Source of the DNA: Patescibacteria group bacterium
GTDB lineage: Bacteria > Patescibacteriota > Minisyncoccia > Phycocordibacterales > UBA9973
Reading direction: 5' to 3'
NCBI GenBank assembly: GCA_040390725.1
Contig: JAZJXT010000004.1
Span: 30,026 to 94,025, forward strand
DNA: 64,000 nucleotides
Part shown: positions 1 through 64,000 of the stretch, one piece after another
Layout: each line of letters opens with the position of its first letter
Position numbering within the stretch: position 1 is the stretch's first letter
Translations under genes and position numbers: made by a program
The notes under the pieces: generated by a model
The model's input: the letters and a program-made list of their open reading frames with translations, nothing else
Databases searched by the model: none
What the model was told of the DNA's origin: nothing

Positions 1-1614
1 ATAGGTGCAGGAAATACGGGTTTTAGTATTGCTCTGCCTTTTATTATTTTAATCATTCTAATAATTCTTGTTCGCGAAAGTTTAACTGTTGTCAGAAAAT
101 ATTTTATAGAAAATATAGCGACTCAGACAGAAAAGAAGCAAACTGTAAATGTCATTGAACATTTATTAAAGACAGATATTACGAATATCACAGGTCAGCA
201 AATAGGTTCTCTACATGGTAGGATTTTTCGTTCAATTCAGGGGTTAGTGCGTATAATAAAACTTGGCTTTTTAGATTTTTTCCCTGCATTCTTTAGCGCT
301 TTGGCTGCTATTGTGATAGCTTTATTTCAAAAACCATTTCTCGCTAGCATAATGATATTAGTTATTCCTACTGGGCTTTTTATTATTATCAAACAAGTTT
401 CTTCACAAAAGGGCATACGAGTGGCATTACTCCGCGGAAAGGAAAAAATCGACGGTACTGTGGTGGAAATGTTGGGCGGAATAGAAACAGTCAGAGTGCT
501 AAACACAGAGCAACAAGAAGTCGAAAGAATAGAAAATATTGCCGAAGAATTAAGAAAAAAAGAAATCAAGCATCATATTTCAATGTCGTTTTTCGATGCG
601 GGTAAATATTTAAATGAAGGATTTTTTTATATTCTTGTAATTTCTATTTCGATATTTTTATCAGCGGAGGGTGTCATCACTCGTGGAGATATTTTAGTTT
701 ATTCAATTTTGTTTTTGAGCATAACAGGACCATTGCGGGAAATTCATAGAATTCTCGATGAGGCGCATGAGAGTTCAATAAAAGTAAATGATTTATATGA
801 TTTACTTAATCAGCCAAAGGATATTTCCTTTTTAAGTTCTATTAGTACTGAAGGCGTAAATACAGAAAGTAATGAGGCAATTAAGGTAGATAATTTATCT
901 TTTTCGTATAGCGATAGAGATAGCAAGGTTTTAGATAATATAAATTTTGTAATAAAAAAGGGTGAAAAAATAGGTATTGCTGGCGCTTCCGGTTGTGGTA
1001 AGTCTACTCTAGTAAAAATAATTTTGCGGTTGGTTCATGATTATTCCGGAAAAGTTTATTTATTTGGCAGGGATTTAAATTTAATTAATAGAGGCGAAAT
1101 CGCAGATAGTATAGCTTATGTTCCACAGAAGACTTATATTTTTTCGGGGACAATAAAAGAAAATATAGTTTATGGATGTTCTCGTGAGAAAATTACTGAT
1201 GAAGAAATAAACAATGCAATAAAGTTGGCAAATTTGGACAATGAAGTTGAAAATTCCTTGGGTGGTTTGCTTGGAAAAGTTACGGAAAATGGAAATAATT
1301 TAAGCGGTGGACAAAAACAAAGGCTTGCAATTGCGAGATTGATATTAAAATCACCGGATATTTTGATTTTTGACGAAGCTACTTCTGCCCTAGATAATAC
1401 AAATGAAATTAAAATTCAGAAGAATATCGAGCAGTTATTTAAAGATAAAACATTGATTACAGTCGCGCACAGATTGACGACATTAAAGAATACAGACAGG
1501 ATATTTGTATTTGAAAAAGGTAAAATCGCGCAAGAGGGAACATATGAAAATTTATCAACCAGTAAAGGATTGTTTCAGGACTTCTTGAAGCAAAAAGTCG
1601 AAGAAGAAAATTAA
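1..1614 (+). CDS. ABC transporter, fused permease/ATP-binding subunit (exporter type). 5' end lies outside the window.
   Basis: Reading frame is open from base 1 and the upstream residues are hydrophobic TM-like. The C-terminal NBD has Walker A GASGCGKST, ABC signature LSGGQKQRLAIAR and Walker B ILIFDEATSALD. The ORF-track Met at 247 is internal. Confidence 0.85.
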   Translation: MGAGNTGFSIALPFIILIILIILVRESLTVVRKYFIENIATQTEKKQTVNVIEHLLKTDITNITGQQIGSLHGRIFRSIQGLVRIIKLGFLDFFPAFFSALAAIVIALFQKPFLASIMILVIPTGLFIIIKQVSSQKGIRVALLRGKEKIDGTVVEMLGGIETVRVLNTEQQEVERIENIAEELRKKEIKHHISMSFFDAGKYLNEGFFYILVISISIFLSAEGVITRGDILVYSILFLSITGPLREIHRILDEAHESSIKVNDLYDLLNQPKDISFLSSISTEGVNTESNEAIKVDNLSFSYSDRDSKVLDNINFVIKKGEKIGIAGASGCGKSTLVKIILRLVHDYSGKVYLFGRDLNLINRGEIADSIAYVPQKTYIFSGTIKENIVYGCSREKITDEEINNAIKLANLDNEVENSLGGLLGKVTENGNNLSGGQKQRLAIARLILKSPDILIFDEATSALDNTNEIKIQKNIEQLFKDKTLITVAHRLTTLKNTDRIFVFEKGKIAQEGTYENLSTSKGLFQDFLKQKVEEEN

Positions 1615-1636
1615 TAGAAAATTAAAAAACAAAAAT

Positions 1637-2068
1637 ATGAATGAAGAAATTATTAATTATATAAAAAGTCAGAGGGTTTGCGTGTTGGCAGTCGAGATGC
1701 TCGATGGTTCACCTCATGCCTCGACGGTGCATTTTGTGGAAACAGAAGACCCTATGGTATTTTTATTTGAAACTTATAGGGATTATCGTAAATGCGAACC
1801 GCTTTTCGGTAGAGAAATGAGCAGGGCCTCAATAGTTATTGGCTGTGATGAAGATACTATGAAAACATTGCAACTCGACGGGGAAGTGAGTTTGGTTAAA
1901 AAAGAAGACAATAAAATTTACGATTTATATTTCACTAAATTTCCAAACAAAAAAGAAAAGTCAGAAAAAATGGGAGATAAATTTGTACTGTTCACTTTTA
2001 AAGCAAAATGGTGGCGATTTACGGATTGGACTAAGCCCGAGGGGAAATTAATTATAACTTCGGAATAG
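1637..2068 (+). CDS. Small FMN-binding split-barrel protein (pyridoxamine 5'-phosphate oxidase-like / general stress protein 26-like)
   Basis: 143 aa. The N-terminal pattern (IKSQRVCVLAVEMLDGSPHASTVHFV) resembles the PNPOx-like family. Call rests on motif resemblance only. Confidence 0.4.
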   Translation: MNEEIINYIKSQRVCVLAVEMLDGSPHASTVHFVETEDPMVFLFETYRDYRKCEPLFGREMSRASIVIGCDEDTMKTLQLDGEVSLVKKEDNKIYDLYFTKFPNKKEKSEKMGDKFVLFTFKAKWWRFTDWTKPEGKLIITSE

Positions 2069-2924
2069 AAAACTTTTTTGACGCATCTATCCATTTTATT
2101 TCTTTGTCTCTTTTAAACCAAGTCATCTGTCGTTTTGAGTATTTGAAAATTTCCGAATTGAGGCGGGCGAGCATTTCTCCTTTGGTAATTTTCTTTTGTA
2201 AATACAGTGCCATATAGCGATATTCAAGGCCTAGTTCTTCCATTCTTTTCCAAGACAAACCTTGTTTATGCAGTTTCTTGGCTTCATTTAACATACCTTT
2301 TTTTATGCGTGCTAGTAGGCGAGTATGTATTTTTTCTGCCAAGATTTCTTTCGGTACATAAAGACCAATTTTAGTAAATTCATAAGGTAAGTTTTGTTTT
2401 TTGATTTTTGGCACTTTGCCCAATGCTTTAGCGATTTCTATTGCTCTTATTAATCTGATTTTATTTTTTGCATCAATAGTTTTTGCGCGGTTTTTGTCTA
2501 GAGTTTTTAAAATTTTAAAAAGTTCTAATTCTGATTTTTCATCTAAACTTTTCCGCAGTTTTTCATTCGGCGGAACTTCTGGCAAGATTATTCCATTCAC
2601 TACTGCATCAATATAAAATCCTGTGCCTCCACAAATTATTGGCACATTTCCACGTGTAATTATTTCTTCTATTTTTTTATTGGCAAGTTCTTTGTAGTCT
2701 GTGACGGTAAATTTATTTTTTGGGTTTGCGACGTCGAGTAAATGATGTGGTACACCCTGCATTTCTTTTTTAGTGATTTTCCCTGAGCCTATGTCGAGGC
2801 CTTTGTAGACTTGGCGAGAATCAGCGGAAATAACTTCGCCGTTAACCTTTCGGGCGATTTGAACAGCTAAATCACTTTTACCTGAAGAAGTCGGTCCTAA
2901 TATTACTATTATTTTAGGTTTCAT
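2052..2924 (-). CDS. miaA: tRNA dimethylallyltransferase
   Basis: P-loop GPTSSGKS at the N-terminus and an IICGGTGFY motif, at the typical MiaA length (290 aa). Confidence 0.9.
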   Translation of the reverse strand: MKPKIIVILGPTSSGKSDLAVQIARKVNGEVISADSRQVYKGLDIGSGKITKKEMQGVPHHLLDVANPKNKFTVTDYKELANKKIEEIITRGNVPIICGGTGFYIDAVVNGIILPEVPPNEKLRKSLDEKSELELFKILKTLDKNRAKTIDAKNKIRLIRAIEIAKALGKVPKIKKQNLPYEFTKIGLYVPKEILAEKIHTRLLARIKKGMLNEAKKLHKQGLSWKRMEELGLEYRYMALYLQKKITKGEMLARLNSEIFKYSKRQMTWFKRDKEIKWIDASKKFSIPKL

Positions 2925-4264
2925 TATTTTATAACTTTTATATCAGCACCGATAGAATTTAATCTTTTAACAATTTCTTCATAACCGCGATTGATCATAT
3001 ATACATTTCTTAAAATTGAAGTGCCTTTTGCGCCTAGCATCGCTATCATTATGACCATCGAAGGGCGTAGTGCCGGCGGGCAGACTATTTGTGCAGGCTT
3101 TAGGGCATGACCACCTTCGATGAAGACTCTATGCGGGTCAGCGAGGGTTACTTGCGCATCCATCCTATTTAATTCGGTTAAATATATTGCGCGGTTCTCA
3201 TAACTCCAGTCATGGATAAGAGTTTGACCTTTTGCCTTCATTGCCGGAATTGCGAAAAAGGGAAGGTTGTCCATATTTATTCCTGGATAGGGGTTGGCAT
3301 GAATTTTGTCATCGAGAGCAATAAGTTTTGAAGGATAGATAGTAATGTCCGCGAGGTTTGTATTGCCATTTTTACTTTTATAAATTTTTGAAGTTTCATA
3401 TTTCAAACCCATCTTGCCCATTTTATAAAGTTCGAGCTCCATAAAATTTATCGGTACATTGGTGATTTTTAATTTTGAATCAGTGGCAATAGCGGCAGAG
3501 ACAAACATCATTGATTCTATCGGGTCTTCGCTATTGTAGTATTCAATAGTTTTATTTATTTCTTTTACTCCATGAACTGTCAAAGTGGAAGATCCTATGC
3601 CTTCGATTTTTACCCCGCATTTTTCCAAAAAGAAGCATAGCTCTTGCACCATATAATTTGAACTGGAGAATTTAATAACAGTTTTACCCGGGATTTTAGC
3701 GCAAGCTGTCAGTACATTTTCTACCGCAGTATCACCGGCTTCATACATTATTATCTCAGCCGGTTTTAATTTCTTTGCATTTATTTGATAATCTTCTTGA
3801 GTAACTTTTATATTGATACCGAGTTCTTCCAATGCATAGCTGTGCGCAGCGATAGTGCGTTTACCGAGGTGGCAACCGCTAGCGTGGGGAATGTTGAAAG
3901 AGGGAATTAAATGCGCCAAAGGACCTATAATCATCAAAATCGAGCGAGTTTTTATGGCTGATTCTTTGTTTAAATTTTTTAAATTAATTTCTTTTGATTT
4001 TTTTGGTGGAATTATTTCTAAAGAATTTTGTCCCGTCCAAGATATTTTTACCCCGATGCTTTCAAGGATTTCTATAACCCTAAAAACTTCTTCAATGCGC
4101 GCAATGTTGTGCAAAATTGTTTTTCCATTATTTAATAATGAAGCGCAAAGTAAACCCACCGAGCCATTTTTAGAATACCCAGTGCGTATTGTTCCTGATA
4201 ATTTCTTCCCGCCTTTTATTTCAAAATCAACAGAAGTATTTTTTTTGATTATTTTATTTTTCAT
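2924..4264 (-). CDS. murA: UDP-N-acetylglucosamine 1-carboxyvinyltransferase
   Basis: EPSP-synthase-fold protein; KLSGTIRTGYSKNGSVGLLCASLL matches the MurA N-terminal motif. The ORF-track start at 4342 runs through a tRNA; the real start is the internal Met (MKNKIIKK) at 4264. Confidence 0.85.
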   Translation of the reverse strand: MKNKIIKKNTSVDFEIKGGKKLSGTIRTGYSKNGSVGLLCASLLNNGKTILHNIARIEEVFRVIEILESIGVKISWTGQNSLEIIPPKKSKEINLKNLNKESAIKTRSILMIIGPLAHLIPSFNIPHASGCHLGKRTIAAHSYALEELGINIKVTQEDYQINAKKLKPAEIIMYEAGDTAVENVLTACAKIPGKTVIKFSSSNYMVQELCFFLEKCGVKIEGIGSSTLTVHGVKEINKTIEYYNSEDPIESMMFVSAAIATDSKLKITNVPINFMELELYKMGKMGLKYETSKIYKSKNGNTNLADITIYPSKLIALDDKIHANPYPGINMDNLPFFAIPAMKAKGQTLIHDWSYENRAIYLTELNRMDAQVTLADPHRVFIEGGHALKPAQIVCPPALRPSMVIMIAMLGAKGTSILRNVYMINRGYEEIVKRLNSIGADIKVIK

Positions 4265-4267
4265 TTG

Positions 4268-4348
4268 TGCCTGGGAGAGGACTCGAACCTCCACCCCTTG
4301 CGAGAGACGATTTTGAGTCGTCCGCGTATACCATTCCGCCACCCAGGC
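4268..4348 (-). tRNA. tRNA-Leu (anticodon CAA), type II with long variable arm
   Basis: Cloverleaf folded by hand: acceptor GCCTGGG/CCCAGGC, D stem GCG/CGC, anticodon stem GACGA/TCGTC with loop CTCAAAA (anticodon CAA), 13-nt variable arm, T arm GGAGG-TTCGAGT-CCTCT, discriminator A. Ends 3 nt before the murA start codon. Confidence 0.8.
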
Positions 4349-4433
4349 ATTTGCCTATAATATCTTAAATTTTAATAAAAATCAACAGGTTATTAACGTT
4401 TTGATAATTTTTTTTATGTGCTAAAATGTCCCT

Positions 4434-5456
4434 ATGTCTAATTTATATTCCAATTCAATATTCTGGATCGACACGGATAAAATCAAACCGAATCCTTATC
4501 AGCCACGCCGGGAATTTGATGAAGCTCGTCTTCGTGATTTAGCTGACTCTATTCGCCAATATGGCATCTTGCAACCGCTCACAGTTTCTCGTTTAGAGGT
4601 GGAAAAAGCAGAAGGCGGATTACTGACCGAATATGAGCTCATTGCTGGTGAGCGACGTCTTCGCGCAGCGATGCTTGCGGGAGTTTCTCAAGTGCCGGCT
4701 ATCATCCGCGTCGGGGACTCTAATATGATGAAGCTCGAGCTTGCGATATTGGAGAACTTGCAAAGAGAAGATTTGAATGCCGTTGACCGCGCTAGAGCAT
4801 TTTTCAAATTGGCAAGTGAATTTAAATTTACTCACAATGAAATAGCAAAAAAAATGGGCCGAAGCAGGGAATACGTTTCTAATTCTTTGCGCATACTTGC
4901 ATTGCCGGAAGAAATTTTAAATGCATTGTCGGAGGGAAAAATAACCGAAGGACACACTAGGCCGATACTGATGCTTACAGATCATCCAGCAGAACAACTC
5001 GTTTTATTTAAAGAAATTTTATACAAGAAAATAACTGTGCGTGAGGCAGAAAGACTCGCAAGAAAAATCGCTTTTGACAGAGTAAGGAAGAAAGAATTTA
5101 TGCCGGATCCAGAAATAGTGGAACTCGAAGAAGAATTGCAAGATAAATTTGGTACTCGAGTGCACATAGACAGAAAAGAATTGGGCGGACAAATTAAAAT
5201 TGACTTTTTCTCAAATGAAGATTTGCGCGCTATTTTAGATATGATAGGAAAGGCAACAGTAGAAAAAAAACCTACAGATATGATGGATAATCACATCGCT
5301 AAAAATGCAGAGTCAATAAATAATGTTTCAGAAAATAAAATAGAATCAGTAGATCCTATGACTGTGGATGAAAATCAAAATCCTATAGATGACAGTACTG
5401 CTGAGGACGCAAAAGATGATGAGAATCTTTACAATATTTCTAATTTTAGCGTTTAA
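4434..5456 (+). CDS. parB: Chromosome partitioning protein ParB/Spo0J
   Basis: ParB box IDTDKIKPNPYQPRREF, LQPLTV, ELIAGERRLRAA; HTH region; acidic C-terminal tail. Confidence 0.85.
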   Translation: MSNLYSNSIFWIDTDKIKPNPYQPRREFDEARLRDLADSIRQYGILQPLTVSRLEVEKAEGGLLTEYELIAGERRLRAAMLAGVSQVPAIIRVGDSNMMKLELAILENLQREDLNAVDRARAFFKLASEFKFTHNEIAKKMGRSREYVSNSLRILALPEEILNALSEGKITEGHTRPILMLTDHPAEQLVLFKEILYKKITVREAERLARKIAFDRVRKKEFMPDPEIVELEEELQDKFGTRVHIDRKELGGQIKIDFFSNEDLRAILDMIGKATVEKKPTDMMDNHIAKNAESINNVSENKIESVDPMTVDENQNPIDDSTAEDAKDDENLYNISNFSV

Positions 5457-5471
5457 ACTTAAGAACAAAAT

Positions 5472-6932
5472 TTAAGAATTACCCATTGATTTTAGTCGGC
5501 TCAATAAGCTGTGTTTTTCTTCGTAAGATTTTATATTTTTTTTGGCCATTGTTGTTTTGGCAAATTCGAGCCACTTGCTCGATGGGTGAGCGTCTTTTCT
5601 CGTAACTATTTCTACAATGTCACCATTTTTTAAACTTGCGCTAATGGTAGCCATTTTGCCATTTATTTTAGCGCTAGAAGTATGATCACCAATATCAGAA
5701 TGTATGGCATAAGCAAAATCAACAGGCGTGGAATCTTCGGGCAAATCCACTACATCACCCTTTGGGGTAAAAATAAAAATACGATCATTAAAAAAGTCCA
5801 TTTTTAAATGTTCAATAAAACTTTGCGGTTCATTTGCCACATCTTTCAAATCTTTCAGTTCTTCCAGCCATTCTATCTTTGATTTATTTTTCATTTTTCC
5901 GCGTTCCTTGTAAGCGAAATGTGCTGCGACTCCATACGAAGCTTCTGTGTGCATCTCTTTTGTTTTAATTTGTATTTCAGCTATGCCACCAGAACCTGTA
6001 AATACGGTAGTGTGTATAGAGCGATAACCATTTGGTTTTGGCACAGCTATGTAGTCTTTGATTCTACCCGGTAATGGTTTCCATATTGAATGTATTAATC
6101 CTAAAATTTTATAACATTCGTCCATGGTGTTTACAATGACTCGGAGCGCCACTACGTCATATATTTTATCTATATCCATATCGTAACGTAAAAGTTTTTT
6201 ATACAAACTATATTTATGTTTCATTCTGTAGTCTATTTTTTCTACATTTATTTTATTTCTTTTCAATTCTTTTTCGAGTCCTTCACGCACTTCATTTAAA
6301 TATTTTTGAAATAAATCTTTTTTTTCTTTTATAATTTCTTCCGTTTGAGCATACTCTGCAGGGTACGCAAAAGGGAAGGCCGCATCCTCAATTTCGCCTT
6401 TTAATTTCCCCATACCGAGGCGGTTCGCCAGTGGCGCATACACTTCGATGGATTCAATCGCTATTCTTTGTCTTTTATCTTCGCGTACATGTTCTAGGGT
6501 TTTCAGATTGTGCAATCTGTCCGCAAATTTTATCATCACCACACGTATGTCATTTGCAACTGCGACGAAAAATTTGCGTAAGCTTTCTACGTGCCTCTCA
6601 CTGCCGTGATATTTTAGCTTGCCGAGCTTTGTCACACCATTTACCAAAACAACAATTTCTTTTCCAAATTCTTTCTCTAATTCTTTTTCTGGAGTTTTTG
6701 TGTCTTCTAAAACATCGTGCAAGAATCCTGCGGCGACTGTCTTTGCATCCATTCCAAATTTTGATAAATTTTTCGCTGTTTCAAAAACGTGCGTGAAATA
6801 TGGCTCTCCACTATTGCGCAACTGTCCCTCGTGCGCTTTCAAAGCGAAACCATAAGCTTTTTCAATAAGCTCTTTGTCCTTAGGTTTAAACTCTTTCATT
6901 AAATTAAATATTTCGTTTATATCTATTACCAT
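5472..6932 (-). CDS. rel: Short bifunctional (p)ppGpp synthetase/hydrolase (RelA/SpoT homolog) with HD, synthetase and TGS domains, lacking the C-terminal ACT/RRM region
   Basis: HD motif FLHDVLEDT, RelA/SpoT synthetase core (YRSIHTTV, DxxxD region) and a TGS-like segment (IFTPKGDVVDLPEDSTPVDFAYAIHSDIGD). 486 aa versus ~700+ for canonical Rel. Confidence 0.85.
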   Translation of the reverse strand: MVIDINEIFNLMKEFKPKDKELIEKAYGFALKAHEGQLRNSGEPYFTHVFETAKNLSKFGMDAKTVAAGFLHDVLEDTKTPEKELEKEFGKEIVVLVNGVTKLGKLKYHGSERHVESLRKFFVAVANDIRVVMIKFADRLHNLKTLEHVREDKRQRIAIESIEVYAPLANRLGMGKLKGEIEDAAFPFAYPAEYAQTEEIIKEKKDLFQKYLNEVREGLEKELKRNKINVEKIDYRMKHKYSLYKKLLRYDMDIDKIYDVVALRVIVNTMDECYKILGLIHSIWKPLPGRIKDYIAVPKPNGYRSIHTTVFTGSGGIAEIQIKTKEMHTEASYGVAAHFAYKERGKMKNKSKIEWLEELKDLKDVANEPQSFIEHLKMDFFNDRIFIFTPKGDVVDLPEDSTPVDFAYAIHSDIGDHTSSAKINGKMATISASLKNGDIVEIVTRKDAHPSSKWLEFAKTTMAKKNIKSYEEKHSLLSRLKSMGNS

Positions 6933-6949
6933 AAACCTATTATAACAGT

Positions 6950-9181
6950 TTATTGCATTTTGTTTAACTTATGTGGGTTGTGCATTTTACAGAGTTTGTT
7001 TGAGCAACGTTCAGGTATTGTTTTTGTGCCTTCCATCATTAAGGATTGGCAGAGTTCGCAAATGCGCCCTGTTGGCTTTGCTTTTATCGCGTTTTTACAA
7101 TCGGGATAATTCGAGCAGGAATAAAATATACCAAAACGTCCTCGGCGCTCCATCATTTTGCCTTTTTGACAAACAGGGCAGGTGACATCGGTCATTTTTC
7201 TTTTTATTTCTTCTTCATCTTGTTTTATAAATTTGCATTTTGGATAACGTGAGCAGGAAATGAATGTGCCTGTACCATCGCGTCTTTCTCGTATCACTAG
7301 TTTACCTCCGACAGCATTTCCTTTTCTATCTTTTTTATTTCCGCAAGTCGGACATATTTCGCCTGTTTCTTTTGGACCTTGGAGTTCTGTGCCGTCGAGC
7401 ATCAAGGCTCCATCGCATTCCGGATAATTTGCACAAGAATAAAATTTCCCCGCGCGGGCGAGCTTGATTATCATTTTGCCTCCGCACTTTGGACATTTTA
7501 TGTCATCCGGCGCATCGCCCATATTTGTGGCTTTTTCCAATTTATCTTTTTCTTTTACTTCTTTCAAGAATGGCCCATAGAAATCTTTCAAAGTTTTTTC
7601 ATATTCTCTTTCGCCTCTGGAAATATCATCGAGCTTGTCTTCCATTTCGGCTGTGAAAGTGTCCGATATATAAGTAGGGAAATTTTTCTCAAGAAAATCA
7701 GAAACGACTTCACCTGTGTCAGTAGGGAATAATGTCTTGCCTTCTTTGCGTACATAACCGCGGTCTTCAATAGTGCGCATAATAGATGCATAAGTCGAAG
7801 GTCGGCCGATGCCTCGCGCTTCGAGTTCTTTCACAAGTCCGGCCTCACTGTATCTGCCTGGCGGTTGAGTTTCTTTTGCTATGCTTATCAAATCAATCAA
7901 AGAAAGTTTCTCGCCTTTTTTAACTTCTGGTAATTCCACATCTTCTCCGCGAGCATCAGCATCTACTTTGAGCCAGCCGGGGAAAAGAACACGCGAACCG
8001 TTTGCGGAGAATTCAGGAATTTCTTCGTGACCTTCCACAACAGCAGAAATTTTTGTTTTCAATAACTTCGCATCAGTCATCTGTGAAGACACTGCGCGTT
8101 CCCAAATAAGTTTATAAAGTCTTTCTTGTTCTTGAGTGCCGGCGTGCATATTTTCTATGTGTGTAGGGCGGATAGCTTCGTGCGCTTCTTGGGCATTTTT
8201 GCTTTTTGTCTTATATATATGAGCCTCGGCGTATTCTTTGCCGTATTTTTTTTCTACAAGGTCTAAGATTTGTTTTTGCGCGACAGCTGATAAATTTGTC
8301 GAATCTGTACGCATATATGTGATATGTCCGGCTTCGTAAAGTTTCTGCGCGATTTGCATCGTGCGTGAAGGGGAATATCCCAGGCGCGAGCTGGCTGTTT
8401 GTTGGAGTGTTGAGGTCGTAAACGGCGCGCGAGGAGAACGTTTTTGTTCAGTTTCTTTTATACCGGCTACAATCCAATTTCCTTTTTTCCCAATTTCTAA
8501 AATATTTTCAACGAATTTTTCATCACGCGGTTCTTCGTTGCAAGTGAGCGTAATTCTGTCTTTTTTTAATGTATCAAAAAGCCCTTCGAGCACCCAGTAT
8601 TTTTCCGGAATAAATGCGCGGATTTCTCTTTCGCGTTCCATTATTATGCGAAGAGCGGGGGATTGCACGCGTCCTGCGGAAAGCCCATAGCGAACTTTTT
8701 TCCAAATTATTCCCGATAAATCATAACCCACTAATCTGTCCAAAACTCTCCTCGCTTCTTGAGCCTTCCGCAAATCAGTATCTATCGCTCGCGGATGCAG
8801 TAATGCTTCCTCTACGGCTTCTTTTGTAATTTCGTGAAAGGTCACGCGTTTTATAGGAGCTTTTACTTTCTTGTCGGCATTCAAAAGTTCTTCGATGTGC
8901 CAAGCTATCGCTTCACCTTCTCGGTCAGGGTCAGTCGCTAACATTATTTCCTTTGCTTTTTCTGCGAGGCCTTGGAGTTCATGAACGACTTTTTCTTTTC
9001 CTTTTGAGATTTCGTAATGAGGCACAAAACCAGCTTCGATGTCTATCGCTTTTTTATTTGATTTCGGCAAATCACGAACGTGTCCGACACTCGCGCGCAC
9101 AGTAAAAGCGCCGTCGAGATACTTCTCAATCGTCTTTGCTTTTGATGGTGATTCCACAATTAATAATTTCATAACCCACAC
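6950..9181 (-). CDS. topA: DNA topoisomerase I with C-terminal zinc-ribbon repeats
   Basis: Toprim KLLIVESPSKAKTIEKYL, catalytic region GYSPSRTMQIAQKLYE, multiple C4 zinc fingers at the C-terminus. Confidence 0.9.
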   Translation of the reverse strand: MWVMKLLIVESPSKAKTIEKYLDGAFTVRASVGHVRDLPKSNKKAIDIEAGFVPHYEISKGKEKVVHELQGLAEKAKEIMLATDPDREGEAIAWHIEELLNADKKVKAPIKRVTFHEITKEAVEEALLHPRAIDTDLRKAQEARRVLDRLVGYDLSGIIWKKVRYGLSAGRVQSPALRIIMEREREIRAFIPEKYWVLEGLFDTLKKDRITLTCNEEPRDEKFVENILEIGKKGNWIVAGIKETEQKRSPRAPFTTSTLQQTASSRLGYSPSRTMQIAQKLYEAGHITYMRTDSTNLSAVAQKQILDLVEKKYGKEYAEAHIYKTKSKNAQEAHEAIRPTHIENMHAGTQEQERLYKLIWERAVSSQMTDAKLLKTKISAVVEGHEEIPEFSANGSRVLFPGWLKVDADARGEDVELPEVKKGEKLSLIDLISIAKETQPPGRYSEAGLVKELEARGIGRPSTYASIMRTIEDRGYVRKEGKTLFPTDTGEVVSDFLEKNFPTYISDTFTAEMEDKLDDISRGEREYEKTLKDFYGPFLKEVKEKDKLEKATNMGDAPDDIKCPKCGGKMIIKLARAGKFYSCANYPECDGALMLDGTELQGPKETGEICPTCGNKKDRKGNAVGGKLVIRERRDGTGTFISCSRYPKCKFIKQDEEEIKRKMTDVTCPVCQKGKMMERRGRFGIFYSCSNYPDCKNAIKAKPTGRICELCQSLMMEGTKTIPERCSNKLCKMHNPHKLNKMQ

Positions 9182-9230
9182 AGTATTACATGAAGTCTAC
9201 TTTTTTTGCAAATTTATTTTAAAAATTCAT

Positions 9231-10094
9231 TTAGGCATTTAGCCTAATCTCACCCATTTCTTCTTTTATTAATTCTTTTATTTCCATTACGGAAAGAATC
9301 GCATTTGCATTTGAAGTCGGCATTTTCATCGCTCGGATCAATTCATCTCTAGGTATCGGCTCGCGGAGTAAATCAACAACTATTTTTTCTTCTTTTGATA
9401 AATCTTCAAAAAGTTTCATTTGTTTATTCTCATCAGTCGGCAGAGAAAAACCTAATGCTTCCAAAACATCTTCGGCGCAGGTCACAGGCGTCGCTCCTTG
9501 GCGGATTAATTTATTTGTGCCTTTGGAGCTCGGTGAAAATACCGAGCCGGGCACTGCGAGCAAATCTCTGTTGTATTCAGTAGTGAGGCGCGCGGTGATG
9601 AGTGTACCGGATCTTTCTTCGGCTTCGATGACGAGGGTTGCTTTGCAAAGTCCCGCCATCAATCTATTCCTCATAGGGAAGCTCCACTGCGTGGCTTTGA
9701 AATCCGGTTCAAATTCTGAAATCAAACATCCACCGGCATCAATAACTTCGCGCATCATTCGCACATTTGTTTTCGGATACATTGCCTCCGCGGAAAGTCC
9801 CGAGCCGGGGAATACTAAAGTTTTTAAATTCATCTGCATAGCTTTTTTATGTGCGATGGTGTCTATGCCCATAGCAAAACCAGAGACTATCGCTATCGGG
9901 TAGCCTTTTAGCCCTGTGATTATTTTTTCACAAATTTCTTTTCCGTATGAAGTGAATTTCCTCGAACCGACAACGCATAAATAAATAAGTTCCTCGGTAG
10001 GCAAGTCACCAATAATCCAAAGATCTTCCGGCGGTTGCGGAATTTCCAAAAGCTGACTCGGGAATTTGTTTTTTGGTAGTTTTTTAATTTGCAC
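9231..10094 (-). CDS. dprA: DNA processing protein DprA (Smf)
   Basis: Rossmann-like DprA core: VVGSRKFTSYGKEICEKI ... AIVSGFAMGIDTIAHK ... GTLITARLTTEYNRDLLAVPG. Confidence 0.85.
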   Translation of the reverse strand: MQIKKLPKNKFPSQLLEIPQPPEDLWIIGDLPTEELIYLCVVGSRKFTSYGKEICEKIITGLKGYPIAIVSGFAMGIDTIAHKKAMQMNLKTLVFPGSGLSAEAMYPKTNVRMMREVIDAGGCLISEFEPDFKATQWSFPMRNRLMAGLCKATLVIEAEERSGTLITARLTTEYNRDLLAVPGSVFSPSSKGTNKLIRQGATPVTCAEDVLEALGFSLPTDENKQMKLFEDLSKEEKIVVDLLREPIPRDELIRAMKMPTSNANAILSVMEIKELIKEEMGEIRLNA

Positions 10095-10129
10095 TTTTCT
10101 ATTTTAGCACTTTAGTATATAATGGGGAA

Positions 10130-11389
10130 ATGTTAGATATTAAATTCATTCGGGAAAATAAAGATATTGTGCAGGCAGGTGCGAAGAAAAAGCGCGTGGA
10201 AATTGATATTGAAAAGCTTATTGCGCTTGATGATGACCGTTTGAAGGTCTTGAAAGAAGTCGAAGAACTTCGCAGTGAGGTAAATAAAGTTTCAAATGAT
10301 ATAGCTCGCGACCAAGACCCAGCTTTGAAAATACAGCTCATCGAAGAAATGCGTGGAGTCAAAGAAGACATTAAGGCAAAAGAAGAAAAATTAAAACAAA
10401 TTACCGAAGAGTGGCAAGCTTTGATGTTACAAGTTCCAAATGTTCCTGATATGACAGTGCCTGATGGTGTAACTGATGCCGACAATCAAGAAATAAAAGC
10501 TTGGGGTAACAAATTTGAATTTGCTCCAAAAGATCACATAGAAATAATGACGGCATTAAAAATGTGTGATTTTGAACGTGGCGCAAAGGTGCACGGTTTT
10601 CGAGGATATTTTTTGACTGGTGATGGAGCTAGGCTTTGTTTTGCAATTTGGAATTACGCTATGGATTTTTTTGGAGACAAAGGTTTTACTCCTATTATCC
10701 CGCCGGTTATTGTACGCAAGCAAAATCTTTTCGGCACAGCGCATTTGCCGGGTGATGTCGAAGACTATTATGTGACTCAAGATGATGATGCATTGGCAGG
10801 TACAGCAGAGGTGCCTTTGATGGGTATGCATGCGGGAGAAACTTTGGATAAAAATTCTTTCCCGATAAAATATTTAGGATTCTCTCCATGTTTTCGACGT
10901 GAAGCAGGCAGTCATGGAAAAGATGTCAAAGGTCTTATTCGTGTACATGAATTTTATAAATGGGAACAAGTTATTTTGTGTGAAGCTAGTCATGAGACTT
11001 CTGTAAAATTCCATGATGAATTGAATCGCAATACGGAAGAATTTATTGAAAGTATGCACATACCTTATCGTACAGTTTTAAACTGCGGAGGGGATTTGGG
11101 CACAGGGCAAGTTAAAAAATATGACATTGAGCTTTGGGTTCCAAAAGAAGGCAAGTATCGCGAGATTTCTTCCGCTTCTTATTTCCATGATTTCCAATGC
11201 AGAAGGTTTGGCATCAGATATAAAGACGAAAATGGCAAAATGCAATATGCCCACTCTTTGAATTCTACTGCAATACCTACTCCTAGAATTCTCGTTTCCT
11301 TGATGGAAAATTTCCAGCAACCAGATGGATCTTTTAAAATCCCTGAAGTTTTGAGAAAGTACATGAGAGGCAGGGAATTCATAAAGTAA
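10130..11389 (+). CDS. serS: Seryl-tRNA synthetase
   Basis: N-terminal coiled coil (MLDIKFIRENKDIV) and class II aaRS core motifs (FRRE, GxGxGxR-like region). Confidence 0.9.
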   Translation: MLDIKFIRENKDIVQAGAKKKRVEIDIEKLIALDDDRLKVLKEVEELRSEVNKVSNDIARDQDPALKIQLIEEMRGVKEDIKAKEEKLKQITEEWQALMLQVPNVPDMTVPDGVTDADNQEIKAWGNKFEFAPKDHIEIMTALKMCDFERGAKVHGFRGYFLTGDGARLCFAIWNYAMDFFGDKGFTPIIPPVIVRKQNLFGTAHLPGDVEDYYVTQDDDALAGTAEVPLMGMHAGETLDKNSFPIKYLGFSPCFRREAGSHGKDVKGLIRVHEFYKWEQVILCEASHETSVKFHDELNRNTEEFIESMHIPYRTVLNCGGDLGTGQVKKYDIELWVPKEGKYREISSASYFHDFQCRRFGIRYKDENGKMQYAHSLNSTAIPTPRILVSLMENFQQPDGSFKIPEVLRKYMRGREFIK

Positions 11390-12213
11390 TGCAAAAAAGA
11401 ATTGTTTTAAATTCTCGACACTTAGAAGAACTTCGAAAAAAGAAGTTAAAAATTCTTCGTAATAGAATTTTATTTTTTGTTGTTAGTTTTTTAATAATTA
11501 TAGGCGGGTCGGCGGGTATTTCACATATACCAAAACTTTTAATAAAGTCAGTGGAGGTGCGGGGAGTAAAGATTTTGGATGCTGATGTATTGCAGGGTGA
11601 AGTAGAGGGTACTTTCAAAAGTAAATATAATATATTTTCTAAATACAATGTTTTTATTTATCCAAAAAGTAAAATCTCGAGAATTTTGGCTCAAATACCG
11701 CGCATAAAAACTTTTGATATTAGCTTGGAGAATTTTAACCATTTAGTCGTAAATATTTCCGAAAGAGAAAATAAATATATTTGGTGTGGAGATGAAATGC
11801 CGGCGGACAATGCAAGTTTGAAAAATACAGATTGTTATTTTATGGATGAGAATGGTTATGTCATGGAACAAGCGCCGTATTTTTCCGGTGATGTGTATTT
11901 TAGATTTTTTGGAAAAATAAACGGAGATAGTGAGAATCCATCTAGTAATTATTTCCTGCCGAATATTTTTGGAAAAATTTCTTTATTTAAAACTAATTTG
12001 GAAAAAATGGGCTTGAAGCTTTCTTCGTTTAGCGCAAAAGAAAATGGTGATATGGAGATGCGTCTTTCTTCTGGTTCGACGATTCTTTTCAAGGGTGATG
12101 CTGATTTTGACAAACTAACCGAGAATTTGCAGGCTGCATTAGTTACTGAGCCTGATTTGATTAATAAAAGTGTTGATTTACGTTTTGGCAATAAGGTTTA
12201 TTTTCTTAAATGA
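11389..12213 (+). CDS. FtsQ/DivIB-like cell-division protein (single N-terminal TM plus POTRA-like domain)
   Basis: Cytoplasmic basic N-terminus, one TM helix, then a SVEVRGVKILDADVL POTRA-like start. Overlaps the serS stop. Weak similarity only. Confidence 0.4.
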   Translation: MQKRIVLNSRHLEELRKKKLKILRNRILFFVVSFLIIIGGSAGISHIPKLLIKSVEVRGVKILDADVLQGEVEGTFKSKYNIFSKYNVFIYPKSKISRILAQIPRIKTFDISLENFNHLVVNISERENKYIWCGDEMPADNASLKNTDCYFMDENGYVMEQAPYFSGDVYFRFFGKINGDSENPSSNYFLPNIFGKISLFKTNLEKMGLKLSSFSAKENGDMEMRLSSGSTILFKGDADFDKLTENLQAALVTEPDLINKSVDLRFGNKVYFLK

Positions 12214-13268
12214 ACAATTTCTGGGAAAAACTAAAGAAACCAATTTTTGTCCTCGCGCCGATGGCAGACGTGACGGATTGCGCTTTTCGAAAAATAATAA
12301 ATAAATACGGCAAGCCGGATGTTTTTTGGACTGAGTTCGTATCAGCGGATGGACTGGCGCATCCCGTCGCGCGAGAAAAACTTTTGATTGATTTAAAATT
12401 TGAAAAAGGTGAGCATCCGATAGTCGCACAAATATTCGGAGGCCGGCCGGAGAATATTCGCGAAGCAGCCAAGCTTTGTGCTCTACTTGGTTTTGATGGT
12501 GTGGACTTAAATATGGGCTGTCCGGATAAATCAATCGAGAAGCAAAATTCCGGCGCTGGGTGCATAAAAAATCCAAAGTTAGCCATCGAGGTCATACGCG
12601 CGGCGAAAGAAGGCGCAATGTCCGCCAGTGGGCGGATTCCTGTTTCTGTGAAAACTCGTATCGGATACAATAAAGAAGAAATAGATACTTGGATAGCAGG
12701 ATTGTTGGCAGAAAAATTGCCCGTACTTACTGTGCATTTACGAACAAGAAAAGAAATGTCTTTAGTTCCTGCGCATTGGGAACTGATGCCTAGAATTATA
12801 GAATTAAGAAATAAAATTTCTCCCGAGACTTTGATAATAGGGAATGGTGATGTTGTGGATTTGAAAGATGCAGAAGAAAAAGTAAAAAAATACGGTTGTG
12901 ACGGTGTGATGCTCGGCAGGGCGATTTTTGGGAATCCGTGGTTGTTTGCAAAGTCGGAGAAAGCTTCTCTTGAAAAGCACAAAAATTTTCTGCTGAAAAT
13001 TTTATCTGTCCGTCGTCGCCACTCCTACCAAGGCTTTTCTCAAGAACTTTCTCCGACTTTGCATCACAAGCTCGAAGTCATGATAGAACATACCAAACTT
13101 TTTGAAGAAATGCTTGGCAAACATAAAAATTTCGCAATTATGAAAAAGCATTACAAGGCATATGTAAATGGTTTTGATGGAGCGAAAGAATTGCGAGTGA
13201 AACTTATGGAAGCTGAAAATGCCGACGAAGTCGAAAAAATAACAAATGATTTTTTAAAAACTTTCTGA
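12210..13268 (+). CDS. dus: tRNA-dihydrouridine synthase
   Basis: TIM-barrel Dus motifs: LAPMADVTDCAFR, DLNMGCP, plus a C-terminal helical domain. Confidence 0.85.
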   Translation: MNNFWEKLKKPIFVLAPMADVTDCAFRKIINKYGKPDVFWTEFVSADGLAHPVAREKLLIDLKFEKGEHPIVAQIFGGRPENIREAAKLCALLGFDGVDLNMGCPDKSIEKQNSGAGCIKNPKLAIEVIRAAKEGAMSASGRIPVSVKTRIGYNKEEIDTWIAGLLAEKLPVLTVHLRTRKEMSLVPAHWELMPRIIELRNKISPETLIIGNGDVVDLKDAEEKVKKYGCDGVMLGRAIFGNPWLFAKSEKASLEKHKNFLLKILSVRRRHSYQGFSQELSPTLHHKLEVMIEHTKLFEEMLGKHKNFAIMKKHYKAYVNGFDGAKELRVKLMEAENADEVEKITNDFLKTF

Positions 13269-13280
13269 TATAATCAAACA

Positions 13281-14339
13281 ATGATTGAATTAGCATTATA
13301 TCGTAAATACAGACCGCAGAATTTTGAGGAGATGCTTGGGCAAGAGCATATTGCCAGCGTTTTGCAGAATGCCATTGATACGGGTAAAATTTCACATTCG
13401 TATTTATTTGTGGGGAGCAGAGGCACAGGCAAGACCAGTGCCGCACGTATTTTTGCGCATGGTATAGGAGTTTCCAATAATGATATTTATGAAATAGATG
13501 CAGCTTCGAATAGAGGCGTGGATGATGTGCGCGAGCTTCGCGACGGAGTCAGCACTTTGCCTTTTGATTCAAAATACAAAGTTTATATTTTGGACGAGGT
13601 GCATATGTTCACCAAAGAATCTTGGAATACTCTTTTGAAAACTTTAGAAGAACCGCCGAATCATGTCATTTTTATAATGGCGACCACTGAACTTCAAAAA
13701 GTTCCCGACACTATTGTGTCTCGTTGTCAGGTTTTTACTTTCAAGAAGCCGACTGATTTAATTTTAAAAAATATGCTTTTGTCCGTAGCAGAGAAAGAAG
13801 GTTTTGAACTCGATGCCGGCTCGGCGGAACTCATTGCTATATTGGGCGATGGTTCATACCGCGATGCATTGGGTTATTTGCAGAAAGTTTTAAACTTCTC
13901 CGATAAAAAGAAAAGTAAAAAAATAAAAAGGGAAGATGTAGAAAAAATAACCGGCGCGCCGAAGACTACTTTGGTAAATAGTTTTATTTCCGCAATTGCT
14001 GAGAAAAAATTGGAAGAAGGCATAATGGCAGTGCGCAAAGCATCCGAGGAAAATTTAGATATGAAATTATTTTTGAAATTAATTATCCAGAAATTCCGAA
14101 TGGCTATTATCCTAAAATCTGCGCCGAAACTCGAAACAGAAATGGCAGGGGATTTATCAGGGGAAGATCTAGTCTTTTTAAAAGGTTTAGTAAAAAATGA
14201 TTTACCCGGCAAAGCAGGAATGTTCCACTCCGCGACACTCATAGCCCTCCTGGAGGCATATCAAAACATAGACAAAGCATTTGTGTCCGAATTGCCCCTT
14301 GAGCTTGCGTTAATAAAAATTCTGGCGTCTTCGAACTAG
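13281..14339 (+). CDS. dnaX: DNA polymerase III subunit gamma/tau, short form (AAA+ clamp-loader core only)
   Basis: YRKYRPQNFEEMLGQEHI, Walker A GSRGTGKTS, Walker B/DExx ILDEVHM, sensor motifs. 352 aa with no tau C-terminal extension. Confidence 0.85.
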   Translation: MIELALYRKYRPQNFEEMLGQEHIASVLQNAIDTGKISHSYLFVGSRGTGKTSAARIFAHGIGVSNNDIYEIDAASNRGVDDVRELRDGVSTLPFDSKYKVYILDEVHMFTKESWNTLLKTLEEPPNHVIFIMATTELQKVPDTIVSRCQVFTFKKPTDLILKNMLLSVAEKEGFELDAGSAELIAILGDGSYRDALGYLQKVLNFSDKKKSKKIKREDVEKITGAPKTTLVNSFISAIAEKKLEEGIMAVRKASEENLDMKLFLKLIIQKFRMAIILKSAPKLETEMAGDLSGEDLVFLKGLVKNDLPGKAGMFHSATLIALLEAYQNIDKAFVSELPLELALIKILASSN

Positions 14340-14383
14340 AACCATGTCAGCCAAATGTTATTAGTAATAGATAGTTTAGAAAA

Positions 14384-14707
14384 TTATCGTAAGTCTTTCC
14401 ACTGATTGGTTTCAGGATTATAAACAACAATCATTTCCCCACTTATTGGAATTTCATCTTGGTAGTAAGTAGCAGAAACAGATGTATCTGATGATTGATT
14501 CTTTCCGAATCTTCCTTTTCTCATATATTGATATTCAATAGTTTCGCCTGGCTCTTTACCATCAATTTTTACTTCAAGCAAGTAGAGTCCTTGGTTATCA
14601 GACAGCTCACGAACAAAAGTGGCATTCTCTGCTATTCGAGACATGACCTCCATTACTTCATTTTTTGTTGGGATTCTTTCGTGTTCTCCTTCAAATGGAT
14701 TTTTCAT
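14384..14707 (-). CDS. Hypothetical protein (107 aa)
   Basis: Clean ORF with non-repetitive composition and no recognisable motif. Divergent from the downstream HTH gene. Confidence 0.35.
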   Translation of the reverse strand: MKNPFEGEHERIPTKNEVMEVMSRIAENATFVRELSDNQGLYLLEVKIDGKEPGETIEYQYMRKGRFGKNQSSDTSVSATYYQDEIPISGEMIVVYNPETNQWKDLR

Positions 14708-14755
14708 ACTATAGATTATAGTATATTAAATTATTTAAGTACATAAAGCTTGGTG

Positions 14756-14785
14756 TTGATAAAAACATAAGTAAGATGTTATAAT
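14756..14785 (+). promoter_or_regulatory. Sigma70-like promoter (TTGATA-N18-TATAAT) for the 14801 gene
   Basis: TTGATA at 14756-14761 and TATAAT at 14780-14785, about 15 nt upstream of the ATG at 14801. No obvious Shine-Dalgarno sequence. Confidence 0.35.
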
Positions 14786-14800
14786 AATCATATCCTACCT

Positions 14801-15502
14801 ATGATTAAAAAAGAAACAGAAAAAGAGCTAGCTGTAAAACTTCGCAAGAATGGGCAAACTTATTCTGAGATTTTGAAAGTTATTCCTGTGGCAAAATCAA
14901 CACTTTCTCTTTGGCTTCGCGAAGTGGGCATTTCAGAAATGCACAAGCAAAGTTTTAGTGCTAAAAAGAGATTATCAGCAATGCGCGGAGGTCAAGCCAA
15001 GAAGAAGCAACGAATAGAAAAGCAAAATAAAATTATTTCTAAGGCAAAATCAGAAATTACAGGTGTTTCCTTGAAAGAATTATTTTTGATAGGGGCTGTA
15101 TTGTATTGGGCAGAGGGCGCAAAAGAAAAAGAATATCATCCAGGGTCACAGCTTCAGTTTTCCAATATGGACACGAGAATGATACAGGTTTTTCTCGTTT
15201 GGCTTTTAAAAGTGTGCAAAATTAGTAAAAATATGATAGTCTTCAATATATTTCTTCATAAAAGCCAAGAGCATAGGCTTGAAGAAGTTAAGAAATATTG
15301 GGCTGGGATAACAGGTTTTTCCAAAGACAAATTTGATACTGTTTATTGGAAAAAGAATAAGTTAAGTAAAACTAGCCGAAAAAATACTGGAGAAAAGTAT
15401 TATGGTGTGTTAAAAATAAAGGTAAGGACGAGTTCGGATTTAGTCAGAAAAATAGCAGGCTGGACGGATGGAATTTTTGAAAAAATAAATAGTGTTAAAT
15501 AA
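14801..15502 (+). CDS. Hypothetical protein with N-terminal helix-turn-helix
   Basis: The N-terminus (ELAVKLRKNGQTYSEILKVIPVAKSTLSLWLRE) has the pattern of an HTH of the transposase/resolvase-N type. The rest is unrecognised. Sits immediately upstream of tRNA-Gln. Confidence 0.45.
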   Translation: MIKKETEKELAVKLRKNGQTYSEILKVIPVAKSTLSLWLREVGISEMHKQSFSAKKRLSAMRGGQAKKKQRIEKQNKIISKAKSEITGVSLKELFLIGAVLYWAEGAKEKEYHPGSQLQFSNMDTRMIQVFLVWLLKVCKISKNMIVFNIFLHKSQEHRLEEVKKYWAGITGFSKDKFDTVYWKKNKLSKTSRKNTGEKYYGVLKIKVRTSSDLVRKIAGWTDGIFEKINSVK

Positions 15503-15516
15503 ATTGTCACTACCGC

Positions 15517-15587
15517 TGGGAGATCGTCTAATGGTAGGACTCCTCCCTTTGAAGGAGGCTATCTTGGTTCGAATCCAGGTCTCCCAG
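15517..15587 (+). tRNA. tRNA-Gln (anticodon TTG)
   Basis: Hand-folded: acceptor TGGGAGA/TCTCCCA (U1-A72 as in bacterial tRNA-Gln), D stem GTCT/GGAC, anticodon stem CCTCC/GGAGG with loop CTTTGAA (anticodon TTG), T arm CTTGG-TTCGAAT-CCAGG, discriminator G. Confidence 0.75.
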
Positions 15588-15620
15588 CAGTGTTGAGAAT
15601 TATCTATTTAATAAAATTAC

Positions 15621-15833
15621 ATGAGTATTAATATTAAAAACGTAAAAGGAGATATAATTGCTAGTGAAAAACAAACCGGTGGTTTTACCGGGAAAGCTAC
15701 TAATTGTTATAATTTCTTTGATAAAAATAAAAAATCTATGATTATTTCTACACTACTATTTATAGTTGCATTAATAGCATTTTTTTCAAATTTAACAACT
15801 ATTTTAAATTATTTTAAAATTATTATTTTTTAA
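15621..15833 (+). CDS. Small protein: conserved N-terminal module plus one C-terminal TM helix
   Basis: 70 aa. The N-terminal INIKNVKGDIIASEKQTGGFTG is paralogous to the N-terminus of the next ORF. The C-terminal half is a hydrophobic helix (IISTLLFIVALIAFF). The stop lies 3 nt before the next start. Confidence 0.45.
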   Translation: MSINIKNVKGDIIASEKQTGGFTGKATNCYNFFDKNKKSMIISTLLFIVALIAFFSNLTTILNYFKIIIF

Positions 15834-15835
15834 TA

Positions 15836-16378
15836 ATGTCAGAAGAAAATAAAAACCAAATAAATATCGATAACATATCTGGCGATGTAGTAGTTTCAGA
15901 GTATCAATCAGGGGGCATAACAGCTCATTCTGTGTATATCACTCAAGGAGTTAATAAAAGGGTATTAACCAATAAAATTGATAATATTATTGAGGAATTA
16001 AAAAAAAGTCCAGTTGCAGCGTACAGATTACATTATGCACCAGGCGACGATGAAGTTAATAAACTTACAAATGAACTCAACTACATATTATCTAGTTGTG
16101 GTTGGAAAAAGATGAATCCAGTACAACGTCTTGGTGGCCATAACTTACCAGTAGGAATTACAATTTTTATGTTAAAGCCAGAAGAACCTCTGACCACCCT
16201 TGTTAACTTGTTATGGAATGCGTTAGGTCATCAAGGTGTTGAGGGAAATGTTTTAGTTGATGTAAAAAATATTTTTACTATTCATGGATGGCCACCAGTA
16301 GAATTACCTATAGGAATGAATGGCGCAGTGATTTTTATAGGTTCTAATCCTGATCAATTACATAATTTCCATGCCTAA
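15836..16378 (+). CDS. Hypothetical protein (180 aa) sharing the N-terminal module with the preceding ORF
   Basis: INIDNISGDVVVSEYQSGGITA aligns with the upstream ORF, giving the consensus INIxN[VI]xGD[IV][IV]xSExQ[ST]GG[FI]T. Unrecognised ~150-aa soluble domain. The 3' end overlaps the ATP-grasp start by 8 nt. Confidence 0.5.
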   Translation: MSEENKNQINIDNISGDVVVSEYQSGGITAHSVYITQGVNKRVLTNKIDNIIEELKKSPVAAYRLHYAPGDDEVNKLTNELNYILSSCGWKKMNPVQRLGGHNLPVGITIFMLKPEEPLTTLVNLLWNALGHQGVEGNVLVDVKNIFTIHGWPPVELPIGMNGAVIFIGSNPDQLHNFHA

Positions 16379-17396
16379 ACAAAAGAAAAAATCATTTACT
16401 CCATTACTGGGGCAAGTTTTGAAAAAGATTGCTCATCGGATTGGGGCGACTGTTGTGATGGAGCCGGAATATAATATTGTGGGGCAGATTATTTACAAAA
16501 GCGGAAGGAAAAGATATTTTAGATACTCCAGTCTCGACTTAAATTCTTTGGGGGCTTCAGAAATTGCCAAAGACAAAGATTATGCGAATTTTTTTATGAA
16601 AAGAATGGGCTATCCAATAGTTCCCGATACTAAAACTTTTTTTAAAACGCAGTGGGCTATGGCAATAGGCGAGCCAGGGCGCAACATGCTATCCGCTTAT
16701 AATTATGCTAAGAAAATCGGTTTCCCTGTGATAGTCAAACCAAACAGCGGGAGTCAAGGCTCGGGGGTAACATTGGTGCATAATAAAAAAGAACTTTACA
16801 GGGCGATGCGTTTTATATTTAAAAATGACAGAGTCGCTATGGTTCAAAGAAAAGTAGAAGGCAAAGACTATCGTCTGGTAGTTTTGGATAATCAAATTAT
16901 TTCGGCTTATGAGCGCATACCCTCGAGTGTCGTCGGTGATGGCAAGTCAAATATACTACAGCTCATGCAAATAAAACAAAAAGATTTTATTGCTTCGAGT
17001 CGTGATACGCAATTAAAATTCACTGACCCGCGTATAAAAGAAAAATTAAAACATTTCGGACTAAATTTAAAATCCGTTTTAGCACGAGGGCAAAGAATTT
17101 ATTTATTGGATAATGCAAATCTTTCCACGGGCGGAGATTCTATCGATGTGACTAAAAAAGTTCATCCTTTATTTAAAAAATTAGCTATAAAGCTGACAAA
17201 AGATATGGGGCTCAGGCTTTGCGGAGTAGATTTGATGGTTAAAGGCGACATAAGTGAGAAGCCAAATACATATTGGGTGCTTGAAATAAATTCTGCGCCG
17301 GGACTCGACCATTATGCCAAAACAGGTAAAGCCCAAGAAAAAATCGTTGAAGACTTGTATCTGCAAGTTTTAAAAAGCATGGAAAAAGCAAAATAA
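16371..17396 (+). CDS. ATP-grasp family ligase (resembles the cyanophycin-synthetase / RimK-type ATP-grasp module)
   Basis: ATP-grasp fold signatures: FPVIVKPNSGSQGSGV (central lysine region), DYRLVVLDNQ, NANLSTGGDSIDVT (typical of CphA-like ATP-grasp domains), WVLEINSAPGL. Confidence 0.7.
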   Translation: MPKQKKKSFTPLLGQVLKKIAHRIGATVVMEPEYNIVGQIIYKSGRKRYFRYSSLDLNSLGASEIAKDKDYANFFMKRMGYPIVPDTKTFFKTQWAMAIGEPGRNMLSAYNYAKKIGFPVIVKPNSGSQGSGVTLVHNKKELYRAMRFIFKNDRVAMVQRKVEGKDYRLVVLDNQIISAYERIPSSVVGDGKSNILQLMQIKQKDFIASSRDTQLKFTDPRIKEKLKHFGLNLKSVLARGQRIYLLDNANLSTGGDSIDVTKKVHPLFKKLAIKLTKDMGLRLCGVDLMVKGDISEKPNTYWVLEINSAPGLDHYAKTGKAQEKIVEDLYLQVLKSMEKAK

Positions 17397-17416
17397 AATG
17401 TTAGAATGAAATTTCT

Positions 17417-18067
17417 ATGGAACAGCCATTTATAAGTTGGGCGGAAAAGCAATTGGGCGGGAATATCGTCGTAAACAGAGAAGTTTGCGGGAATCAAAGC
17501 ACCGTTTATAACTTGGCGACTCCGCAAGGAAATTATTTTTTGAAAATTGCTCCGGATTTAGAACAAGAACGTCAGAGTATAGAGAAAGTTAGTGGGAAAT
17601 TACCAGTACCGAAAGTCATAGCTTTTGCGTGTATTGGGGACAAGGATGCATTATTATTGTCAGCATTGCCTGGAGATAATTTAAAAAAATTTAGCAAAGA
17701 ATGGCCAGTGGAAAAAATCATAGACAAGATGGTTGAAACTTTGCGAGAACTTCATAATGTGAATACGGAAATTTATTCAGACGATGGAAACATCGAAGGA
17801 AAAGTCATAGTGCACGGTGATGCTTGCCTGCCGAATTTTATTTTTGAAGGGGATAAATTTTCCGGTTTTGTTGACCTGGGTGATATGCGAGTAGATGATG
17901 CGGATGTGGACCTAGCCGCGGCTGTGTGGAGCCTGGATTATAATTTCGGCAAAGGGCACGGGTTAAAATTCTTGGATAAATACGGTGTGAAAAATCCAAC
18001 GGAAGAAATGGTGGAAAATTTGGAAAAAAAATACGAAGAAATGCAAAAAAAGTGGGGGTTACTTTGA
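17417..18067 (+). CDS. Aminoglycoside-phosphotransferase (APH)/choline-kinase-like small-molecule kinase
   Basis: Brenner motif VIVHGDACLPNFIF (HGDxxxxN) and Mg-binding FVDLGDMRVDD (DxGD). Short at 216 aa. Confidence 0.7.
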   Translation: MEQPFISWAEKQLGGNIVVNREVCGNQSTVYNLATPQGNYFLKIAPDLEQERQSIEKVSGKLPVPKVIAFACIGDKDALLLSALPGDNLKKFSKEWPVEKIIDKMVETLRELHNVNTEIYSDDGNIEGKVIVHGDACLPNFIFEGDKFSGFVDLGDMRVDDADVDLAAAVWSLDYNFGKGHGLKFLDKYGVKNPTEEMVENLEKKYEEMQKKWGLL

Positions 18068-18157
18068 AAGCTTGACTTTTAAAGCTCCATATGATAATAT
18101 AAACTTTGTAGGAAGAAAATTTGTTCTTTCCGGTAATTAATTTTTTAAAAAAAGATT

Positions 18158-18511
18158 ATGAAAAAATTTAAATTTTTACTACTAAATTTTTTTAGTGGCA
18201 ACGAAGAAGGTTTTGAAATCCTGAAATCCAAGATTATCGGGATTTTAGGGAAAAAAACCTTAAGGGTTGAAAAAATTTTTAAACCCAAAAAAGACCTATC
18301 ATTATCTGGTTGTGTAGAATTACTAAAAAAACATAGCCACGTTTCACATTCAGAATTAATTAATTTATTCTGGCACATTGTGGATAAATGGACAAATAAA
18401 ACATCTCCATCTTGTCAAATGCAAATATTGACAGATGGAACAATAGTGTTTTTTCAAGGAAACTACGATTCTGATAATTGTCAGATTAGGTTTCTTATTC
18501 ATGAACGTTAA
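18158..18511 (+). CDS. Hypothetical protein (117 aa)
   Basis: ORF with no recognisable motifs, followed by a strong terminator. Confidence 0.35.
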   Translation: MKKFKFLLLNFFSGNEEGFEILKSKIIGILGKKTLRVEKIFKPKKDLSLSGCVELLKKHSHVSHSELINLFWHIVDKWTNKTSPSCQMQILTDGTIVFFQGNYDSDNCQIRFLIHER

Positions 18512-18526
18512 ACTTTTGTTGTATAG

Positions 18527-18579
18527 CCCGCCCCTGGTCCTTCAAGTCAATACTTGAGGACCAGGGGCATTTTTTTGCC
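18527..18579 (+). terminator. Rho-independent terminator
   Basis: GC-rich 11-bp stem GCCCCTGGTCC ... GGACCAGGGGC followed by ATTTTTTTG. Confidence 0.65.
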
Positions 18580-18618
18580 AATTTTTAATAATATTTTAAA
18601 ATATGCTAGAATATAAAA

Positions 18619-19062
18619 ATGCAAAATTTAAAAGTTGCCAAAATAGAAAATACTATTGAGACAATTACAGCGGGTGGAGTCGTTATGAACGATGGCAAAG
18701 TTATTGTCGTAAATCAAAATGGTAATTCGTGGTCTTTGCCGAAGGGGCATATCGAAGCAGGTGAAAATTTGATGGATGCAGCTAAAAGGGAAATATATGA
18801 AGAGTCAGGGATTACAGAACTGGAATACATAAAACCACTTGGCAAATATGCCAGGCATAAAATAGGTAAAGATGGAAATACTGATTCTTCTGAATTAAAA
18901 CACATAACAATATTTTTATTTAAAACAAAAGAAACAGAACTCAATCCGCAAGACAAAGAAAATCCAGAAGCAATCTGGCTCCCGATATCCGAAGTTTCAT
19001 CCAAACTTACTCACCAAAAAGATAAAGAATTTTTCGAGTCGGTGATTAGTTTGTTGAAATAA
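18619..19062 (+). CDS. NUDIX hydrolase
   Basis: Nudix box GHIEAGENLMDAAKREIYEESGI (GX5EX7REUXEEXGU). Confidence 0.8.
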   Translation: MQNLKVAKIENTIETITAGGVVMNDGKVIVVNQNGNSWSLPKGHIEAGENLMDAAKREIYEESGITELEYIKPLGKYARHKIGKDGNTDSSELKHITIFLFKTKETELNPQDKENPEAIWLPISEVSSKLTHQKDKEFFESVISLLK

Positions 19063-19092
19063 TTTTTTATTAAATTATGTTAATATGTAAAT

Positions 19093-19635
19093 ATGAATAA
19101 ATTAAAAATTTTGGCTATTAGCGGGAGCTTAAGGAAATATTCTATAAATACGGGATTATTAAAAGCGGTAGTTGGTTTGGGTGGGGATGATATGGAAATT
19201 ACCCTTGCAGATATTTCAACTTTACCTATGTATAATCAAGACCTAGAAGCAAGTTTCCCGGAAGTAGTTACAAATCTGAAAAAACAAATTAGTGAAGCCG
19301 ACGGAGTTATTATCGCTACGCCGGAATTTAATAGGTCAATTCCCGGCGCTTTGAAAAATATGCTTGATTGGACTTCGAGGCCTTATGGTGATGCTACCTG
19401 GAAAGGCAAACCCGTAGCGACAATGGGCGCAACCACGAGCACCCTAGGCACAGGGCTCGCTCAATATCACTTAAAACAAATTTTACTTTATTTGAACACG
19501 CATGTATTGGGGCAGCCGGAATTTTATCTAAACGCTTCTGAAAAATTCGACAAAGAAGGGAATTTGACCGACGAAAAAACCAAAGAACATATCAAAAAAC
19601 TACTGGATGTTTTTGGGCAACATATAAAAAGTTAA
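19093..19635 (+). CDS. NAD(P)H-dependent FMN reductase (flavodoxin-like fold)
   Basis: MNKLKILAISGSLRKYSINTGL N-terminal flavodoxin-like motif and VIIATPEFNRSIPGALKNMLDW, typical of the FMN_red family. Confidence 0.75.
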   Translation: MNKLKILAISGSLRKYSINTGLLKAVVGLGGDDMEITLADISTLPMYNQDLEASFPEVVTNLKKQISEADGVIIATPEFNRSIPGALKNMLDWTSRPYGDATWKGKPVATMGATTSTLGTGLAQYHLKQILLYLNTHVLGQPEFYLNASEKFDKEGNLTDEKTKEHIKKLLDVFGQHIKS

Positions 19636-19813
19636 GATATTGACTTTGTCTTTAAATGATGTAATCTTTTGATAGATTTGTCCGTTTTCCTCTTTGAATC
19701 AAATTTAGCATTTTGGCACTTTTATATTTATTAAAAGGTTCTAAAATGCTGAATTTGATTATCTTTACAATAGAGTAGAGAGTCATAGGAGGTAAACTTT
19801 AAAAATTAAATAG

Positions 19814-20671
19814 ATGAATTTAACATCTTTTTGGCAAGTGGGAACACTAGTATCGCTTGCTTTGATAGTATTCTTTGTATTGCTTTATTATCTAGCTTGT
19901 TTAAAAAAATTTACAGCTCTTAACGAAAGAAGTTTTAAAAAAAATCCTTCTTTTTCTAATTCTTTTAAGGAACTTTATAATGTCCTAAGTGTTTTGCACA
20001 AAATTCGGGGTCTTGAAGCAGTTTTTTTCAAAAATCAGTACATTAATCTTATAAATTTGTATATTCAACGAATAATTTTTGAATTAGAACAAATTAAGTA
20101 TTTTCAAGAACGGCACGGAGAAATATTCAAGAATACACGAATATCCTTCCTCCATCAGTGGATAAAAATAACAACTTTTCTTTTCGAAGAAGATGAAGCT
20201 GAAGACTATGTGCTTAAAGAAAAGGGAAGTTTAGGCCGATGTGCTGAACTATTTTCACTATTCGGAGATTCGATGGAAAGTAAATTGAGTGAATTATACA
20301 TGAAACAGGCTCTTCTGGTATTAAAAAATGAAGGGTATAGCGCACTCTCTGCTTTTCTTGGTACATATGGAAAAATTAGTTCTAGGTATGGGAGTTTTGG
20401 TGGCATGATACCTGTTTCAATAATTAGCAGTGAGCTTAACCAAAATTTTTTAGTGACATACTGCAAGGAAATCACTGAACAATTACGACGAGAAGTGAAT
20501 ATTATTAAAAAGACCGGTTCTTCAAAAGAAAAATATGTTGAGTTGTTAAATACTTATATATTTAATTTTTTTAAAACAATTAGGCCTGTTTATTTTGAAC
20601 TTTTTAAAAGAAGTCAGGAATATTATGAGCTTAAAGGTTTAATCGAAAACATTAAATTTGCGGCAAAATAA
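19814..20671 (+). CDS. Hypothetical protein with N-terminal TM helix (285 aa)
   Basis: N-terminal hydrophobic segment LVSLALIVFFVLLYYLA. No recognisable domain. Followed by a terminator. Confidence 0.4.
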   Translation: MNLTSFWQVGTLVSLALIVFFVLLYYLACLKKFTALNERSFKKNPSFSNSFKELYNVLSVLHKIRGLEAVFFKNQYINLINLYIQRIIFELEQIKYFQERHGEIFKNTRISFLHQWIKITTFLFEEDEAEDYVLKEKGSLGRCAELFSLFGDSMESKLSELYMKQALLVLKNEGYSALSAFLGTYGKISSRYGSFGGMIPVSIISSELNQNFLVTYCKEITEQLRREVNIIKKTGSSKEKYVELLNTYIFNFFKTIRPVYFELFKRSQEYYELKGLIENIKFAAK

Positions 20672-20696
20672 TAGTAAGTTTATTAATGTTATGATT

Positions 20697-20729
20697 TTAC
20701 CAATCCTTTCGGGGGTTGGTAATTTTTTT
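20697..20729 (+). terminator. Rho-independent terminator
   Basis: TTACCAATCC-TTTCG-GGGGTTGGTAA hairpin followed by TTTTTTT. Confidence 0.55.
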
Positions 20730-20782
20730 GTATAAAAAATAGTAAATTTTATTTTTGAATTTAAATATGCTAATATGCATAT

Positions 20783-23700
20783 ATGATATCGCGTATATAT
20801 GTGGCGACAAAAGTTAAAGACAGCCGGGCTTTGGGCTTTATGAAGTCTTTTAAAGGGCTGGGTTTGTCTGGAAAAGTCGCAAATGTTGCAGTGCTTGATT
20901 CCTATTTGATTGATTCTGATATATTTAAAGAAAACTCCAAAGAAATGATAATGAGGTCAGCCGGAGCTTTGACTAATCCAATTTTAGAGAAATTTTCTAT
21001 AAATGAATTGCCGGCGGATAAGGATTTTAATTATGTTATTGAAATAGGATTCTTGCCGGGGGTGACGGACAATATAGCGCATACGGCAAAAGAAACTATT
21101 TCAGATTTATTAAAACTTAAAGATGATGCAAGGCTGGAAATTTATACTTCAAAAGTTTTTTTAATTTCCGGAAGCATAAATGTAAAAGATATAGAAAAAA
21201 TCGCTTCTTCACTCTACAATCCTTTGATTGAGCGCGCATATATTGCAAGTGCAAGAGAAATAAAACAAATAGGCGGTTTGCCTTTAGAGACTCCGCAAGT
21301 TATTTTGCCGGATCAAAAATCAGTGATAAATGTATCACTCCGAGCGCCTGACGAAGAGCTTGTTAAAATAGGTAGTGAAGGCATAATGGATGAAAATGGA
21401 AAAAGGCGCGGTCCACTTTCGCTCGATTTAGTTTCAATGAAAGTCATTCAGGCACATTTTGAAAAAATGGGACGCGACCCTCGAGATATTGAAATAGAAT
21501 CTTTGGCGCAGACATGGTCTGAGCATTGCAAGCATACTATTTTTGCAAATCCGATAGATGATATCAAAGACGGTTTATATAAAACTTATATAAAAGGCGC
21601 GACGAAATTAATCCGTGAACAAAAAGGAAATAAAGATTTTTGTGTTTCTGTTTTTTCCGATAATGCCGGCGGAATTATTTTTGATGATAATTATTTAGTA
21701 ACGCATAAAGTAGAAACTCACAATAGCCCTTCGGCACTTGATCCATTCGGTGGATCTATCACAGGCATTGTTGGAGTCAATCGCGATACAATTGGTTTCG
21801 GCTTAGGCGCGAAGCCTGTCGCGAATGCTTATGGATTTTGTTTTGGAGAACCCTCGGATACAAGGGCATTATTTTTGGATAAAGAAAAAAAACAAAAAAT
21901 GTTTTCTCCGAAAAGAATAATGGAAGGTGTTATAAAAGGCATAAATGCTGGGGGGAATTGTTCTGGCATTCCGACAGTTTCAGGTTTTGTAAAATACGAT
22001 GATAGGTTTCGGGGTAAGCCATTGGTCTTTGCCGGCACAGTCGGACTTATTCCAAGAGAAATAAATGGTAAACCTTCTCACGAGAAAAAAGCGCAAGCGG
22101 GGGATTATATCGTAGTTGTCGGTGGGCGAGTCGGAGCTGACGGTATACACGGTGCTACATTTTCATCAGTTGCGATGGATTCCAAATCTCCGGCTGCTGC
22201 AGTACAAATAGGCGACCCTATAACTCAGAAAAAATTAAGTGATGCAATAGTAAAAGAAGCTCGTGATATGGATTTGTATAACAGCATTACCGACAATGGT
22301 GCCGGAGGAATTTCTTGTTCCATCGCAGAGATGGCTCGAGAATGTAATGGCGCAAAAGTTGAATTAGAAAAAGTGCCGTTGAAATATCCAGGGTTACGAC
22401 CTTGGGAAATTTGGATTTCAGAATCACAAGAGAGGATGACTTTGGCTATCCCTCCAAAAAAGTGGGAAGTTTTTAGAAAATTAATGGAGAGCAGAGGAGT
22501 GGAGGCGACGGTAGTCGGTGAATTTACTGATTCCGGGAATTGCGTTGTGAATTATAATGGTAAAAATATTATGGAAATGACTCTTGATTTTCTTCATAAT
22601 GGATTGCCAAAAAGGCAATTAGAAACTACACCAGTTATACATACTTTTCCTGAACCAAAAATAACAAAAGAGTCTCGTGCAAAAATTTTAGAAGAATTAT
22701 TATCAAATAATAATATAGGCGGATCATCTTTTATTGCTGAACAATATGATCACGAAGTGCAAGCTTCCTCTGTCCTGAAGCCTCTCTCGGGTGCGGGTAA
22801 AATAAATACTGATGCGCAAGTTTTCGCTCCTGTGCTCAGCTCAAAAAAGGGCGTAGTAGTTTCTACTGGTGTGTATCCCTCTTATGGGGACATCAGTACT
22901 TACCATATGGCATCTTGCGCATTAGATACTGCTGTCAGGAATATTATTTGTGCCGGAGGTACGCTAAGCCATTTAGCAATACTTGATAACTTTTGCTGGT
23001 GTTCATCAGATGATAAAGTTCGCCTGGCAGAACTCGTGGATGCAGTGAAGGCTTGTTATAAATACGCAGTAGGCTACAGCACTCCGTTTATTTCCGGAAA
23101 AGACAGTATGTTTAATGATTTCAAAGGTTATGATGAAAAAGGAAATCCAATAAAAATTTCTATACCACCGACATTGCTTATATCCGGCATAAGCGTCACG
23201 CAAGATATTTCAAAAACTATATCTCCTGAATTTAAAAATGCAGGAGACATTATTTATTTATTGGGTGATACATATGATGAAATGGGTGCGAGTGAATATT
23301 TTAAATTATTAGCTAAAAAAGAAGTCCACCCCGCCTTAAAAGGCACCCCTCAAGAGGGGAATTTATCAATCGGTAGTAATGTTCCGCAAGTTGATTTAGG
23401 AAAAAATCTAAAAACTTATTTAGTATTAGAAGATGCAATTAAAAAAGAATTAATAAATTCCGCAATTTCTCTAAATTCCGGTGGTTTGGCTGTGGCTTTA
23501 GCGAAAGCCTCAGTAGGCGGAATGTTGGGATGCAAAGTAAATATTAAAAATATACCCGGAAATAATTCCTCAGATGATGCGAAATTATTTTCTGAAAGCC
23601 AAGGTAGAATTTTAGTTTCCATATCACAGGAAAATGTTAAAAAATTTGAAAAGATAATTCTGGCAATACCGCGAGCAGAACTCGGTAAAGTCACTAAAAA

Positions 23701-23803
23701 CGGAAAGTTTGAAATTGTGAATAATAAAAATAAAACAATTATCAAAACAGATATAAAGAAATTAAAAAAGGCTTATCATAGTTTTTCAGAAAGTATGAAA
23801 TAA
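20783..23803 (+). CDS. purL: Phosphoribosylformylglycinamidine synthase subunit PurL with a ~200-aa N-terminal PurS-like extension
   Basis: Linker motif WSEHCKHTIFANPI and duplicated AIRS-like ATP-binding domains (DNGAGGISCSIAEMA). 1006 aa, between small PurL (~740) and large fused PurL (~1300). Confidence 0.9.
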   Translation: MISRIYVATKVKDSRALGFMKSFKGLGLSGKVANVAVLDSYLIDSDIFKENSKEMIMRSAGALTNPILEKFSINELPADKDFNYVIEIGFLPGVTDNIAHTAKETISDLLKLKDDARLEIYTSKVFLISGSINVKDIEKIASSLYNPLIERAYIASAREIKQIGGLPLETPQVILPDQKSVINVSLRAPDEELVKIGSEGIMDENGKRRGPLSLDLVSMKVIQAHFEKMGRDPRDIEIESLAQTWSEHCKHTIFANPIDDIKDGLYKTYIKGATKLIREQKGNKDFCVSVFSDNAGGIIFDDNYLVTHKVETHNSPSALDPFGGSITGIVGVNRDTIGFGLGAKPVANAYGFCFGEPSDTRALFLDKEKKQKMFSPKRIMEGVIKGINAGGNCSGIPTVSGFVKYDDRFRGKPLVFAGTVGLIPREINGKPSHEKKAQAGDYIVVVGGRVGADGIHGATFSSVAMDSKSPAAAVQIGDPITQKKLSDAIVKEARDMDLYNSITDNGAGGISCSIAEMARECNGAKVELEKVPLKYPGLRPWEIWISESQERMTLAIPPKKWEVFRKLMESRGVEATVVGEFTDSGNCVVNYNGKNIMEMTLDFLHNGLPKRQLETTPVIHTFPEPKITKESRAKILEELLSNNNIGGSSFIAEQYDHEVQASSVLKPLSGAGKINTDAQVFAPVLSSKKGVVVSTGVYPSYGDISTYHMASCALDTAVRNIICAGGTLSHLAILDNFCWCSSDDKVRLAELVDAVKACYKYAVGYSTPFISGKDSMFNDFKGYDEKGNPIKISIPPTLLISGISVTQDISKTISPEFKNAGDIIYLLGDTYDEMGASEYFKLLAKKEVHPALKGTPQEGNLSIGSNVPQVDLGKNLKTYLVLEDAIKKELINSAISLNSGGLAVALAKASVGGMLGCKVNIKNIPGNNSSDDAKLFSESQGRILVSISQENVKKFEKIILAIPRAELGKVTKNGKFEIVNNKNKTIIKTDIKKLKKAYHSFSESMK

Positions 23804-23804
23804 A

Positions 23805-25457
23805 ATGGAAAATAAAAATTGCCAAAATTGCAAGAAAGATTTTACGATAAATAAAATTGAACTTACTCAATACGCAAAAATTAACTTAGTTATTCCTGAT
23901 ATTTGTGTTCCATGTCGATGGAAACATCATATGGCTTTTTGGCCGTTTGGTAAATTTAGACAAGGGAAGTCTGATCTTTCAGGGGAAAGACTCATAACAG
24001 TTCTTCCAAATAATGCTAGATATCCTATTTTTACATCAAAAGAATGGTGGAGTGATGCTTGGGATCCGGCATCCTACAGTCAGGAATATGATGAAAATCG
24101 ATCTTTTTTTGATCAACTTAAAGAATTACAAGAGAAAGTTCCTCGTCCGCATCAGCAGGGAGCTCAAAATACTGATTGTGACTGGTGCGACGATGCATGG
24201 GAATCAAAAAATTGTTACCTTTCTCGTTCGACGAAAAAAGCTGAAAATTTACTCTACGGATATCGCGCTATTGAAGTAAAAGATTCAATAGACATATCGC
24301 ATGTTTTTACTTTAGATCAATGCTATGATTGCACATACTGCTTTAGATCTTATAATTTACTTTTTTCAAAAAATTGCCGAGATTGTATGGAGAGCGCTTT
24401 TCTTTTTGATTGTCGTAATTCGTCAAATTGTTTTATGTGTTGGAACTTGCGAGGCAAATCGTATTGCATAGAAAATATGCAATACACAAAAGAAGAATAT
24501 CAAGAAAAAATGAAGTCGATTAATCTCGGTTCGTATTCCGAGCTTGAAAGATTTAAAAATCGTTATGCGGAAATCTTGAAAGAAAATGCCGTTCATAGGG
24601 AAAATTTTAATGTTAAAACATATAATTCCACCGGAACCTATATGTCTGATTGCAACAACTGCACAAATGTATTTTTTTGGGAGGATTCAGAAAATTGTAT
24701 AAATTGTTTGCGCGGACTGAAAACCAAAGACTCAATCGACATGACTGGTTGTTGGTATGTTGAAGTTTCCGGAAACAATAGTTGTTGTACTAATTCTTAC
24801 GACCTTAAATATTCTATTTGGTGTGATGGAGCTAAGTACTCAGAATATTGCGATCAATGCCTCGAGGTGGATTATTGTTTCGGTTGCATCGGCTTGCGCA
24901 AGAAAAAATATTGCATTTTAAATAAACAATATACCAAAGCAGAATACGAAGTTCTTATAGAAAAAATTATTTCTGACATGAAGGCTCGCGGTGAATACGG
25001 AAAATTTCCGCCATATTCTTTGGGCTTATGTCCATACAATTTTTCTACCGGAGCAATTTATTTTCCGGAAGTTACCAAAGAATACATAAAAGAAAGAGGA
25101 GGGTATTGGGAAGAAGATAACGGGCAACAGGCGGAGGGATTGCCCACCTCCGAGCTCCCGGATTCTATTTCTGATGTGGATTCTTCGATTACCAGACAGG
25201 CTCTCGTCTGTCCCGTAACCGGCTGGAGGTACAATATAGCCGAAGCCGAATTAGCATTTTTGAAACGAAAAAATATTGCATTACCTAGGTTGCATTTCGA
25301 TGTACGTACTAAAAAACGATTACTTACTATTAGTCAAACAAAAAGTGAACCTTATGTCTGCACCTACTGTTCGAAAAATATTATCGCTTATTATCCAAAA
25401 GATTGGGGATACAAGAAAATAGCCTGCGAAGAATGTTATAAAAAGGAAGTTTATTAA
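23805..25457 (+). CDS. Cysteine-rich protein with N- and C-terminal zinc-ribbon knuckles and internal C-x2-C repeats; paralog of 58738..60435
   Basis: N-terminal NCQNCKKDF...CVPCRW; C-terminal CTYCSK...CEECYKKEVY; two internal repeated halves each ending K(S/K)YCIxNxQYTKxEYE. Start is 2 nt after the purL stop. Confidence 0.6.
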   Translation: MENKNCQNCKKDFTINKIELTQYAKINLVIPDICVPCRWKHHMAFWPFGKFRQGKSDLSGERLITVLPNNARYPIFTSKEWWSDAWDPASYSQEYDENRSFFDQLKELQEKVPRPHQQGAQNTDCDWCDDAWESKNCYLSRSTKKAENLLYGYRAIEVKDSIDISHVFTLDQCYDCTYCFRSYNLLFSKNCRDCMESAFLFDCRNSSNCFMCWNLRGKSYCIENMQYTKEEYQEKMKSINLGSYSELERFKNRYAEILKENAVHRENFNVKTYNSTGTYMSDCNNCTNVFFWEDSENCINCLRGLKTKDSIDMTGCWYVEVSGNNSCCTNSYDLKYSIWCDGAKYSEYCDQCLEVDYCFGCIGLRKKKYCILNKQYTKAEYEVLIEKIISDMKARGEYGKFPPYSLGLCPYNFSTGAIYFPEVTKEYIKERGGYWEEDNGQQAEGLPTSELPDSISDVDSSITRQALVCPVTGWRYNIAEAELAFLKRKNIALPRLHFDVRTKKRLLTISQTKSEPYVCTYCSKNIIAYYPKDWGYKKIACEECYKKEVY

Positions 25458-25486
25458 AATAAGCTTTTTGTGCTATAATTTGGCTT

Positions 25487-26542
25487 ATGATTTTGAATTT
25501 GGTGAAAATTTTCTTGCCGACGGCCTTTGCCTTTTTTTTAGGTATTTTTATCACACCTTTTGCCACTCACTTTTTTTATAAATATAAAATGTGGAAGAAA
25601 TACGCTCGCACAGAAGAAGTAACAAATAAAGATTTTAAAAAAATACACAACAATGAAGTAGAATTAAAAACACCGCGAGTGGGAGGCATTATTATTTGGG
25701 TTTCAGTATTATTTACTATCTTACTTTTTTATTTAATATCGATAATTTTTCCTACACCTATATTTTCAAAAATAAATTTTCTTTCCAGGAACCAAACCCT
25801 CATTCCATTATTCACTTTACTTTTTGGCTCACTATTGGGTCTGTGGGATGACTTGATACAAATATACGGCACGGGTAGGTTTGCGCGTGATGACAAATCT
25901 TGGCGTAACTGGAAAGCTTTTTTAATCGCATTTCTTTCACTCTTGGTTGGTATTTGGTTTTTTTATAAATTAGGCATGCACTCTATACATATTCCATTTG
26001 ATGGTATTTGGGAATTAGGTATTTTAATAATTCCACTTTTTATAATTGTAGCTCTAGCTACTTTTTCCGGCGGAGTAATAGATGGCATTGACGGACTTTC
26101 CGGGGGAGTATTGGCTTCTATTTTTGGAGCTTATTCTGCTATTGCCTTTGCAAATAATCAGATAGACCTAGCGGCTTTTTCCGGAGTCATTACCGGAGGA
26201 ATCTTGGCATTTTTATGGTTCAATATTCCACCAGCTAGATTTTACATGGGGGAGACGGGCATGATGGGGCTCACTATCACCCTGGCAACATTGGCATTTA
26301 TGACTGATTCAGTTTTGGTCTTGCCTGTTATTGCTTTACCTCTCGTCATCACTTCATTGTCAGTGCTCTTGCAAATGTTTTCCAAAAAATTTAGAAATGG
26401 AAAAAAGATTTTTAAAATAGCACCGATACATCATCATTTTGAAGCTATCGGCTGGCCATCATACAAAGTGACCATGCGTTTCTGGATTTTGTCTTTAGTG
26501 TTTGCAATTATTGGAATAATCTTGGCTATTATCAGCAGATAA
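25487..26542 (+). CDS. mraY: Phospho-N-acetylmuramoyl-pentapeptide transferase
   Basis: Polytopic membrane protein with KTPRVGG (cf. KxGTPTMGG), WDDLIQIY (DDxxD) and IDGIDGLSGG motifs. Directly upstream of ftsW-murG. Confidence 0.75.
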   Translation: MILNLVKIFLPTAFAFFLGIFITPFATHFFYKYKMWKKYARTEEVTNKDFKKIHNNEVELKTPRVGGIIIWVSVLFTILLFYLISIIFPTPIFSKINFLSRNQTLIPLFTLLFGSLLGLWDDLIQIYGTGRFARDDKSWRNWKAFLIAFLSLLVGIWFFYKLGMHSIHIPFDGIWELGILIIPLFIIVALATFSGGVIDGIDGLSGGVLASIFGAYSAIAFANNQIDLAAFSGVITGGILAFLWFNIPPARFYMGETGMMGLTITLATLAFMTDSVLVLPVIALPLVITSLSVLLQMFSKKFRNGKKIFKIAPIHHHFEAIGWPSYKVTMRFWILSLVFAIIGIILAIISR

Positions 26543-26543
26543 A

Positions 26544-27650
26544 ATGGCAAAAACAAAAACAATTGATAGATTTTTCTTAATAATAATTTTGATTCTGATT
26601 TCCGTTGGTGTGGCTATGTTTATTTCTGCATCATTGGGAATCCTGGCAAAAAATGAAAAGATTTTTTATTCAGTTCTTACGAGCCAGCTAGTGCTCGGTC
26701 TAGGGTTTGGACTTGTCGGCATGTATATTGCCTTAAAAATAAACTACAAATTTTGGCAAAGATACTCTCTGCATATTTTCATAGCTTCTATTTTATTGAC
26801 AGCAGCTGTATTTATTCCTCACTTAGGCTGGAACCACGGAGGAGCGACGAGATGGATAAAGTTAGGCCCTGTTTCTTTTCAACCGGCAGAAATATTAAAA
26901 TTTGGTTTTATTATTTATTTTTCGGCATGGCTTTCTTGGACAAAAAATAAAGTAAAGGATTTTAAATTCAGCATACTACCCCTAGGCATCATGCTCGCAG
27001 TCATCGCCGCTATTTTATTTAAACAACCGGACACAAAAAGTTTTATCTTAATAGCGGTCACAGGCATATCAATGCTTTTTATTTCCGGAGTACCGATAAA
27101 ATATATCTTGGGAGTATTCTTTGGGGCAATATTTGTTCTCGGTTCTTTGGTATTTTTTACGCCATACCTCCAACAACGCGTAAAAACATTTATTGATCCA
27201 TCACAGGATGCCAGAGGGTCTTCTTATCAAATACAACAATCATTAATAGCTCTCGGTTCGGGTGGAGTATTTGGCAGGGGATATGGGCAAAGCATCCAAA
27301 AATTCAGCTACCTGCCGGAACCACAAGGGGACTCTATCTTTGCAGTTCTGGGTGAAGAATTTGGTTTTATCGGGGGATTAGTAACAATATTACTTTATTG
27401 CATTTTTGCTTTACGTGGAATGCGCATCGCCAATAATTCCCCAGACTTATTCGGTAGACTTTTAGTCTCAGGAATTGTTATACTGATTACAGCGCAGTCA
27501 TTCATGAATATAGCTTCGATCACGGGAGTTTTTCCATTGACTGGTGTGCCGCTTGTTTTCATGAGTCATGGAGGTACTTCGCTCATGATATACTTGATGG
27601 CTATAGGTATAATACTTAATATATCAAAATTTCAAAAATATAATATATGA
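26544..27650 (+). CDS. ftsW: SEDS-family peptidoglycan glycosyltransferase FtsW/RodA
   Basis: About ten TM helices, SEDS motifs (PEPQGDSIFAVLGEEFGFIGG; PLTGVPLVFMSHGGTS). Sits in the dcw context between mraY and murG. Confidence 0.8.
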   Translation: MAKTKTIDRFFLIIILILISVGVAMFISASLGILAKNEKIFYSVLTSQLVLGLGFGLVGMYIALKINYKFWQRYSLHIFIASILLTAAVFIPHLGWNHGGATRWIKLGPVSFQPAEILKFGFIIYFSAWLSWTKNKVKDFKFSILPLGIMLAVIAAILFKQPDTKSFILIAVTGISMLFISGVPIKYILGVFFGAIFVLGSLVFFTPYLQQRVKTFIDPSQDARGSSYQIQQSLIALGSGGVFGRGYGQSIQKFSYLPEPQGDSIFAVLGEEFGFIGGLVTILLYCIFALRGMRIANNSPDLFGRLLVSGIVILITAQSFMNIASITGVFPLTGVPLVFMSHGGTSLMIYLMAIGIILNISKFQKYNI

Positions 27651-28777
27651 AAATAATATTTACAGGAGGGGGTACGGGCGGACATTTTTATCCTATTATC
27701 GCCGTAGCCCAAAAAGTCAATCAAATAATAGACCAAGAAAAAATAATAGGTGCCAAGCTTTATTATTTTTCCAACAACCCTTATGACAAAGAGGCCCTAT
27801 TTGAGAATGGATTATTATATGAGGAAATCAATGCCGGCAAGATGCGCACATATTTTTCTATAAGAAACTTCTTTGATATTTTTAAAATATTTTTTGGAGT
27901 ACTAGGTGCAACATACAAAGTATTTACGATTTATCCTGATGTTATTTTTGGCAAAGGAGGATTTGCTTCATTCCCGACTATCGTCGCCGCTAGGATTTTA
28001 AACATACCTGTGATCATTCATGAATCTGACTCTGCTCCTGGACGAGTAAATAAATGGGCGGGAAGTTTTGCAAAAAAAATTGCCATTTCATTTAATGAAG
28101 CCGCAGAGTATTTTCCTAGTAAAAAAATAGCTTGGACTGGCCAACCCATCAGGTCAGAAATAGAACAACCGGCCGAAAGACAAAAGGCTTTGGAATATTT
28201 TAAATTAGAATCCAACATACCTATTATTCTAGTTTTAGGCGGTTCACAAGGTGCTGAACTTATAAATAATACTATCCTAGACGCGTTACCTAGGCTTATA
28301 AAAAATTATCAAATTATTCACCAGACAGGGGTACGGAATTTTAAAATGGTGACTGAGCGTGCACAAGTCGTCATAACAAGCGAAGAAGATAAAGCTAAAT
28401 ATATGCCTATTTCTTTTTTAAATCCCTTGCAAATGAAAATGGCTGCCGGTGCTGCGACCATCATAATCTCTCGTGCAGGCTCAACTTTATTTGAAATTGC
28501 ATCCTGGGGAGTGCCTTCAATTTTAATTCCATTCACCACATCAAATGCTGATCATGCAAGAAAAAATGCATTTAATTATGCGCGTGCCGGAGCATGCAGT
28601 GTAGTGGAAGAAATGAATATGACTGCAAATATTTTAAGTTCGGAAATTGAAAGGATAACAGAAGACAAATCAACCTTGGAAAGAATGGCAAAATCTGCCA
28701 AAGCATTCAGCAGACCTGGAGCTGCACTAAAAATCGCTCGGGAGCTTGTAGATATGGCTTTATCTCACGAGGAATAA
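27647..28777 (+). CDS. murG: UDP-N-acetylglucosamine--N-acetylmuramyl-(pentapeptide) pyrophosphoryl-undecaprenol N-acetylglucosamine transferase
   Basis: N-terminal GGGTGGHFYPIIAVA G-loop, GT-B fold. Confidence 0.85.
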   Translation: MKIIFTGGGTGGHFYPIIAVAQKVNQIIDQEKIIGAKLYYFSNNPYDKEALFENGLLYEEINAGKMRTYFSIRNFFDIFKIFFGVLGATYKVFTIYPDVIFGKGGFASFPTIVAARILNIPVIIHESDSAPGRVNKWAGSFAKKIAISFNEAAEYFPSKKIAWTGQPIRSEIEQPAERQKALEYFKLESNIPIILVLGGSQGAELINNTILDALPRLIKNYQIIHQTGVRNFKMVTERAQVVITSEEDKAKYMPISFLNPLQMKMAAGAATIIISRAGSTLFEIASWGVPSILIPFTTSNADHARKNAFNYARAGACSVVEEMNMTANILSSEIERITEDKSTLERMAKSAKAFSRPGAALKIARELVDMALSHEE

Positions 28778-28793
28778 ATGCTAGAATAGCACT

Positions 28794-30104
28794 ATGTTAG
28801 AAAGTAAAGTTGTAACAAGATTTGCGCCTAGCCCAACGGGATTTTTGCATTTGGGTGCATACAGGACGGCTATTTTTTCTTATCTTTATGCTAGGAAAAA
28901 TAATGGTATTTTTGTACTTCGGATTGAAGATACTGATAAGGAAAGATCCAAAAAAGAATATGAAGAAAATATTATTGAGAGCTTGAAATGGCTCGGGCTT
29001 GATTATGATCAATTTTACAGACAATCAGAAAATGTTGAAAGACATAAATTTTATTTGGAAAAAATGATTAAAGAGGGAAGTGCGTATATATCAAAAGAGG
29101 AAGCAAAAGACGGCAGTGGAATTATTAAAGAAATAATTCGTTTCAAGAATCCAAATATTGATGTAAGCTTCAAAGACGAAATAAAAGGTGAAGTGACAAT
29201 GAATACAAAAGATTTAGGTGATTTTGTCCTTGCGAAAAATTTAAATGAACCATTATTTCACTTGGCAGTAGTTGTGGATGATTTTGAAGAAGGAATAACT
29301 CACGTAATTCGAGGTGAAGATCATGTATCTAATACTCCTAGGCAAATCTTAATTCAAAAAGCTATCGGTGCACCAACCCCTATGTACGCGCATTTACCCC
29401 TCGTGCTAGGTGCTGATAAATTAAAACTTTCCAAGCGACGCGGAGCTCTAGCTATTACTGAATACCGAAAACTTGGTTTTTTACCGGAAGCTATTTTAAA
29501 CGGTGTGGCTTTTGTAGGATGGAATCCAGGCACAGAACAAGAAATTTTTACACATGATGAACTAATAAAAACATTTGAATTGTCAAAAGTCCAAAAAAGT
29601 CCGGCAGTTTTTAGTGAAGAAAAACTAGAATGGTTTAACAAAGAGCACATCAAAAAACTTTCGCAAAATGAAATAGAAAAAAATATTTTAGAATGGTTGC
29701 CAGAAAATATGCGTGATATGAAAATCGTTCCAATAATATCTGAAAGAATTTCAAAATGGAGCGATGTAAAAAAAATGATAAATACAGGGGAGTTAAATTT
29801 CTTTTTTGAAACCCCAGTACTTGTAAAAGAAAAATTAATTTTTAAAAATACGCCCATTGAAAAAATTTCTCAAAATTTAAATTCGGCCATTAATGTATTA
29901 CAAAACATCAATGATAAGGATTTTAATAAAGAAAATATAAAAAATTTATTGATGCCGATAGCTGAAACACTGCCTAGCAGAGGGGAGTTGTTGCATCCTG
30001 TACGCTATGCCTTGTCTGGACTCGATAAATCCCCTGATCCATTTATAATTGCAGAAATTTTAGGAAAAAATGAAACTTTATCACGCTTACAAAAAGCAGT
30101 TTAG
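28794..30104 (+). CDS. gltX: Glutamyl-tRNA synthetase (short form)
   Basis: HIGH motif RFAPSPTGFLHLG and KMSKS-like LKLSKRRG. 436 aa. Confidence 0.9.
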   Translation: MLESKVVTRFAPSPTGFLHLGAYRTAIFSYLYARKNNGIFVLRIEDTDKERSKKEYEENIIESLKWLGLDYDQFYRQSENVERHKFYLEKMIKEGSAYISKEEAKDGSGIIKEIIRFKNPNIDVSFKDEIKGEVTMNTKDLGDFVLAKNLNEPLFHLAVVVDDFEEGITHVIRGEDHVSNTPRQILIQKAIGAPTPMYAHLPLVLGADKLKLSKRRGALAITEYRKLGFLPEAILNGVAFVGWNPGTEQEIFTHDELIKTFELSKVQKSPAVFSEEKLEWFNKEHIKKLSQNEIEKNILEWLPENMRDMKIVPIISERISKWSDVKKMINTGELNFFFETPVLVKEKLIFKNTPIEKISQNLNSAINVLQNINDKDFNKENIKNLLMPIAETLPSRGELLHPVRYALSGLDKSPDPFIIAEILGKNETLSRLQKAV

Positions 30105-31353
30105 GGTTTTAATATTATTATTGGTATTTACCATACCGATAGTTTTTTCTTATGCGCAAACAATCGACGACTTAAATACTAAAATAAATCAAAGAAATAA
30201 TGACATCTTGGCACTGGAAAAAGAAATAGCATCTTATCAAAATCAACTAGATGATATCGGCAAGCAAAAAGTTTCCTTAAATAGTTCCATACAACAACTC
30301 GACCTGACTAGAAAAAAATTATCAGCTGACATTGCAGTCACAGAAAATAAAATTGAAAATACAAATTCTAAAATTGAAGAATTAAGTTCACAAATTGGTG
30401 ACAAGGAAGAAAAAATACAAAATGACACTGAAGCTATTAAACTAGAAATCCGAAAAACAAATGAGCTAGAATTAAATTCTATCGCCGAAACAATATTATC
30501 GGAAAATGATTTTACCTCCGCGTGGAATGATATTGATAATATGGCATCAGTTCGTGAAAAAATAAGAGGTAGCATCAATGAATTACAACAAATAAAGGGT
30601 CAGTTAGAAGATAATAGAAAAGAAACTACAGACGCTCGCAATGAGCTTTTGACCTTGAAATCAACATTAAATGACCAGAAGAAAATCGTCGATCAAAATA
30701 CAAATGAGAAAAAGAAGCTCTTGGCACAGACAAAAAATAATGAAACAAATTACCAAAAATTATTAAAAGACAGGATTGCAAAAAAAGATGCTTTCGAAAA
30801 AGATTTGCGTGATTACGAATCACAATTAAAATATATTTTAGATACATCTAAACTACCCCAAGCCGGAGTATTGTCTTGGCCTCTCGATAGTATTTTAGTG
30901 ACACAGCGTTTTGGTAAAACAGAAGCGGGTAAACGTCTTTATGCTACTGGCTCACACAATGGAGTGGATTTTCGCGCATCTGTGGGTACACCAGTAAAAG
31001 CAATGGCCGATGGCATAGTATCCGGCACCGGTGATACTGACATCCAATGTCCGGGAGTTTCATTCGGGCGCTTTGTGCTTATTAAGTATAACAACGGCTT
31101 AGCTAGTACTTATGGACATCTTTCTTTAATTAAAGTAAGTATCGGGCAAAAAGTCGCAAGGGGAGAAGTCGTAGGTTATAGTGGCAACACTGGATATTCT
31201 ACCGGCCCTCATTTACATGTGTCAGTTTATGCTCGTGATGCCGTAGACTTAAAGACATTACCAAGCAAGTCATGCCCGGGGCATGTATTAACCCAGCCAA
31301 TATCACCGATTAATGCTTATCTTGACCCATTATATTATTTACCTCATTTATAA
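30070..31353 (+). CDS. M23 (LytM-type) peptidoglycan endopeptidase with long N-terminal coiled coil (EnvC-like)
   Basis: Signal/TM segment, ~250 aa of heptad-rich coiled coil, C-terminal M23 motifs HNGVDF ... GNTGYSTGPHLH. The annotated start overlaps the gltX 3' end by 35 nt, so the true start may be downstream. Confidence 0.75.
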   Translation: MKLYHAYKKQFRVLILLLVFTIPIVFSYAQTIDDLNTKINQRNNDILALEKEIASYQNQLDDIGKQKVSLNSSIQQLDLTRKKLSADIAVTENKIENTNSKIEELSSQIGDKEEKIQNDTEAIKLEIRKTNELELNSIAETILSENDFTSAWNDIDNMASVREKIRGSINELQQIKGQLEDNRKETTDARNELLTLKSTLNDQKKIVDQNTNEKKKLLAQTKNNETNYQKLLKDRIAKKDAFEKDLRDYESQLKYILDTSKLPQAGVLSWPLDSILVTQRFGKTEAGKRLYATGSHNGVDFRASVGTPVKAMADGIVSGTGDTDIQCPGVSFGRFVLIKYNNGLASTYGHLSLIKVSIGQKVARGEVVGYSGNTGYSTGPHLHVSVYARDAVDLKTLPSKSCPGHVLTQPISPINAYLDPLYYLPHL

Positions 31354-31374
31354 AAACAAAAAGAAATTAACATC

Positions 31375-31581
31375 TTGGACGTTTTGAGCCTTGCGCTGAT
31401 TTTATACTTTATGGTAAAATTACTTGTAATGTTAAAAGAAAAAAAATTAGAAAATAAAGAGGGGGGATTTTTACAATTAATTCTTTTTATAGTAGCGGTG
31501 ATTCTCATATTATGGTATTTTCATTTAACTGTGCATGACATTTATAATTGGTTCATAACGATGTTCAATAATGTTTGGTAA
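31375..31581 (+). CDS. Small hydrophobic protein (68 aa)
   Basis: Two predicted TM helices and short. Could be a genuine small membrane protein or noise. Confidence 0.3.
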   Translation: MDVLSLALILYFMVKLLVMLKEKKLENKEGGFLQLILFIVAVILILWYFHLTVHDIYNWFITMFNNVW

Positions 31582-31960
31582 AAATACAAAAAAAGAAGCG
31601 GGGAGTTTGAGTATTTTAGGAATAGTATCCTTGCTGATTATTTTAATTGTCATTTTAAGTTACTTTAATATAAACCTTAAATCTGTCGTTGAAGACACTA
31701 CGAACACTTCAAGCGTAAAAAGTGTCGTACAAAGTCCTCAAACAGCCGATAATGTAAACTACGTGACCAGCACCATTCAAAATTTCTGGAATGATTTATG
31801 GGATAATTATCTAAGCGTACCTTTTACAAATTTTTATAATAATTTCTGGTTACCTTATATCTGGAATCCTTTTTGGGACAACATGAAAAGAATACAGAAC
31901 GGCCAACCGACTGATATTCAGAATGCAGCTCCCACGGTATACTTTGGCAATAATCCATAA
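31571..31960 (+). CDS. Hypothetical membrane-anchored protein with Trp-rich aromatic repeats
   Basis: N-terminal TM helix, then repeated FWNDLWDNYL / FWLPYIWNPFWDNM aromatic motifs. Confidence 0.4.
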   Translation: MFGKNTKKEAGSLSILGIVSLLIILIVILSYFNINLKSVVEDTTNTSSVKSVVQSPQTADNVNYVTSTIQNFWNDLWDNYLSVPFTNFYNNFWLPYIWNPFWDNMKRIQNGQPTDIQNAAPTVYFGNNP

Positions 31961-32052
31961 TAACAATATACGTACCCTACCGAAAACATATATTGTGCGA
32001 CACTGTATTATCTTAATTCCCCAATAAAATAGAGCTTTTAAAAAAGTAAATA

Positions 32053-32508
32053 TCAACACGAACTAGAGAGCGTATACCCTGCACGTTCTGCTTCTTCTTT
32101 TGTTTGGAAATAAATTTTGTTTTCTTCTTTGAGGTTATTGCCGGAAGTACAACCATTTGTATAATATTTGTGCCCTCTTTTTGAGGCAAAAAAATTACCA
32201 GATTTTGCACTAATATCTGTATCTTTTTGAGTTGATTTTATGGTGCTTAATACCCTTTTCGAGCCTATATTAGCCTCATTTAATCCATTTATAGCTGATT
32301 CTTGGCCCATTAAAGCATTTGCAGGCATAGTTAGGTGTGTTGAGCTTAAATCAGCCACAGATGTATTCTTAGACATTCTACCTAGCCCAAACGAGCTTAA
32401 ACCTACTAGAATAACGATTATAACCGTCAAAATATCTTTCCCCTTTTCAGTTCCGATAAAATACTTGATTTTTTCTATGTAATCGTTTATACTCATATCT
32501 GTATTCAT
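32053..32508 (-). CDS. Membrane-anchored protein with C-terminal Ada-like zinc-binding-type domain
   Basis: N-terminal TM segment. The C-terminus (KRGHKYYTNGCTSGNNLKEENKIYFQTKEEAERAGYTLSSSC) matches the pattern of the Ada N-terminal metal-binding fold (YH..C......I...F.S..EA...GY..C). Confidence 0.45.
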   Translation of the reverse strand: MNTDMSINDYIEKIKYFIGTEKGKDILTVIIVILVGLSSFGLGRMSKNTSVADLSSTHLTMPANALMGQESAINGLNEANIGSKRVLSTIKSTQKDTDISAKSGNFFASKRGHKYYTNGCTSGNNLKEENKIYFQTKEEAERAGYTLSSSC

Positions 32509-32576
32509 TATTATATTATATTTAAGTATTTAGTCATAGTTTCTACCAACTAGAACCTAGCAACTAACCCAAATTT

Positions 32577-32852
32577 ATGGCACATAGAAAAGCCGGCGGA
32601 ACCGCCAAAAACCTGCGAGATTCAAATCCAAAGTACCTAGGTACTAAACTTTCTGATGGCCAAAAGGCTCAAGCAGGCTCTGTTATCATTCGTCAAAGAG
32701 GCACAGCTATTATGGCCGGTGTAAACGTAGGTATCGGTAAAGACCACACCCTATTTGCCTTAAAGCCAGGCACTGTAAAATTCGGCACAAAGCGCAAAAC
32801 TTCTTTTAACGGCAAAACCGCAGTCAAAAAAATGGTGAGTGTGATTGCGTAA
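32577..32852 (+). CDS. rpmA: 50S ribosomal protein L27
   Basis: [22 protein letters not shown] ... IIRQRGT ... GKDHTLFA matches conserved L27. Confidence 0.9.
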
Positions 32853-32880
32853 CAACTAGTTTTAAATAAAATAAAAAAAA

Positions 32881-32920
32881 GGGAGCAAACTTTGTTGTTT
32901 GTTCCCTTTTTGATTTTTTG
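32881..32920 (+). terminator. Rho-independent terminator after rpmA
   Basis: GGGAGCAAAC-TTTGTT-GTTTGTTCCC hairpin followed by TTTTTGATTTTTT. Confidence 0.6.
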
Positions 32921-32921
32921 G

Positions 32922-33149
32922 TTAGTGGCTTTTTCCACATCCATTATCGTGCATTCCATATGGATCAAGCTTTGTTTCTTCTTGTTTGAAGCAAAATTTG
33001 CAATATGGTTTTGCTACTAGTCTGGACTTATCCAAACTTTCCTCTTGTCTTGGGTAAACCCATTCGTGTTTACCTGTCGATGATTTTTTACACTCTTTCA
33101 TTTCGAAGAACAATTTTATACATGCGCCTGTTTTGGGACATAAACGCAA
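32922..33149 (-). CDS. Possible small Cys-rich protein (75 aa); uncertain
   Basis: Six Cys including a CKFC pair. A hairpin sits immediately upstream with no room for a separate promoter, so this may be spurious. Confidence 0.2.
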   Translation of the reverse strand: MRLCPKTGACIKLFFEMKECKKSSTGKHEWVYPRQEESLDKSRLVAKPYCKFCFKQEETKLDPYGMHDNGCGKSH

Positions 33150-33178
33150 AACCCCTTCTCAAACTTGAGAAGGGGTTA
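33141..33178 (-). terminator. Hairpin terminator/attenuator downstream of the TrpR-like gene (minus strand)
   Basis: AACCCCTTCTCAA-ACT-TGAGAAGGGGTT perfect 13-bp stem with a weak U-run on the minus strand (TTTTGCGTTT). Confidence 0.4.
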
Positions 33179-33228
33179 ATTTTATATTTTAGTTAAGATT
33201 TTCTTTTTTGTGTTTTTAAAATAGAATA

Positions 33229-33570
33229 TCAAACCAATCCCTTTCCAAGTTTAAGTTGAGAATGGTTATGATGATGCAAATTATTTATTACGGAACGATA
33301 TCCGCCGAAAATTCCTTTCAGGGCTTTTGAGACTCGAGCTATCGTCGTCGAGCTTAATCCTGTTTTTTCTATGATTGCATTGTATTGAACATCTTGCGAA
33401 AGCATTCGTGCAGCTAAAAAGCGATTGGAGAATTCCTCGATTTCTTGTTTGGTTAAAAGGTCACACAAAAAACGCTCGGCTTCGTCTTTATCTTTCAAAG
33501 ATAAAATAGCCTCTACCAGTTCCCTCTTTTCTTTTGTATTCCAATTCACTTGTGTTTCTTTGTCTGACAT
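33229..33570 (-). CDS. TrpR-like / YerC-YecD family DNA-binding protein
   Basis: LCDLLTKQEIEEFSNRFLAARML ... IIEKTGLSSTTIARVSKALKGIFGGY matches the TrpR_YerC helix-turn-helix pattern. Confidence 0.6.
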   Translation of the reverse strand: MSDKETQVNWNTKEKRELVEAILSLKDKDEAERFLCDLLTKQEIEEFSNRFLAARMLSQDVQYNAIIEKTGLSSTTIARVSKALKGIFGGYRSVINNLHHHNHSQLKLGKGLV

Positions 33571-33655
33571 AAGGCTACTTTAGCAAAGTAAAGTTCTTTA
33601 GTCAAGTAAAGTAGATAAGTAAGCTGTGGATAACTCGAAATACCCTTTATTTACA

Positions 33656-33687
33656 ATAAAAAAAAATCCCTTCAGGTGAAGGGATTA
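33656..33687 (-). terminator. Rho-independent terminator (minus strand) after 33721..34116
   Basis: AATCCCTTCA-CC-TGAAGGGATT hairpin followed by a run of nine T on the minus strand. Confidence 0.55.
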
Positions 33688-33720
33688 GGGGGGGTCAGTC
33701 TCTTATTGTTTAAGAAAATT

Positions 33721-34116
33721 TTATTTCCTTGATAATTCATGTAACTTTTTAAATAATAAATCATAGGAATTTTCTTTTTTTTGATTTAGCACGAAATCAA
33801 ACTTCTTATCTTCTCCTTCTTCCAGGTATTCCGGTGAAAATGCATACAAAATAATATAACAGGCCGGATTTTTTTTCTTGGCATCTTTAACAAGACGCAG
33901 TACTGCTCCCGTTTTATTGGGTCCAATATTTTCACCGGGTAATACTGCCTCAGTAACTATTACGCAATGTCCATGCTGAGGAATTAATGAAAGAACTTTA
34001 TTTTCATGTTGAGCATAATGTACATCAAATAAAAGTCTACTTGACTGGACACGCTCTTCAATTGCCGAAAAATTTAATTTCGACTCATTGCATAGAATTA
34101 AGGTTTTATTAGGCAT
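33721..34116 (-). CDS. Hypothetical protein with receiver-domain-like (CheY-like) fold signature but no phospho-acceptor Asp
   Basis: LILCNES N-terminus and HCVIVTEAVLPGENIGPNKTGAVLRLVK resemble the receiver beta3/alpha3 region, with T/E where the Asp would be. Inference only. Confidence 0.35.
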   Translation of the reverse strand: MPNKTLILCNESKLNFSAIEERVQSSRLLFDVHYAQHENKVLSLIPQHGHCVIVTEAVLPGENIGPNKTGAVLRLVKDAKKKNPACYIILYAFSPEYLEEGEDKKFDFVLNQKKENSYDLLFKKLHELSRK

Positions 34117-34202
34117 AACTAAAGTGGTTTAATGTGAATTGAATTAGAAAAAACTAAACTTTTTCATAGTTTAGCGTATATTTTTAAGTCTGTCAATTTA
34201 AT

Positions 34203-34646
34203 TTATGCCTTCTCAACAACTAGCTTAAATGAAGTTTTGTGACCTTTAATTTGAATAGGGATTTCATATTCCCCTGTTTCTTTTATGGGCTTTTCTAAAA
34301 CAACAAAGCTCTCCCCTATTTCGGCTTTGTGCTGAGTTTTTAATGCATCTATTATTTCTTTTTTGTGAACTGCAGAAAAGAGGCTCCCCTTTTCATTTGC
34401 CTTGCCAGAAATTTTTACAATTTTATTTTTTATTTCAGATAAATTCTTTAATAGTAAATCTTCTTGGATTTTATTTGTCATTACTATTTCTTGTTTGCGT
34501 CTTTCTAGATTTGCCACAGCCGATGCCGTAGCCATCTCTGCTAATTTCTTTGGAAAAAGAAAATTTGCGGCGTAACCGTCGTTTACTTCTTTTATATCAT
34601 GCCTCTTCCCTACTCTCGGTACATCTTTTAAGAATATTACTTTCAT
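34203..34646 (-). CDS. rplI: 50S ribosomal protein L9
   Basis: MKVIFLKDVPRVGKRHDIKEVNDGYAANFLFPKKLA is the conserved L9 N-domain. Confidence 0.85.
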   Translation of the reverse strand: MKVIFLKDVPRVGKRHDIKEVNDGYAANFLFPKKLAEMATASAVANLERRKQEIVMTNKIQEDLLLKNLSEIKNKIVKISGKANEKGSLFSAVHKKEIIDALKTQHKAEIGESFVVLEKPIKETGEYEIPIQIKGHKTSFKLVVEKA

Positions 34647-34665
34647 ATAAATTAGGTCCTAGGGA

Positions 34666-35889
34666 CTAGTGATTAGGTTCTAGTAATAATTGCACCGCTT
34701 TATCCATTTGTGGATCTTTTTTAGCATCAGAATCTTTTTGAGTAAACTCAACTTTATAATCAGGAGTTAGACCTTTTTCAGAAATAGAATTACCATTTGG
34801 TGTGAGCCACTTTGCAATAGTAATTTTTAAAATTGTATCGGGAGTAATATCTACAACTTCTTGTACGGAACCTTTGCCATAGCTTTGTTCACCTACGAGT
34901 TTTGCTTTTTTATAATCCTGCATTGCGCCGGCAAAAATTTCTGAAGCGGAAGCTGAGCCACCGTCAATTAAAATAATAAATTTTAATTTATCAGTGAATA
35001 CGTCATAACCGGCACTCCTGTGACTTTTCGGCTTATCTTTGCCTCCATAATCTTCGGTAACTATAGTTTTACCGGATGGCAAGAACCAGCTCGCCATATC
35101 CACAGCTGCATCTAAATATCCTCCAGGATTGCCTCGTAAATCAAGAATTAATTTATCACTTCCGGAATCTGCAAATTTATTCACGGCATCTCTGAAAAGA
35201 TTTGCTGAATTTGCGGAGAAGCTATACAGCTTAATTACAAAAATTCCATCTTTACGTGTTTCAGTATCGAGAGTCGGCACATTAATAACATCACGCACAA
35301 CTTTTATTTCTCTAGGAGTTTTTTCACCATCTCGGAAAATAGTCAGAGTAACGGTCGTACCTTTTTCACCGCGAATAAGTTTTATTGCTTTTTCTATACT
35401 CAAATCTGAAGTAATTTTCCCATCAATTTTCAAAATCTTATCGCCTGATTTAATGCCTGCATTATATCCAGGCGTATCTTTGAGTGGAGCAACTACTGTT
35501 AAAATTTTATCTTTTATACCTACCTCTACCCCTATTCCTGTGAAATTACCAGCAATATCACCTTCAAATACCTTTGCCTCGTCCGGACTAAAAAAGACGC
35601 TGTATGGGTCATTTAATGAGCCCACAAGCCCTGAAATAGCACCGTAAACCTTGCTCTGATCGTTTAATTTGCTAGCATCCGGTGATTTTTCATTTATAAC
35701 ATTCCAAGCCTTCCAAAATGGAGAAAAATCCGCTTGCGCTGTAACTGTACTAGGAACTTCTTTGCCTATGAGTGCTATCCTGTCTACATAAGGACGATTA
35801 TGAAATCCAATATAAACACCAAAGCCAAAAAAAATAGCGAGAAGTAAAATAATTCCTGAAGTTCTTCTTGTTTTAAAATATTCAAGCAT
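34666..35889 (-). CDS. ctpA: Carboxyl-terminal processing protease (S41 family) with PDZ domain
   Basis: N-terminal TM, PDZ region, S41 catalytic motifs LDLRGNPGGYL and GGSASASEIFAGAMQD. Confidence 0.85.
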   Translation of the reverse strand: MLEYFKTRRTSGIILLLAIFFGFGVYIGFHNRPYVDRIALIGKEVPSTVTAQADFSPFWKAWNVINEKSPDASKLNDQSKVYGAISGLVGSLNDPYSVFFSPDEAKVFEGDIAGNFTGIGVEVGIKDKILTVVAPLKDTPGYNAGIKSGDKILKIDGKITSDLSIEKAIKLIRGEKGTTVTLTIFRDGEKTPREIKVVRDVINVPTLDTETRKDGIFVIKLYSFSANSANLFRDAVNKFADSGSDKLILDLRGNPGGYLDAAVDMASWFLPSGKTIVTEDYGGKDKPKSHRSAGYDVFTDKLKFIILIDGGSASASEIFAGAMQDYKKAKLVGEQSYGKGSVQEVVDITPDTILKITIAKWLTPNGNSISEKGLTPDYKVEFTQKDSDAKKDPQMDKAVQLLLEPNH

Positions 35890-35915
35890 ATATAAATGTT
35901 AGTATAGCACTTTTT

Positions 35916-37241
35916 TTATTGTGGCAAAAGAGCATCTTCGGTATAAGTATTTTCCGGATCCCAAAGCATCCAAGAATTCAATCCGGCATCATCTACGGCT
36001 TTTATTTGAGCTCGAACCATTTCCGGAGTGTACTGCGCACCCAAATTAAAATCTTGCAACCAGGGTCGTAGTTTTAGTGAATCAATGCCTGCTGTCTTTA
36101 ATCTTTCAACTGCTTTTTTCATAGAAAAATTTACAATTTCATAAGGCTTTGTCGCAGGATTTTTATATCCATAAGTGTCAGAAGCAAAATGTGAAGGATA
36201 ATCCATCGGCGCCACATAATCAAAATAAGTAGATACTGGAATTAACATTTGCCCGATGCCTAAGTCATTGTCTTCGGTGGTGGCGAGCCCAAAAATATCT
36301 GCAGATATTTTTGGGCGTAAAGTTACTTCATTATTTACCCCCGCAAAACTATCATGCAAGTATGTAAAAAAACTTTTCATAACTTCTGCGCGAATTTTTC
36401 CATTTGAAACAGGATAATAAATATCTTTCAAATCTCCATCTGCAGGATATCGAATATAGTCAAAATTTAATTCATCAAAACCATCCATATAGGCTTCATG
36501 ACCAATGGCTACAACGTAATCCCAAACTTCTTTTGTTCCAGCATCAAGCCAATAAGTGCACAGCTTTTCTTGATGTCTCCTTATGGCTCTTTTACATTTA
36601 TCATCAGCCCATAATGCAGTTTTATCTGAACGTTTTTTTACAGCAAACTCACTATATTTCTTTGCAAAATACGGATCCTGAAAAGTAGCAATACGTCCGA
36701 TAACATAAATATTATTTTTATGAAGTTCATCTATAAAACTTTTTATATCTTTAACTCTTTTTTCAACAGAACCCATTTTTATAAGTTCCGGATTTGAAAC
36801 TGAAAAAGAAATATGCCCGGTGGAATCCTTCACATCTATCACAACAGCATTTAGCTCTGTACGTTTTATCATATCAAAAATTTTATTTCTAAAAGATAAA
36901 TTCCCTGCCACCCAACTAGACATATATACAGCTTTAACGGGAGAAGGAGTATCAATGTGTGTGACGACTACGGCATCTTCGGGATTTACTTTTACTGTCG
37001 TAGTAGTATTTACACTAATGGCATTTTCCGGAGTACTTACAGCCTGGGGTAATTCATTGTTAGGCAAAATAGATTCATGATTTGACTGACCTAATTTTGC
37101 ATTATATTTGAAGTTATAAATTTCCGGTATAATAAAATAAGCCAGAACCACAAGCAAAAAACCTGCGAGAAATATCAGGAAAATTCTTTTTTTCTTAATT
37201 ATTTTCTTCATTAAAATTTCTATTTTCTGAAAAAGTATCAA
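35916..37241 (-). CDS. Putative glycoside-hydrolase-like TIM-barrel protein (YngK/DUF4015-like), membrane-anchored
   Basis: N-terminal TM; the GFDELNFDYIRYP motif is characteristic of the putative GH-like DUF4015 family. Confidence 0.45.
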   Translation of the reverse strand: MILFQKIEILMKKIIKKKRIFLIFLAGFLLVVLAYFIIPEIYNFKYNAKLGQSNHESILPNNELPQAVSTPENAISVNTTTTVKVNPEDAVVVTHIDTPSPVKAVYMSSWVAGNLSFRNKIFDMIKRTELNAVVIDVKDSTGHISFSVSNPELIKMGSVEKRVKDIKSFIDELHKNNIYVIGRIATFQDPYFAKKYSEFAVKKRSDKTALWADDKCKRAIRRHQEKLCTYWLDAGTKEVWDYVVAIGHEAYMDGFDELNFDYIRYPADGDLKDIYYPVSNGKIRAEVMKSFFTYLHDSFAGVNNEVTLRPKISADIFGLATTEDNDLGIGQMLIPVSTYFDYVAPMDYPSHFASDTYGYKNPATKPYEIVNFSMKKAVERLKTAGIDSLKLRPWLQDFNLGAQYTPEMVRAQIKAVDDAGLNSWMLWDPENTYTEDALLPQ

Positions 37242-37422
37242 AAACTTTCTTTTTAGATGCTCCTATTTTTATTTGAAATTCTTTATACAAAACATAAGAA
37301 AAACAAACCAGACAAAAGCCGGTCAAAGTAAATAGAACATTTTTCCATGATTCAGGAAAACCTAAATAAGGCAGTATTACCACCCATATACCTAAAACTA
37401 AAAGTATTCTCGCTCGTTGCAT
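37195..37422 (-). CDS. Small membrane protein (75 aa)
   Basis: Two TM helices. Overlaps the start of the downstream GH-like gene by 47 nt. Confidence 0.3.
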   Translation of the reverse strand: MQRARILLVLGIWVVILPYLGFPESWKNVLFTLTGFCLVCFSYVLYKEFQIKIGASKKKVFDTFSENRNFNEENN

Positions 37423-37462
37423 TCAGCCATTATAACAGAAAAGCTTTTCAAAATGCAACAAA

Positions 37463-39163
37463 TTATTCTACCTTAAAATACTCAGGGGTATTTATAGACA
37501 TCCAGTCCAATAGTTCACGCATTATGTATGGTGCGCCGACGCCATTGGTCGAAGGACCCGCCTCCATCATTATAGTAAAAGCATATTTTGGATTTTGATA
37601 CGGGAAAAAACCCATGACCCAAGAGTTCACTTTATTTTTGGCGAGCCCGAGCTGGGCGGTACCGGTCTTTGAAGCGACTTGAACATAAGGCACATTTAGA
37701 GCGACAGATGTACCTTCCAAGACTCCGCGACGCATTCCCTCTTGCACTACATTAAAATATTCCTGTTTCAAATCTATTTTTGAAACTTGCAACTCTTTTG
37801 CAGTATCACCTGAAATAAAATGTGGCATAACTAACGTACCCCTATTGGCAATCACGGAAACTGCTCGCACCATCTGAAGAGGAGTGACCTGGAAACCATA
37901 CTGTCCGATGGCCGTGTGATATGTGTCTCCGATGCGCCAATCATCTCCTTTAAATTTAGTTGCTTTCCATTCCGGGCTCGGTATCGTGCCCCCTGCTTCG
38001 TCCGGCAGATCAACTCCTGTTTTTTCTCCAATGCCAAAAAGTTTCGCATATTTTTCTATATTTAATATGCCCAACCCTTTTTGCCCCTGGAATCCTCCGC
38101 CTATTTCATAAAAATAAACGTCTGAAGACACAGCTATGGCTTGCCTCATGTCCACCCAACCGTGTGCTTTCCAATCTTTAAAAACTGTTTTTTGATCAGG
38201 AAAATATGGATTCGGAATTGAAATAGATCCAGTTGAAAGTATTTTAGTTAATGGATCAATCACTCCTTCGTTCAAAGCACCTAATGCAAAAAATGGCTTC
38301 ACGATAGATCCCGGCGTATAAAGACCGGAAAGAGTTCTATCCATAAAAACTTTTCTTTTGTCAGTAAAATATCCTTTTATTTTTTGACTATCTTTTCCTT
38401 GTGAAAGAATTTCTGAATCATACTCCGGGAAACTCACCGAAGATATCACTTCACCCGTCCTAACATCGATGATAACACCGGCCCCACCCTTGAAAGAATT
38501 ACTATCTGAAAGTTGTTGAATTAAATTAAATAATTGCATTTGAATGCGTGAATCCACAGTAGTCACCAGGTCTTCCCCGCGCTTTGGAGCATTTACCACA
38601 TTTTCTGATTGGATTTTTTTATGAGCATCAGTCTCTACTATTTTTAAACCATTTTGACCTTTTATTTTATCACCATATTCTTTTTCTAAACCATCCTTGC
38701 CGATGAATTCCCCTTGCCAATAATTTCCTGTTTTATCCTTGGCAGGATAACTAACGTAACCCAGCAAGTGTGAGAGCCCCGGAGTCAGATACGAGCGAAC
38801 AGAAAAATCTTGCCCCTCTTCTTTTTTATTCCAAGCCAATTCTTTTTTATTTCTATCATAGATAATACCTCTATCAGCGAAAATAATTTGTTTATTCAAA
38901 GTATTATTCTGGCTGCGCACATAATTCGTCTCGCCATGAGCTATTTGCAAATAGCCGAGCCTGGCACCAAATATTCCAAAAATAAAAACAAAAAAAGTTC
39001 CTAAGAATAAAATAGTTTTCTTTGTAATTGGTTTTTCGATTCTCCCTTCAAATTGCTGACTATCGAAATTCTGCAAATTTTTTGAATCCAGAAAAATCTC
39101 ATCCGGCTCTACGAAAAAGTGTGCATTTTTTATTTTATTTTTTCTCAATATTTTTCTAATCAT
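37463..39163 (-). CDS. mrdA: Penicillin-binding protein 2 (class B transpeptidase)
   Basis: N-terminal TM; SxxK motif PGSIVKPF, SxN region and KTG motif SKTGTAQ. Confidence 0.85.
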   Translation of the reverse strand: MIRKILRKNKIKNAHFFVEPDEIFLDSKNLQNFDSQQFEGRIEKPITKKTILFLGTFFVFIFGIFGARLGYLQIAHGETNYVRSQNNTLNKQIIFADRGIIYDRNKKELAWNKKEEGQDFSVRSYLTPGLSHLLGYVSYPAKDKTGNYWQGEFIGKDGLEKEYGDKIKGQNGLKIVETDAHKKIQSENVVNAPKRGEDLVTTVDSRIQMQLFNLIQQLSDSNSFKGGAGVIIDVRTGEVISSVSFPEYDSEILSQGKDSQKIKGYFTDKRKVFMDRTLSGLYTPGSIVKPFFALGALNEGVIDPLTKILSTGSISIPNPYFPDQKTVFKDWKAHGWVDMRQAIAVSSDVYFYEIGGGFQGQKGLGILNIEKYAKLFGIGEKTGVDLPDEAGGTIPSPEWKATKFKGDDWRIGDTYHTAIGQYGFQVTPLQMVRAVSVIANRGTLVMPHFISGDTAKELQVSKIDLKQEYFNVVQEGMRRGVLEGTSVALNVPYVQVASKTGTAQLGLAKNKVNSWVMGFFPYQNPKYAFTIMMEAGPSTNGVGAPYIMRELLDWMSINTPEYFKVE

Positions 39164-39447
39164 AGATTATTTTGCTCCGGATAAAACTTAAGCTTCTTTT
39201 TCATGAATTCTATCAATACAAAAACCAAAATGGACGCGATAAAAATTATAAATAAAACATTTGAAAATCTAGCTTCTCTCACTCCATAAAGCAAGTCTGG
39301 CAATAACAATAAGCCCACACCTTCAATAAAAAATGAAAAATAAACCATGCAAATAAAGGCCAAAATAGAAGACACCCAAAAAGGCATAAATAATACTGAA
39401 AATAATAAAACACAAAAAGCTATAATTCTTAAAAATCTCTTCCCCAT
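39160..39447 (-). CDS. Small polytopic membrane protein, possibly MreD-like
   Basis: 95 aa, three TM helices. Overlaps the PBP2 start by 4 nt in the usual mreD-mrdA position. Assignment by context only. Confidence 0.3.
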   Translation of the reverse strand: MGKRFLRIIAFCVLLFSVLFMPFWVSSILAFICMVYFSFFIEGVGLLLLPDLLYGVREARFSNVLFIIFIASILVFVLIEFMKKKLKFYPEQNNL

Positions 39448-39482
39448 AACACCATATTACACCCTATATGAAAAAATACAAA

Positions 39483-40340
39483 TTAAAAAACTAAACGCAA
39501 GGCATATCGTAAAATAAAGAAAATAATGATGCTTGAAATACCATAAAATAAAGGCTTATTGCCGAAAATAATAGAGCCTAGATTTAAGAAAAAAAGCTCT
39601 GCGTACTTGAGCGGTTTCAATAATTTATTGTTACCTATTTTTATGTCCGAGGGCATTTTTGTACTTTCCTGTTTATCCAGAGATGCAATTTCTGCTTTTA
39701 CTTCTTGTTGTTTATTCTCTGAAGCAACATCAACATTTTGCCTGACTCCTTCCATAAAACCAACAGCGGAATTTACAGAATTTTTTATTACGTCTGGTGT
39801 CTTGCTAGTTATTGAATTTTCAATATTCTGAAAAGTCTTAGATACAACATTATCAACAATGCCATTTGAACCAGCTAAGTCTGCTCCAGCACCCAAAGTA
39901 TTACTTTGTGGAATTATTTTTTTCGCCACTGTGCTTTCGCTTTTTTCCGTTTCATTTTCTGAAAGATAGACATCTTCGTACTTCCCTGTGGAAATTAAAA
40001 ATTTGGCATTTTCAATTTTAGCAAATATTTGATGGCTCCCCACTGTCACCGTCCAATCAATAGAAATATCTTTTACTCCTTTAGACTGTACAATAAAATT
40101 TTTCTTGCCTAAAAAAATAGTATTATCAAAAAAACTTACCGTACCGGAAAGCTCTCTTGTGTCCGGATTGAAAACCAAGGTATAAATTTTTATCTTATCC
40201 CCTTCTTCAAAGGGATCTTTGGAGTACCAAATATTTGAAGGAATAAATCCTGCATTAGTAGATGCATTTATTTTATAAACTGGAAAAAAGGAAAATATTA
40301 AAAACAATATAATCCAAAATTTTTTTACTGATTGTCGCAT
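39483..40340 (-). CDS. Hypothetical secreted/membrane protein (285 aa)
   Basis: N-terminal signal/TM segment and a C-terminal hydrophobic segment. Not recognisably MreC. Confidence 0.4.
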   Translation of the reverse strand: MRQSVKKFWIILFLIFSFFPVYKINASTNAGFIPSNIWYSKDPFEEGDKIKIYTLVFNPDTRELSGTVSFFDNTIFLGKKNFIVQSKGVKDISIDWTVTVGSHQIFAKIENAKFLISTGKYEDVYLSENETEKSESTVAKKIIPQSNTLGAGADLAGSNGIVDNVVSKTFQNIENSITSKTPDVIKNSVNSAVGFMEGVRQNVDVASENKQQEVKAEIASLDKQESTKMPSDIKIGNNKLLKPLKYAELFFLNLGSIIFGNKPLFYGISSIIIFFILRYALRLVF

Positions 40341-40352
40341 TTATTTATTTTA

Positions 40353-41735
40353 TCACAAAATGGCAATTTTATCCGCAAGACCGATATAATTTTCCGGTGT
40401 GAACTTTTCAAGTTCTAATTTTACTTTTGAAGATACATTTAATTTTTCTATGAAGTTTTCAAAATCTTTCATTGTAATAACTTTTCCACGAGTAAGTTCT
40501 TTTAATGCTTCGTACGGCACAGGGTAATTTTCTCTCCGCAGTACTGTCTGTATTGCTTCTGCGATTACTTCCGAATGCGCATTTAGGTCAGCTTTTATTC
40601 TTTCTTCATTTACTGCTATTTTACTCAAACCTTTTTCCAAAGATAAATATGCCAAATACGAATGCCCAAATGCTGTGCCGAAACTTCGCAAGACTGTGGA
40701 ATCAGAAAGGTCTCTTTGCAATCTAGAGATAGGTAATTTACGAGAGAAAAATTCAAATAAAGCATTTGCGATACCTATGTTCCCCTCGCTATTTTCAAAA
40801 TCAATCGGATTTATTTTATGAGGCATCGTGCTCGAGCCCACTTCGCCGGCTTTTGGTTTTTGAGTTATATAATGATCACTGATATATCTCCACATATCTT
40901 GATTGAAATCCAAAAGAATATTATTTATTCTTTTCATATTGTCAGAAAGTTCAGCGTAAGTATCGTGTGGTTCTATTTGAGTAGTTATTAAATTCACTTC
41001 GAGTGTCGTGCCGGAAACTTTGCTCAAATGCGCAATATATTTTTTGGAAAAACTCAACCAATCAATTTTGGGATATGCGGAAACAAATGCATTATAGTTC
41101 CCCGTTGCACCATTTAATTTCGCTAAAACTTTAAAATTTTTCAGCATTTCTAATTGTCTGTTTAAACGACTTTCAAAAACCGCAAATTCTTTACCTAAAG
41201 TAGTAGGACTGGCACTTTGCCCGTGAGTACGAGAAAGCATTGAGAGTTTTGCATAAGTTTTTGCATAATTTTTTAAAGTTTTTTCTATATTTGAAATTTC
41301 CGGAATTATTACATCTTTCAATGCGCCGGATAACATCAAAGCATAACTGCAATTATTTGTATCCTCAGAAGTTAAACCAAAATGCACCCATTCCAAAACA
41401 TTTTTTAGACTATCATTTTTTAAATTTTCTTTTATAAAATACTCTACGGCTTTTACATCGTGATTTGTCGTAGCTTCAAATTTTTTAATTTGTTCGTAAT
41501 CTTTTTGGTCAAAATTCTCATATAAAGCGCGCAATTGTTTTGTTTCAGTAGAATTAAATGCTCTCAAATTAGTATTTTTAGATGCTGACAAGAATATCAA
41601 AAACTCGCATTCCATCATCACTCGATATTTCATTAACGCTTCCTCACTAAAATAAGGCGCAAGCGCCCGAGTTTTTTCAAAATATCTTCCGTCCAATGGA
41701 TTTATAGCGTCATTTATCATAGATATATTATACAC
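40353..41735 (-). CDS. purB: Adenylosuccinate lyase
   Basis: INPLDGRY N-terminal motif and fumarate-lyase signature region (GSSTMPHKINP). The track start is GTG; an ATG lies 5 codons downstream. Confidence 0.9.
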   Translation of the reverse strand: MYNISMINDAINPLDGRYFEKTRALAPYFSEEALMKYRVMMECEFLIFLSASKNTNLRAFNSTETKQLRALYENFDQKDYEQIKKFEATTNHDVKAVEYFIKENLKNDSLKNVLEWVHFGLTSEDTNNCSYALMLSGALKDVIIPEISNIEKTLKNYAKTYAKLSMLSRTHGQSASPTTLGKEFAVFESRLNRQLEMLKNFKVLAKLNGATGNYNAFVSAYPKIDWLSFSKKYIAHLSKVSGTTLEVNLITTQIEPHDTYAELSDNMKRINNILLDFNQDMWRYISDHYITQKPKAGEVGSSTMPHKINPIDFENSEGNIGIANALFEFFSRKLPISRLQRDLSDSTVLRSFGTAFGHSYLAYLSLEKGLSKIAVNEERIKADLNAHSEVIAEAIQTVLRRENYPVPYEALKELTRGKVITMKDFENFIEKLNVSSKVKLELEKFTPENYIGLADKIAIL

Positions 41736-42031
41736 CTTTTTAGTATTTACTCCAAATTCTACGTTAGGTCTTGCCTAACGCAAGCTTTAATTCCCTATGA
41801 ACCCCCGAATAATTTACTCCGGAACTCAATAAGATGGGGGAAGAGTTTTTGAAAAATCTCAACTCTTGCCCCCGATTTCTTTTTTCTAGTTCTGCTCCTA
41901 GAAGGCTCGCCATTATTCTAAATTAGGTCCTTCCTAATTTGAACATACGGTGACAAAATACATTTTTTTTTACTTTAGCTTGCAAAGCAAACTAGCGAAG
42001 AAAAATGAAAAACTCCTGAATGTAAAATTCT

Positions 42032-42349
42032 TTAGGAAACTACAGGTTCATCCATAAGAATCTCCATTAGCTCATTCAGTGGTCGGTAAAGGTAATTTTT
42101 TCTTACCGTGACTCCTTGAGTTATAAACTCAACCACTCCCCCATACGACATTCCTCGTTTTTCATCTCTGCCGTAGTTTATTGCCTGAACCTCAAGCAAC
42201 AATGGTTCTGTTCGTGGACCACCAACATCTAAACAAAAATACCTGTGGCCAGAAATGCCACTGATGCTTTTTACTAAATCTAGCATCGAGATTTTTGTCC
42301 TACTAATAAGCCTACCCTTAGGTAGCTCTAAATGATTTGCATTTGCCAT
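42032..42349 (-). CDS. Hypothetical protein (105 aa)
   Basis: Clean ORF with SD GAGGGA 6 nt upstream, its own strong promoter and a structured leader. No recognisable domain. Confidence 0.4.
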   Translation of the reverse strand: MANANHLELPKGRLISRTKISMLDLVKSISGISGHRYFCLDVGGPRTEPLLLEVQAINYGRDEKRGMSYGGVVEFITQGVTVRKNYLYRPLNELMEILMDEPVVS

Positions 42350-42461
42350 ATTAATCCCTCATTAAAATTAGTTTCGTGAGGGGTATTTACGCACAAAATT
42401 TATGCACAAATACCCCCACAAAAATAGAAAATTGATGAGAAAAAACACTTTATTTACAAAG

Positions 42462-42491
42462 AAAAGTCCGAGGTAAGTATAGCACAGTCTT
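42462..42491 (-). promoter_or_regulatory. Sigma70-like promoter (TTGACA-N18-TATACT) on the minus strand
   Basis: The minus strand reads TTGACAaatggcataagactgtgcTATACT. It lies ~100 nt upstream of the 42349 start codon. Confidence 0.4.
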
Positions 42492-42518
42492 ATGCCATTT
42501 GTCAATAGCGATTTTTAT

Positions 42519-43337
42519 TTAATCAAGTTCTGCAATTATCTTGTTTTTATTAAGTATTTTAGAAAACTGAACCCAGAGAAATAAAAAAATACCTACGACA
42601 AAATAAGAAATTAATGTTCCCCACCAAATGCCATATAAGGGGAAAACTACCCCGGCGGTAAATCCATAAAGAATCAAACCAATAGCCCCCGGAAAGAAAA
42701 ATGATTTACATATTGACGGTATTACTTTTTTACCGTGGGCAAAATAATATATAAAAAGAGCAGTTGAGTTCGATGCGGGGAAATTTGCAAAAATTCCGCC
42801 CCAAGCATTGCCGAACAATTTAGCGAGAATTACTGTCGTAGCTATGACGCTTCCCGCTAGAAATGAACGAAGTAATATATGTTTTATATTAAAATCTACG
42901 GGGGTAATTTCTGTCTCTTGGGGCAATTTACGAATTAAAAAATAACATACAACAAAAAATGGTATACCGATAATTAATGCTTGCAAAAAAGTGCTCGGGG
43001 TAAAAGTAAGAATTAGAAATGTGCAAAAACCCCAAATGACAAAAGACAATATAGCTCCCAAAATAAAATTTCTCTTCTGAGAGAAGAAAGCGAAAACTAA
43101 AACAAAAATATAAAAAGATATTAGCAGTCCAGCTGTTGCTGTGACGACTGCTTGCGATACATCCATAGGACTTTTAGTCAGACCTATAAAGAAAAGACTG
43201 ACTGCGAGAGTAGTCGGAATTGTAAGTACTATTCCGCGATATTTTAATGAGACTCTTTCGGCAATTAATGTTATTAACCCAATAAGAAAACCTCCGACAA
43301 TAAATGAAACTATAACCTGTAAGACAAATAGATTCAT
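42519..43337 (-). CDS. Polytopic integral membrane protein (about 8 TM helices), unknown function
   Basis: 272 aa, almost entirely hydrophobic helices. No transporter signature recognised. Confidence 0.5.
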   Translation of the reverse strand: MNLFVLQVIVSFIVGGFLIGLITLIAERVSLKYRGIVLTIPTTLAVSLFFIGLTKSPMDVSQAVVTATAGLLISFYIFVLVFAFFSQKRNFILGAILSFVIWGFCTFLILTFTPSTFLQALIIGIPFFVVCYFLIRKLPQETEITPVDFNIKHILLRSFLAGSVIATTVILAKLFGNAWGGIFANFPASNSTALFIYYFAHGKKVIPSICKSFFFPGAIGLILYGFTAGVVFPLYGIWWGTLISYFVVGIFLFLWVQFSKILNKNKIIAELD

Positions 43338-44152
43338 TTTTGTAATTTTTTTAACTTTACTGATTTTTTAACTCTTTTCTTTGATTCTTTGATATGTGAA
43401 ACTTTTGGCAAATTTTCCGGCATTGTGCCACCGAGATTTTTTATGGTGTTTCGAACTTTTTCACCGACTTGTTTATGCGCCATATTTGCATTATCCTGAC
43501 CTTGGGTATTTTCTCGTTTTAATTTTGCTTCTGTTTGCGTAGCTCTAAATAAATTCGCGGCAAGTTCCTCGCTGTTCATATGATCTAAAATTAAATCTTT
43601 TTCTTTTAGTCCTTTTTTATTTTTAATATCTTTTTGACGCATTCCGCCGTAAAGCCCCATATATCCGAAGTCTTGAAAATTGGCGTAGTTGGTCACGCCG
43701 GATTTTTTGGCGACGCTTGCCAGATTTTTATTATGCTCTTTCATTTCACCGCGCAAGAAAATTCTTTTTTGATCTTCAACTAAATTATCTTGCGTTTCTT
43801 GGCGATGAGTTTGAATTGCGAAATATGTTTGAGCTTTTGCAATTTCGACTTTTCTCGGGTCGCCATTTTGTGCTATGAGATAGCAAGCGTAGCGGGAAAG
43901 GTGATAGTCTTCTATAATTTGACCATTTATTTCTCCATATTGGTTGCGGGATTTTTGGGGTTCGCTCACGCCGGCGAAATGCTCATTTATATTTGCACCG
44001 CTATTTTTACACGCTTCTTTTGCTCTTTCTATTGCTCGCAAAAATTTACCATATTCCGTATATCCCAGAATTTTATATAAATCACGAGCGCTCCAATATT
44101 CATATCCATGCTCGTTTATTTTTTTAATTTTTTCAAAAAGATTTTCTTTCAC
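43334..44152 (-). CDS. DinD / Bro-N-domain-like protein (phage antirepressor-like) with basic C-terminal tail
   Basis: HGYEYWSARDLYKILGYTEYGKFLRAIERAKEACKNSG matches the Bro-N/DinD pattern. Lys-rich C-terminus. Confidence 0.5.
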   Translation of the reverse strand: MKENLFEKIKKINEHGYEYWSARDLYKILGYTEYGKFLRAIERAKEACKNSGANINEHFAGVSEPQKSRNQYGEINGQIIEDYHLSRYACYLIAQNGDPRKVEIAKAQTYFAIQTHRQETQDNLVEDQKRIFLRGEMKEHNKNLASVAKKSGVTNYANFQDFGYMGLYGGMRQKDIKNKKGLKEKDLILDHMNSEELAANLFRATQTEAKLKRENTQGQDNANMAHKQVGEKVRNTIKNLGGTMPENLPKVSHIKESKKRVKKSVKLKKLQK

Positions 44153-44183
44153 TAATTCATTATAGCATAATTATTATCATTCA

Positions 44184-45137
44184 TTATTCCAAATTCTTTT
44201 TTATTCTTTCCAGGACAGGAGTATTGAAATCGTGTTCGAAAGTTTTGCCTGTGATTGTCTCATAAATTTCAATATATCGGCGGGAAAGTTCGGCTATTAG
44301 GTCGGCTGGAGCTTCTGGTAAAACAGCATCTTTGTATGGGTCAGAATGTTCTTTGAACCATAGGCGAATAAATTCTTTGTCAAAATATTCCGGCTCTTGT
44401 CCTGCATTAAATCTTTCATCATAACTCCCCGCTTTCCAATATCTGGAAGAATCCGGAGTATGTATTTCATCAATCAATATCAAATTGCCGAATTCATCAA
44501 TGCCGAATTCGTATTTTGTATCGACTAAAATAAGTCCGCGCTGTAAAGCTATTTCCTGTCCGCGCGCAAATAATGCCAAAGAATATTTTTCAACTTGATC
44601 AAAAAGTTCTTTCGTGATAAATCCTTCGGCAATCATTTCGTCTTTGGTTAAAGTCCTGTCGTGTAAATCTTCTTTTGTCGTCGGGTCGAAAATAGCTTGC
44701 GGAAGTTTTTGATTTTTCTTCATACTATCAGGCAAGACTACGCTGCCAAAAGTTCTGATGCCTTTCGAATAACGAGTCCAAATGGAAGTATCCGTCACAC
44801 CGGTTAAGTATCCACGCACGACGCCTTCTATTTTTAATGGCGCACATTTCTTGCCGACGGTTACATTGGGGTCAGGCACAGCGACGACGTGGTTTGGAAT
44901 AATGTCTCTTGTTTGCTCAAACCAAAAATTACTGATTTGATTTAACACTTCGCCCTTGAAAGGAATATTTGCTAATACTCTGTCAAAACCGGTCAATCTA
45001 TCGGTAGTTATCAAAATAATCTGATGCGGTTCTGTGTAAATATCACGCACTTTGCCGGCTTTTTTTTGACCCAAATGTTTAAAATCTGTTTCTGTTAATA
45101 CGTCATTCAAATGCTTTTTAATAAGCTCTATATCCAT
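44184..45137 (-). CDS. purC: Phosphoribosylaminoimidazole-succinocarboxamide synthase (long form)
   Basis: SAICAR synthetase motifs: GKVRDIY, LITTDRLTGFD. 317 aa. Confidence 0.85.
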   Translation of the reverse strand: MDIELIKKHLNDVLTETDFKHLGQKKAGKVRDIYTEPHQIILITTDRLTGFDRVLANIPFKGEVLNQISNFWFEQTRDIIPNHVVAVPDPNVTVGKKCAPLKIEGVVRGYLTGVTDTSIWTRYSKGIRTFGSVVLPDSMKKNQKLPQAIFDPTTKEDLHDRTLTKDEMIAEGFITKELFDQVEKYSLALFARGQEIALQRGLILVDTKYEFGIDEFGNLILIDEIHTPDSSRYWKAGSYDERFNAGQEPEYFDKEFIRLWFKEHSDPYKDAVLPEAPADLIAELSRRYIEIYETITGKTFEHDFNTPVLERIKKNLE

Positions 45138-45140
45138 AAT

Positions 45141-46217
45141 TTATTTCAAGATTACTTTTCTATTTCCCTTTTTAATTTTTCCTATCCAGAAAATTTTATC
45201 TGATCCTAGAATTTCTTCAATTTTATTTTTTTCTTTTGGCGAGACAATTATCGTGAGACCGATACCCATATTAAAAACTCTATACATTTCTTGCTCAGAA
45301 ACTTTACCTGCTTGTTGCATATAAGAAAAAATAGGAAGCATAGGCCAGGAACCTTTCATTATTTCCGCATTCACATTTTTCGGCAACACGCGCGGAATAT
45401 TTTCCAAAAGTCCACCACCGGTGATGTGCGCTATGCCTTTTATTTCTACACCTTTATCTAAAAGAGAAAATACGGGCTTGCAATAATTCACATGAACATT
45501 TAATAAAACATCCCCGATAGTTTTACCAGTTAATTTACCTTTGCTTTTTACTGTATGATTTGCCATTTCAAAAAGAATTTTTCTAGCTAAAGAATAACCA
45601 TTAGTATGTAAACCACTAGAAGGAAAACCTAAGACAATATCACCGACTTTTATTTTTTCACCGGTAATTATTTGATCTTTTTCTACAACTCCCGTAATAA
45701 CTCCGGCTATATCGTGCTCGCCTTTTGTGTAAACACCCGGTAATTCTGCCGTCTCGCCACCTATTAATGCTACGCCGGCTTCCTTGCAAGCTTTAGCCAT
45801 GCCTTTTACCATAGCTTCCATAACTTTCGGGTCCAGTTTTTCGTGAGCTACATAATCTAAAAAAGTTATAGGTTTTGCGCCCATAGCTAAAACATCATTG
45901 CAAGAGTGGTTCACCATATCCTCACCAACAGTATCATATTTATTCATCAACTTGGCGATAGAAAGCTTTGTGCCTACGCTATCGATACTTTGAACCAAAA
46001 CAGGATTTTTGTAATTTTTTACAATTTCTCCCAAATCATAAAGTCCACCGAAACTGCCGATACCTGTCAGTACAGCTTTTGTATGAGTAGAAGCCACAGA
46101 TTTTTTAATTCTCTTTACGACTTCATTGCCGGCATTTATATTTACTCCTGATTTTGAGTACAAATCTTTCTTGCTTTTAGTATTAGTTTTTTTAGCTTTA
46201 CTTTTTTCTTTCTTCAT
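45141..46217 (-). CDS. purM: Phosphoribosylformylglycinamidine cyclo-ligase (AIR synthetase)
   Basis: PurM N- and C-domains: GIGSFGGLYDL, DMVNHSCNDVLAMGAKP. Lys-rich N-terminal extension. Confidence 0.9.
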   Translation of the reverse strand: MKKEKSKAKKTNTKSKKDLYSKSGVNINAGNEVVKRIKKSVASTHTKAVLTGIGSFGGLYDLGEIVKNYKNPVLVQSIDSVGTKLSIAKLMNKYDTVGEDMVNHSCNDVLAMGAKPITFLDYVAHEKLDPKVMEAMVKGMAKACKEAGVALIGGETAELPGVYTKGEHDIAGVITGVVEKDQIITGEKIKVGDIVLGFPSSGLHTNGYSLARKILFEMANHTVKSKGKLTGKTIGDVLLNVHVNYCKPVFSLLDKGVEIKGIAHITGGGLLENIPRVLPKNVNAEIMKGSWPMLPIFSYMQQAGKVSEQEMYRVFNMGIGLTIIVSPKEKNKIEEILGSDKIFWIGKIKKGNRKVILK

Positions 46218-46224
46218 ATTATTT

Positions 46225-46743
46225 TTATTTTTGATCTAAATATTTTTTAATACCCAAAATTGATAACTTTTTACCTTTTTCTTCAACTTCAATACTCATC
46301 TTTTTTTTGTAAGCAATTAATTTTTTTTCTAAATTTTTGTCAGAGAGTGAAAGTATTTGTACCGCTAAAATACCGGCATTCTTTGCAGCATTTACACCGA
46401 CAGTAGCTACGGGCACGCCCGGAGGCATACCGACAGTAGAAAGTAGTGAATCAAGTCCGTCTAGATTTTTAGCGCTCACTGGCACACCGATAACAGGCAA
46501 AGTGGTAAGTGCTGCAGTCACTCCGGCTAGATGCGCTGCGCCTCCTGCACCGGCAATAATAGTCTTTAAGCCTCTTTTTATGGCAGTAGTAGCGTATTTA
46601 TGTACTAAATCAGGCGCTCTATGAGCTGAGGCTACTGTTATTTCATAAGGTATACCAAATTCTTCAAAGACTTTTACAGCTTCAGCCATTACAGCCAAAT
46701 CTGAATCCGAACCCATAATAATGCCAACTGATATTTTTTTCAT
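46225..46743 (-). CDS. purE: N5-carboxyaminoimidazole ribonucleotide mutase
   Basis: VGIIMGSDSDLAVM ... ASAHRAP ... AGGAAHLAGV are hallmark PurE motifs. Confidence 0.9.
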   Translation of the reverse strand: MKKISVGIIMGSDSDLAVMAEAVKVFEEFGIPYEITVASAHRAPDLVHKYATTAIKRGLKTIIAGAGGAAHLAGVTAALTTLPVIGVPVSAKNLDGLDSLLSTVGMPPGVPVATVGVNAAKNAGILAVQILSLSDKNLEKKLIAYKKKMSIEVEEKGKKLSILGIKKYLDQK

Positions 46744-46825
46744 ATTTCTATTATATCAAAAGAAAATTAAAAAACAAAAGGGCTGTCATACGACTGCCCT
46801 TATCTATCTTTTTGAGGGGAATTAA

Positions 46826-47023
46826 TTATTTCCCCTCAAAGTCTTCTCTGGGATTACCATCAGGGTAATCACTTACATCAGGAATGTAGCTGATGCCCAA
46901 ATATCGGAGACCAACTTCTCCGATATCCTGAAGTGCGGCCTGCAGGCCGGCCAATTGATCATCTTGAGGACTAATTCTATCCCGAAGACCATCTCTATAC
47001 TTGTTTTGGTGTTGCTTTCCCAT
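46826..47023 (-). CDS. Small GC-rich ORF (65 aa) or structured sRNA between purN/D and purE
   Basis: The ORF is preceded by TTGCAA-N17-TATATT on the minus strand and followed by a perfect hairpin and a terminator. Codon usage (ctg, gcc, ggc, ctc, agc, ccc) is atypical for this AT-rich genome. Coding status uncertain. Confidence 0.3.
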   Translation of the reverse strand: MGKQHQNKYRDGLRDRISPQDDQLAGLQAALQDIGEVGLRYLGISYIPDVSDYPDGNPREDFEGK

Positions 47024-47088
47024 ACTATATATAAAAAAAATGTGAACAATTTATAGAACTTTTACGTGAGCAATATATCACAATTAAA

Positions 47089-48990
47089 TTATTTTTGCAA
47101 TAGCAATGCTTTTTTACCTATATCTCGCCTATACTGCATACCTTCAAATGATATTTTTTTGATAGCTTCATATGCCGTGTTCAAAGCTTCTTGTAATGTA
47201 TCACCAATAGCAGATACTCCCAGCACTCGCCCACCGTTGGTGACTAAATTATTATTTTCCATTTTTGTACCGGCGTGAAAAACAACAACGTTTTTATTTT
47301 CTTCCGCTTCTTTAACTTCAAAAATAATTTTCCCTTTTTCATAATCCCCCGGATATCCGGCTGAAGCTATTGCAATATTACAGGCAAATAAATCTTTCCA
47401 TTTTATTTCCATTTGATTTAATTTTTTATCAACACAAGCATTTATTATTTCCAATAAATCACTATCAAGCAAACGCATATAGCTTTGTGTTTCAGGATCG
47501 CCAAAACGAGAATTAAATTCAATTATTTTCGGTCCGTCTTCTGTGATAATAATTCCAGGGAAAATTATTCCTTCAAATAATGCACCTTCATCACGCATGC
47601 CCTTTAATACCGGCGCGATAATTTCTTTTTCAATTCTATTTTTCATTTCTTCATTTATAAATGGCAATGGAGCAATTGTTCCCATGCCTCCTGTATTTAA
47701 CCCTGTATCATTTTCACCAATTCTTTTGTGGTCTTGCGACAATGGAAACATCGAATAAGTTTCACCGTCTGATAATGCATGCACAGAAATTTCAATTCCC
47801 GTAAGGAATTCTTCTATGACTATTTCCCTGCCTGATTCACCAAAAACTTTTTTAATAAAAATATCTTGCAAGGCTTTTTCAGCTTCTTCTTTATTTAAAC
47901 AAATCAAAACACCCTTACCAAAAGCTAGTCCATCCACTTTTATGACTACTGGAAATTTTTGCGTATTTAAATACTCCAGTGCCTTATCGTAGTCATCAAA
48001 ACTTTCCCATCGTGCTGTAGGTAAATTATGCCTCTTCATAAAATCTTTTGCATAAACTTTTGACCATTCAAGTTTTGCCGCCATTTTTGTCGGCCCCCAA
48101 ATACGTAAATTCTCTTTCTTAAATTCATCCACTACACCAAGCGCCAAAGGGTCATCAGGCACAGCTAAAGTCAAATCTATTTTTTCTTTTTTTACAAAAT
48201 CAATAAGCCCAGCTATGTCTGTGGCTTTAATATCAATATTTACACCTATTTCAGCCGTACCGGCATTCCCCGGAGCAAAATAAATCTCACCCGCCAAAGG
48301 CGACTGCGCTATTTTCCATCCGATAGCGTGTTCCCTGCCGCCAGACCCTATTATTAAAATTTTCTGCTTACTGATTTCGCATAATTTTTCTAAAACTTCC
48401 ACGTAAAGCTTATTTTCTTTTCTTTTTAATCTTGAGTATAAAGAAATAACATTATCGTTTTCTTCAGCTTTCTCATATACTCTACCAAGAACTGGCCCAA
48501 AGTCGAAGTTTAAAGTCAAAAAATGTATTGAAGAGCCGGCATAAGTTGATCTTTTATCCAAAACATTTTGTATCGCCTTTTCGGTCAGCATTCCTTTATT
48601 CCAAAGTGACTCTGTGCCGTCAGGATTTTTAAATACTCCATCCTCAGCATCTGGAATAATTCCCGGATGTAAATTTATAATTTTATTCGGATACCCAGTA
48701 ATAACTTCATCTAAAATTATTTTTTTCCAACCGCATAAACAAATAAAATCAGGATTTAATTTTTGTAAAAGCGGTAAGAGATTTTCTTTCTCCGCGCAAA
48801 TTTCAATTTTTAAATTGTGCCTTTTTGCATGCTCTAACCCCAAAGCTTTTTCGGTATCGGAAACTACCGCGCAAATCTCCGCATTTATTTTACCTTGTTC
48901 TATGCCTTCTATTATGGCCTGCAAATTTGTGCCTGTACCGGTGTCAGAAATCAAAACAGCTAATTTTATTTTATTCTTTTGGGACATCAT
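47089..48990 (-). CDS. purND: Bifunctional phosphoribosylglycinamide formyltransferase / phosphoribosylamine--glycine ligase (PurN-PurD fusion)
   Basis: N-terminal ~200 aa is PurN-like (KLAVLISDTGTGTNLQAII ... LHPG). The remainder is a PurD ATP-grasp (KILIIGSGGREHAIGWKIAQSP ... GAGTAEIG). One continuous 633-aa frame. Confidence 0.85.
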   Translation of the reverse strand: MMSQKNKIKLAVLISDTGTGTNLQAIIEGIEQGKINAEICAVVSDTEKALGLEHAKRHNLKIEICAEKENLLPLLQKLNPDFICLCGWKKIILDEVITGYPNKIINLHPGIIPDAEDGVFKNPDGTESLWNKGMLTEKAIQNVLDKRSTYAGSSIHFLTLNFDFGPVLGRVYEKAEENDNVISLYSRLKRKENKLYVEVLEKLCEISKQKILIIGSGGREHAIGWKIAQSPLAGEIYFAPGNAGTAEIGVNIDIKATDIAGLIDFVKKEKIDLTLAVPDDPLALGVVDEFKKENLRIWGPTKMAAKLEWSKVYAKDFMKRHNLPTARWESFDDYDKALEYLNTQKFPVVIKVDGLAFGKGVLICLNKEEAEKALQDIFIKKVFGESGREIVIEEFLTGIEISVHALSDGETYSMFPLSQDHKRIGENDTGLNTGGMGTIAPLPFINEEMKNRIEKEIIAPVLKGMRDEGALFEGIIFPGIIITEDGPKIIEFNSRFGDPETQSYMRLLDSDLLEIINACVDKKLNQMEIKWKDLFACNIAIASAGYPGDYEKGKIIFEVKEAEENKNVVVFHAGTKMENNNLVTNGGRVLGVSAIGDTLQEALNTAYEAIKKISFEGMQYRRDIGKKALLLQK

Positions 48991-50368
48991 GATTTACTTC
49001 CCCCGCTCTTTCTAATAAAGGTATGGGGTACTCTCCATTAAAAAATGACAATGATAGATGATCCTTTGGAAGACCGATTGATTCCACTAATCCATCCAAG
49101 GAAAGAAAACAAAGTGACGTAGCTCCTAAGAATTCTCGAATTTCTTCTACAGTTTTATGTGAAGCAATTAAATCTTTTTGTTTCGGCGTATCAATACCAT
49201 AAAAATCTGGGAATTTTACCGGAGGAGAAGAAACTAGAAAATGAACTTCTTTAGCGCCTGCCTTAAAGAGTGCTTCGACTAATCTCTTGCTAGTAGTCCC
49301 TCTCACAATGGAGTCATCAATCACAGCAATTTTTTTACCGGATAAAATCTCCGGTAAGGGAATTAACTTGAGAGCAACACTGTGCTGGCGAGATGCTTGA
49401 TCAGGTTCGATAAATGTCCTGTGCACATAACGATTTTTCACCAAAGCCATTTCCAAGGGAATACCTGAAGCCTCGGAATAACCAATAGCTACAGGAGTAG
49501 CTGTATCAGGCACTGGTACGATAATATCAACATCGACTTTGCATTCACGAGCAAGAATTTTACCAAAATTTTTCCTTACATCATAAATAAGTTTACCGGA
49601 AAGAACACTATCAGGCCGAGCAAAATAAACATATTCAAAGACATCATGTTTCGGCGTAGGCTCTGCGAGCTTTATACTTTGTAAACCATTTTCATTTACT
49701 AAAATCATTTCTCCGGGTTCTACTTCTCGCAAGAATTCAGCGCCGATAGTTTTTAATGCGCAAGTTTCAGAAGCTACAATATATCCATCTCCAATGGCAC
49801 CTAAAACCATAGGACGCATACCATATGCATCACGAATAGCAACCATATTATTTTTATCCATCATTGTAATAGAAAATGAACCGGTCAAGAGCGGAAAAAC
49901 TTTTGTAACGGCTTCTGATAATGTCAAACCTTGTGACAAATAAAAAGAAATAGCATCAGCTATTAATTCAGAATCAGTACGGCCTTTTTTTAAAATATTT
50001 TTGGAAGATAAAAATTCTTGCAAAGCTTTTACGCTAGGTAAATTGCCATTGTGCGCCAAAGCAAAATAATTATTTTCATCGAGCACAGGCTGAGCATGAT
50101 CAAGAGCAGTTCCGCCGGAAGTCGAATATCTGTTATGCCCTATCGCTATATGCCCCGATAGAGAATTTATAGCTTCTTCCGTGTAAACTCCAGACACGAG
50201 CCCTGCGCCCTTGTGTGTGTAAAATTTATCTCCATCACTCGTAGTGATACCGGAAGCTTCTTGTCCGCGATGCTGAAGAGCAAACAAACCAAAAAACGCA
50301 AGCCTAGAAACTGGCGCATTTTTGGCATATATACCGACTATTCCACATTTTTCTTTTAATTCTTCCAT
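48971..50368 (-). CDS. purF: Amidophosphoribosyltransferase
   Basis: N-terminal nucleophile MxxKCGIVGIY, Ntn glutaminase domain and PRTase domain (VVPVPDTATP). Confidence 0.9.
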   Translation of the reverse strand: MEELKEKCGIVGIYAKNAPVSRLAFFGLFALQHRGQEASGITTSDGDKFYTHKGAGLVSGVYTEEAINSLSGHIAIGHNRYSTSGGTALDHAQPVLDENNYFALAHNGNLPSVKALQEFLSSKNILKKGRTDSELIADAISFYLSQGLTLSEAVTKVFPLLTGSFSITMMDKNNMVAIRDAYGMRPMVLGAIGDGYIVASETCALKTIGAEFLREVEPGEMILVNENGLQSIKLAEPTPKHDVFEYVYFARPDSVLSGKLIYDVRKNFGKILARECKVDVDIIVPVPDTATPVAIGYSEASGIPLEMALVKNRYVHRTFIEPDQASRQHSVALKLIPLPEILSGKKIAVIDDSIVRGTTSKRLVEALFKAGAKEVHFLVSSPPVKFPDFYGIDTPKQKDLIASHKTVEEIREFLGATSLCFLSLDGLVESIGLPKDHLSLSFFNGEYPIPLLERAGEVNHDVPKE

Positions 50369-50378
50369 AATTTATTTT

Positions 50379-51188
50379 TTATTTTCTAAAATAATCAACT
50401 GCGTTTTTAAATAAAATAATACCGTCACCCATTTCACTTTTTTGGGAGCCGAGCTCCCCCTTGGGAGCTCGGCTCCCAAATTTATTCTTTTGCCACAAGG
50501 GACTATGATACGCAAACATTGCGCGTTCCGGATGAGGCATCATTCCCAATACCCTGCCATTATACGCTAAAACTCCGGCTATTGCATAATCCGAGCCGTT
50601 TGGATTTACTTCGGTATTCTGGAATTTACAAATATCACCTTTCGTATAAGTAAAAGCAATTTGTTTATTTTTCTTCAAAATTTTATATTCTTTTGCATCA
50701 GCTATATATCTGCCTTCGCCGTGCGCTATAGGCAAGGAAATTTTCTTAATATTTTTAAGCCAAGGACTAGTACTATTTTCTGTTTTTAGATCCACCCAAT
50801 AATCAATATACAAAGCATTCTTGTTGTGTGTGAGAGCTCCCGGTATAATTCCTAAATTCGTCATTATTTGAAAACCATTACAAATACCTATCGCTAAAGT
50901 ATTACGAGATAAAAATTCCTCTAATTCTTTTGCCAAGTGATTTTTAAATTTATTCGCATAAGCTTTTCCACTGCCCGTATCATCACCATAAGAAAATCCT
51001 CCAGGGAAAGCTAAAATTTGGTATTCCAAAAGCATTTTTGGCTTCGCGATTAGGTCATTTATATGCACAATGTCAGCCTTACCACCTACTTTTTCAAAAG
51101 CATACTTTGTTTCCTCTTCGCAGTTTAAACCATACCCGGAAAGCACTATAATTCTTGGCTTTTTAATTTTTTTTTGGGCTTTTTTCAT
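50379..51188 (-). CDS. purQ: Phosphoribosylformylglycinamidine synthase glutaminase subunit
   Basis: Class I glutamine amidotransferase with catalytic GICNGFQ and HPE triad motif. 269 aa. Confidence 0.85.
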   Translation of the reverse strand: MKKAQKKIKKPRIIVLSGYGLNCEEETKYAFEKVGGKADIVHINDLIAKPKMLLEYQILAFPGGFSYGDDTGSGKAYANKFKNHLAKELEEFLSRNTLAIGICNGFQIMTNLGIIPGALTHNKNALYIDYWVDLKTENSTSPWLKNIKKISLPIAHGEGRYIADAKEYKILKKNKQIAFTYTKGDICKFQNTEVNPNGSDYAIAGVLAYNGRVLGMMPHPERAMFAYHSPLWQKNKFGSRAPKGELGSQKSEMGDGIILFKNAVDYFRK

Positions 51189-51225
51189 CTATACACCATA
51201 TATTAACATTTTTTTTACTTTTCGG

Positions 51226-51354
51226 CTAATACACCTCCTGCTGATAACATTTTTCACAATACACTATTTCCGGTCTTTCCGGAGCATAACTTGTTTCAAA
51301 TTCTACATTGCATCTTGCCCCGCCTTGGCGTGGGTTTTTTGTTTCGTAATTCAT
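51226..51354 (-). CDS. 42-aa zinc-ribbon-like mini ORF, an in-frame internal-deletion derivative of the Cys-rich paralog family (possibly a gene remnant)
   Basis: Not in the ORF track (<60 aa). Translation is MNYETKNPRQGGARCNVEFETSYAPERPEIVYCEKCYQQEVY. The N-terminus matches ...NKTPRQGGINC of 58738..60435 (15 nt identical, cccgccttggcgtgg at 51318-51332 vs 60388-60402). The C-terminus matches its ...EITTSYSPEDQKKYVLYCEQCYQQEMY end. Immediately upstream of purQ, same strand. Confidence 0.45.
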   Translation of the reverse strand: MNYETKNPRQGGARCNVEFETSYAPERPEIVYCEKCYQQEVY

Positions 51355-51391
51355 TTGGTTTTTTTATTTTATAAGTGTATCATATTAATAT

Positions 51392-52087
51392 ATGAAATTA
51401 CATAGATTTATAGGAAAATACGACCTTTCGCAAAAAGAGGTAGAAATCACCGATATTGAAACTATCAAGCAAATAAGGGCTGTTTTGAGACTAGAAGAAG
51501 GTGATAAAATCATACTTTGTGATGGTAGTGGCACAGAAGCAGAAGCTATTATCACTTCCCTTTCTCATAATAAAATCATTTGTGAAATAGAAAAAATACT
51601 CGACACAAATGAACCGGAAAGAAAAGTGAGTTTATATATTGCAATATTAAAAAAAGAAAATTTTGAACTAGCTGTACAAAAAGCTGTAGAATGCGGAGTT
51701 GCCAACATTATACCCGTCATTACTGAACGTACCATAAAAACAGGATTGAATAATGAAAGACTGGAAAAAATAATCCGTGAAGCGAGTGAGCAATCAGGGC
51801 GAAGCATCGTGCCGAAACTTTTTGAAATTATGAATTTTATAGATGCATTAGAAAATGGAAAAAGTGCGGAGGAAAAAATAATTTTTCACTTAGTTGAAAA
51901 TAAATATATGCCCGACAAAAATGCTAATCTTATTAGCATTTTTGTCGGGCCTGAAGGTGGATTCACAGAAAAAGAAATTATTTTAGCGCAAGAATCCGGC
52001 TACACTCCAGCATCCCTAGGCCGACTCACCCTACGCGGAGAAACTGCCGGCATAGTGGCTACCTACCGCGCTGTTAATAAAATATAA
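51392..52087 (+). CDS. rsmE: 16S rRNA (uracil1498-N3)-methyltransferase
   Basis: PUA-like N-terminus and SPOUT C-terminal region (FVGPEGGFTEKEI). Confidence 0.8.
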   Translation: MKLHRFIGKYDLSQKEVEITDIETIKQIRAVLRLEEGDKIILCDGSGTEAEAIITSLSHNKIICEIEKILDTNEPERKVSLYIAILKKENFELAVQKAVECGVANIIPVITERTIKTGLNNERLEKIIREASEQSGRSIVPKLFEIMNFIDALENGKSAEEKIIFHLVENKYMPDKNANLISIFVGPEGGFTEKEIILAQESGYTPASLGRLTLRGETAGIVATYRAVNKI

Positions 52088-54268
52088 TTATTCTAAAAGA
52101 TTCTTAAGAACATCCTCGGGTACTTCGCGAACTTTTGGTGCTGGCGGAGGTGTCGGCGTGGGCGTTGGTCCTGATATTGGTCTTGGTGTCGGCTCAGGCA
52201 CTGATTCAGTTTTCTCGGAAATCAAATCTTTTAATTTATTCATTTCATCAATACTTGCTGAGCGGTCGCCATGTAAAATGACAGGTGGTTGAGAAATTTT
52301 TAAATCACTCAAAGACATAGGTGGAGGTGTCGGCTTTTCTACTATTGAAATAGCCTCGGGTGAAATAGAATTCGATTCAGAAATTTTATTTTCTGATAAA
52401 GTTTTATTTAAAATATCTCGAAGCGCTAAATTTTCTTTTCTAGGCTCTTTTTTAAATATAACAGGTTTTGCAAATGGAGTCTTTATAGAAAAATTTGGCA
52501 AAAGTTTAGAAATATTTTTTAAAGGTGAAGATACTGACGGCTTTATGGTTGGTCTTACCGGTGGTCTAATATTTTTATCAAAAGTTTTTTTAATTTCTAA
52601 AAATGGACTAGGCTTCTTTGGGGCTTGAGGGGCTTTAACCGGTGAAGCATTAACCGATACAGACCTCTCGGTATTTGTAGGAGCGCCTTGATTGCCACCG
52701 CCACCTTGACTCTTGTTTTCAAATTCAATACCTAAATCCGCCAATGGTCTGTAAAATTTTGTTTCATCTTGCTTGATTTGATTCATGGATCCCGAAAGAG
52801 GCTTCAATTCACCTGACTTCATTTTTGCTATACAATCCTTGCAATACACGGGCCTGCCTGGCTGCGGCATAAATGGTACAAAAGTTTCTTTTTTACAAAT
52901 AGAACAAACTGCGGGGAATTTTTCCATACTGCCAGAATCATTGTCGCCACCTACCATCATGCCACTCCAATTATTTATTTCCCTTTCTACTTCTTCTCTG
53001 GATCTGCAATACAAAGCGCGAGAAGACCTGATAACTTCTTCTTCTATTTCTTTAATGCCTGACTTCACCAAGGGTGGCAAAGTCTTTGCAGAAAATGGCC
53101 GGCTCGTAATACCGCCTATCATTAATTTTAAATAAATTCTATAGTTCGGTAAGTTCACGATATCTTGCGGAATAAATTCCGGCTCAAATTCTTTTTCCAA
53201 AAATTCCGCATCATCGGCGCCGACACGAAATACAATCATGGTACCCACGTTACCGAAAACAGAGTCGCGCACATTTGTACTTTCTTTAGTGACAAGCTGA
53301 GCAGTGTATTGGTGAGCAACTGTTAAATTAAGACGATATTTTCGAGCCTCGGAAAGAATAGATGCGAAAGAATCTGTAACGAAATTTTGGAATTCGTCCA
53401 CGTAAAGATAAAAATCTTTACGCTCTTCTTCAGGAATACGAACGCGCTCCATCGCCGCCAGCTGAATCTTTGTAATAATCATACCTCCGAGTAATGCAGA
53501 GTTATCTTCACCGATACGCCCCTTGGAAACATTCACTAGAAAAATCTTTCCTTCATTCATAACATCAAAAACATTTATTGTGCTTTTTGATTGGCCTACA
53601 ACATTTCGAATTATAGAAGTTGAAAGAAATTGTCCGACTTTATTTTGAATCGGAGCAATAGCTTCATTTCTAAATTTATCCTGCCAAGCTTCATATTCAT
53701 GAATCCAAAAAGCCTTGATGACGGGATCTTTTAAATTACTAATTATTTTTTGACGATAATCTTTATCCACTAGCATTCTGGGTATTCCCAAAAGAGTGGT
53801 ATTTGGGGTGTCGAGCAATGCTAAAATAGCGTTGTTCAAAATATATTCCATTCTCGCAGACCAAGCATTCGCCCAAATTTTTGTAAATATTCCCATGAGA
53901 CCGGAAGCCACCAAATGTTTATATTTTGGATCAAGTAATTCCAAAACATTAAAACCAATATGATAATCAACATCTGCAGGATTAAAATAAACAACGTCTT
54001 TCATGCGGTGCGGAGGAATAGCCGAAAGAATACTTTCTACGAGTTCTCCGTGAGGGTCAACCACACAAACACCATCACCATTTATGACATTTTGAATAAC
54101 CATATTGAACATCAAGACAGATTTACCGGTACCGGATTTACCGAGCAGATACATATGCTGGCGCCTGTCTTTTCGCTTGATACCGAAAAGAGTTTTTTTG
54201 TCGCGATAGGTCGTCTGACCTATATATGTCATATCCTTATTGGCTGGTAAATCTTTAAATTCCATCAA
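52088..54268 (-). CDS. P-loop NTPase of the HerA/FtsK/TraD-VirD4 superfamily with C-terminal zinc ribbon and long Pro/Ser-rich low-complexity tail
   Basis: Walker A HMYLLGKSGTGKS, Walker B YLYVDEFQNF, zinc ribbon CSICKK...CKDC, then ~250 aa of PxP-rich tail. No N-terminal TM. Exact family not resolvable by eye. Confidence 0.45.
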   Translation of the reverse strand: MMEFKDLPANKDMTYIGQTTYRDKKTLFGIKRKDRRQHMYLLGKSGTGKSVLMFNMVIQNVINGDGVCVVDPHGELVESILSAIPPHRMKDVVYFNPADVDYHIGFNVLELLDPKYKHLVASGLMGIFTKIWANAWSARMEYILNNAILALLDTPNTTLLGIPRMLVDKDYRQKIISNLKDPVIKAFWIHEYEAWQDKFRNEAIAPIQNKVGQFLSTSIIRNVVGQSKSTINVFDVMNEGKIFLVNVSKGRIGEDNSALLGGMIITKIQLAAMERVRIPEEERKDFYLYVDEFQNFVTDSFASILSEARKYRLNLTVAHQYTAQLVTKESTNVRDSVFGNVGTMIVFRVGADDAEFLEKEFEPEFIPQDIVNLPNYRIYLKLMIGGITSRPFSAKTLPPLVKSGIKEIEEEVIRSSRALYCRSREEVEREINNWSGMMVGGDNDSGSMEKFPAVCSICKKETFVPFMPQPGRPVYCKDCIAKMKSGELKPLSGSMNQIKQDETKFYRPLADLGIEFENKSQGGGGNQGAPTNTERSVSVNASPVKAPQAPKKPSPFLEIKKTFDKNIRPPVRPTIKPSVSSPLKNISKLLPNFSIKTPFAKPVIFKKEPRKENLALRDILNKTLSENKISESNSISPEAISIVEKPTPPPMSLSDLKISQPPVILHGDRSASIDEMNKLKDLISEKTESVPEPTPRPISGPTPTPTPPPAPKVREVPEDVLKNLLE

Positions 54269-54288
54269 AACATTATACCAAAAAAAAT

Positions 54289-56151
54289 TTAGTTTTGTCC
54301 ACCTTCAGGTGGAGTTTCCGGGTTTGGATTCTCTTGTGCCGGCTGTTCAGCAGAAGCCTTTTGCACAGCTTCGCCAATTTTAGACATTTCACTGGAAAGC
54401 TCTTCGGTGGCTTTTTTAACCGCTTCCATGTCACTGCCATCTTTTAATCCGCGAAGCATTGTGATTTTTGCATTCACGCCGTCTTTGAGTTCAGCAGGAA
54501 TTTTCGCTTCATTATCCTTGATTGCTTTTTCAGCTGTGAAGATAACCATATCAGCAGTATTTTTCACATCGGCATTTTCTTTTTTCTTTTTATCTTCATC
54601 AGCGTGAATTTCCGCGTCTTGTTGCATTTTTTTAATGTCTTCTTCTTTGAGTCCGGAGCTGGCTTCGATTCTGATAGTTTGTGTTTTACCTGAAGCTTTA
54701 TCCATAGCTTTCACATTCAAGATTCCGTTTGCATCCACATCAAAAGTCACTTCAATCTGAGGCATACCTCGAGGCGCTGGCGGAACTCCGTCTAAAATAA
54801 ATCGTCCCAGACTTTTATTGTCAGATGCCATAGGGCGTTCACCTTGCACTATGTGTATTTCCACACTTGTTTGATTGTCAGCAGCGGTAGAAAATGTTTG
54901 CGATTTTGATGAAGGAATAGTTGTATTTCTTTCCACTAATTTTGTAGCGACACCACCCAATGTTTCAATACCTAAAGATAATGGAATAACATCAAGAAGC
55001 AAGACATCACGCACATCACCTTGCAACACTCCAGCTTGCACCGCAGCGCCGAGAGCGACAACTTCATCGGGATTAATAGAAAGATTTGGAACTTTACAAA
55101 AAACTTTTTTCACTTCTTCCACGATTTTCGGCATTCTCGTTTGTCCTCCGACCATTATTATTTCATTCATTTCTTCCATTTTAAAACCGGAAGCAGTCAT
55201 CGCGCGTTTTGTTATTTCTATCGAACGAGCGATATATTCATCAGCGATTGATTCGAGTTGCGCGCGAGTCATTTTCAAGAGCAAGTGTTGCGGACCCTCA
55301 GCAGTAGAAGTAATAAACGGAATGTTTATTTCAGTTTCGATAGCTGTGGAAAGTTCGATTTTTGCTTTTTCAGCAGCTTCATCGAGACGTTGCAATGCTA
55401 GCTTGTCATTTCTTACATCTACACCGGAAGTCTTTTTATATTCTTCCGCAATCCAAGCGATAATCTTGTGGTCGATGTCGCGACCTCCTAGGTGACTGTC
55501 CCCATCTGTAGATTTTACTTCGATAACATCATCACCAATTTCTAAAACGGAAACGTCGAAAGTTCCTCCACCGAAGTCATACACAACTACTTTTTCATTT
55601 TTCTTTTTATTAAAACCATAAGCGAGCGCTGCAGCTGTCGGCTCATTGATAATTCTTTTTACGTCGAGGCCTGCTATCGCTCCTGCGTCTTTTGTAGCTT
55701 TTCTTTGCGCATCGTTGAAATACGCCGGCACAGTGATGATGGCTTCAGTTATTTTCTCGCCGATTTTTGCTTCGACATCACTTTTTATTTTTCCTAAAAT
55801 CATCGCGGAAATTTCTTCCGGGCGCATCCATTTGTCGCCTATCATTACTTCCACTCCGCCATTTGCTGATTTCTGAATTTTAAAAGAAGCATTTTTTAAA
55901 TCTTTCTGCACTTCCGGATCTTCGAAATTGTGACCCATAAAACGCTTGATGCCATACACAGTATTTTCCGGATTCGTCACCGCTTGTCTTTTTGCAAGCA
56001 AGCCTACCAGCCTGTCGCCATTTTTTGCAACAGAAACTACCGAAGGAGTCGTCCTCGCTCCCTCCGCATTCTCAATAATCTTCGGCTGTCCGCTTTCGAT
56101 TATCGCCACCGCACTATTTGTTGTACCCAAATCTATTCCTATTATTTTCAT
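54289..56151 (-). CDS. dnaK: Chaperone protein DnaK (Hsp70)
   Basis: [21 protein letters not shown] and full-length Hsp70 architecture with an acidic C-terminal tail. Confidence 0.95.
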
Positions 56152-56163
56152 ATATTTTTTTTA

Positions 56164-56598
56164 TTAATTACTAATAATTTGAAAACCTAATTCTTTAACT
56201 TTTGAATCAAATAATTCTGCCCGCTTTGCAACATCAATTTTTTTAGTATCTTCAGTATAAGAAATAATTTCTTTATTTGTATACAAATCTACAACAAAAT
56301 ATGAGTTAATTTCCAGAGTGGAAAATCCACCCAAATACAAGCAAGCCTTAAGGCCTTCATCGTATCTATACTGGGGCTTACTAGCTATAAACATAGACTC
56401 GAAACTTTTTGTATTATTTTTTTCTGATTCCGAAGCATATTTTTTAATACCTAACTCTTGACATTTAACAATATTTTGACTTAAAGAAACTTCTCTATCC
56501 TTTTTAGGTAAATAAGAAACAAAATAATAACCGACAGCTAATGCTATTATTATTAAAGAAATACAGACTAACAAACTAGCGAAATTTATTTTTTTCAT
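56164..56598 (-). CDS. Hypothetical membrane-anchored/lipoprotein-like protein (144 aa)
   Basis: N-terminal signal-like helix (ASLLVCISLIIIALA). Stop lies 12 nt upstream of the dnaK start. Confidence 0.4.
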   Translation of the reverse strand: MKKINFASLLVCISLIIIALAVGYYFVSYLPKKDREVSLSQNIVKCQELGIKKYASESEKNNTKSFESMFIASKPQYRYDEGLKACLYLGGFSTLEINSYFVVDLYTNKEIISYTEDTKKIDVAKRAELFDSKVKELGFQIISN

Positions 56599-56610
56599 AT
56601 ATTTATATTT

Positions 56611-56988
56611 TTATAAATCTTTTAATAACTTATCGATTACTTCTACTGATGTATTTTTTGATACTGCCATTGCGGTATTAAAAAGTATTCTTAGAGATTC
56701 CTTGTATGAAGAATCTATTACTGTATTTACTTGCAAAATTACTTCATTTGGATTAGTTGCCTGAATGGTAAAAACATAATTATTATTATTTTGTCCAAGT
56801 GATGGTGGTATAGATCTGTTAATAATCATTGCCATTTGTTGTATCTGTAATGTAATAGTGAAAGACCTGTCGTCCTCTTGTTTTATCCAACGCACAAGAT
56901 TAGAATTTGCTGATTTCCATGGAATTTTTTCTTCCTTGGATTTTTCAATAAGTTTTTTAATTTGTTCTAAAATTTTTGTATTATCCAT
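56611..56988 (-). CDS. Hypothetical protein (125 aa)
   Basis: Soluble. Middle gene of the tightly packed three-gene set upstream of dnaK. Confidence 0.4.
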   Translation of the reverse strand: MDNTKILEQIKKLIEKSKEEKIPWKSANSNLVRWIKQEDDRSFTITLQIQQMAMIINRSIPPSLGQNNNNYVFTIQATNPNEVILQVNTVIDSSYKESLRILFNTAMAVSKNTSVEVIDKLLKDL

Positions 56989-57001
56989 ATATTTATATAT
57001 T

Positions 57002-57454
57002 TTACTTATTAATAGATTCCTTTTTTAAGCGACCTCTTAACTCTTGTAAGCTACCAATCAATTCCCTAAAAGGAGAAGCGAGTGTAAAACATATCTGAGA
57101 ACTTGTCGTTTCTACATCATCAAGTGTGTTAAATGCAACACCCATGTCCGCTAAATCCTTTTCAAGGATATCAATAATCTCTTTATAATTTATATTTGTT
57201 TTAAGTTGTCCAATTATAGTTTTCACTCTTCCATTTATAGTGGCAATTTGATTATTAGCATCCATCCAAGCAACATCTTTTTTTAATGTACAACTATTAC
57301 AAATATCTGAAATTTCCTCTTCCGTTGATCTTAGTTGTACTTCTTGTTTAGCTTCTCGGGCTGCTAACTTAGATCTATAGGCTTGCCAAAAAGCACCGGC
57401 AGAAAGCAAAATTCCAATATATACTAATATTCTATCAAATGTGAAATAATCCAT
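57002..57454 (-). CDS. Hypothetical protein with N-terminal TM helix (150 aa)
   Basis: First gene of the set. Preceded by a near-consensus promoter overlapped by a perfect palindrome. Confidence 0.4.
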   Translation of the reverse strand: MDYFTFDRILVYIGILLSAGAFWQAYRSKLAAREAKQEVQLRSTEEEISDICNSCTLKKDVAWMDANNQIATINGRVKTIIGQLKTNINYKEIIDILEKDLADMGVAFNTLDDVETTSSQICFTLASPFRELIGSLQELRGRLKKESINK

Positions 57455-57460
57455 GACTTA

Positions 57461-57495
57461 ATTATATACAAACCTAAATACTTTTGCAAGTATTT
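57461..57495 (-). promoter_or_regulatory. Promoter TTGCAA-N17-TATAAT (minus strand) whose -35 is embedded in a perfect 8+4+8 palindrome AAATACTTTTGCAAGTATTT (candidate operator)
   Basis: The minus strand reads TTGCAAaagtatttaggtttgtaTATAATtaagtcATG. Palindrome at 57476-57495. A second 5-bp inverted repeat ATACT...AGTAT follows at ~57509-57530. Confidence 0.4.
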
Positions 57496-57569
57496 CGCGA
57501 CCGCAGAATACTTGTCAAAAAGAGTATATATTATGGGGTATGGGTATGTCAACAGTTTTCCACAAGAGC

Positions 57570-57599
57570 TTGCAAACGTCTTAACGTTTATGATATACT
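57570..57599 (+). promoter_or_regulatory. Promoter-like TTGCAA-N18-TATACT on plus strand upstream of a GC-rich structured segment
   Basis: TTGCAA at 57570-57575 and TATACT at 57594-57599. The spacer contains the palindrome AACGT-CTTA-ACGTT. Confidence 0.3.
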
Positions 57600-57605
57600 A
57601 CATCT

Positions 57606-57700
57606 ACTGAAAGGCGGAAAATCGGAGTGCCGCCGGCCCACGTGGCTATGGAGGGAAGTTCCGTCCTCCCAGAGAAAAACACCCGCAAGGGTGTTTTTCT
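57606..57700 (+). ncRNA. Candidate small structured RNA (~95 nt), GC-rich, ending in a bidirectional terminator
   Basis: Hairpins GGCGG(aaaatcggagtg)CCGCC and GGAGG(gaagttccgt)CCTCC, the palindrome CCACGTGG, then ACACCC-GCAA-GGGTGT-TTTTTCT. Strongly GC-enriched relative to flanks. The 86-aa ORF drawn over it is probably spurious. Confidence 0.3.
57675..57700. terminator. Bidirectional rho-independent terminator
   Basis: The ACACCC GCAA GGGTGT hairpin has a U/T-run on both strands (TTTTTCT on plus; TTTTTCTCT on minus, downstream of the 57705..58112 stop). Confidence 0.5.
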
Positions 57701-57704
57701 ATTT

Positions 57705-58112
57705 CTATTTGATGAGTTTACCCAACTTCTTGGCTGACCTGTAAAATCCAGTTTTTATATAATAATGATTTGCAGATTGTTTAACTATTTCTAAAACTAA
57801 AACAACTCCCTTCTCCTTATCTTCTACTATTTCAAATAACAGAAAAATGTTATCATCTTTATCTTTATTATCGACAATTTTAAAATTATTAGAATTTAAA
57901 ACATTAAATATATCAGAGAAAAATTCCAATAAATCCTCTTCGGAATAATTATCCTGCTTTCTTTTTTCTACTATATGTTTTAAAGCTCTATATTTGATTT
58001 TAATTACTATGTCAGTTTCAAAAATAACTAATTCCTCCTGATAGTCTTTTATATGACAACCATTTTCCATCGGATAATATATTTTTATCAGGTTGTGAAT
58101 AATATTTAACAT
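57705..58112 (-). CDS. Hypothetical protein (135 aa)
   Basis: Acidic, Lys-rich soluble protein with no recognisable domain. Divergent from the PaaX-like regulator gene. Confidence 0.4.
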   Translation of the reverse strand: MLNIIHNLIKIYYPMENGCHIKDYQEELVIFETDIVIKIKYRALKHIVEKRKQDNYSEEDLLEFFSDIFNVLNSNNFKIVDNKDKDDNIFLLFEIVEDKEKGVVLVLEIVKQSANHYYIKTGFYRSAKKLGKLIK

Positions 58113-58143
58113 AAACTTAAGTATAACAAATTAAAAATTAAAT

Positions 58144-58737
58144 ATGCTATCATTTAACCTAAATTGCAAAAAACAAATTTTATTGTATACTCAAAAAATG
58201 AATAAGAATGACTATTCCAAGAAAATATTAAAGATTTTAGGACAAAAAAGCGCTATTTCAGTGCCAGAAATTAATAAACACCTCACCCCTGACCCCTCTC
58301 CGGAGTACCAGAGAGGGGAAAAATACGCCATTACACGCTCTTTAAAGGGCTTGAAAGAAGCGGGGTTTATAGAACAAGTGCATTCTGGACAGAATAACTA
58401 CGCCCGACTGACAAAAGAAGGAAAAAAGAAAATGCATAGTTTGAAACTCGAAAATGAAACGACTTTGGTAAATACTTCTTGGGATGGATTTTGGAGAATT
58501 ATTTTACTCGACTTGCCGGAAAATAGAAAAAGTGAACGCGAAAGTTTGCGTTATTTGTTAAAAAAAGCGGGATTCGTCTGCCTGAAAAATTCCGCTTGGA
58601 TTTCCCCCTACCCTTTTGAACACCTTTTCATAAATATAAAAAAAGACCTAGGCCTGACTTCCGAGATGATGATAATAGTCACGCAATTCGTAGACGAAGA
58701 AACCAAAAAAATATTGTTTGAAACTTTTGGAAAGTAA
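58144..58737 (+). CDS. PaaX-family winged-helix transcriptional regulator
   Basis: N-terminal wHTH (ISVPEINKHL...YAITRSLKGLKEAGFIEQ) and a C-terminal PaaX_C-like segment (SWDGFWRIILLDLPENRKSERESLRYLLKKAGFVCLKNSAWISPYP). Confidence 0.55.
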   Translation: MLSFNLNCKKQILLYTQKMNKNDYSKKILKILGQKSAISVPEINKHLTPDPSPEYQRGEKYAITRSLKGLKEAGFIEQVHSGQNNYARLTKEGKKKMHSLKLENETTLVNTSWDGFWRIILLDLPENRKSERESLRYLLKKAGFVCLKNSAWISPYPFEHLFINIKKDLGLTSEMMIIVTQFVDEETKKILFETFGK

Positions 58738-60435
58738 TCAATACATCTCCTGCTGGTAACACTGCTCGCAGTAAAGCACATATTTCTTTTGATCTTCAGG
58801 AGAATAAGATGTAGTAATTTCCTTTGAGCATTTTGCGCATTTGATAGGCCATAAATTAAATGTATTTCTTTTATTCATTCTATTTTGATGCCGGCAATTA
58901 AAACATTGCGCCGGAAGCGCTAACCTATTTTTCTTGTAAAAAACAATTTCCCTATTTATTAATTTAAAATTCTTCTCGCAACTCTCACAAGTTAAAACTT
59001 CTTTCAGTAAATCATCGTTATAATCATCGGGATTTTTTGGCAATTTTGAAAATTCAATAGTACCCTGTCCTTTAGTGCTCGGTATATTATCTTTCCATAA
59101 AAACCCTTTGTTCTGTGCCTCTTCTTTTGTCAAAGGCATATGTTCATTGACGATGGATTCGTTGTAAGCAAAAGGGCTCATAAAACTCGGAAAGAAATTC
59201 CCCCATTCGCCATTCTTATTCATATGCTCAATTAATTTACTGACCAGAATTTCGTATTCTTGTTTTGAATACTGTTTGTTGAAAATGCAATATGATTTCT
59301 TGCGCAAACCACAACAGCCGAATAAATTATTGGAACCGTAGCAATTGCTGGAATAAAAAACATCATGCGAGTCAACCGCCAACTCTGAGCCGATAATTCT
59401 ACTACTGCCAAGGCAAGTAAGAGCTTGATAACTTTCTTCTACCCCATTACCGGAAAAAGAACAATCATATGAGTTCACGGCTTTTGCAATAATAAAACAA
59501 TATTTGGAATTCTCACCGCCTTTTATATCAAAAGAATTTAAAATATTATGAGAATTATAAATGTGATTGCCGGAAACTTTATTATTGTGCGAACCAAAAA
59601 ATGCGCGCTGGGGAACTTTTGTCCGTAAATTATCCCGTTCTTTTAAAATATAATCTATTGATGATTTTTCAGTTAAAGGATATTTCAGTAAAAAATCTTT
59701 ATACTCTTCCCTTGTGACAGGCTTATTGAAAATATAATAAGACTTATTTACTTGCCCTACGCAACCGATGCAATTTAGACAATTCCGACAATCAAAAAGC
59801 CCTATGCTGTCTATACAACTTTCACACTCTTGGGAATAAAAAAGTTTAGTAGACTCCAGGCAGTCAATGCATTCATAGCAGGATTCGCATTTATAAAGAA
59901 AAATATTATCCACCGACTCACGAGAATTCCAAATAATATATCCATAATCACAATCTTCATCTTCGATACAACCAAAAATTAAATAACAATTTTTTGCTCC
60001 ATAAGCAATGTTTGCATATTCGCAATTTTCACTTTTTGTTTGCATTAAAGCCATATGCGGAACAACATTAAAAAGCTCAGCCAGCTGCTGAAAAAATGAT
60101 TTTGTAAAATCAAAATCTCTGCCATAACTCATCGGCTCCCAATCATCACCCCACCATTCTTCACTGGAGTAAACAGGAAAAAGCGTATCTGGACTATACA
60201 TTGAAACAATCATCTTTCCGCTTTTATCTGATTTCCTTTTATAAAGAGTTTTAAAATTTCTAAAACAAATTCGTAAGCGTTGTCTGCATTCAGGGCAAAT
60301 TTCTGGCACGGGAACCTTCATTCTTTCATAAAATCCAAAATCATCTTTTGTGATTTCAAAATCTTTTTTACAGTTCTGGCAATTTATCCCGCCTTGGCGT
60401 GGAGTTTTATTCTGACTGCTTATATTCATAAACAT
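58738..60435 (-). CDS. Cysteine-rich protein; paralog of 23805..25457 (N- and C-terminal zinc-ribbon knuckles with internal C-x2-C repeats)
   Basis: N-terminal INCQNCKKDF...CPECRQ, C-terminal IKCAKCSK...YCEQCYQQEMY, internal repeats (KCESCYECIDC, ECESCIDS, DCRNCLNCIGC, KKSYCIFNKQYSKQEYE). Start overlaps the grpE 3' end by 29 nt. Confidence 0.6.
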   Translation of the reverse strand: MFMNISSQNKTPRQGGINCQNCKKDFEITKDDFGFYERMKVPVPEICPECRQRLRICFRNFKTLYKRKSDKSGKMIVSMYSPDTLFPVYSSEEWWGDDWEPMSYGRDFDFTKSFFQQLAELFNVVPHMALMQTKSENCEYANIAYGAKNCYLIFGCIEDEDCDYGYIIWNSRESVDNIFLYKCESCYECIDCLESTKLFYSQECESCIDSIGLFDCRNCLNCIGCVGQVNKSYYIFNKPVTREEYKDFLLKYPLTEKSSIDYILKERDNLRTKVPQRAFFGSHNNKVSGNHIYNSHNILNSFDIKGGENSKYCFIIAKAVNSYDCSFSGNGVEESYQALTCLGSSRIIGSELAVDSHDVFYSSNCYGSNNLFGCCGLRKKSYCIFNKQYSKQEYEILVSKLIEHMNKNGEWGNFFPSFMSPFAYNESIVNEHMPLTKEEAQNKGFLWKDNIPSTKGQGTIEFSKLPKNPDDYNDDLLKEVLTCESCEKNFKLINREIVFYKKNRLALPAQCFNCRHQNRMNKRNTFNLWPIKCAKCSKEITTSYSPEDQKKYVLYCEQCYQQEMY

Positions 60436-61000
60436 TTACTCGCGCGGGGCGGAGAACGCGATCGCCTAGTTTGTAGCCTTTTTGAATGACATTGGAAATT
60501 TTGTGGTCATTTTCTTTTTTATCTGTTTGCATCATCTCAATAGACTCGTGCATATTTGGGTCAAAAGTTTCGCCCGCTTCACCTATTCCCTTTACGCCGT
60601 ATTCTTCAAAAACATTATTCATTTGCGCGTAAATATATTCCACGCCCTTACGCCAATTCTCATCTACTTTTTCCCAAGCTTGCTTGTTTGCAAATGCCAT
60701 ATTAAAACTATCCATCACGCCTAAAAATCGGGTCAAGATTCTCTCACGCATTGATTCCGACAACATTGATTTTCTGTCTTCCTCTTGTTTTTTGTAATTC
60801 ACAAAATCCGCGCGTTCTTTCTGCCAGCCGACTAAAAATTCTTCTTTTTCTTTTTTGCACGCCTTCAAATCAGCCCTAAATTTCTTTAAAGTTTTCTTTA
60901 AATCTTCCTCGCCGTCTTCATTGAATTCAAATTCAAGAACTTCTGTGTCGTCTTCTTTCGGCTCAGTATTTTCTACTTTTTTATTTTCTTCGTCTTGCAT
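60407..61000 (-). CDS. grpE: Nucleotide exchange factor GrpE
   Basis: Acidic N-terminal region, coiled coil, and GrpE C-terminal beta-domain (VIQKGYKLGDRVLRPARV). Confidence 0.85.
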   Translation of the reverse strand: MQDEENKKVENTEPKEDDTEVLEFEFNEDGEEDLKKTLKKFRADLKACKKEKEEFLVGWQKERADFVNYKKQEEDRKSMLSESMRERILTRFLGVMDSFNMAFANKQAWEKVDENWRKGVEYIYAQMNNVFEEYGVKGIGEAGETFDPNMHESIEMMQTDKKENDHKISNVIQKGYKLGDRVLRPARVNVYEYKQSE

Positions 61001-61060
61001 AAGCTAATATTAGCATAAAAAAATCTCCCAGGAAAGGGAGATTTTTCATAAACGATAAGA

Positions 61061-61474
61061 TTAACGTTTACTCCATTTTGGAGCCTTACGAGCCTTTTTG
61101 AGACCGAATTTGCGTCTTTCTTTAGCTCTTGGATCACGTTTTAGATAACCTAATGTCTTTAATTTACCGCGAAGTTCTGGTTCTGATTCTGTAAGAGCGC
61201 GAGCGAGGCCGTGGCGAACAGCTTCGGATTGGGAATGAATTCCACCTCCGGAAACCTTTGCTTCTACGCTCCACTTTGACCCAGGCTTTGCCTTGATCAT
61301 AGGGTCTTGGACTAATCGGCGTTGATCTTCAGTTTGAAAATATTCTTTTGAATCTTTGCCATTTACAACGAAGCTAGCCTTTGCGGATTCAAAAATACGC
61401 ACTCGCGCAGTAGACGTCTTTCTTCGTCCTATTGCTTCGATATATTTTGCTGTTGATTTTTTTTCTGTTGCCAT
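61061..61474 (-). CDS. rpsI: 30S ribosomal protein S9
   Basis: GRRKTSTARV motif and basic C-terminus ending ...SKR. Confidence 0.9.
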   Translation of the reverse strand: MATEKKSTAKYIEAIGRRKTSTARVRIFESAKASFVVNGKDSKEYFQTEDQRRLVQDPMIKAKPGSKWSVEAKVSGGGIHSQSEAVRHGLARALTESEPELRGKLKTLGYLKRDPRAKERRKFGLKKARKAPKWSKR

Positions 61475-61481
61475 AAATTAT

Positions 61482-61850
61482 TTAGTCTTGGATTTTTAAA
61501 TTCTTCATCATCTCTCTGCGGATTTTATTATCAGGAAGCATTTGGTACGTTGCGAGCTTTATCAATTCTTTTAAACCTTTCTTCTCAGATGTCTCCGTAC
61601 CTTTCATGATGCGAAGTCCTCCCGGATAACCCGAATATCTAGTGTGATAAATTTCATCCAATTTTTTTGGAGTAATTTTAAGCTTGGAAGCATTGATAAC
61701 TTTTACAGGAACTCCGGAATATACATTTCTCTGAAATGTTACCTTTGTCTTACCCATCAAAGACATAGCTACTTCTGTGGCTACTCGCCCTAAAGTCCTG
61801 CCTCCGGCATCTATCGTCTTTTCTTCATTTTTGTTAATTATTTTTTTCAT
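61482..61850 (-). CDS. rplM: 50S ribosomal protein L13
   Basis: IDAGGRTLGRVATEVAMSLMGK conserved L13 N-terminus. Short form. Confidence 0.85.
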   Translation of the reverse strand: MKKIINKNEEKTIDAGGRTLGRVATEVAMSLMGKTKVTFQRNVYSGVPVKVINASKLKITPKKLDEIYHTRYSGYPGGLRIMKGTETSEKKGLKELIKLATYQMLPDNKIRREMMKNLKIQD

Positions 61851-61892
61851 AACTTTGTTATACTAAACTATTTCTACAAATTACACAAATTC

Positions 61893-62246
61893 CTAAACAA
61901 ACTCAATGACTGCCATCTCTGCGCCGTCCGACTTTCTCGCGCCTAATTTCAAAATCCTAACATATCCGCCTTTTCTCTCTGCGTATTTCGGAGCGATAAC
62001 ATCAAAAAGTTTCTTTACTTCCTTGCTACGATTTGTAAGCTTGGAAATAACCAAACGTCGTGAAGCTAAAGTGTTTATCTTTGCTTTTGTAACTAATTTC
62101 TCTATGAAAGGTTTTAATTCTTTTGCTTTTGGTAAAGTTGTTTTGATTTTTTCTCGCACTATTAAGTTGAGCGCCAAAGAATGCATCAAAGCGTTTCTCT
62201 GATTTTTTTCTCGTCCGAATTTTCTTTTATTGCTGTGGTGTCTCAT
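61893..62246 (-). CDS. rplQ: 50S ribosomal protein L17
   Basis: MRHHSNKRKFGR...RNALMHSLALNLI conserved L17 start. Confidence 0.9.
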   Translation of the reverse strand: MRHHSNKRKFGREKNQRNALMHSLALNLIVREKIKTTLPKAKELKPFIEKLVTKAKINTLASRRLVISKLTNRSKEVKKLFDVIAPKYAERKGGYVRILKLGARKSDGAEMAVIEFV

Positions 62247-62251
62247 AAAAA

Positions 62252-63244
62252 TTATTCCTTCAAATTAAGCCCGAATTTGCCGAGCGCTTTTTTAATTTCT
62301 GTAATTCCTTTCTCGCCGATACCTTCCACTTCCAACAAATCCTCACGCTTCTTACGAGCAAGACCGCCAAGTGTACGGATATTTGCATTTGTAAGAGCAT
62401 TCAAAGTTCTAGTGGAAAGATCAAGTGTATCAGTGCGAGTCTTTAGAACATCAGTAAAATCATCGCCTTTTGATTCATCAGCACTTTCTTCTTTATTTTC
62501 AGATTTTGATTCAGCCTTTGCAACTTTCTTTACAGGCTTTTCTTCTTCTACTATTTCTTTAAAATCAACAATTGCTTTTAATTGATGAATCATTATTTCG
62601 ATAGACTTTGCCAAAACTTCACGAGGAGTAAGAGTGCCGTCAGTCTCAATAGAAATTCTCAAGCGATTGTGATTTGTATTGTCACCAACACGCATATTTT
62701 CAACTTCATAAGCAACTCGGCGTATAGGAGTAAAAATAGCATCGACAGCAATAGTGCCGACTTCTACTTTTTCTTTTTGCATAACTTCTTTTGGAATAAA
62801 GCCGAGACCTTTTTCTATTTTCATTTCAATATCTAAACTAACCTTACCTGTAACTTCAGCAATGTAAAGCTCTGGATTTAAAATCTCTACTTGTCCGCTT
62901 ACCTTTATGTCTCCTGCAGTAACCAACTTTGGACCTTTGATTGAAAGTTTTACTGTCTGTGGCTCATCAGATGCCATTTTAAAACGAGTCTTTTTCAAAT
63001 TTAAAATCAAAATAATAACATCTTCTTTGATGCCATCCATAGTAGAAAATTCATGAGAAACACCTTCAATCTTTATAGACGTAATACTTGCGCCAGGCAA
63101 AGAAGAAAGAATAATCCTTCTCAAGCTGTTACCCAAAGTGTGTCCATATCCAGGGTAAAGACCGTCTATTTCAAATACTCCTTTATTTCCCTCTTCCGAA
63201 ACCGCACGTGGCTTGGAAGGTAAAATTATTTTGTAGTCAGGCAT
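62252..63244 (-). CDS. rpoA: DNA-directed RNA polymerase subunit alpha
   Basis: N-terminal dimerisation domain (GYGHTLGNSLRRILLS) and C-terminal alpha-CTD HhH (LDLSTRTLNALTNANIRTLGGL). Confidence 0.9.
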   Translation of the reverse strand: MPDYKIILPSKPRAVSEEGNKGVFEIDGLYPGYGHTLGNSLRRIILSSLPGASITSIKIEGVSHEFSTMDGIKEDVIILILNLKKTRFKMASDEPQTVKLSIKGPKLVTAGDIKVSGQVEILNPELYIAEVTGKVSLDIEMKIEKGLGFIPKEVMQKEKVEVGTIAVDAIFTPIRRVAYEVENMRVGDNTNHNRLRISIETDGTLTPREVLAKSIEIMIHQLKAIVDFKEIVEEEKPVKKVAKAESKSENKEESADESKGDDFTDVLKTRTDTLDLSTRTLNALTNANIRTLGGLARKKREDLLEVEGIGEKGITEIKKALGKFGLNLKE

Positions 63245-63312
63245 AATTTTTTAAAAAAGTTAATTATAAATTTATAATATAAACAATACAATGAAAACGA
63301 AATGTTAAAAAT

Positions 63313-63918
63313 TTAACGGCTGTAGAATTCGAGAACGGCATTCAAATCTAGGAATGTCTCGATATTTTTTGGCTTCGCGGAAACCTTACCTTCCATTTTG
63401 CCGGGATCAAATGATAACCATGCGGGAGGATTGTAATCCTTTAATTTCTCTGCTAAATTTTCAAAAAGTTTACTGGTCTTGGAACCCTCGCGAACTTTTA
63501 TGATATCTCCAGGCTTAACTTCGTAAGAAGGAACAGTGATTTTGTGAGCTCCGATAACAAAGTGTCCGTGAGAAACCATTTGTCTCGCTCCGCGACGACT
63601 TGGGGAAAGTCCCATTCTGTAAACAACATTATCAAGGCGAGATTCTAATCCTTCATAGAATTTCTCAGCTGTGCCTGCACCTTTTATGTGTGAAGCTTTT
63701 TTAACGTAATTTGAAAGTTGTCTTTCTGTGATACCGTATGAGAAACGAACTTTTTGTTTTTCAACCAAACCTTGTCCATATTCAGATAGAGCCTTTGGGC
63801 GCTTTGCTCCAGGGCTGGCAAATTTGCCAGTAGCAGAAGAAAACTTGGCAGTCTGACATTTGTCATAAACTCCCGGACCTAATCTGCGACATATTTTAAA
63901 TTTTGGTTTTGGTATCAT
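63313..63918 (-). CDS. rpsD: 30S ribosomal protein S4
   Basis: Conserved RRLGPGVYDKCQ region and S4 domain. The track ORF extends 22 codons further upstream; the start is placed at the internal Met (MIPKPKFK). Confidence 0.85.
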   Translation of the reverse strand: MIPKPKFKICRRLGPGVYDKCQTAKFSSATGKFASPGAKRPKALSEYGQGLVEKQKVRFSYGITERQLSNYVKKASHIKGAGTAEKFYEGLESRLDNVVYRMGLSPSRRGARQMVSHGHFVIGAHKITVPSYEVKPGDIIKVREGSKTSKLFENLAEKLKDYNPPAWLSFDPGKMEGKVSAKPKNIETFLDLNAVLEFYSR

Positions 63919-63949
63919 ATTTTTTAAAAAAATTATTATAACTTTATAT

Positions 63950-64000
63950 TTATACTCTTCGTGGCTTCTTTGCTTTTGGACCATTGTGCGGTACTGGTGT
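63950..64000 (-). CDS. rpsK: 30S ribosomal protein S11, C-terminal fragment (gene continues beyond window end)
   Basis: Minus-strand translation ...TPVPHNGPKAKKPRRV* matches the conserved S11 C-terminus. Order rpsK-rpsD-rpoA-rplQ is canonical. Confidence 0.7.
   Translation of the reverse strand, partial: TPVPHNGPKAKKPRRV

Follow-up and report, generated by a model that had tools for sequence, protein, structure and literature searches.

Several bacterial repressors are dedicated to dnaK, namely HrcA, HspR and CtsR. In bacteria without sigma-32 the commonest repressor/inverted-repeat control of dnaK and groE is HrcA-CIRCE, with the classical operon order hrcA-grpE-dnaK-dnaJ. In the HspR-HAIR system of Streptomyces, Mycobacterium, Helicobacter and Campylobacter, which has a small regulon, the repressor gene is linked to dnaK: HspR, a MerR-family protein whose gene is the last of the dnaK operon, is autoregulated via an inverted repeat overlapping the dnaK promoter (HAIR, CTTGAGT-N7-ACTCAAG). 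With CtsR and RheA, a single repressor governs a small set of chaperone or protease genes, and some such repressors sense heat themselves. PaaX of E. coli and Pseudomonas, which responds to phenylacetyl-CoA, represses divergent promoters and is autoregulated; its reported site in E. coli is TGATTC-N27-GAATCA (PMC9493321).

The DNA analysed here, a stretch of 64,000 nucleotides (the window), is from a tiny uncultured bacterium of the Nomurabacteria group. Its dnaK is preceded by none of the three classical heat-shock sites that we searched for (CIRCE, HAIR and CtsR). The sequence-only reading of this DNA had seen no CIRCE, and indeed the window has none when up to 3 mismatches are allowed; in 211 related loci, with up to 4 allowed, the only matches are chance ones inside genes. 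Near dnaK there is no HAIR-like match and no CtsR box or heptad repeat, and in the loci examined no hrcA-like gene stands beside grpE or dnaK. As with HspR-HAIR, an apparently dedicated repressor gene lies beside dnaK and an inverted repeat lies over the dnaK promoter; unlike it, the protein is PaaX-like (a wHTH with a Cas2-like domain), its gene is divergently transcribed, and the repeat is an unrelated 36-bp dyad. This dyad is also unrelated in sequence to CIRCE and is contiguous, whereas CIRCE is 9+9+9. The families and operators of CtsR and RheA likewise differ from the PaaX-like protein and its candidate site.

Gene order between grpE and dnaK

The genes grpE (60407..61000; Pfam GrpE, E 3e-37), which lies downstream of rpsI here and in related genomes, and dnaK (54289..56151; Pfam HSP70, E 1e-239), the conserved target gene of the operator/promoter region, are both on the minus strand. 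So are the genes for a Cys-rich protein and the small proteins sp144, sp125, sp150 and orf135, and for all seven the coordinates first given were borne out. The Cys-rich protein (58738..60435; 565 aa) carries a C-terminal CxxC-x17-CxxC zinc ribbon. Its gene does overlap grpE, by 29 nt, and it does have a paralog in the window (23805-25457, 32% identity, E 2e-94).

The region had been taken for a single 4.2-kb accessory insertion. Synteny of related loci resolves it into three layers instead. The order grpE, divergent PaaX-like gene, operator, dnaK is clade-wide, with zero to four Cys-rich paralogs between grpE and paaX and frequently the same grpE overlap; Cys-rich gene, PaaX-like gene and operator are the normal state across the Nomurabacteria-like clade. 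A second layer, the sp150-sp125 pair (a TM and a soluble protein), recurs in a few genomes, always directly after the operator. The third, nearly strain-specific, consists of sp144, the 135-aa ORF and the GC-rich stretch. Accessory parts there are, then, but judged by synteny they are only the sp150-sp125 cassette, sp144, orf135 and the GC-rich spacer. The three small genes sit between the putative control region and dnaK, and orf135 between the presumed regulator gene and the candidate operator. In relatives that lack paaX (L066-L080), grpE and dnaK are adjacent.

The first of the small proteins, sp150 (57002..57454, minus strand), has an N-terminal TM helix followed by a helical coiled-coil-like domain. 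Homologs of it, 153-184 aa long, are found at the corresponding place in L203, L205, L208, L061 and L210 (blastp E 1e-11 to 1e-17); about 15 representative clusters were found among 1.84 billion representative proteins, and PDB profile matches were to coiled coils only. The soluble alpha/beta protein sp125 (56611..56988, minus strand) in every case comes after an sp150 homolog. A search of 5.8 billion protein clusters gives seven for it, the window's own among them and the other six 54-57% identical, and in all contexts examined it lies between the paaX-side operator and dnaK. Its AF2 model (pLDDT 81, pTM 0.72) gave no significant match in a fold search. The sequence of sp144 (56164..56598, minus strand) shows an N-terminal membrane anchor and a small domain in which two Cys are conserved. 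This protein had been called lipoprotein-like, but L-L-V-C is not a lipobox: the N-terminal Cys lies inside a long hydrophobic helix and is absent in homologs. The only homolog cluster is 41% identical, and there the gene and its tandem paralog adjoin a Peptidase_S49/NfeD-type protease, not dnaK. With two of the three proteins membrane-anchored and none of assignable function, the term “envelope/stress module” is still a guess.

The small genes and dnaK are spaced as tightly as first described (12-13 nt, sp144 ending 12 nt before dnaK), no convincing terminator interrupts them in the window sequence, and conserved promoters are present only upstream of sp150. Co-transcription of the three genes with dnaK, as proposed earlier, is the simplest reading of this arrangement.

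The strain-specific orf135 (57705..58112, minus strand) has its own TATACT-N7-ATG promoter and terminator. No homolog was found in any locus examined; gene calls for an independent Logan contig include it, and in L210 an unrelated 151-aa ORF fills its slot. The GC-rich spacer (57604..57704) had been proposed to encode a small RNA. Its folding scores (z -3.5 and -4.0) come largely from the bidirectional terminator hairpin of orf135 (57673-57700), it has no Rfam match, and it is unalignable even with the closest relative, L210.

The candidate operator and its promoters

The candidate operator is a 36-bp dyad-symmetric element at 57483..57518 (centre 57500/57501), which on the dnaK strand reads TTGACAAGTATTCTGCG-GT-CGCGAAATACTTGCAAA; the consensus is TTGACAAGTATTTCGCG-RY-CGCGAAATACTTGTCAA, with C5/G32, G15/C22 and G17/C20 invariant. 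The window copy has 30 of 34 half-site matches; no other place in the window exceeds 21, nor does any of 20 shuffles exceed 23. The dyad is conserved in 186 of 212 sequences (the 211 loci plus the window), never with more than one strong site per locus. In all 58 genome loci where a paaX-like gene lies beside dnaK, the spacer holds a single strong dyad, and no dyad occurs in L066-L080, the relatives without paaX. A 39-bit pattern scan of all metagenome contigs returned 120 loci, 111 of them at paaX and/or dnaK and the other nine on unrelated high-GC or eukaryote-like contigs. The association with paaX and dnaK is exclusive: PaaX-like gene, dyad and dnaK co-occur in about 180 independent loci and are jointly absent from more distant relatives.

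When the window is compared with L210, the P1-dyad-P2 island alone can be aligned, at about 95% identity. Where genes have been inserted (the window, L210, L061, L203, L208, L112 and others) the dyad remains with the promoters on the dnaK side, and in L192 it precedes grpE-dnaK. In the loci examined the operator is seen at dnaK only; there is no groEL among the 211.

P1 (TTGACA-N18-TATACT, 57523..57552, minus strand, 11/12 match) lies directly upstream of the operator, and its predicted transcript start falls in or at the operator left arm. Of 150 unique operator contexts, 122 contain a P1 matching 10/12 or better. This conservation is partly coding constraint because in typical genomes TTGACAT overlaps the first paaX codons; P1 is almost unchanged in the window and L210 though paaX no longer abuts. 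P2 (TTGCAA-N17-TATAAT, 57461..57489, minus strand) is the operon promoter first reported, present as described. Its -35 box lies within the operator right arm. Just 6 nt separate its -10 box from the ATG of sp150, and the arrangement is of the leaderless type; this gap is the commonest spacing in the window (21/59 genes vs 5.6% at random positions). P2 is found, at 10/12 or better, in 93 of the 150 contexts, and only one context has neither promoter. On the reverse strand, 90 of 150 contexts hold a leaderless paaX promoter with its -35 box in the dyad left arm. Promoter-like hexamers are by themselves not above chance in the AT-rich DNA of the window (29 found, 25.6 expected); the support for P1 and P2 as putative promoters is their conservation across loci, not the hexamers alone.

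The -35 box of the dnaK promoter is thus embedded in a symmetric site, as the sequence-only reading held, but the “perfect palindrome” it named, AAATACTTTTGCAAGTATTT (57476-57495), is not the conserved one. It is an inverted repeat of 8-nt arms and a 4-nt spacer, formed by the right arm of the dyad and an extra half-site copy, AAGTATTT (57476..57483, minus strand). This outer arm is missing in L210, the closest relative, and therefore lies outside the conserved element, which is the 36-bp dyad.

A PaaX-like regulator and its proposed control of dnaK

The regulator gene is on the plus strand, divergent from dnaK, and its assignment to the PaaX family held (Pfam PaaX_M, E 2.7e-19). Its start was moved from 58144 to 58198, as in the deposited annotation and in keeping with its own leaderless-type promoter (58164-58191, TTGCAA-N16-TATACT-N6-ATG, without dyad); the gene thus spans 58198..58737. 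Because paaX stands about 680 bp from the operator with a dyad-less promoter of its own, autoregulation appears to have been lost in the window. We found 2007 homologs, the best 120 of the 2007 being 68-100% identical and all but three of these 74-100%; the residues of recognition helix and wing do not vary across 30 homologs. With PaaX the protein shares the N-terminal wHTH and Cas2-like PaaX_M. Its AF2 model is weak (pLDDT 64, the C-terminal half about 40-58); the PDB fold that it matches best is E. coli PaaX (8a39), with MarR/ArsR proteins next. Unlike PaaX, with about 305-316 aa, it has 179 aa and no PaaX_C, it scores 40 bits on TIGR02277, far under the 264-bit cut-off, no paa genes are near it, and the candidate operator differs from the E. 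coli site. For these reasons phenylacetyl-CoA is unlikely to be its effector.

A repressor other than that of CIRCE, possibly the adjacent PaaX-like protein, had been suggested, and the co-occurrence of gene, site and dnaK makes this protein the obvious candidate. It would bind the one 36-bp dyad, probably as a dimer. Since the dyad is immediately downstream of P1 and covers the P2 -35 box, binding would shut both promoters; in typical relatives, where the other arm carries the -35 box of the regulator's leaderless promoter, it would also bring about autoregulation. Proteotoxic stress would presumably release the repressor, one possible signal being its titration by unfolded proteins via DnaK, as for HspR, and so switch on the leaderless unit sp150-sp125-sp144-dnaK, which probably continues into a VirD4-like ATPase.

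Other assignments of the dyad were weighed. Some unlinked transcription factor might bind it, the PaaX-like gene being a conserved neighbour which regulates itself or something else. The link of protein to dyad comes from comparative genomics, other genes part paaX from the dyad in the window, L210, L082, L088, L105, L119, L135 and L153, and the window paaX is served by a promoter without dyad; we nevertheless think this unlikely given the perfect coincidence of presence and absence across about 190 loci, the overlap of the dyad with the regulator's leaderless promoter in those 90 contexts, the high conservation of both the DNA-reading residues and the dyad, and the lack of any other conserved regulator gene in the neighbourhood. 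The regulator could also be a local autoregulator sensing something unrelated to protein folding. That it binds the dyad and activates dnaK, or is a dual regulator, we hold to be quite improbable. Class II activators also use a position over the -35 region, and the P2 box (TTGCAA or TTGCTA) is imperfect, but relative to P1 the site also spans about +1 to +36, where repressors classically bind, and the dedicated dnaK regulators named at the outset all repress. PaaX itself, the characterised family member, is a repressor which competes with RNA polymerase (PMC9493321). We infer repression rather than activation.

Two further readings have very little to recommend them. As the P1 transcript would hold the whole repeat, with a possible stem of about 15 bp, and GC-rich structured elements are common in the dnaK and dnaJ leaders of relatives, the repeat might act as an RNA hairpin (thermometer, attenuator or processing site). 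This is most improbable: what is conserved is half-site sequence, not pairing, there is no U-tract after the repeat on either strand, no start codon lies within 35 nt of it, it sequesters no ribosome-binding site, and P2 transcription begins downstream of it. In the dyad the great majority of substitutions affect one arm only and disrupt pairing (465 one-sided, 44 compensatory), a pattern expected where a protein binds the DNA and not where an RNA folds into a hairpin. Equally remote is the proposal that the whole grpE-dnaK stretch, first read as an accessory insertion, is one horizontally acquired island or mobile element. Across orf135 and the small genes G+C does drop to 0.22-0.30, relatives carry Y1-transposase genes and REP-like hairpins in this slot, and the content between paaX, operator and dnaK varies among genomes. 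That variation is confined to individual small genes, however; Cys-rich gene, paaX-like gene and operator keep their order in almost all Nomurabacteria-like loci, and a search of the window revealed no integrase, repeats or tRNA flanking the block, for which as a whole the proposal already fails.

We found no description of such control of dnaK in the literature searched. The best explanation of the region between grpE and dnaK is, in our judgement, that it is a Nomurabacteria-type dnaK control locus, which we consider likely. In this group of bacteria a PaaX-like wHTH repressor is probably dedicated to dnaK, and would be an analogue of HrcA-CIRCE or HspR-HAIR.

Gene order around grpE and dnaK

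The window has a low G+C content and comes from a bacterium of the Candidate Phyla Radiation. The proteins of the window were mapped by tblastn onto 80 genome loci and 120 metagenome loci; loci bear labels from L001 to L210, L210 being the closest relative found. The 80 closest DnaK loci, taken from species-representative genomes, all carry the titles Nomurabacteria, Paceibacterota, Minisyncoccia or Patescibacteria and show identities of 90% or less. Throughout the Nomurabacteria-like genomes (DnaK approximately 72–93% identical) the genes are arranged as rpoA, rplQ, rplM, rpsI, grpE, zero to four paralogs of a Cys-rich protein, a divergent paaX-like gene and dnaK, after which come a VirD4/TraD-like ATPase gene, further Cys-rich paralogs, a second ATPase paralog and dnaJ. 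The position of rpsI directly upstream of grpE is common to the window and its relatives. In distant Paceibacteria (Taylorbacteria, Zambryskibacteria and others; L066–L080) grpE adjoins dnaK and there is no paaX-like gene. The presence of Cys-rich and PaaX-like genes between grpE and dnaK is therefore normal for a whole clade, and this separation is not peculiar to the window genome.

The sequence-only reading had described the interval as a single 4.2-kb accessory insertion, a view which the synteny comparison contradicts. Its observation was largely real and partly mis-described: every ORF it listed is present in the position assigned to it, and Pfam matches were obtained for GrpE, HSP70 and, in the plus-strand gene, a PaaX_M domain. 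The Cys-rich gene (58738–60435, minus strand, 565 aa) shares 29 nt with the end of grpE, and a paralog, 32% identical, lies at 23805–25457.

Downstream of dnaK there is always an ATPase gene of the VirD4/TraD type, whose product bears a CxxC-x17-CxxC zinc ribbon (52088–54265, minus strand, in the window; loci L001–L200). The Cys-rich paralogs, of about 560 aa and in arrays of zero to four, flank the locus and end in the same type of zinc ribbon, the window copies being the two named above. With the second ATPase paralog preceding dnaJ, the ATPases and their Cys-rich partners are conserved beside chaperone genes. On metagenome contig L192 (254–1383) the order is paaX-like gene, operator (described below), grpE and dnaK; the control region tracks the chaperone genes and its position is not fixed.

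The dyad, a proposed operator, and its putative promoters

The spacer between paaX and dnaK usually measures only 80–350 bp. One copy of a contiguous 36-bp dyad, with the consensus TTGACAAGTATTTCGCG-RY-CGCGAAATACTTGTCAA and the core TTCGYG-RY-CRCGAA, was found in all 58 of the 58 genome-locus spacers. The window copy (57483–57518) agrees with the half-sites at 30 of 34 positions, the best scores elsewhere in the 64 kb and in 20 shuffles being no more than 21 and 23, respectively. Altogether 186 of 212 sequences (211 related loci plus the window) possess the dyad. The sequence-only reading had singled out a 20-nt "perfect palindrome" at this place; it is made up of the dyad's right arm and an additional AAGTATTT which is absent from L210, and is an 8+4+8 repeat and not the functional unit.

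All metagenome contigs were also scanned with a 39-bit IUPAC pattern of the dyad, which listed matches at 120 or more loci. Among the listed matches 111 of 120 adjoin paaX and/or dnaK; the remaining nine, considered as further targets, were rejected as chance, their contigs being high-GC or eukaryote-like. No second target was found among these listed matches, nor did a position-weight scan of the window and the 80 loci reveal a second strong dyad within 10 kb of dnaK. Locus L063 seemed to offer an operator without paaX; its sequence upstream of the operator (1–3550), rich in GC and foreign in appearance, points to a chimeric contig end, which would account for the apparent lack of the gene. 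L021 alone has a weaker palindrome sharing the CGCG core, TTTTTCGCGAGCGCGAAAAA, some 40 nt before dnaJ (10136–10166). None of the 211 loci examined contains groEL.

The natural variants comprise 124 distinct 36-mers, in which the pairs C5/G32, G15/C22 and G17/C20 are invariant. The central dinucleotides GT and AC are about equally frequent, as would be expected if the orientation of the dyad is irrelevant.

Putative promoters surround the dyad. On the dnaK strand P1 (TTGACA-N17/18-TATACT) precedes it, and about 60% of contexts have a P2 whose -35 box (TTGCAA or TTGCTA) falls within the right arm and is separated by N17 from TATAAT. In 150 unique contexts P1 was recognized in 122, P2 in 93, both in 66 and neither in one. 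On the opposite strand 90 of the 150 contexts display a promoter with its -35 box in the left arm and its -10 box ending 5–8 nt, mostly 6 nt, before the paaX ATG. Between the window and L210, whose regulators are 89% identical, the P1–dyad–P2 island is approximately 95% conserved while both of its flanks are unalignable.

The short distance before paaX is shared by many genes. Of 59 window genes, 21 have a -10-like box that ends 4–9 nt ahead of the start codon, versus 5.6% of random positions; the gap is exactly 6 nt in 14 of the 21, and the TATAAT-like box is often TG-extended. Leaderless-type promoters are the rule in the window genome. They include those of paaX, of the ATPase gene downstream of dnaK, of sp150 (one of three small genes preceding dnaK) and of orf135, a 135-aa ORF between paaX and the operator; examples of such starts are 54265, 57454, 58112, 58198, 4434 (5456-side), 10130 and 13281. 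The promoter before paaX fixes the start of that gene at 58198, and the pattern helps in correcting gene starts in these genomes. The ATPase gene has an extended -10 promoter of its own right after the dnaK stop (54265–54301; TGgTATAAT, 6 nt, ATG), with its -35 box, TGGACA, inside the end of dnaK; expression is therefore predicted to be possible both by read-through from dnaK and independently.

Small genes and insertion slots beside the control region

The centre of the operator lies a median of 125 nt from the dnaK ATG and more than 400 nt away in only 12 of 137 contexts; in the window the distance is 1,350 nt. Here three small genes, sp150, sp125 and sp144, are tightly packed, with spacers of 13 nt (sp150/sp125), 12 nt (sp125/sp144) and 12 nt (sp144/dnaK). 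Among 5.8 billion protein clusters sp125 occurs in only six others, and in every context retrieved (L061, L203/L204, L205–L207, L208/L209 and L210) it follows a homolog of sp150. Relative to the operator and promoters the pair is on the side of dnaK, which itself comes next on every contig that extends far enough (L061, L203, L208, L209). Sp150–sp125 is a recurrent cassette.

Like the regulator, the small proteins are deposited as hypothetical proteins, and none of sp144, sp125, sp150 and orf135 had a significant match in Pfam, NCBIfam, PHROGs or PADLOC. Sp150 crosses the membrane once and has a helical body resembling a coiled coil; among solved structures its profile matched only coiled coils. 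The sp125 profile matched none of them; the protein gives a confident alpha/beta model (pLDDT 81), the best fold matches of which in the PDB and a viral structure library (E 0.07 and 0.012, TM below 0.45) are uninformative. Sp144 was called lipoprotein-like in the sequence-only reading; this was rejected, the protein being anchored in the membrane, with two of its cysteines conserved and no lipobox present. Its one homolog family adjoins an S49/NfeD-type membrane protease; BLAST gave no support for the 152-aa anchored protein of L112 as a relative. No homolog of orf135 was found, and an unrelated 151-aa ORF occupies its slot in L210.

Other genomes carry different passengers between operator and dnaK: LMW-phosphatase/ArsC-like genes (L015 and L115, 139–140 aa), a P-loop kinase-like gene (L119, 172 aa), a conserved 92-aa protein (L047 and L134), small membrane proteins and in one case grpE. 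Between paaX and the operator several relatives harbour Y1 (IS200/RAYT-like) transposase genes and a REP-like hairpin, GAAGGACGGTCCTTC (L082 10165–10785; L205 4640–5335; L062 8557–9216; L119 1331–1345). As judged from these arrangements, the control region evidently tolerates insertions on either side, and genes that land downstream of it would come under the dnaK promoters. A hairpin in the window, GGAGGACGGAACTTCCCTCC (57650–57669), is unique there and only loosely like the REP-like one.

A GC-rich stretch, whose reading as a small RNA is not supported, was assigned to no Rfam family, and neither were the structured leader elements (gathering score, window and eight relatives; E of 10 or less, 57400–58200). 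One such element, of about 75 nt (consensus approximately ..GCACACATAAWTTTCTGCTGAAAATTTGCTC..GGCCCGTCGGCC..GGC..), recurs in the 5' leaders of dnaK (L006 9860–9935 and near 19700; L014, L023, L026) and dnaJ (L189, L063, L156, L125, L113, L124) of relatives and is absent from the window. It could represent a small mobile repeat or else a new RNA motif of chaperone leaders.

The PaaX-like regulator and its proposed control of dnaK

The regulator gene (58198–58737, plus strand) specifies 179 aa, a winged helix-turn-helix (wHTH; weak Pfam matches, residues 25–96) followed by a Cas2-like PaaX_M domain [PF20803; E 2.7e-19, score 69.5 bits (cut-off 24), profile positions 2–79 of 83], directly after which the protein ends. 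PaaX proteins carry a C-terminal helical domain, PaaX_C, assigned to effector binding; Pfam found no match to it here. The score against TIGR02277, the equivalog model of true PaaX, is 40.1 bits, far below the cut-off of 264.55. Searched with sequence alone, solved structures yielded nothing. The AF2 model, good only for the wHTH part (N-terminal 80 residues, pLDDT 68–90), matched MarR/ArsR/PaaX wHTH folds, the top PDB match being E. coli PaaX, then MarR/ArsR repressors. In domain architecture the protein is PaaX-like, but it is no PaaX orthologue. The predicted recognition helix and wing (Y43–L52, Y68–K78) are nearly invariant in 30 homologs, which matches the invariance of the dyad.

Classically hrcA lies upstream of grpE, and its target CIRCE, TTAGCACTC-N9-GAGTGCTAA, upstream of dnaK or grpE. 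As the sequence-only reading had held, there is no CIRCE at dnaK: none was found in the window at up to three mismatches, and at up to four the 211 loci and the window gave only intragenic chance matches. A B. subtilis HrcA query, a weak test, had no tblastn match in the window or related loci (about 2.2 Mb). In the HspR system the HAIR element (CTTGAGT-N7-ACTCAAG) marks the dnaK promoter and the operon includes a MerR-type hspR. The window has one three-mismatch HAIR match, at 15927, where chance alone would give 2.2, and none near dnaK; the locus has no MerR-type gene, and no CtsR box occurs near dnaK. Unlike the contiguous dyad with its TTCGYG-RY-CRCGAA core, the E. coli PaaX site is reported as TGATTC-N27-GAATCA (PMC9493321). 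Nor are there paa genes nearby, the neighbours being grpE, dnaK and Cys-rich genes, unlike the paa catabolic linkage of PaaX.

Given the position of the dyad relative to the P1, P2 and paaX promoters, a bound protein would sit on the P1 start and the P2 -35 box and, in typical genomes, also on the corresponding box of the promoter that precedes the regulator gene. A conserved dyad over the promoter, together with a linked and co-occurring regulator gene, would place the pair functionally among dedicated repressor–operator systems of chaperone operons, provided that the regulator binds the dyad and that heat or proteotoxic stress raises expression. Such a pair for dnaK is the best-supported reading, and the comparative data strongly favour the regulatory intuition of the sequence-only reading that the adjacent PaaX-like protein may control dnaK. 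The best-supported model is a functional analogue of HspR–HAIR or HrcA–CIRCE whose protein belongs to another family and whose operator is new.

Binding of the dyad by an unlinked factor is unlikely, and activation of dnaK instead of its repression slightly more so. That the dyad acts as an RNA hairpin is very improbable: substitutions among the distinct 36-mers are 465 one-sided versus 44 compensatory, which is the mark of two conserved half-sites that a dimeric protein would recognize and not that of an RNA stem. Just as improbable is that the whole grpE–dnaK block is one mobile island.

Returning to the repressor–operator pair, we may tentatively extend it to a joint reading whose chances we place somewhat short of even. 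Truncated PaaX-like proteins would be an unrecognised family of heat-shock repressors which took dnaK over from HrcA-type systems in Nomurabacteria-like members of the Candidate Phyla Radiation, through a new operator analogous to CIRCE. The dnaK leader would serve as a landing pad giving small membrane-protein genes such as sp150–sp125 stress-inducible expression, and their products may act with DnaK at the membrane.

We found no description of the present system in the literature searched on PaaX, dnaK, heat shock and these bacterial groups. To our knowledge there has been very little work on regulation in the Candidate Phyla Radiation, since its members are not cultured. The present pair, defined from sequence only and with some 124 natural operator variants, is among the first concrete, testable circuits for this radiation, and in metagenomes the dyad serves as a marker of the dnaK promoter. 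If the reading is true, a further mode of dnaK control would stand beside the known ones (sigma-32, HrcA, HspR, CtsR and RheA), and short PaaX_M proteins, labelled "PaaX" or "hypothetical" in databases, would gain a function unrelated to phenylacetate.
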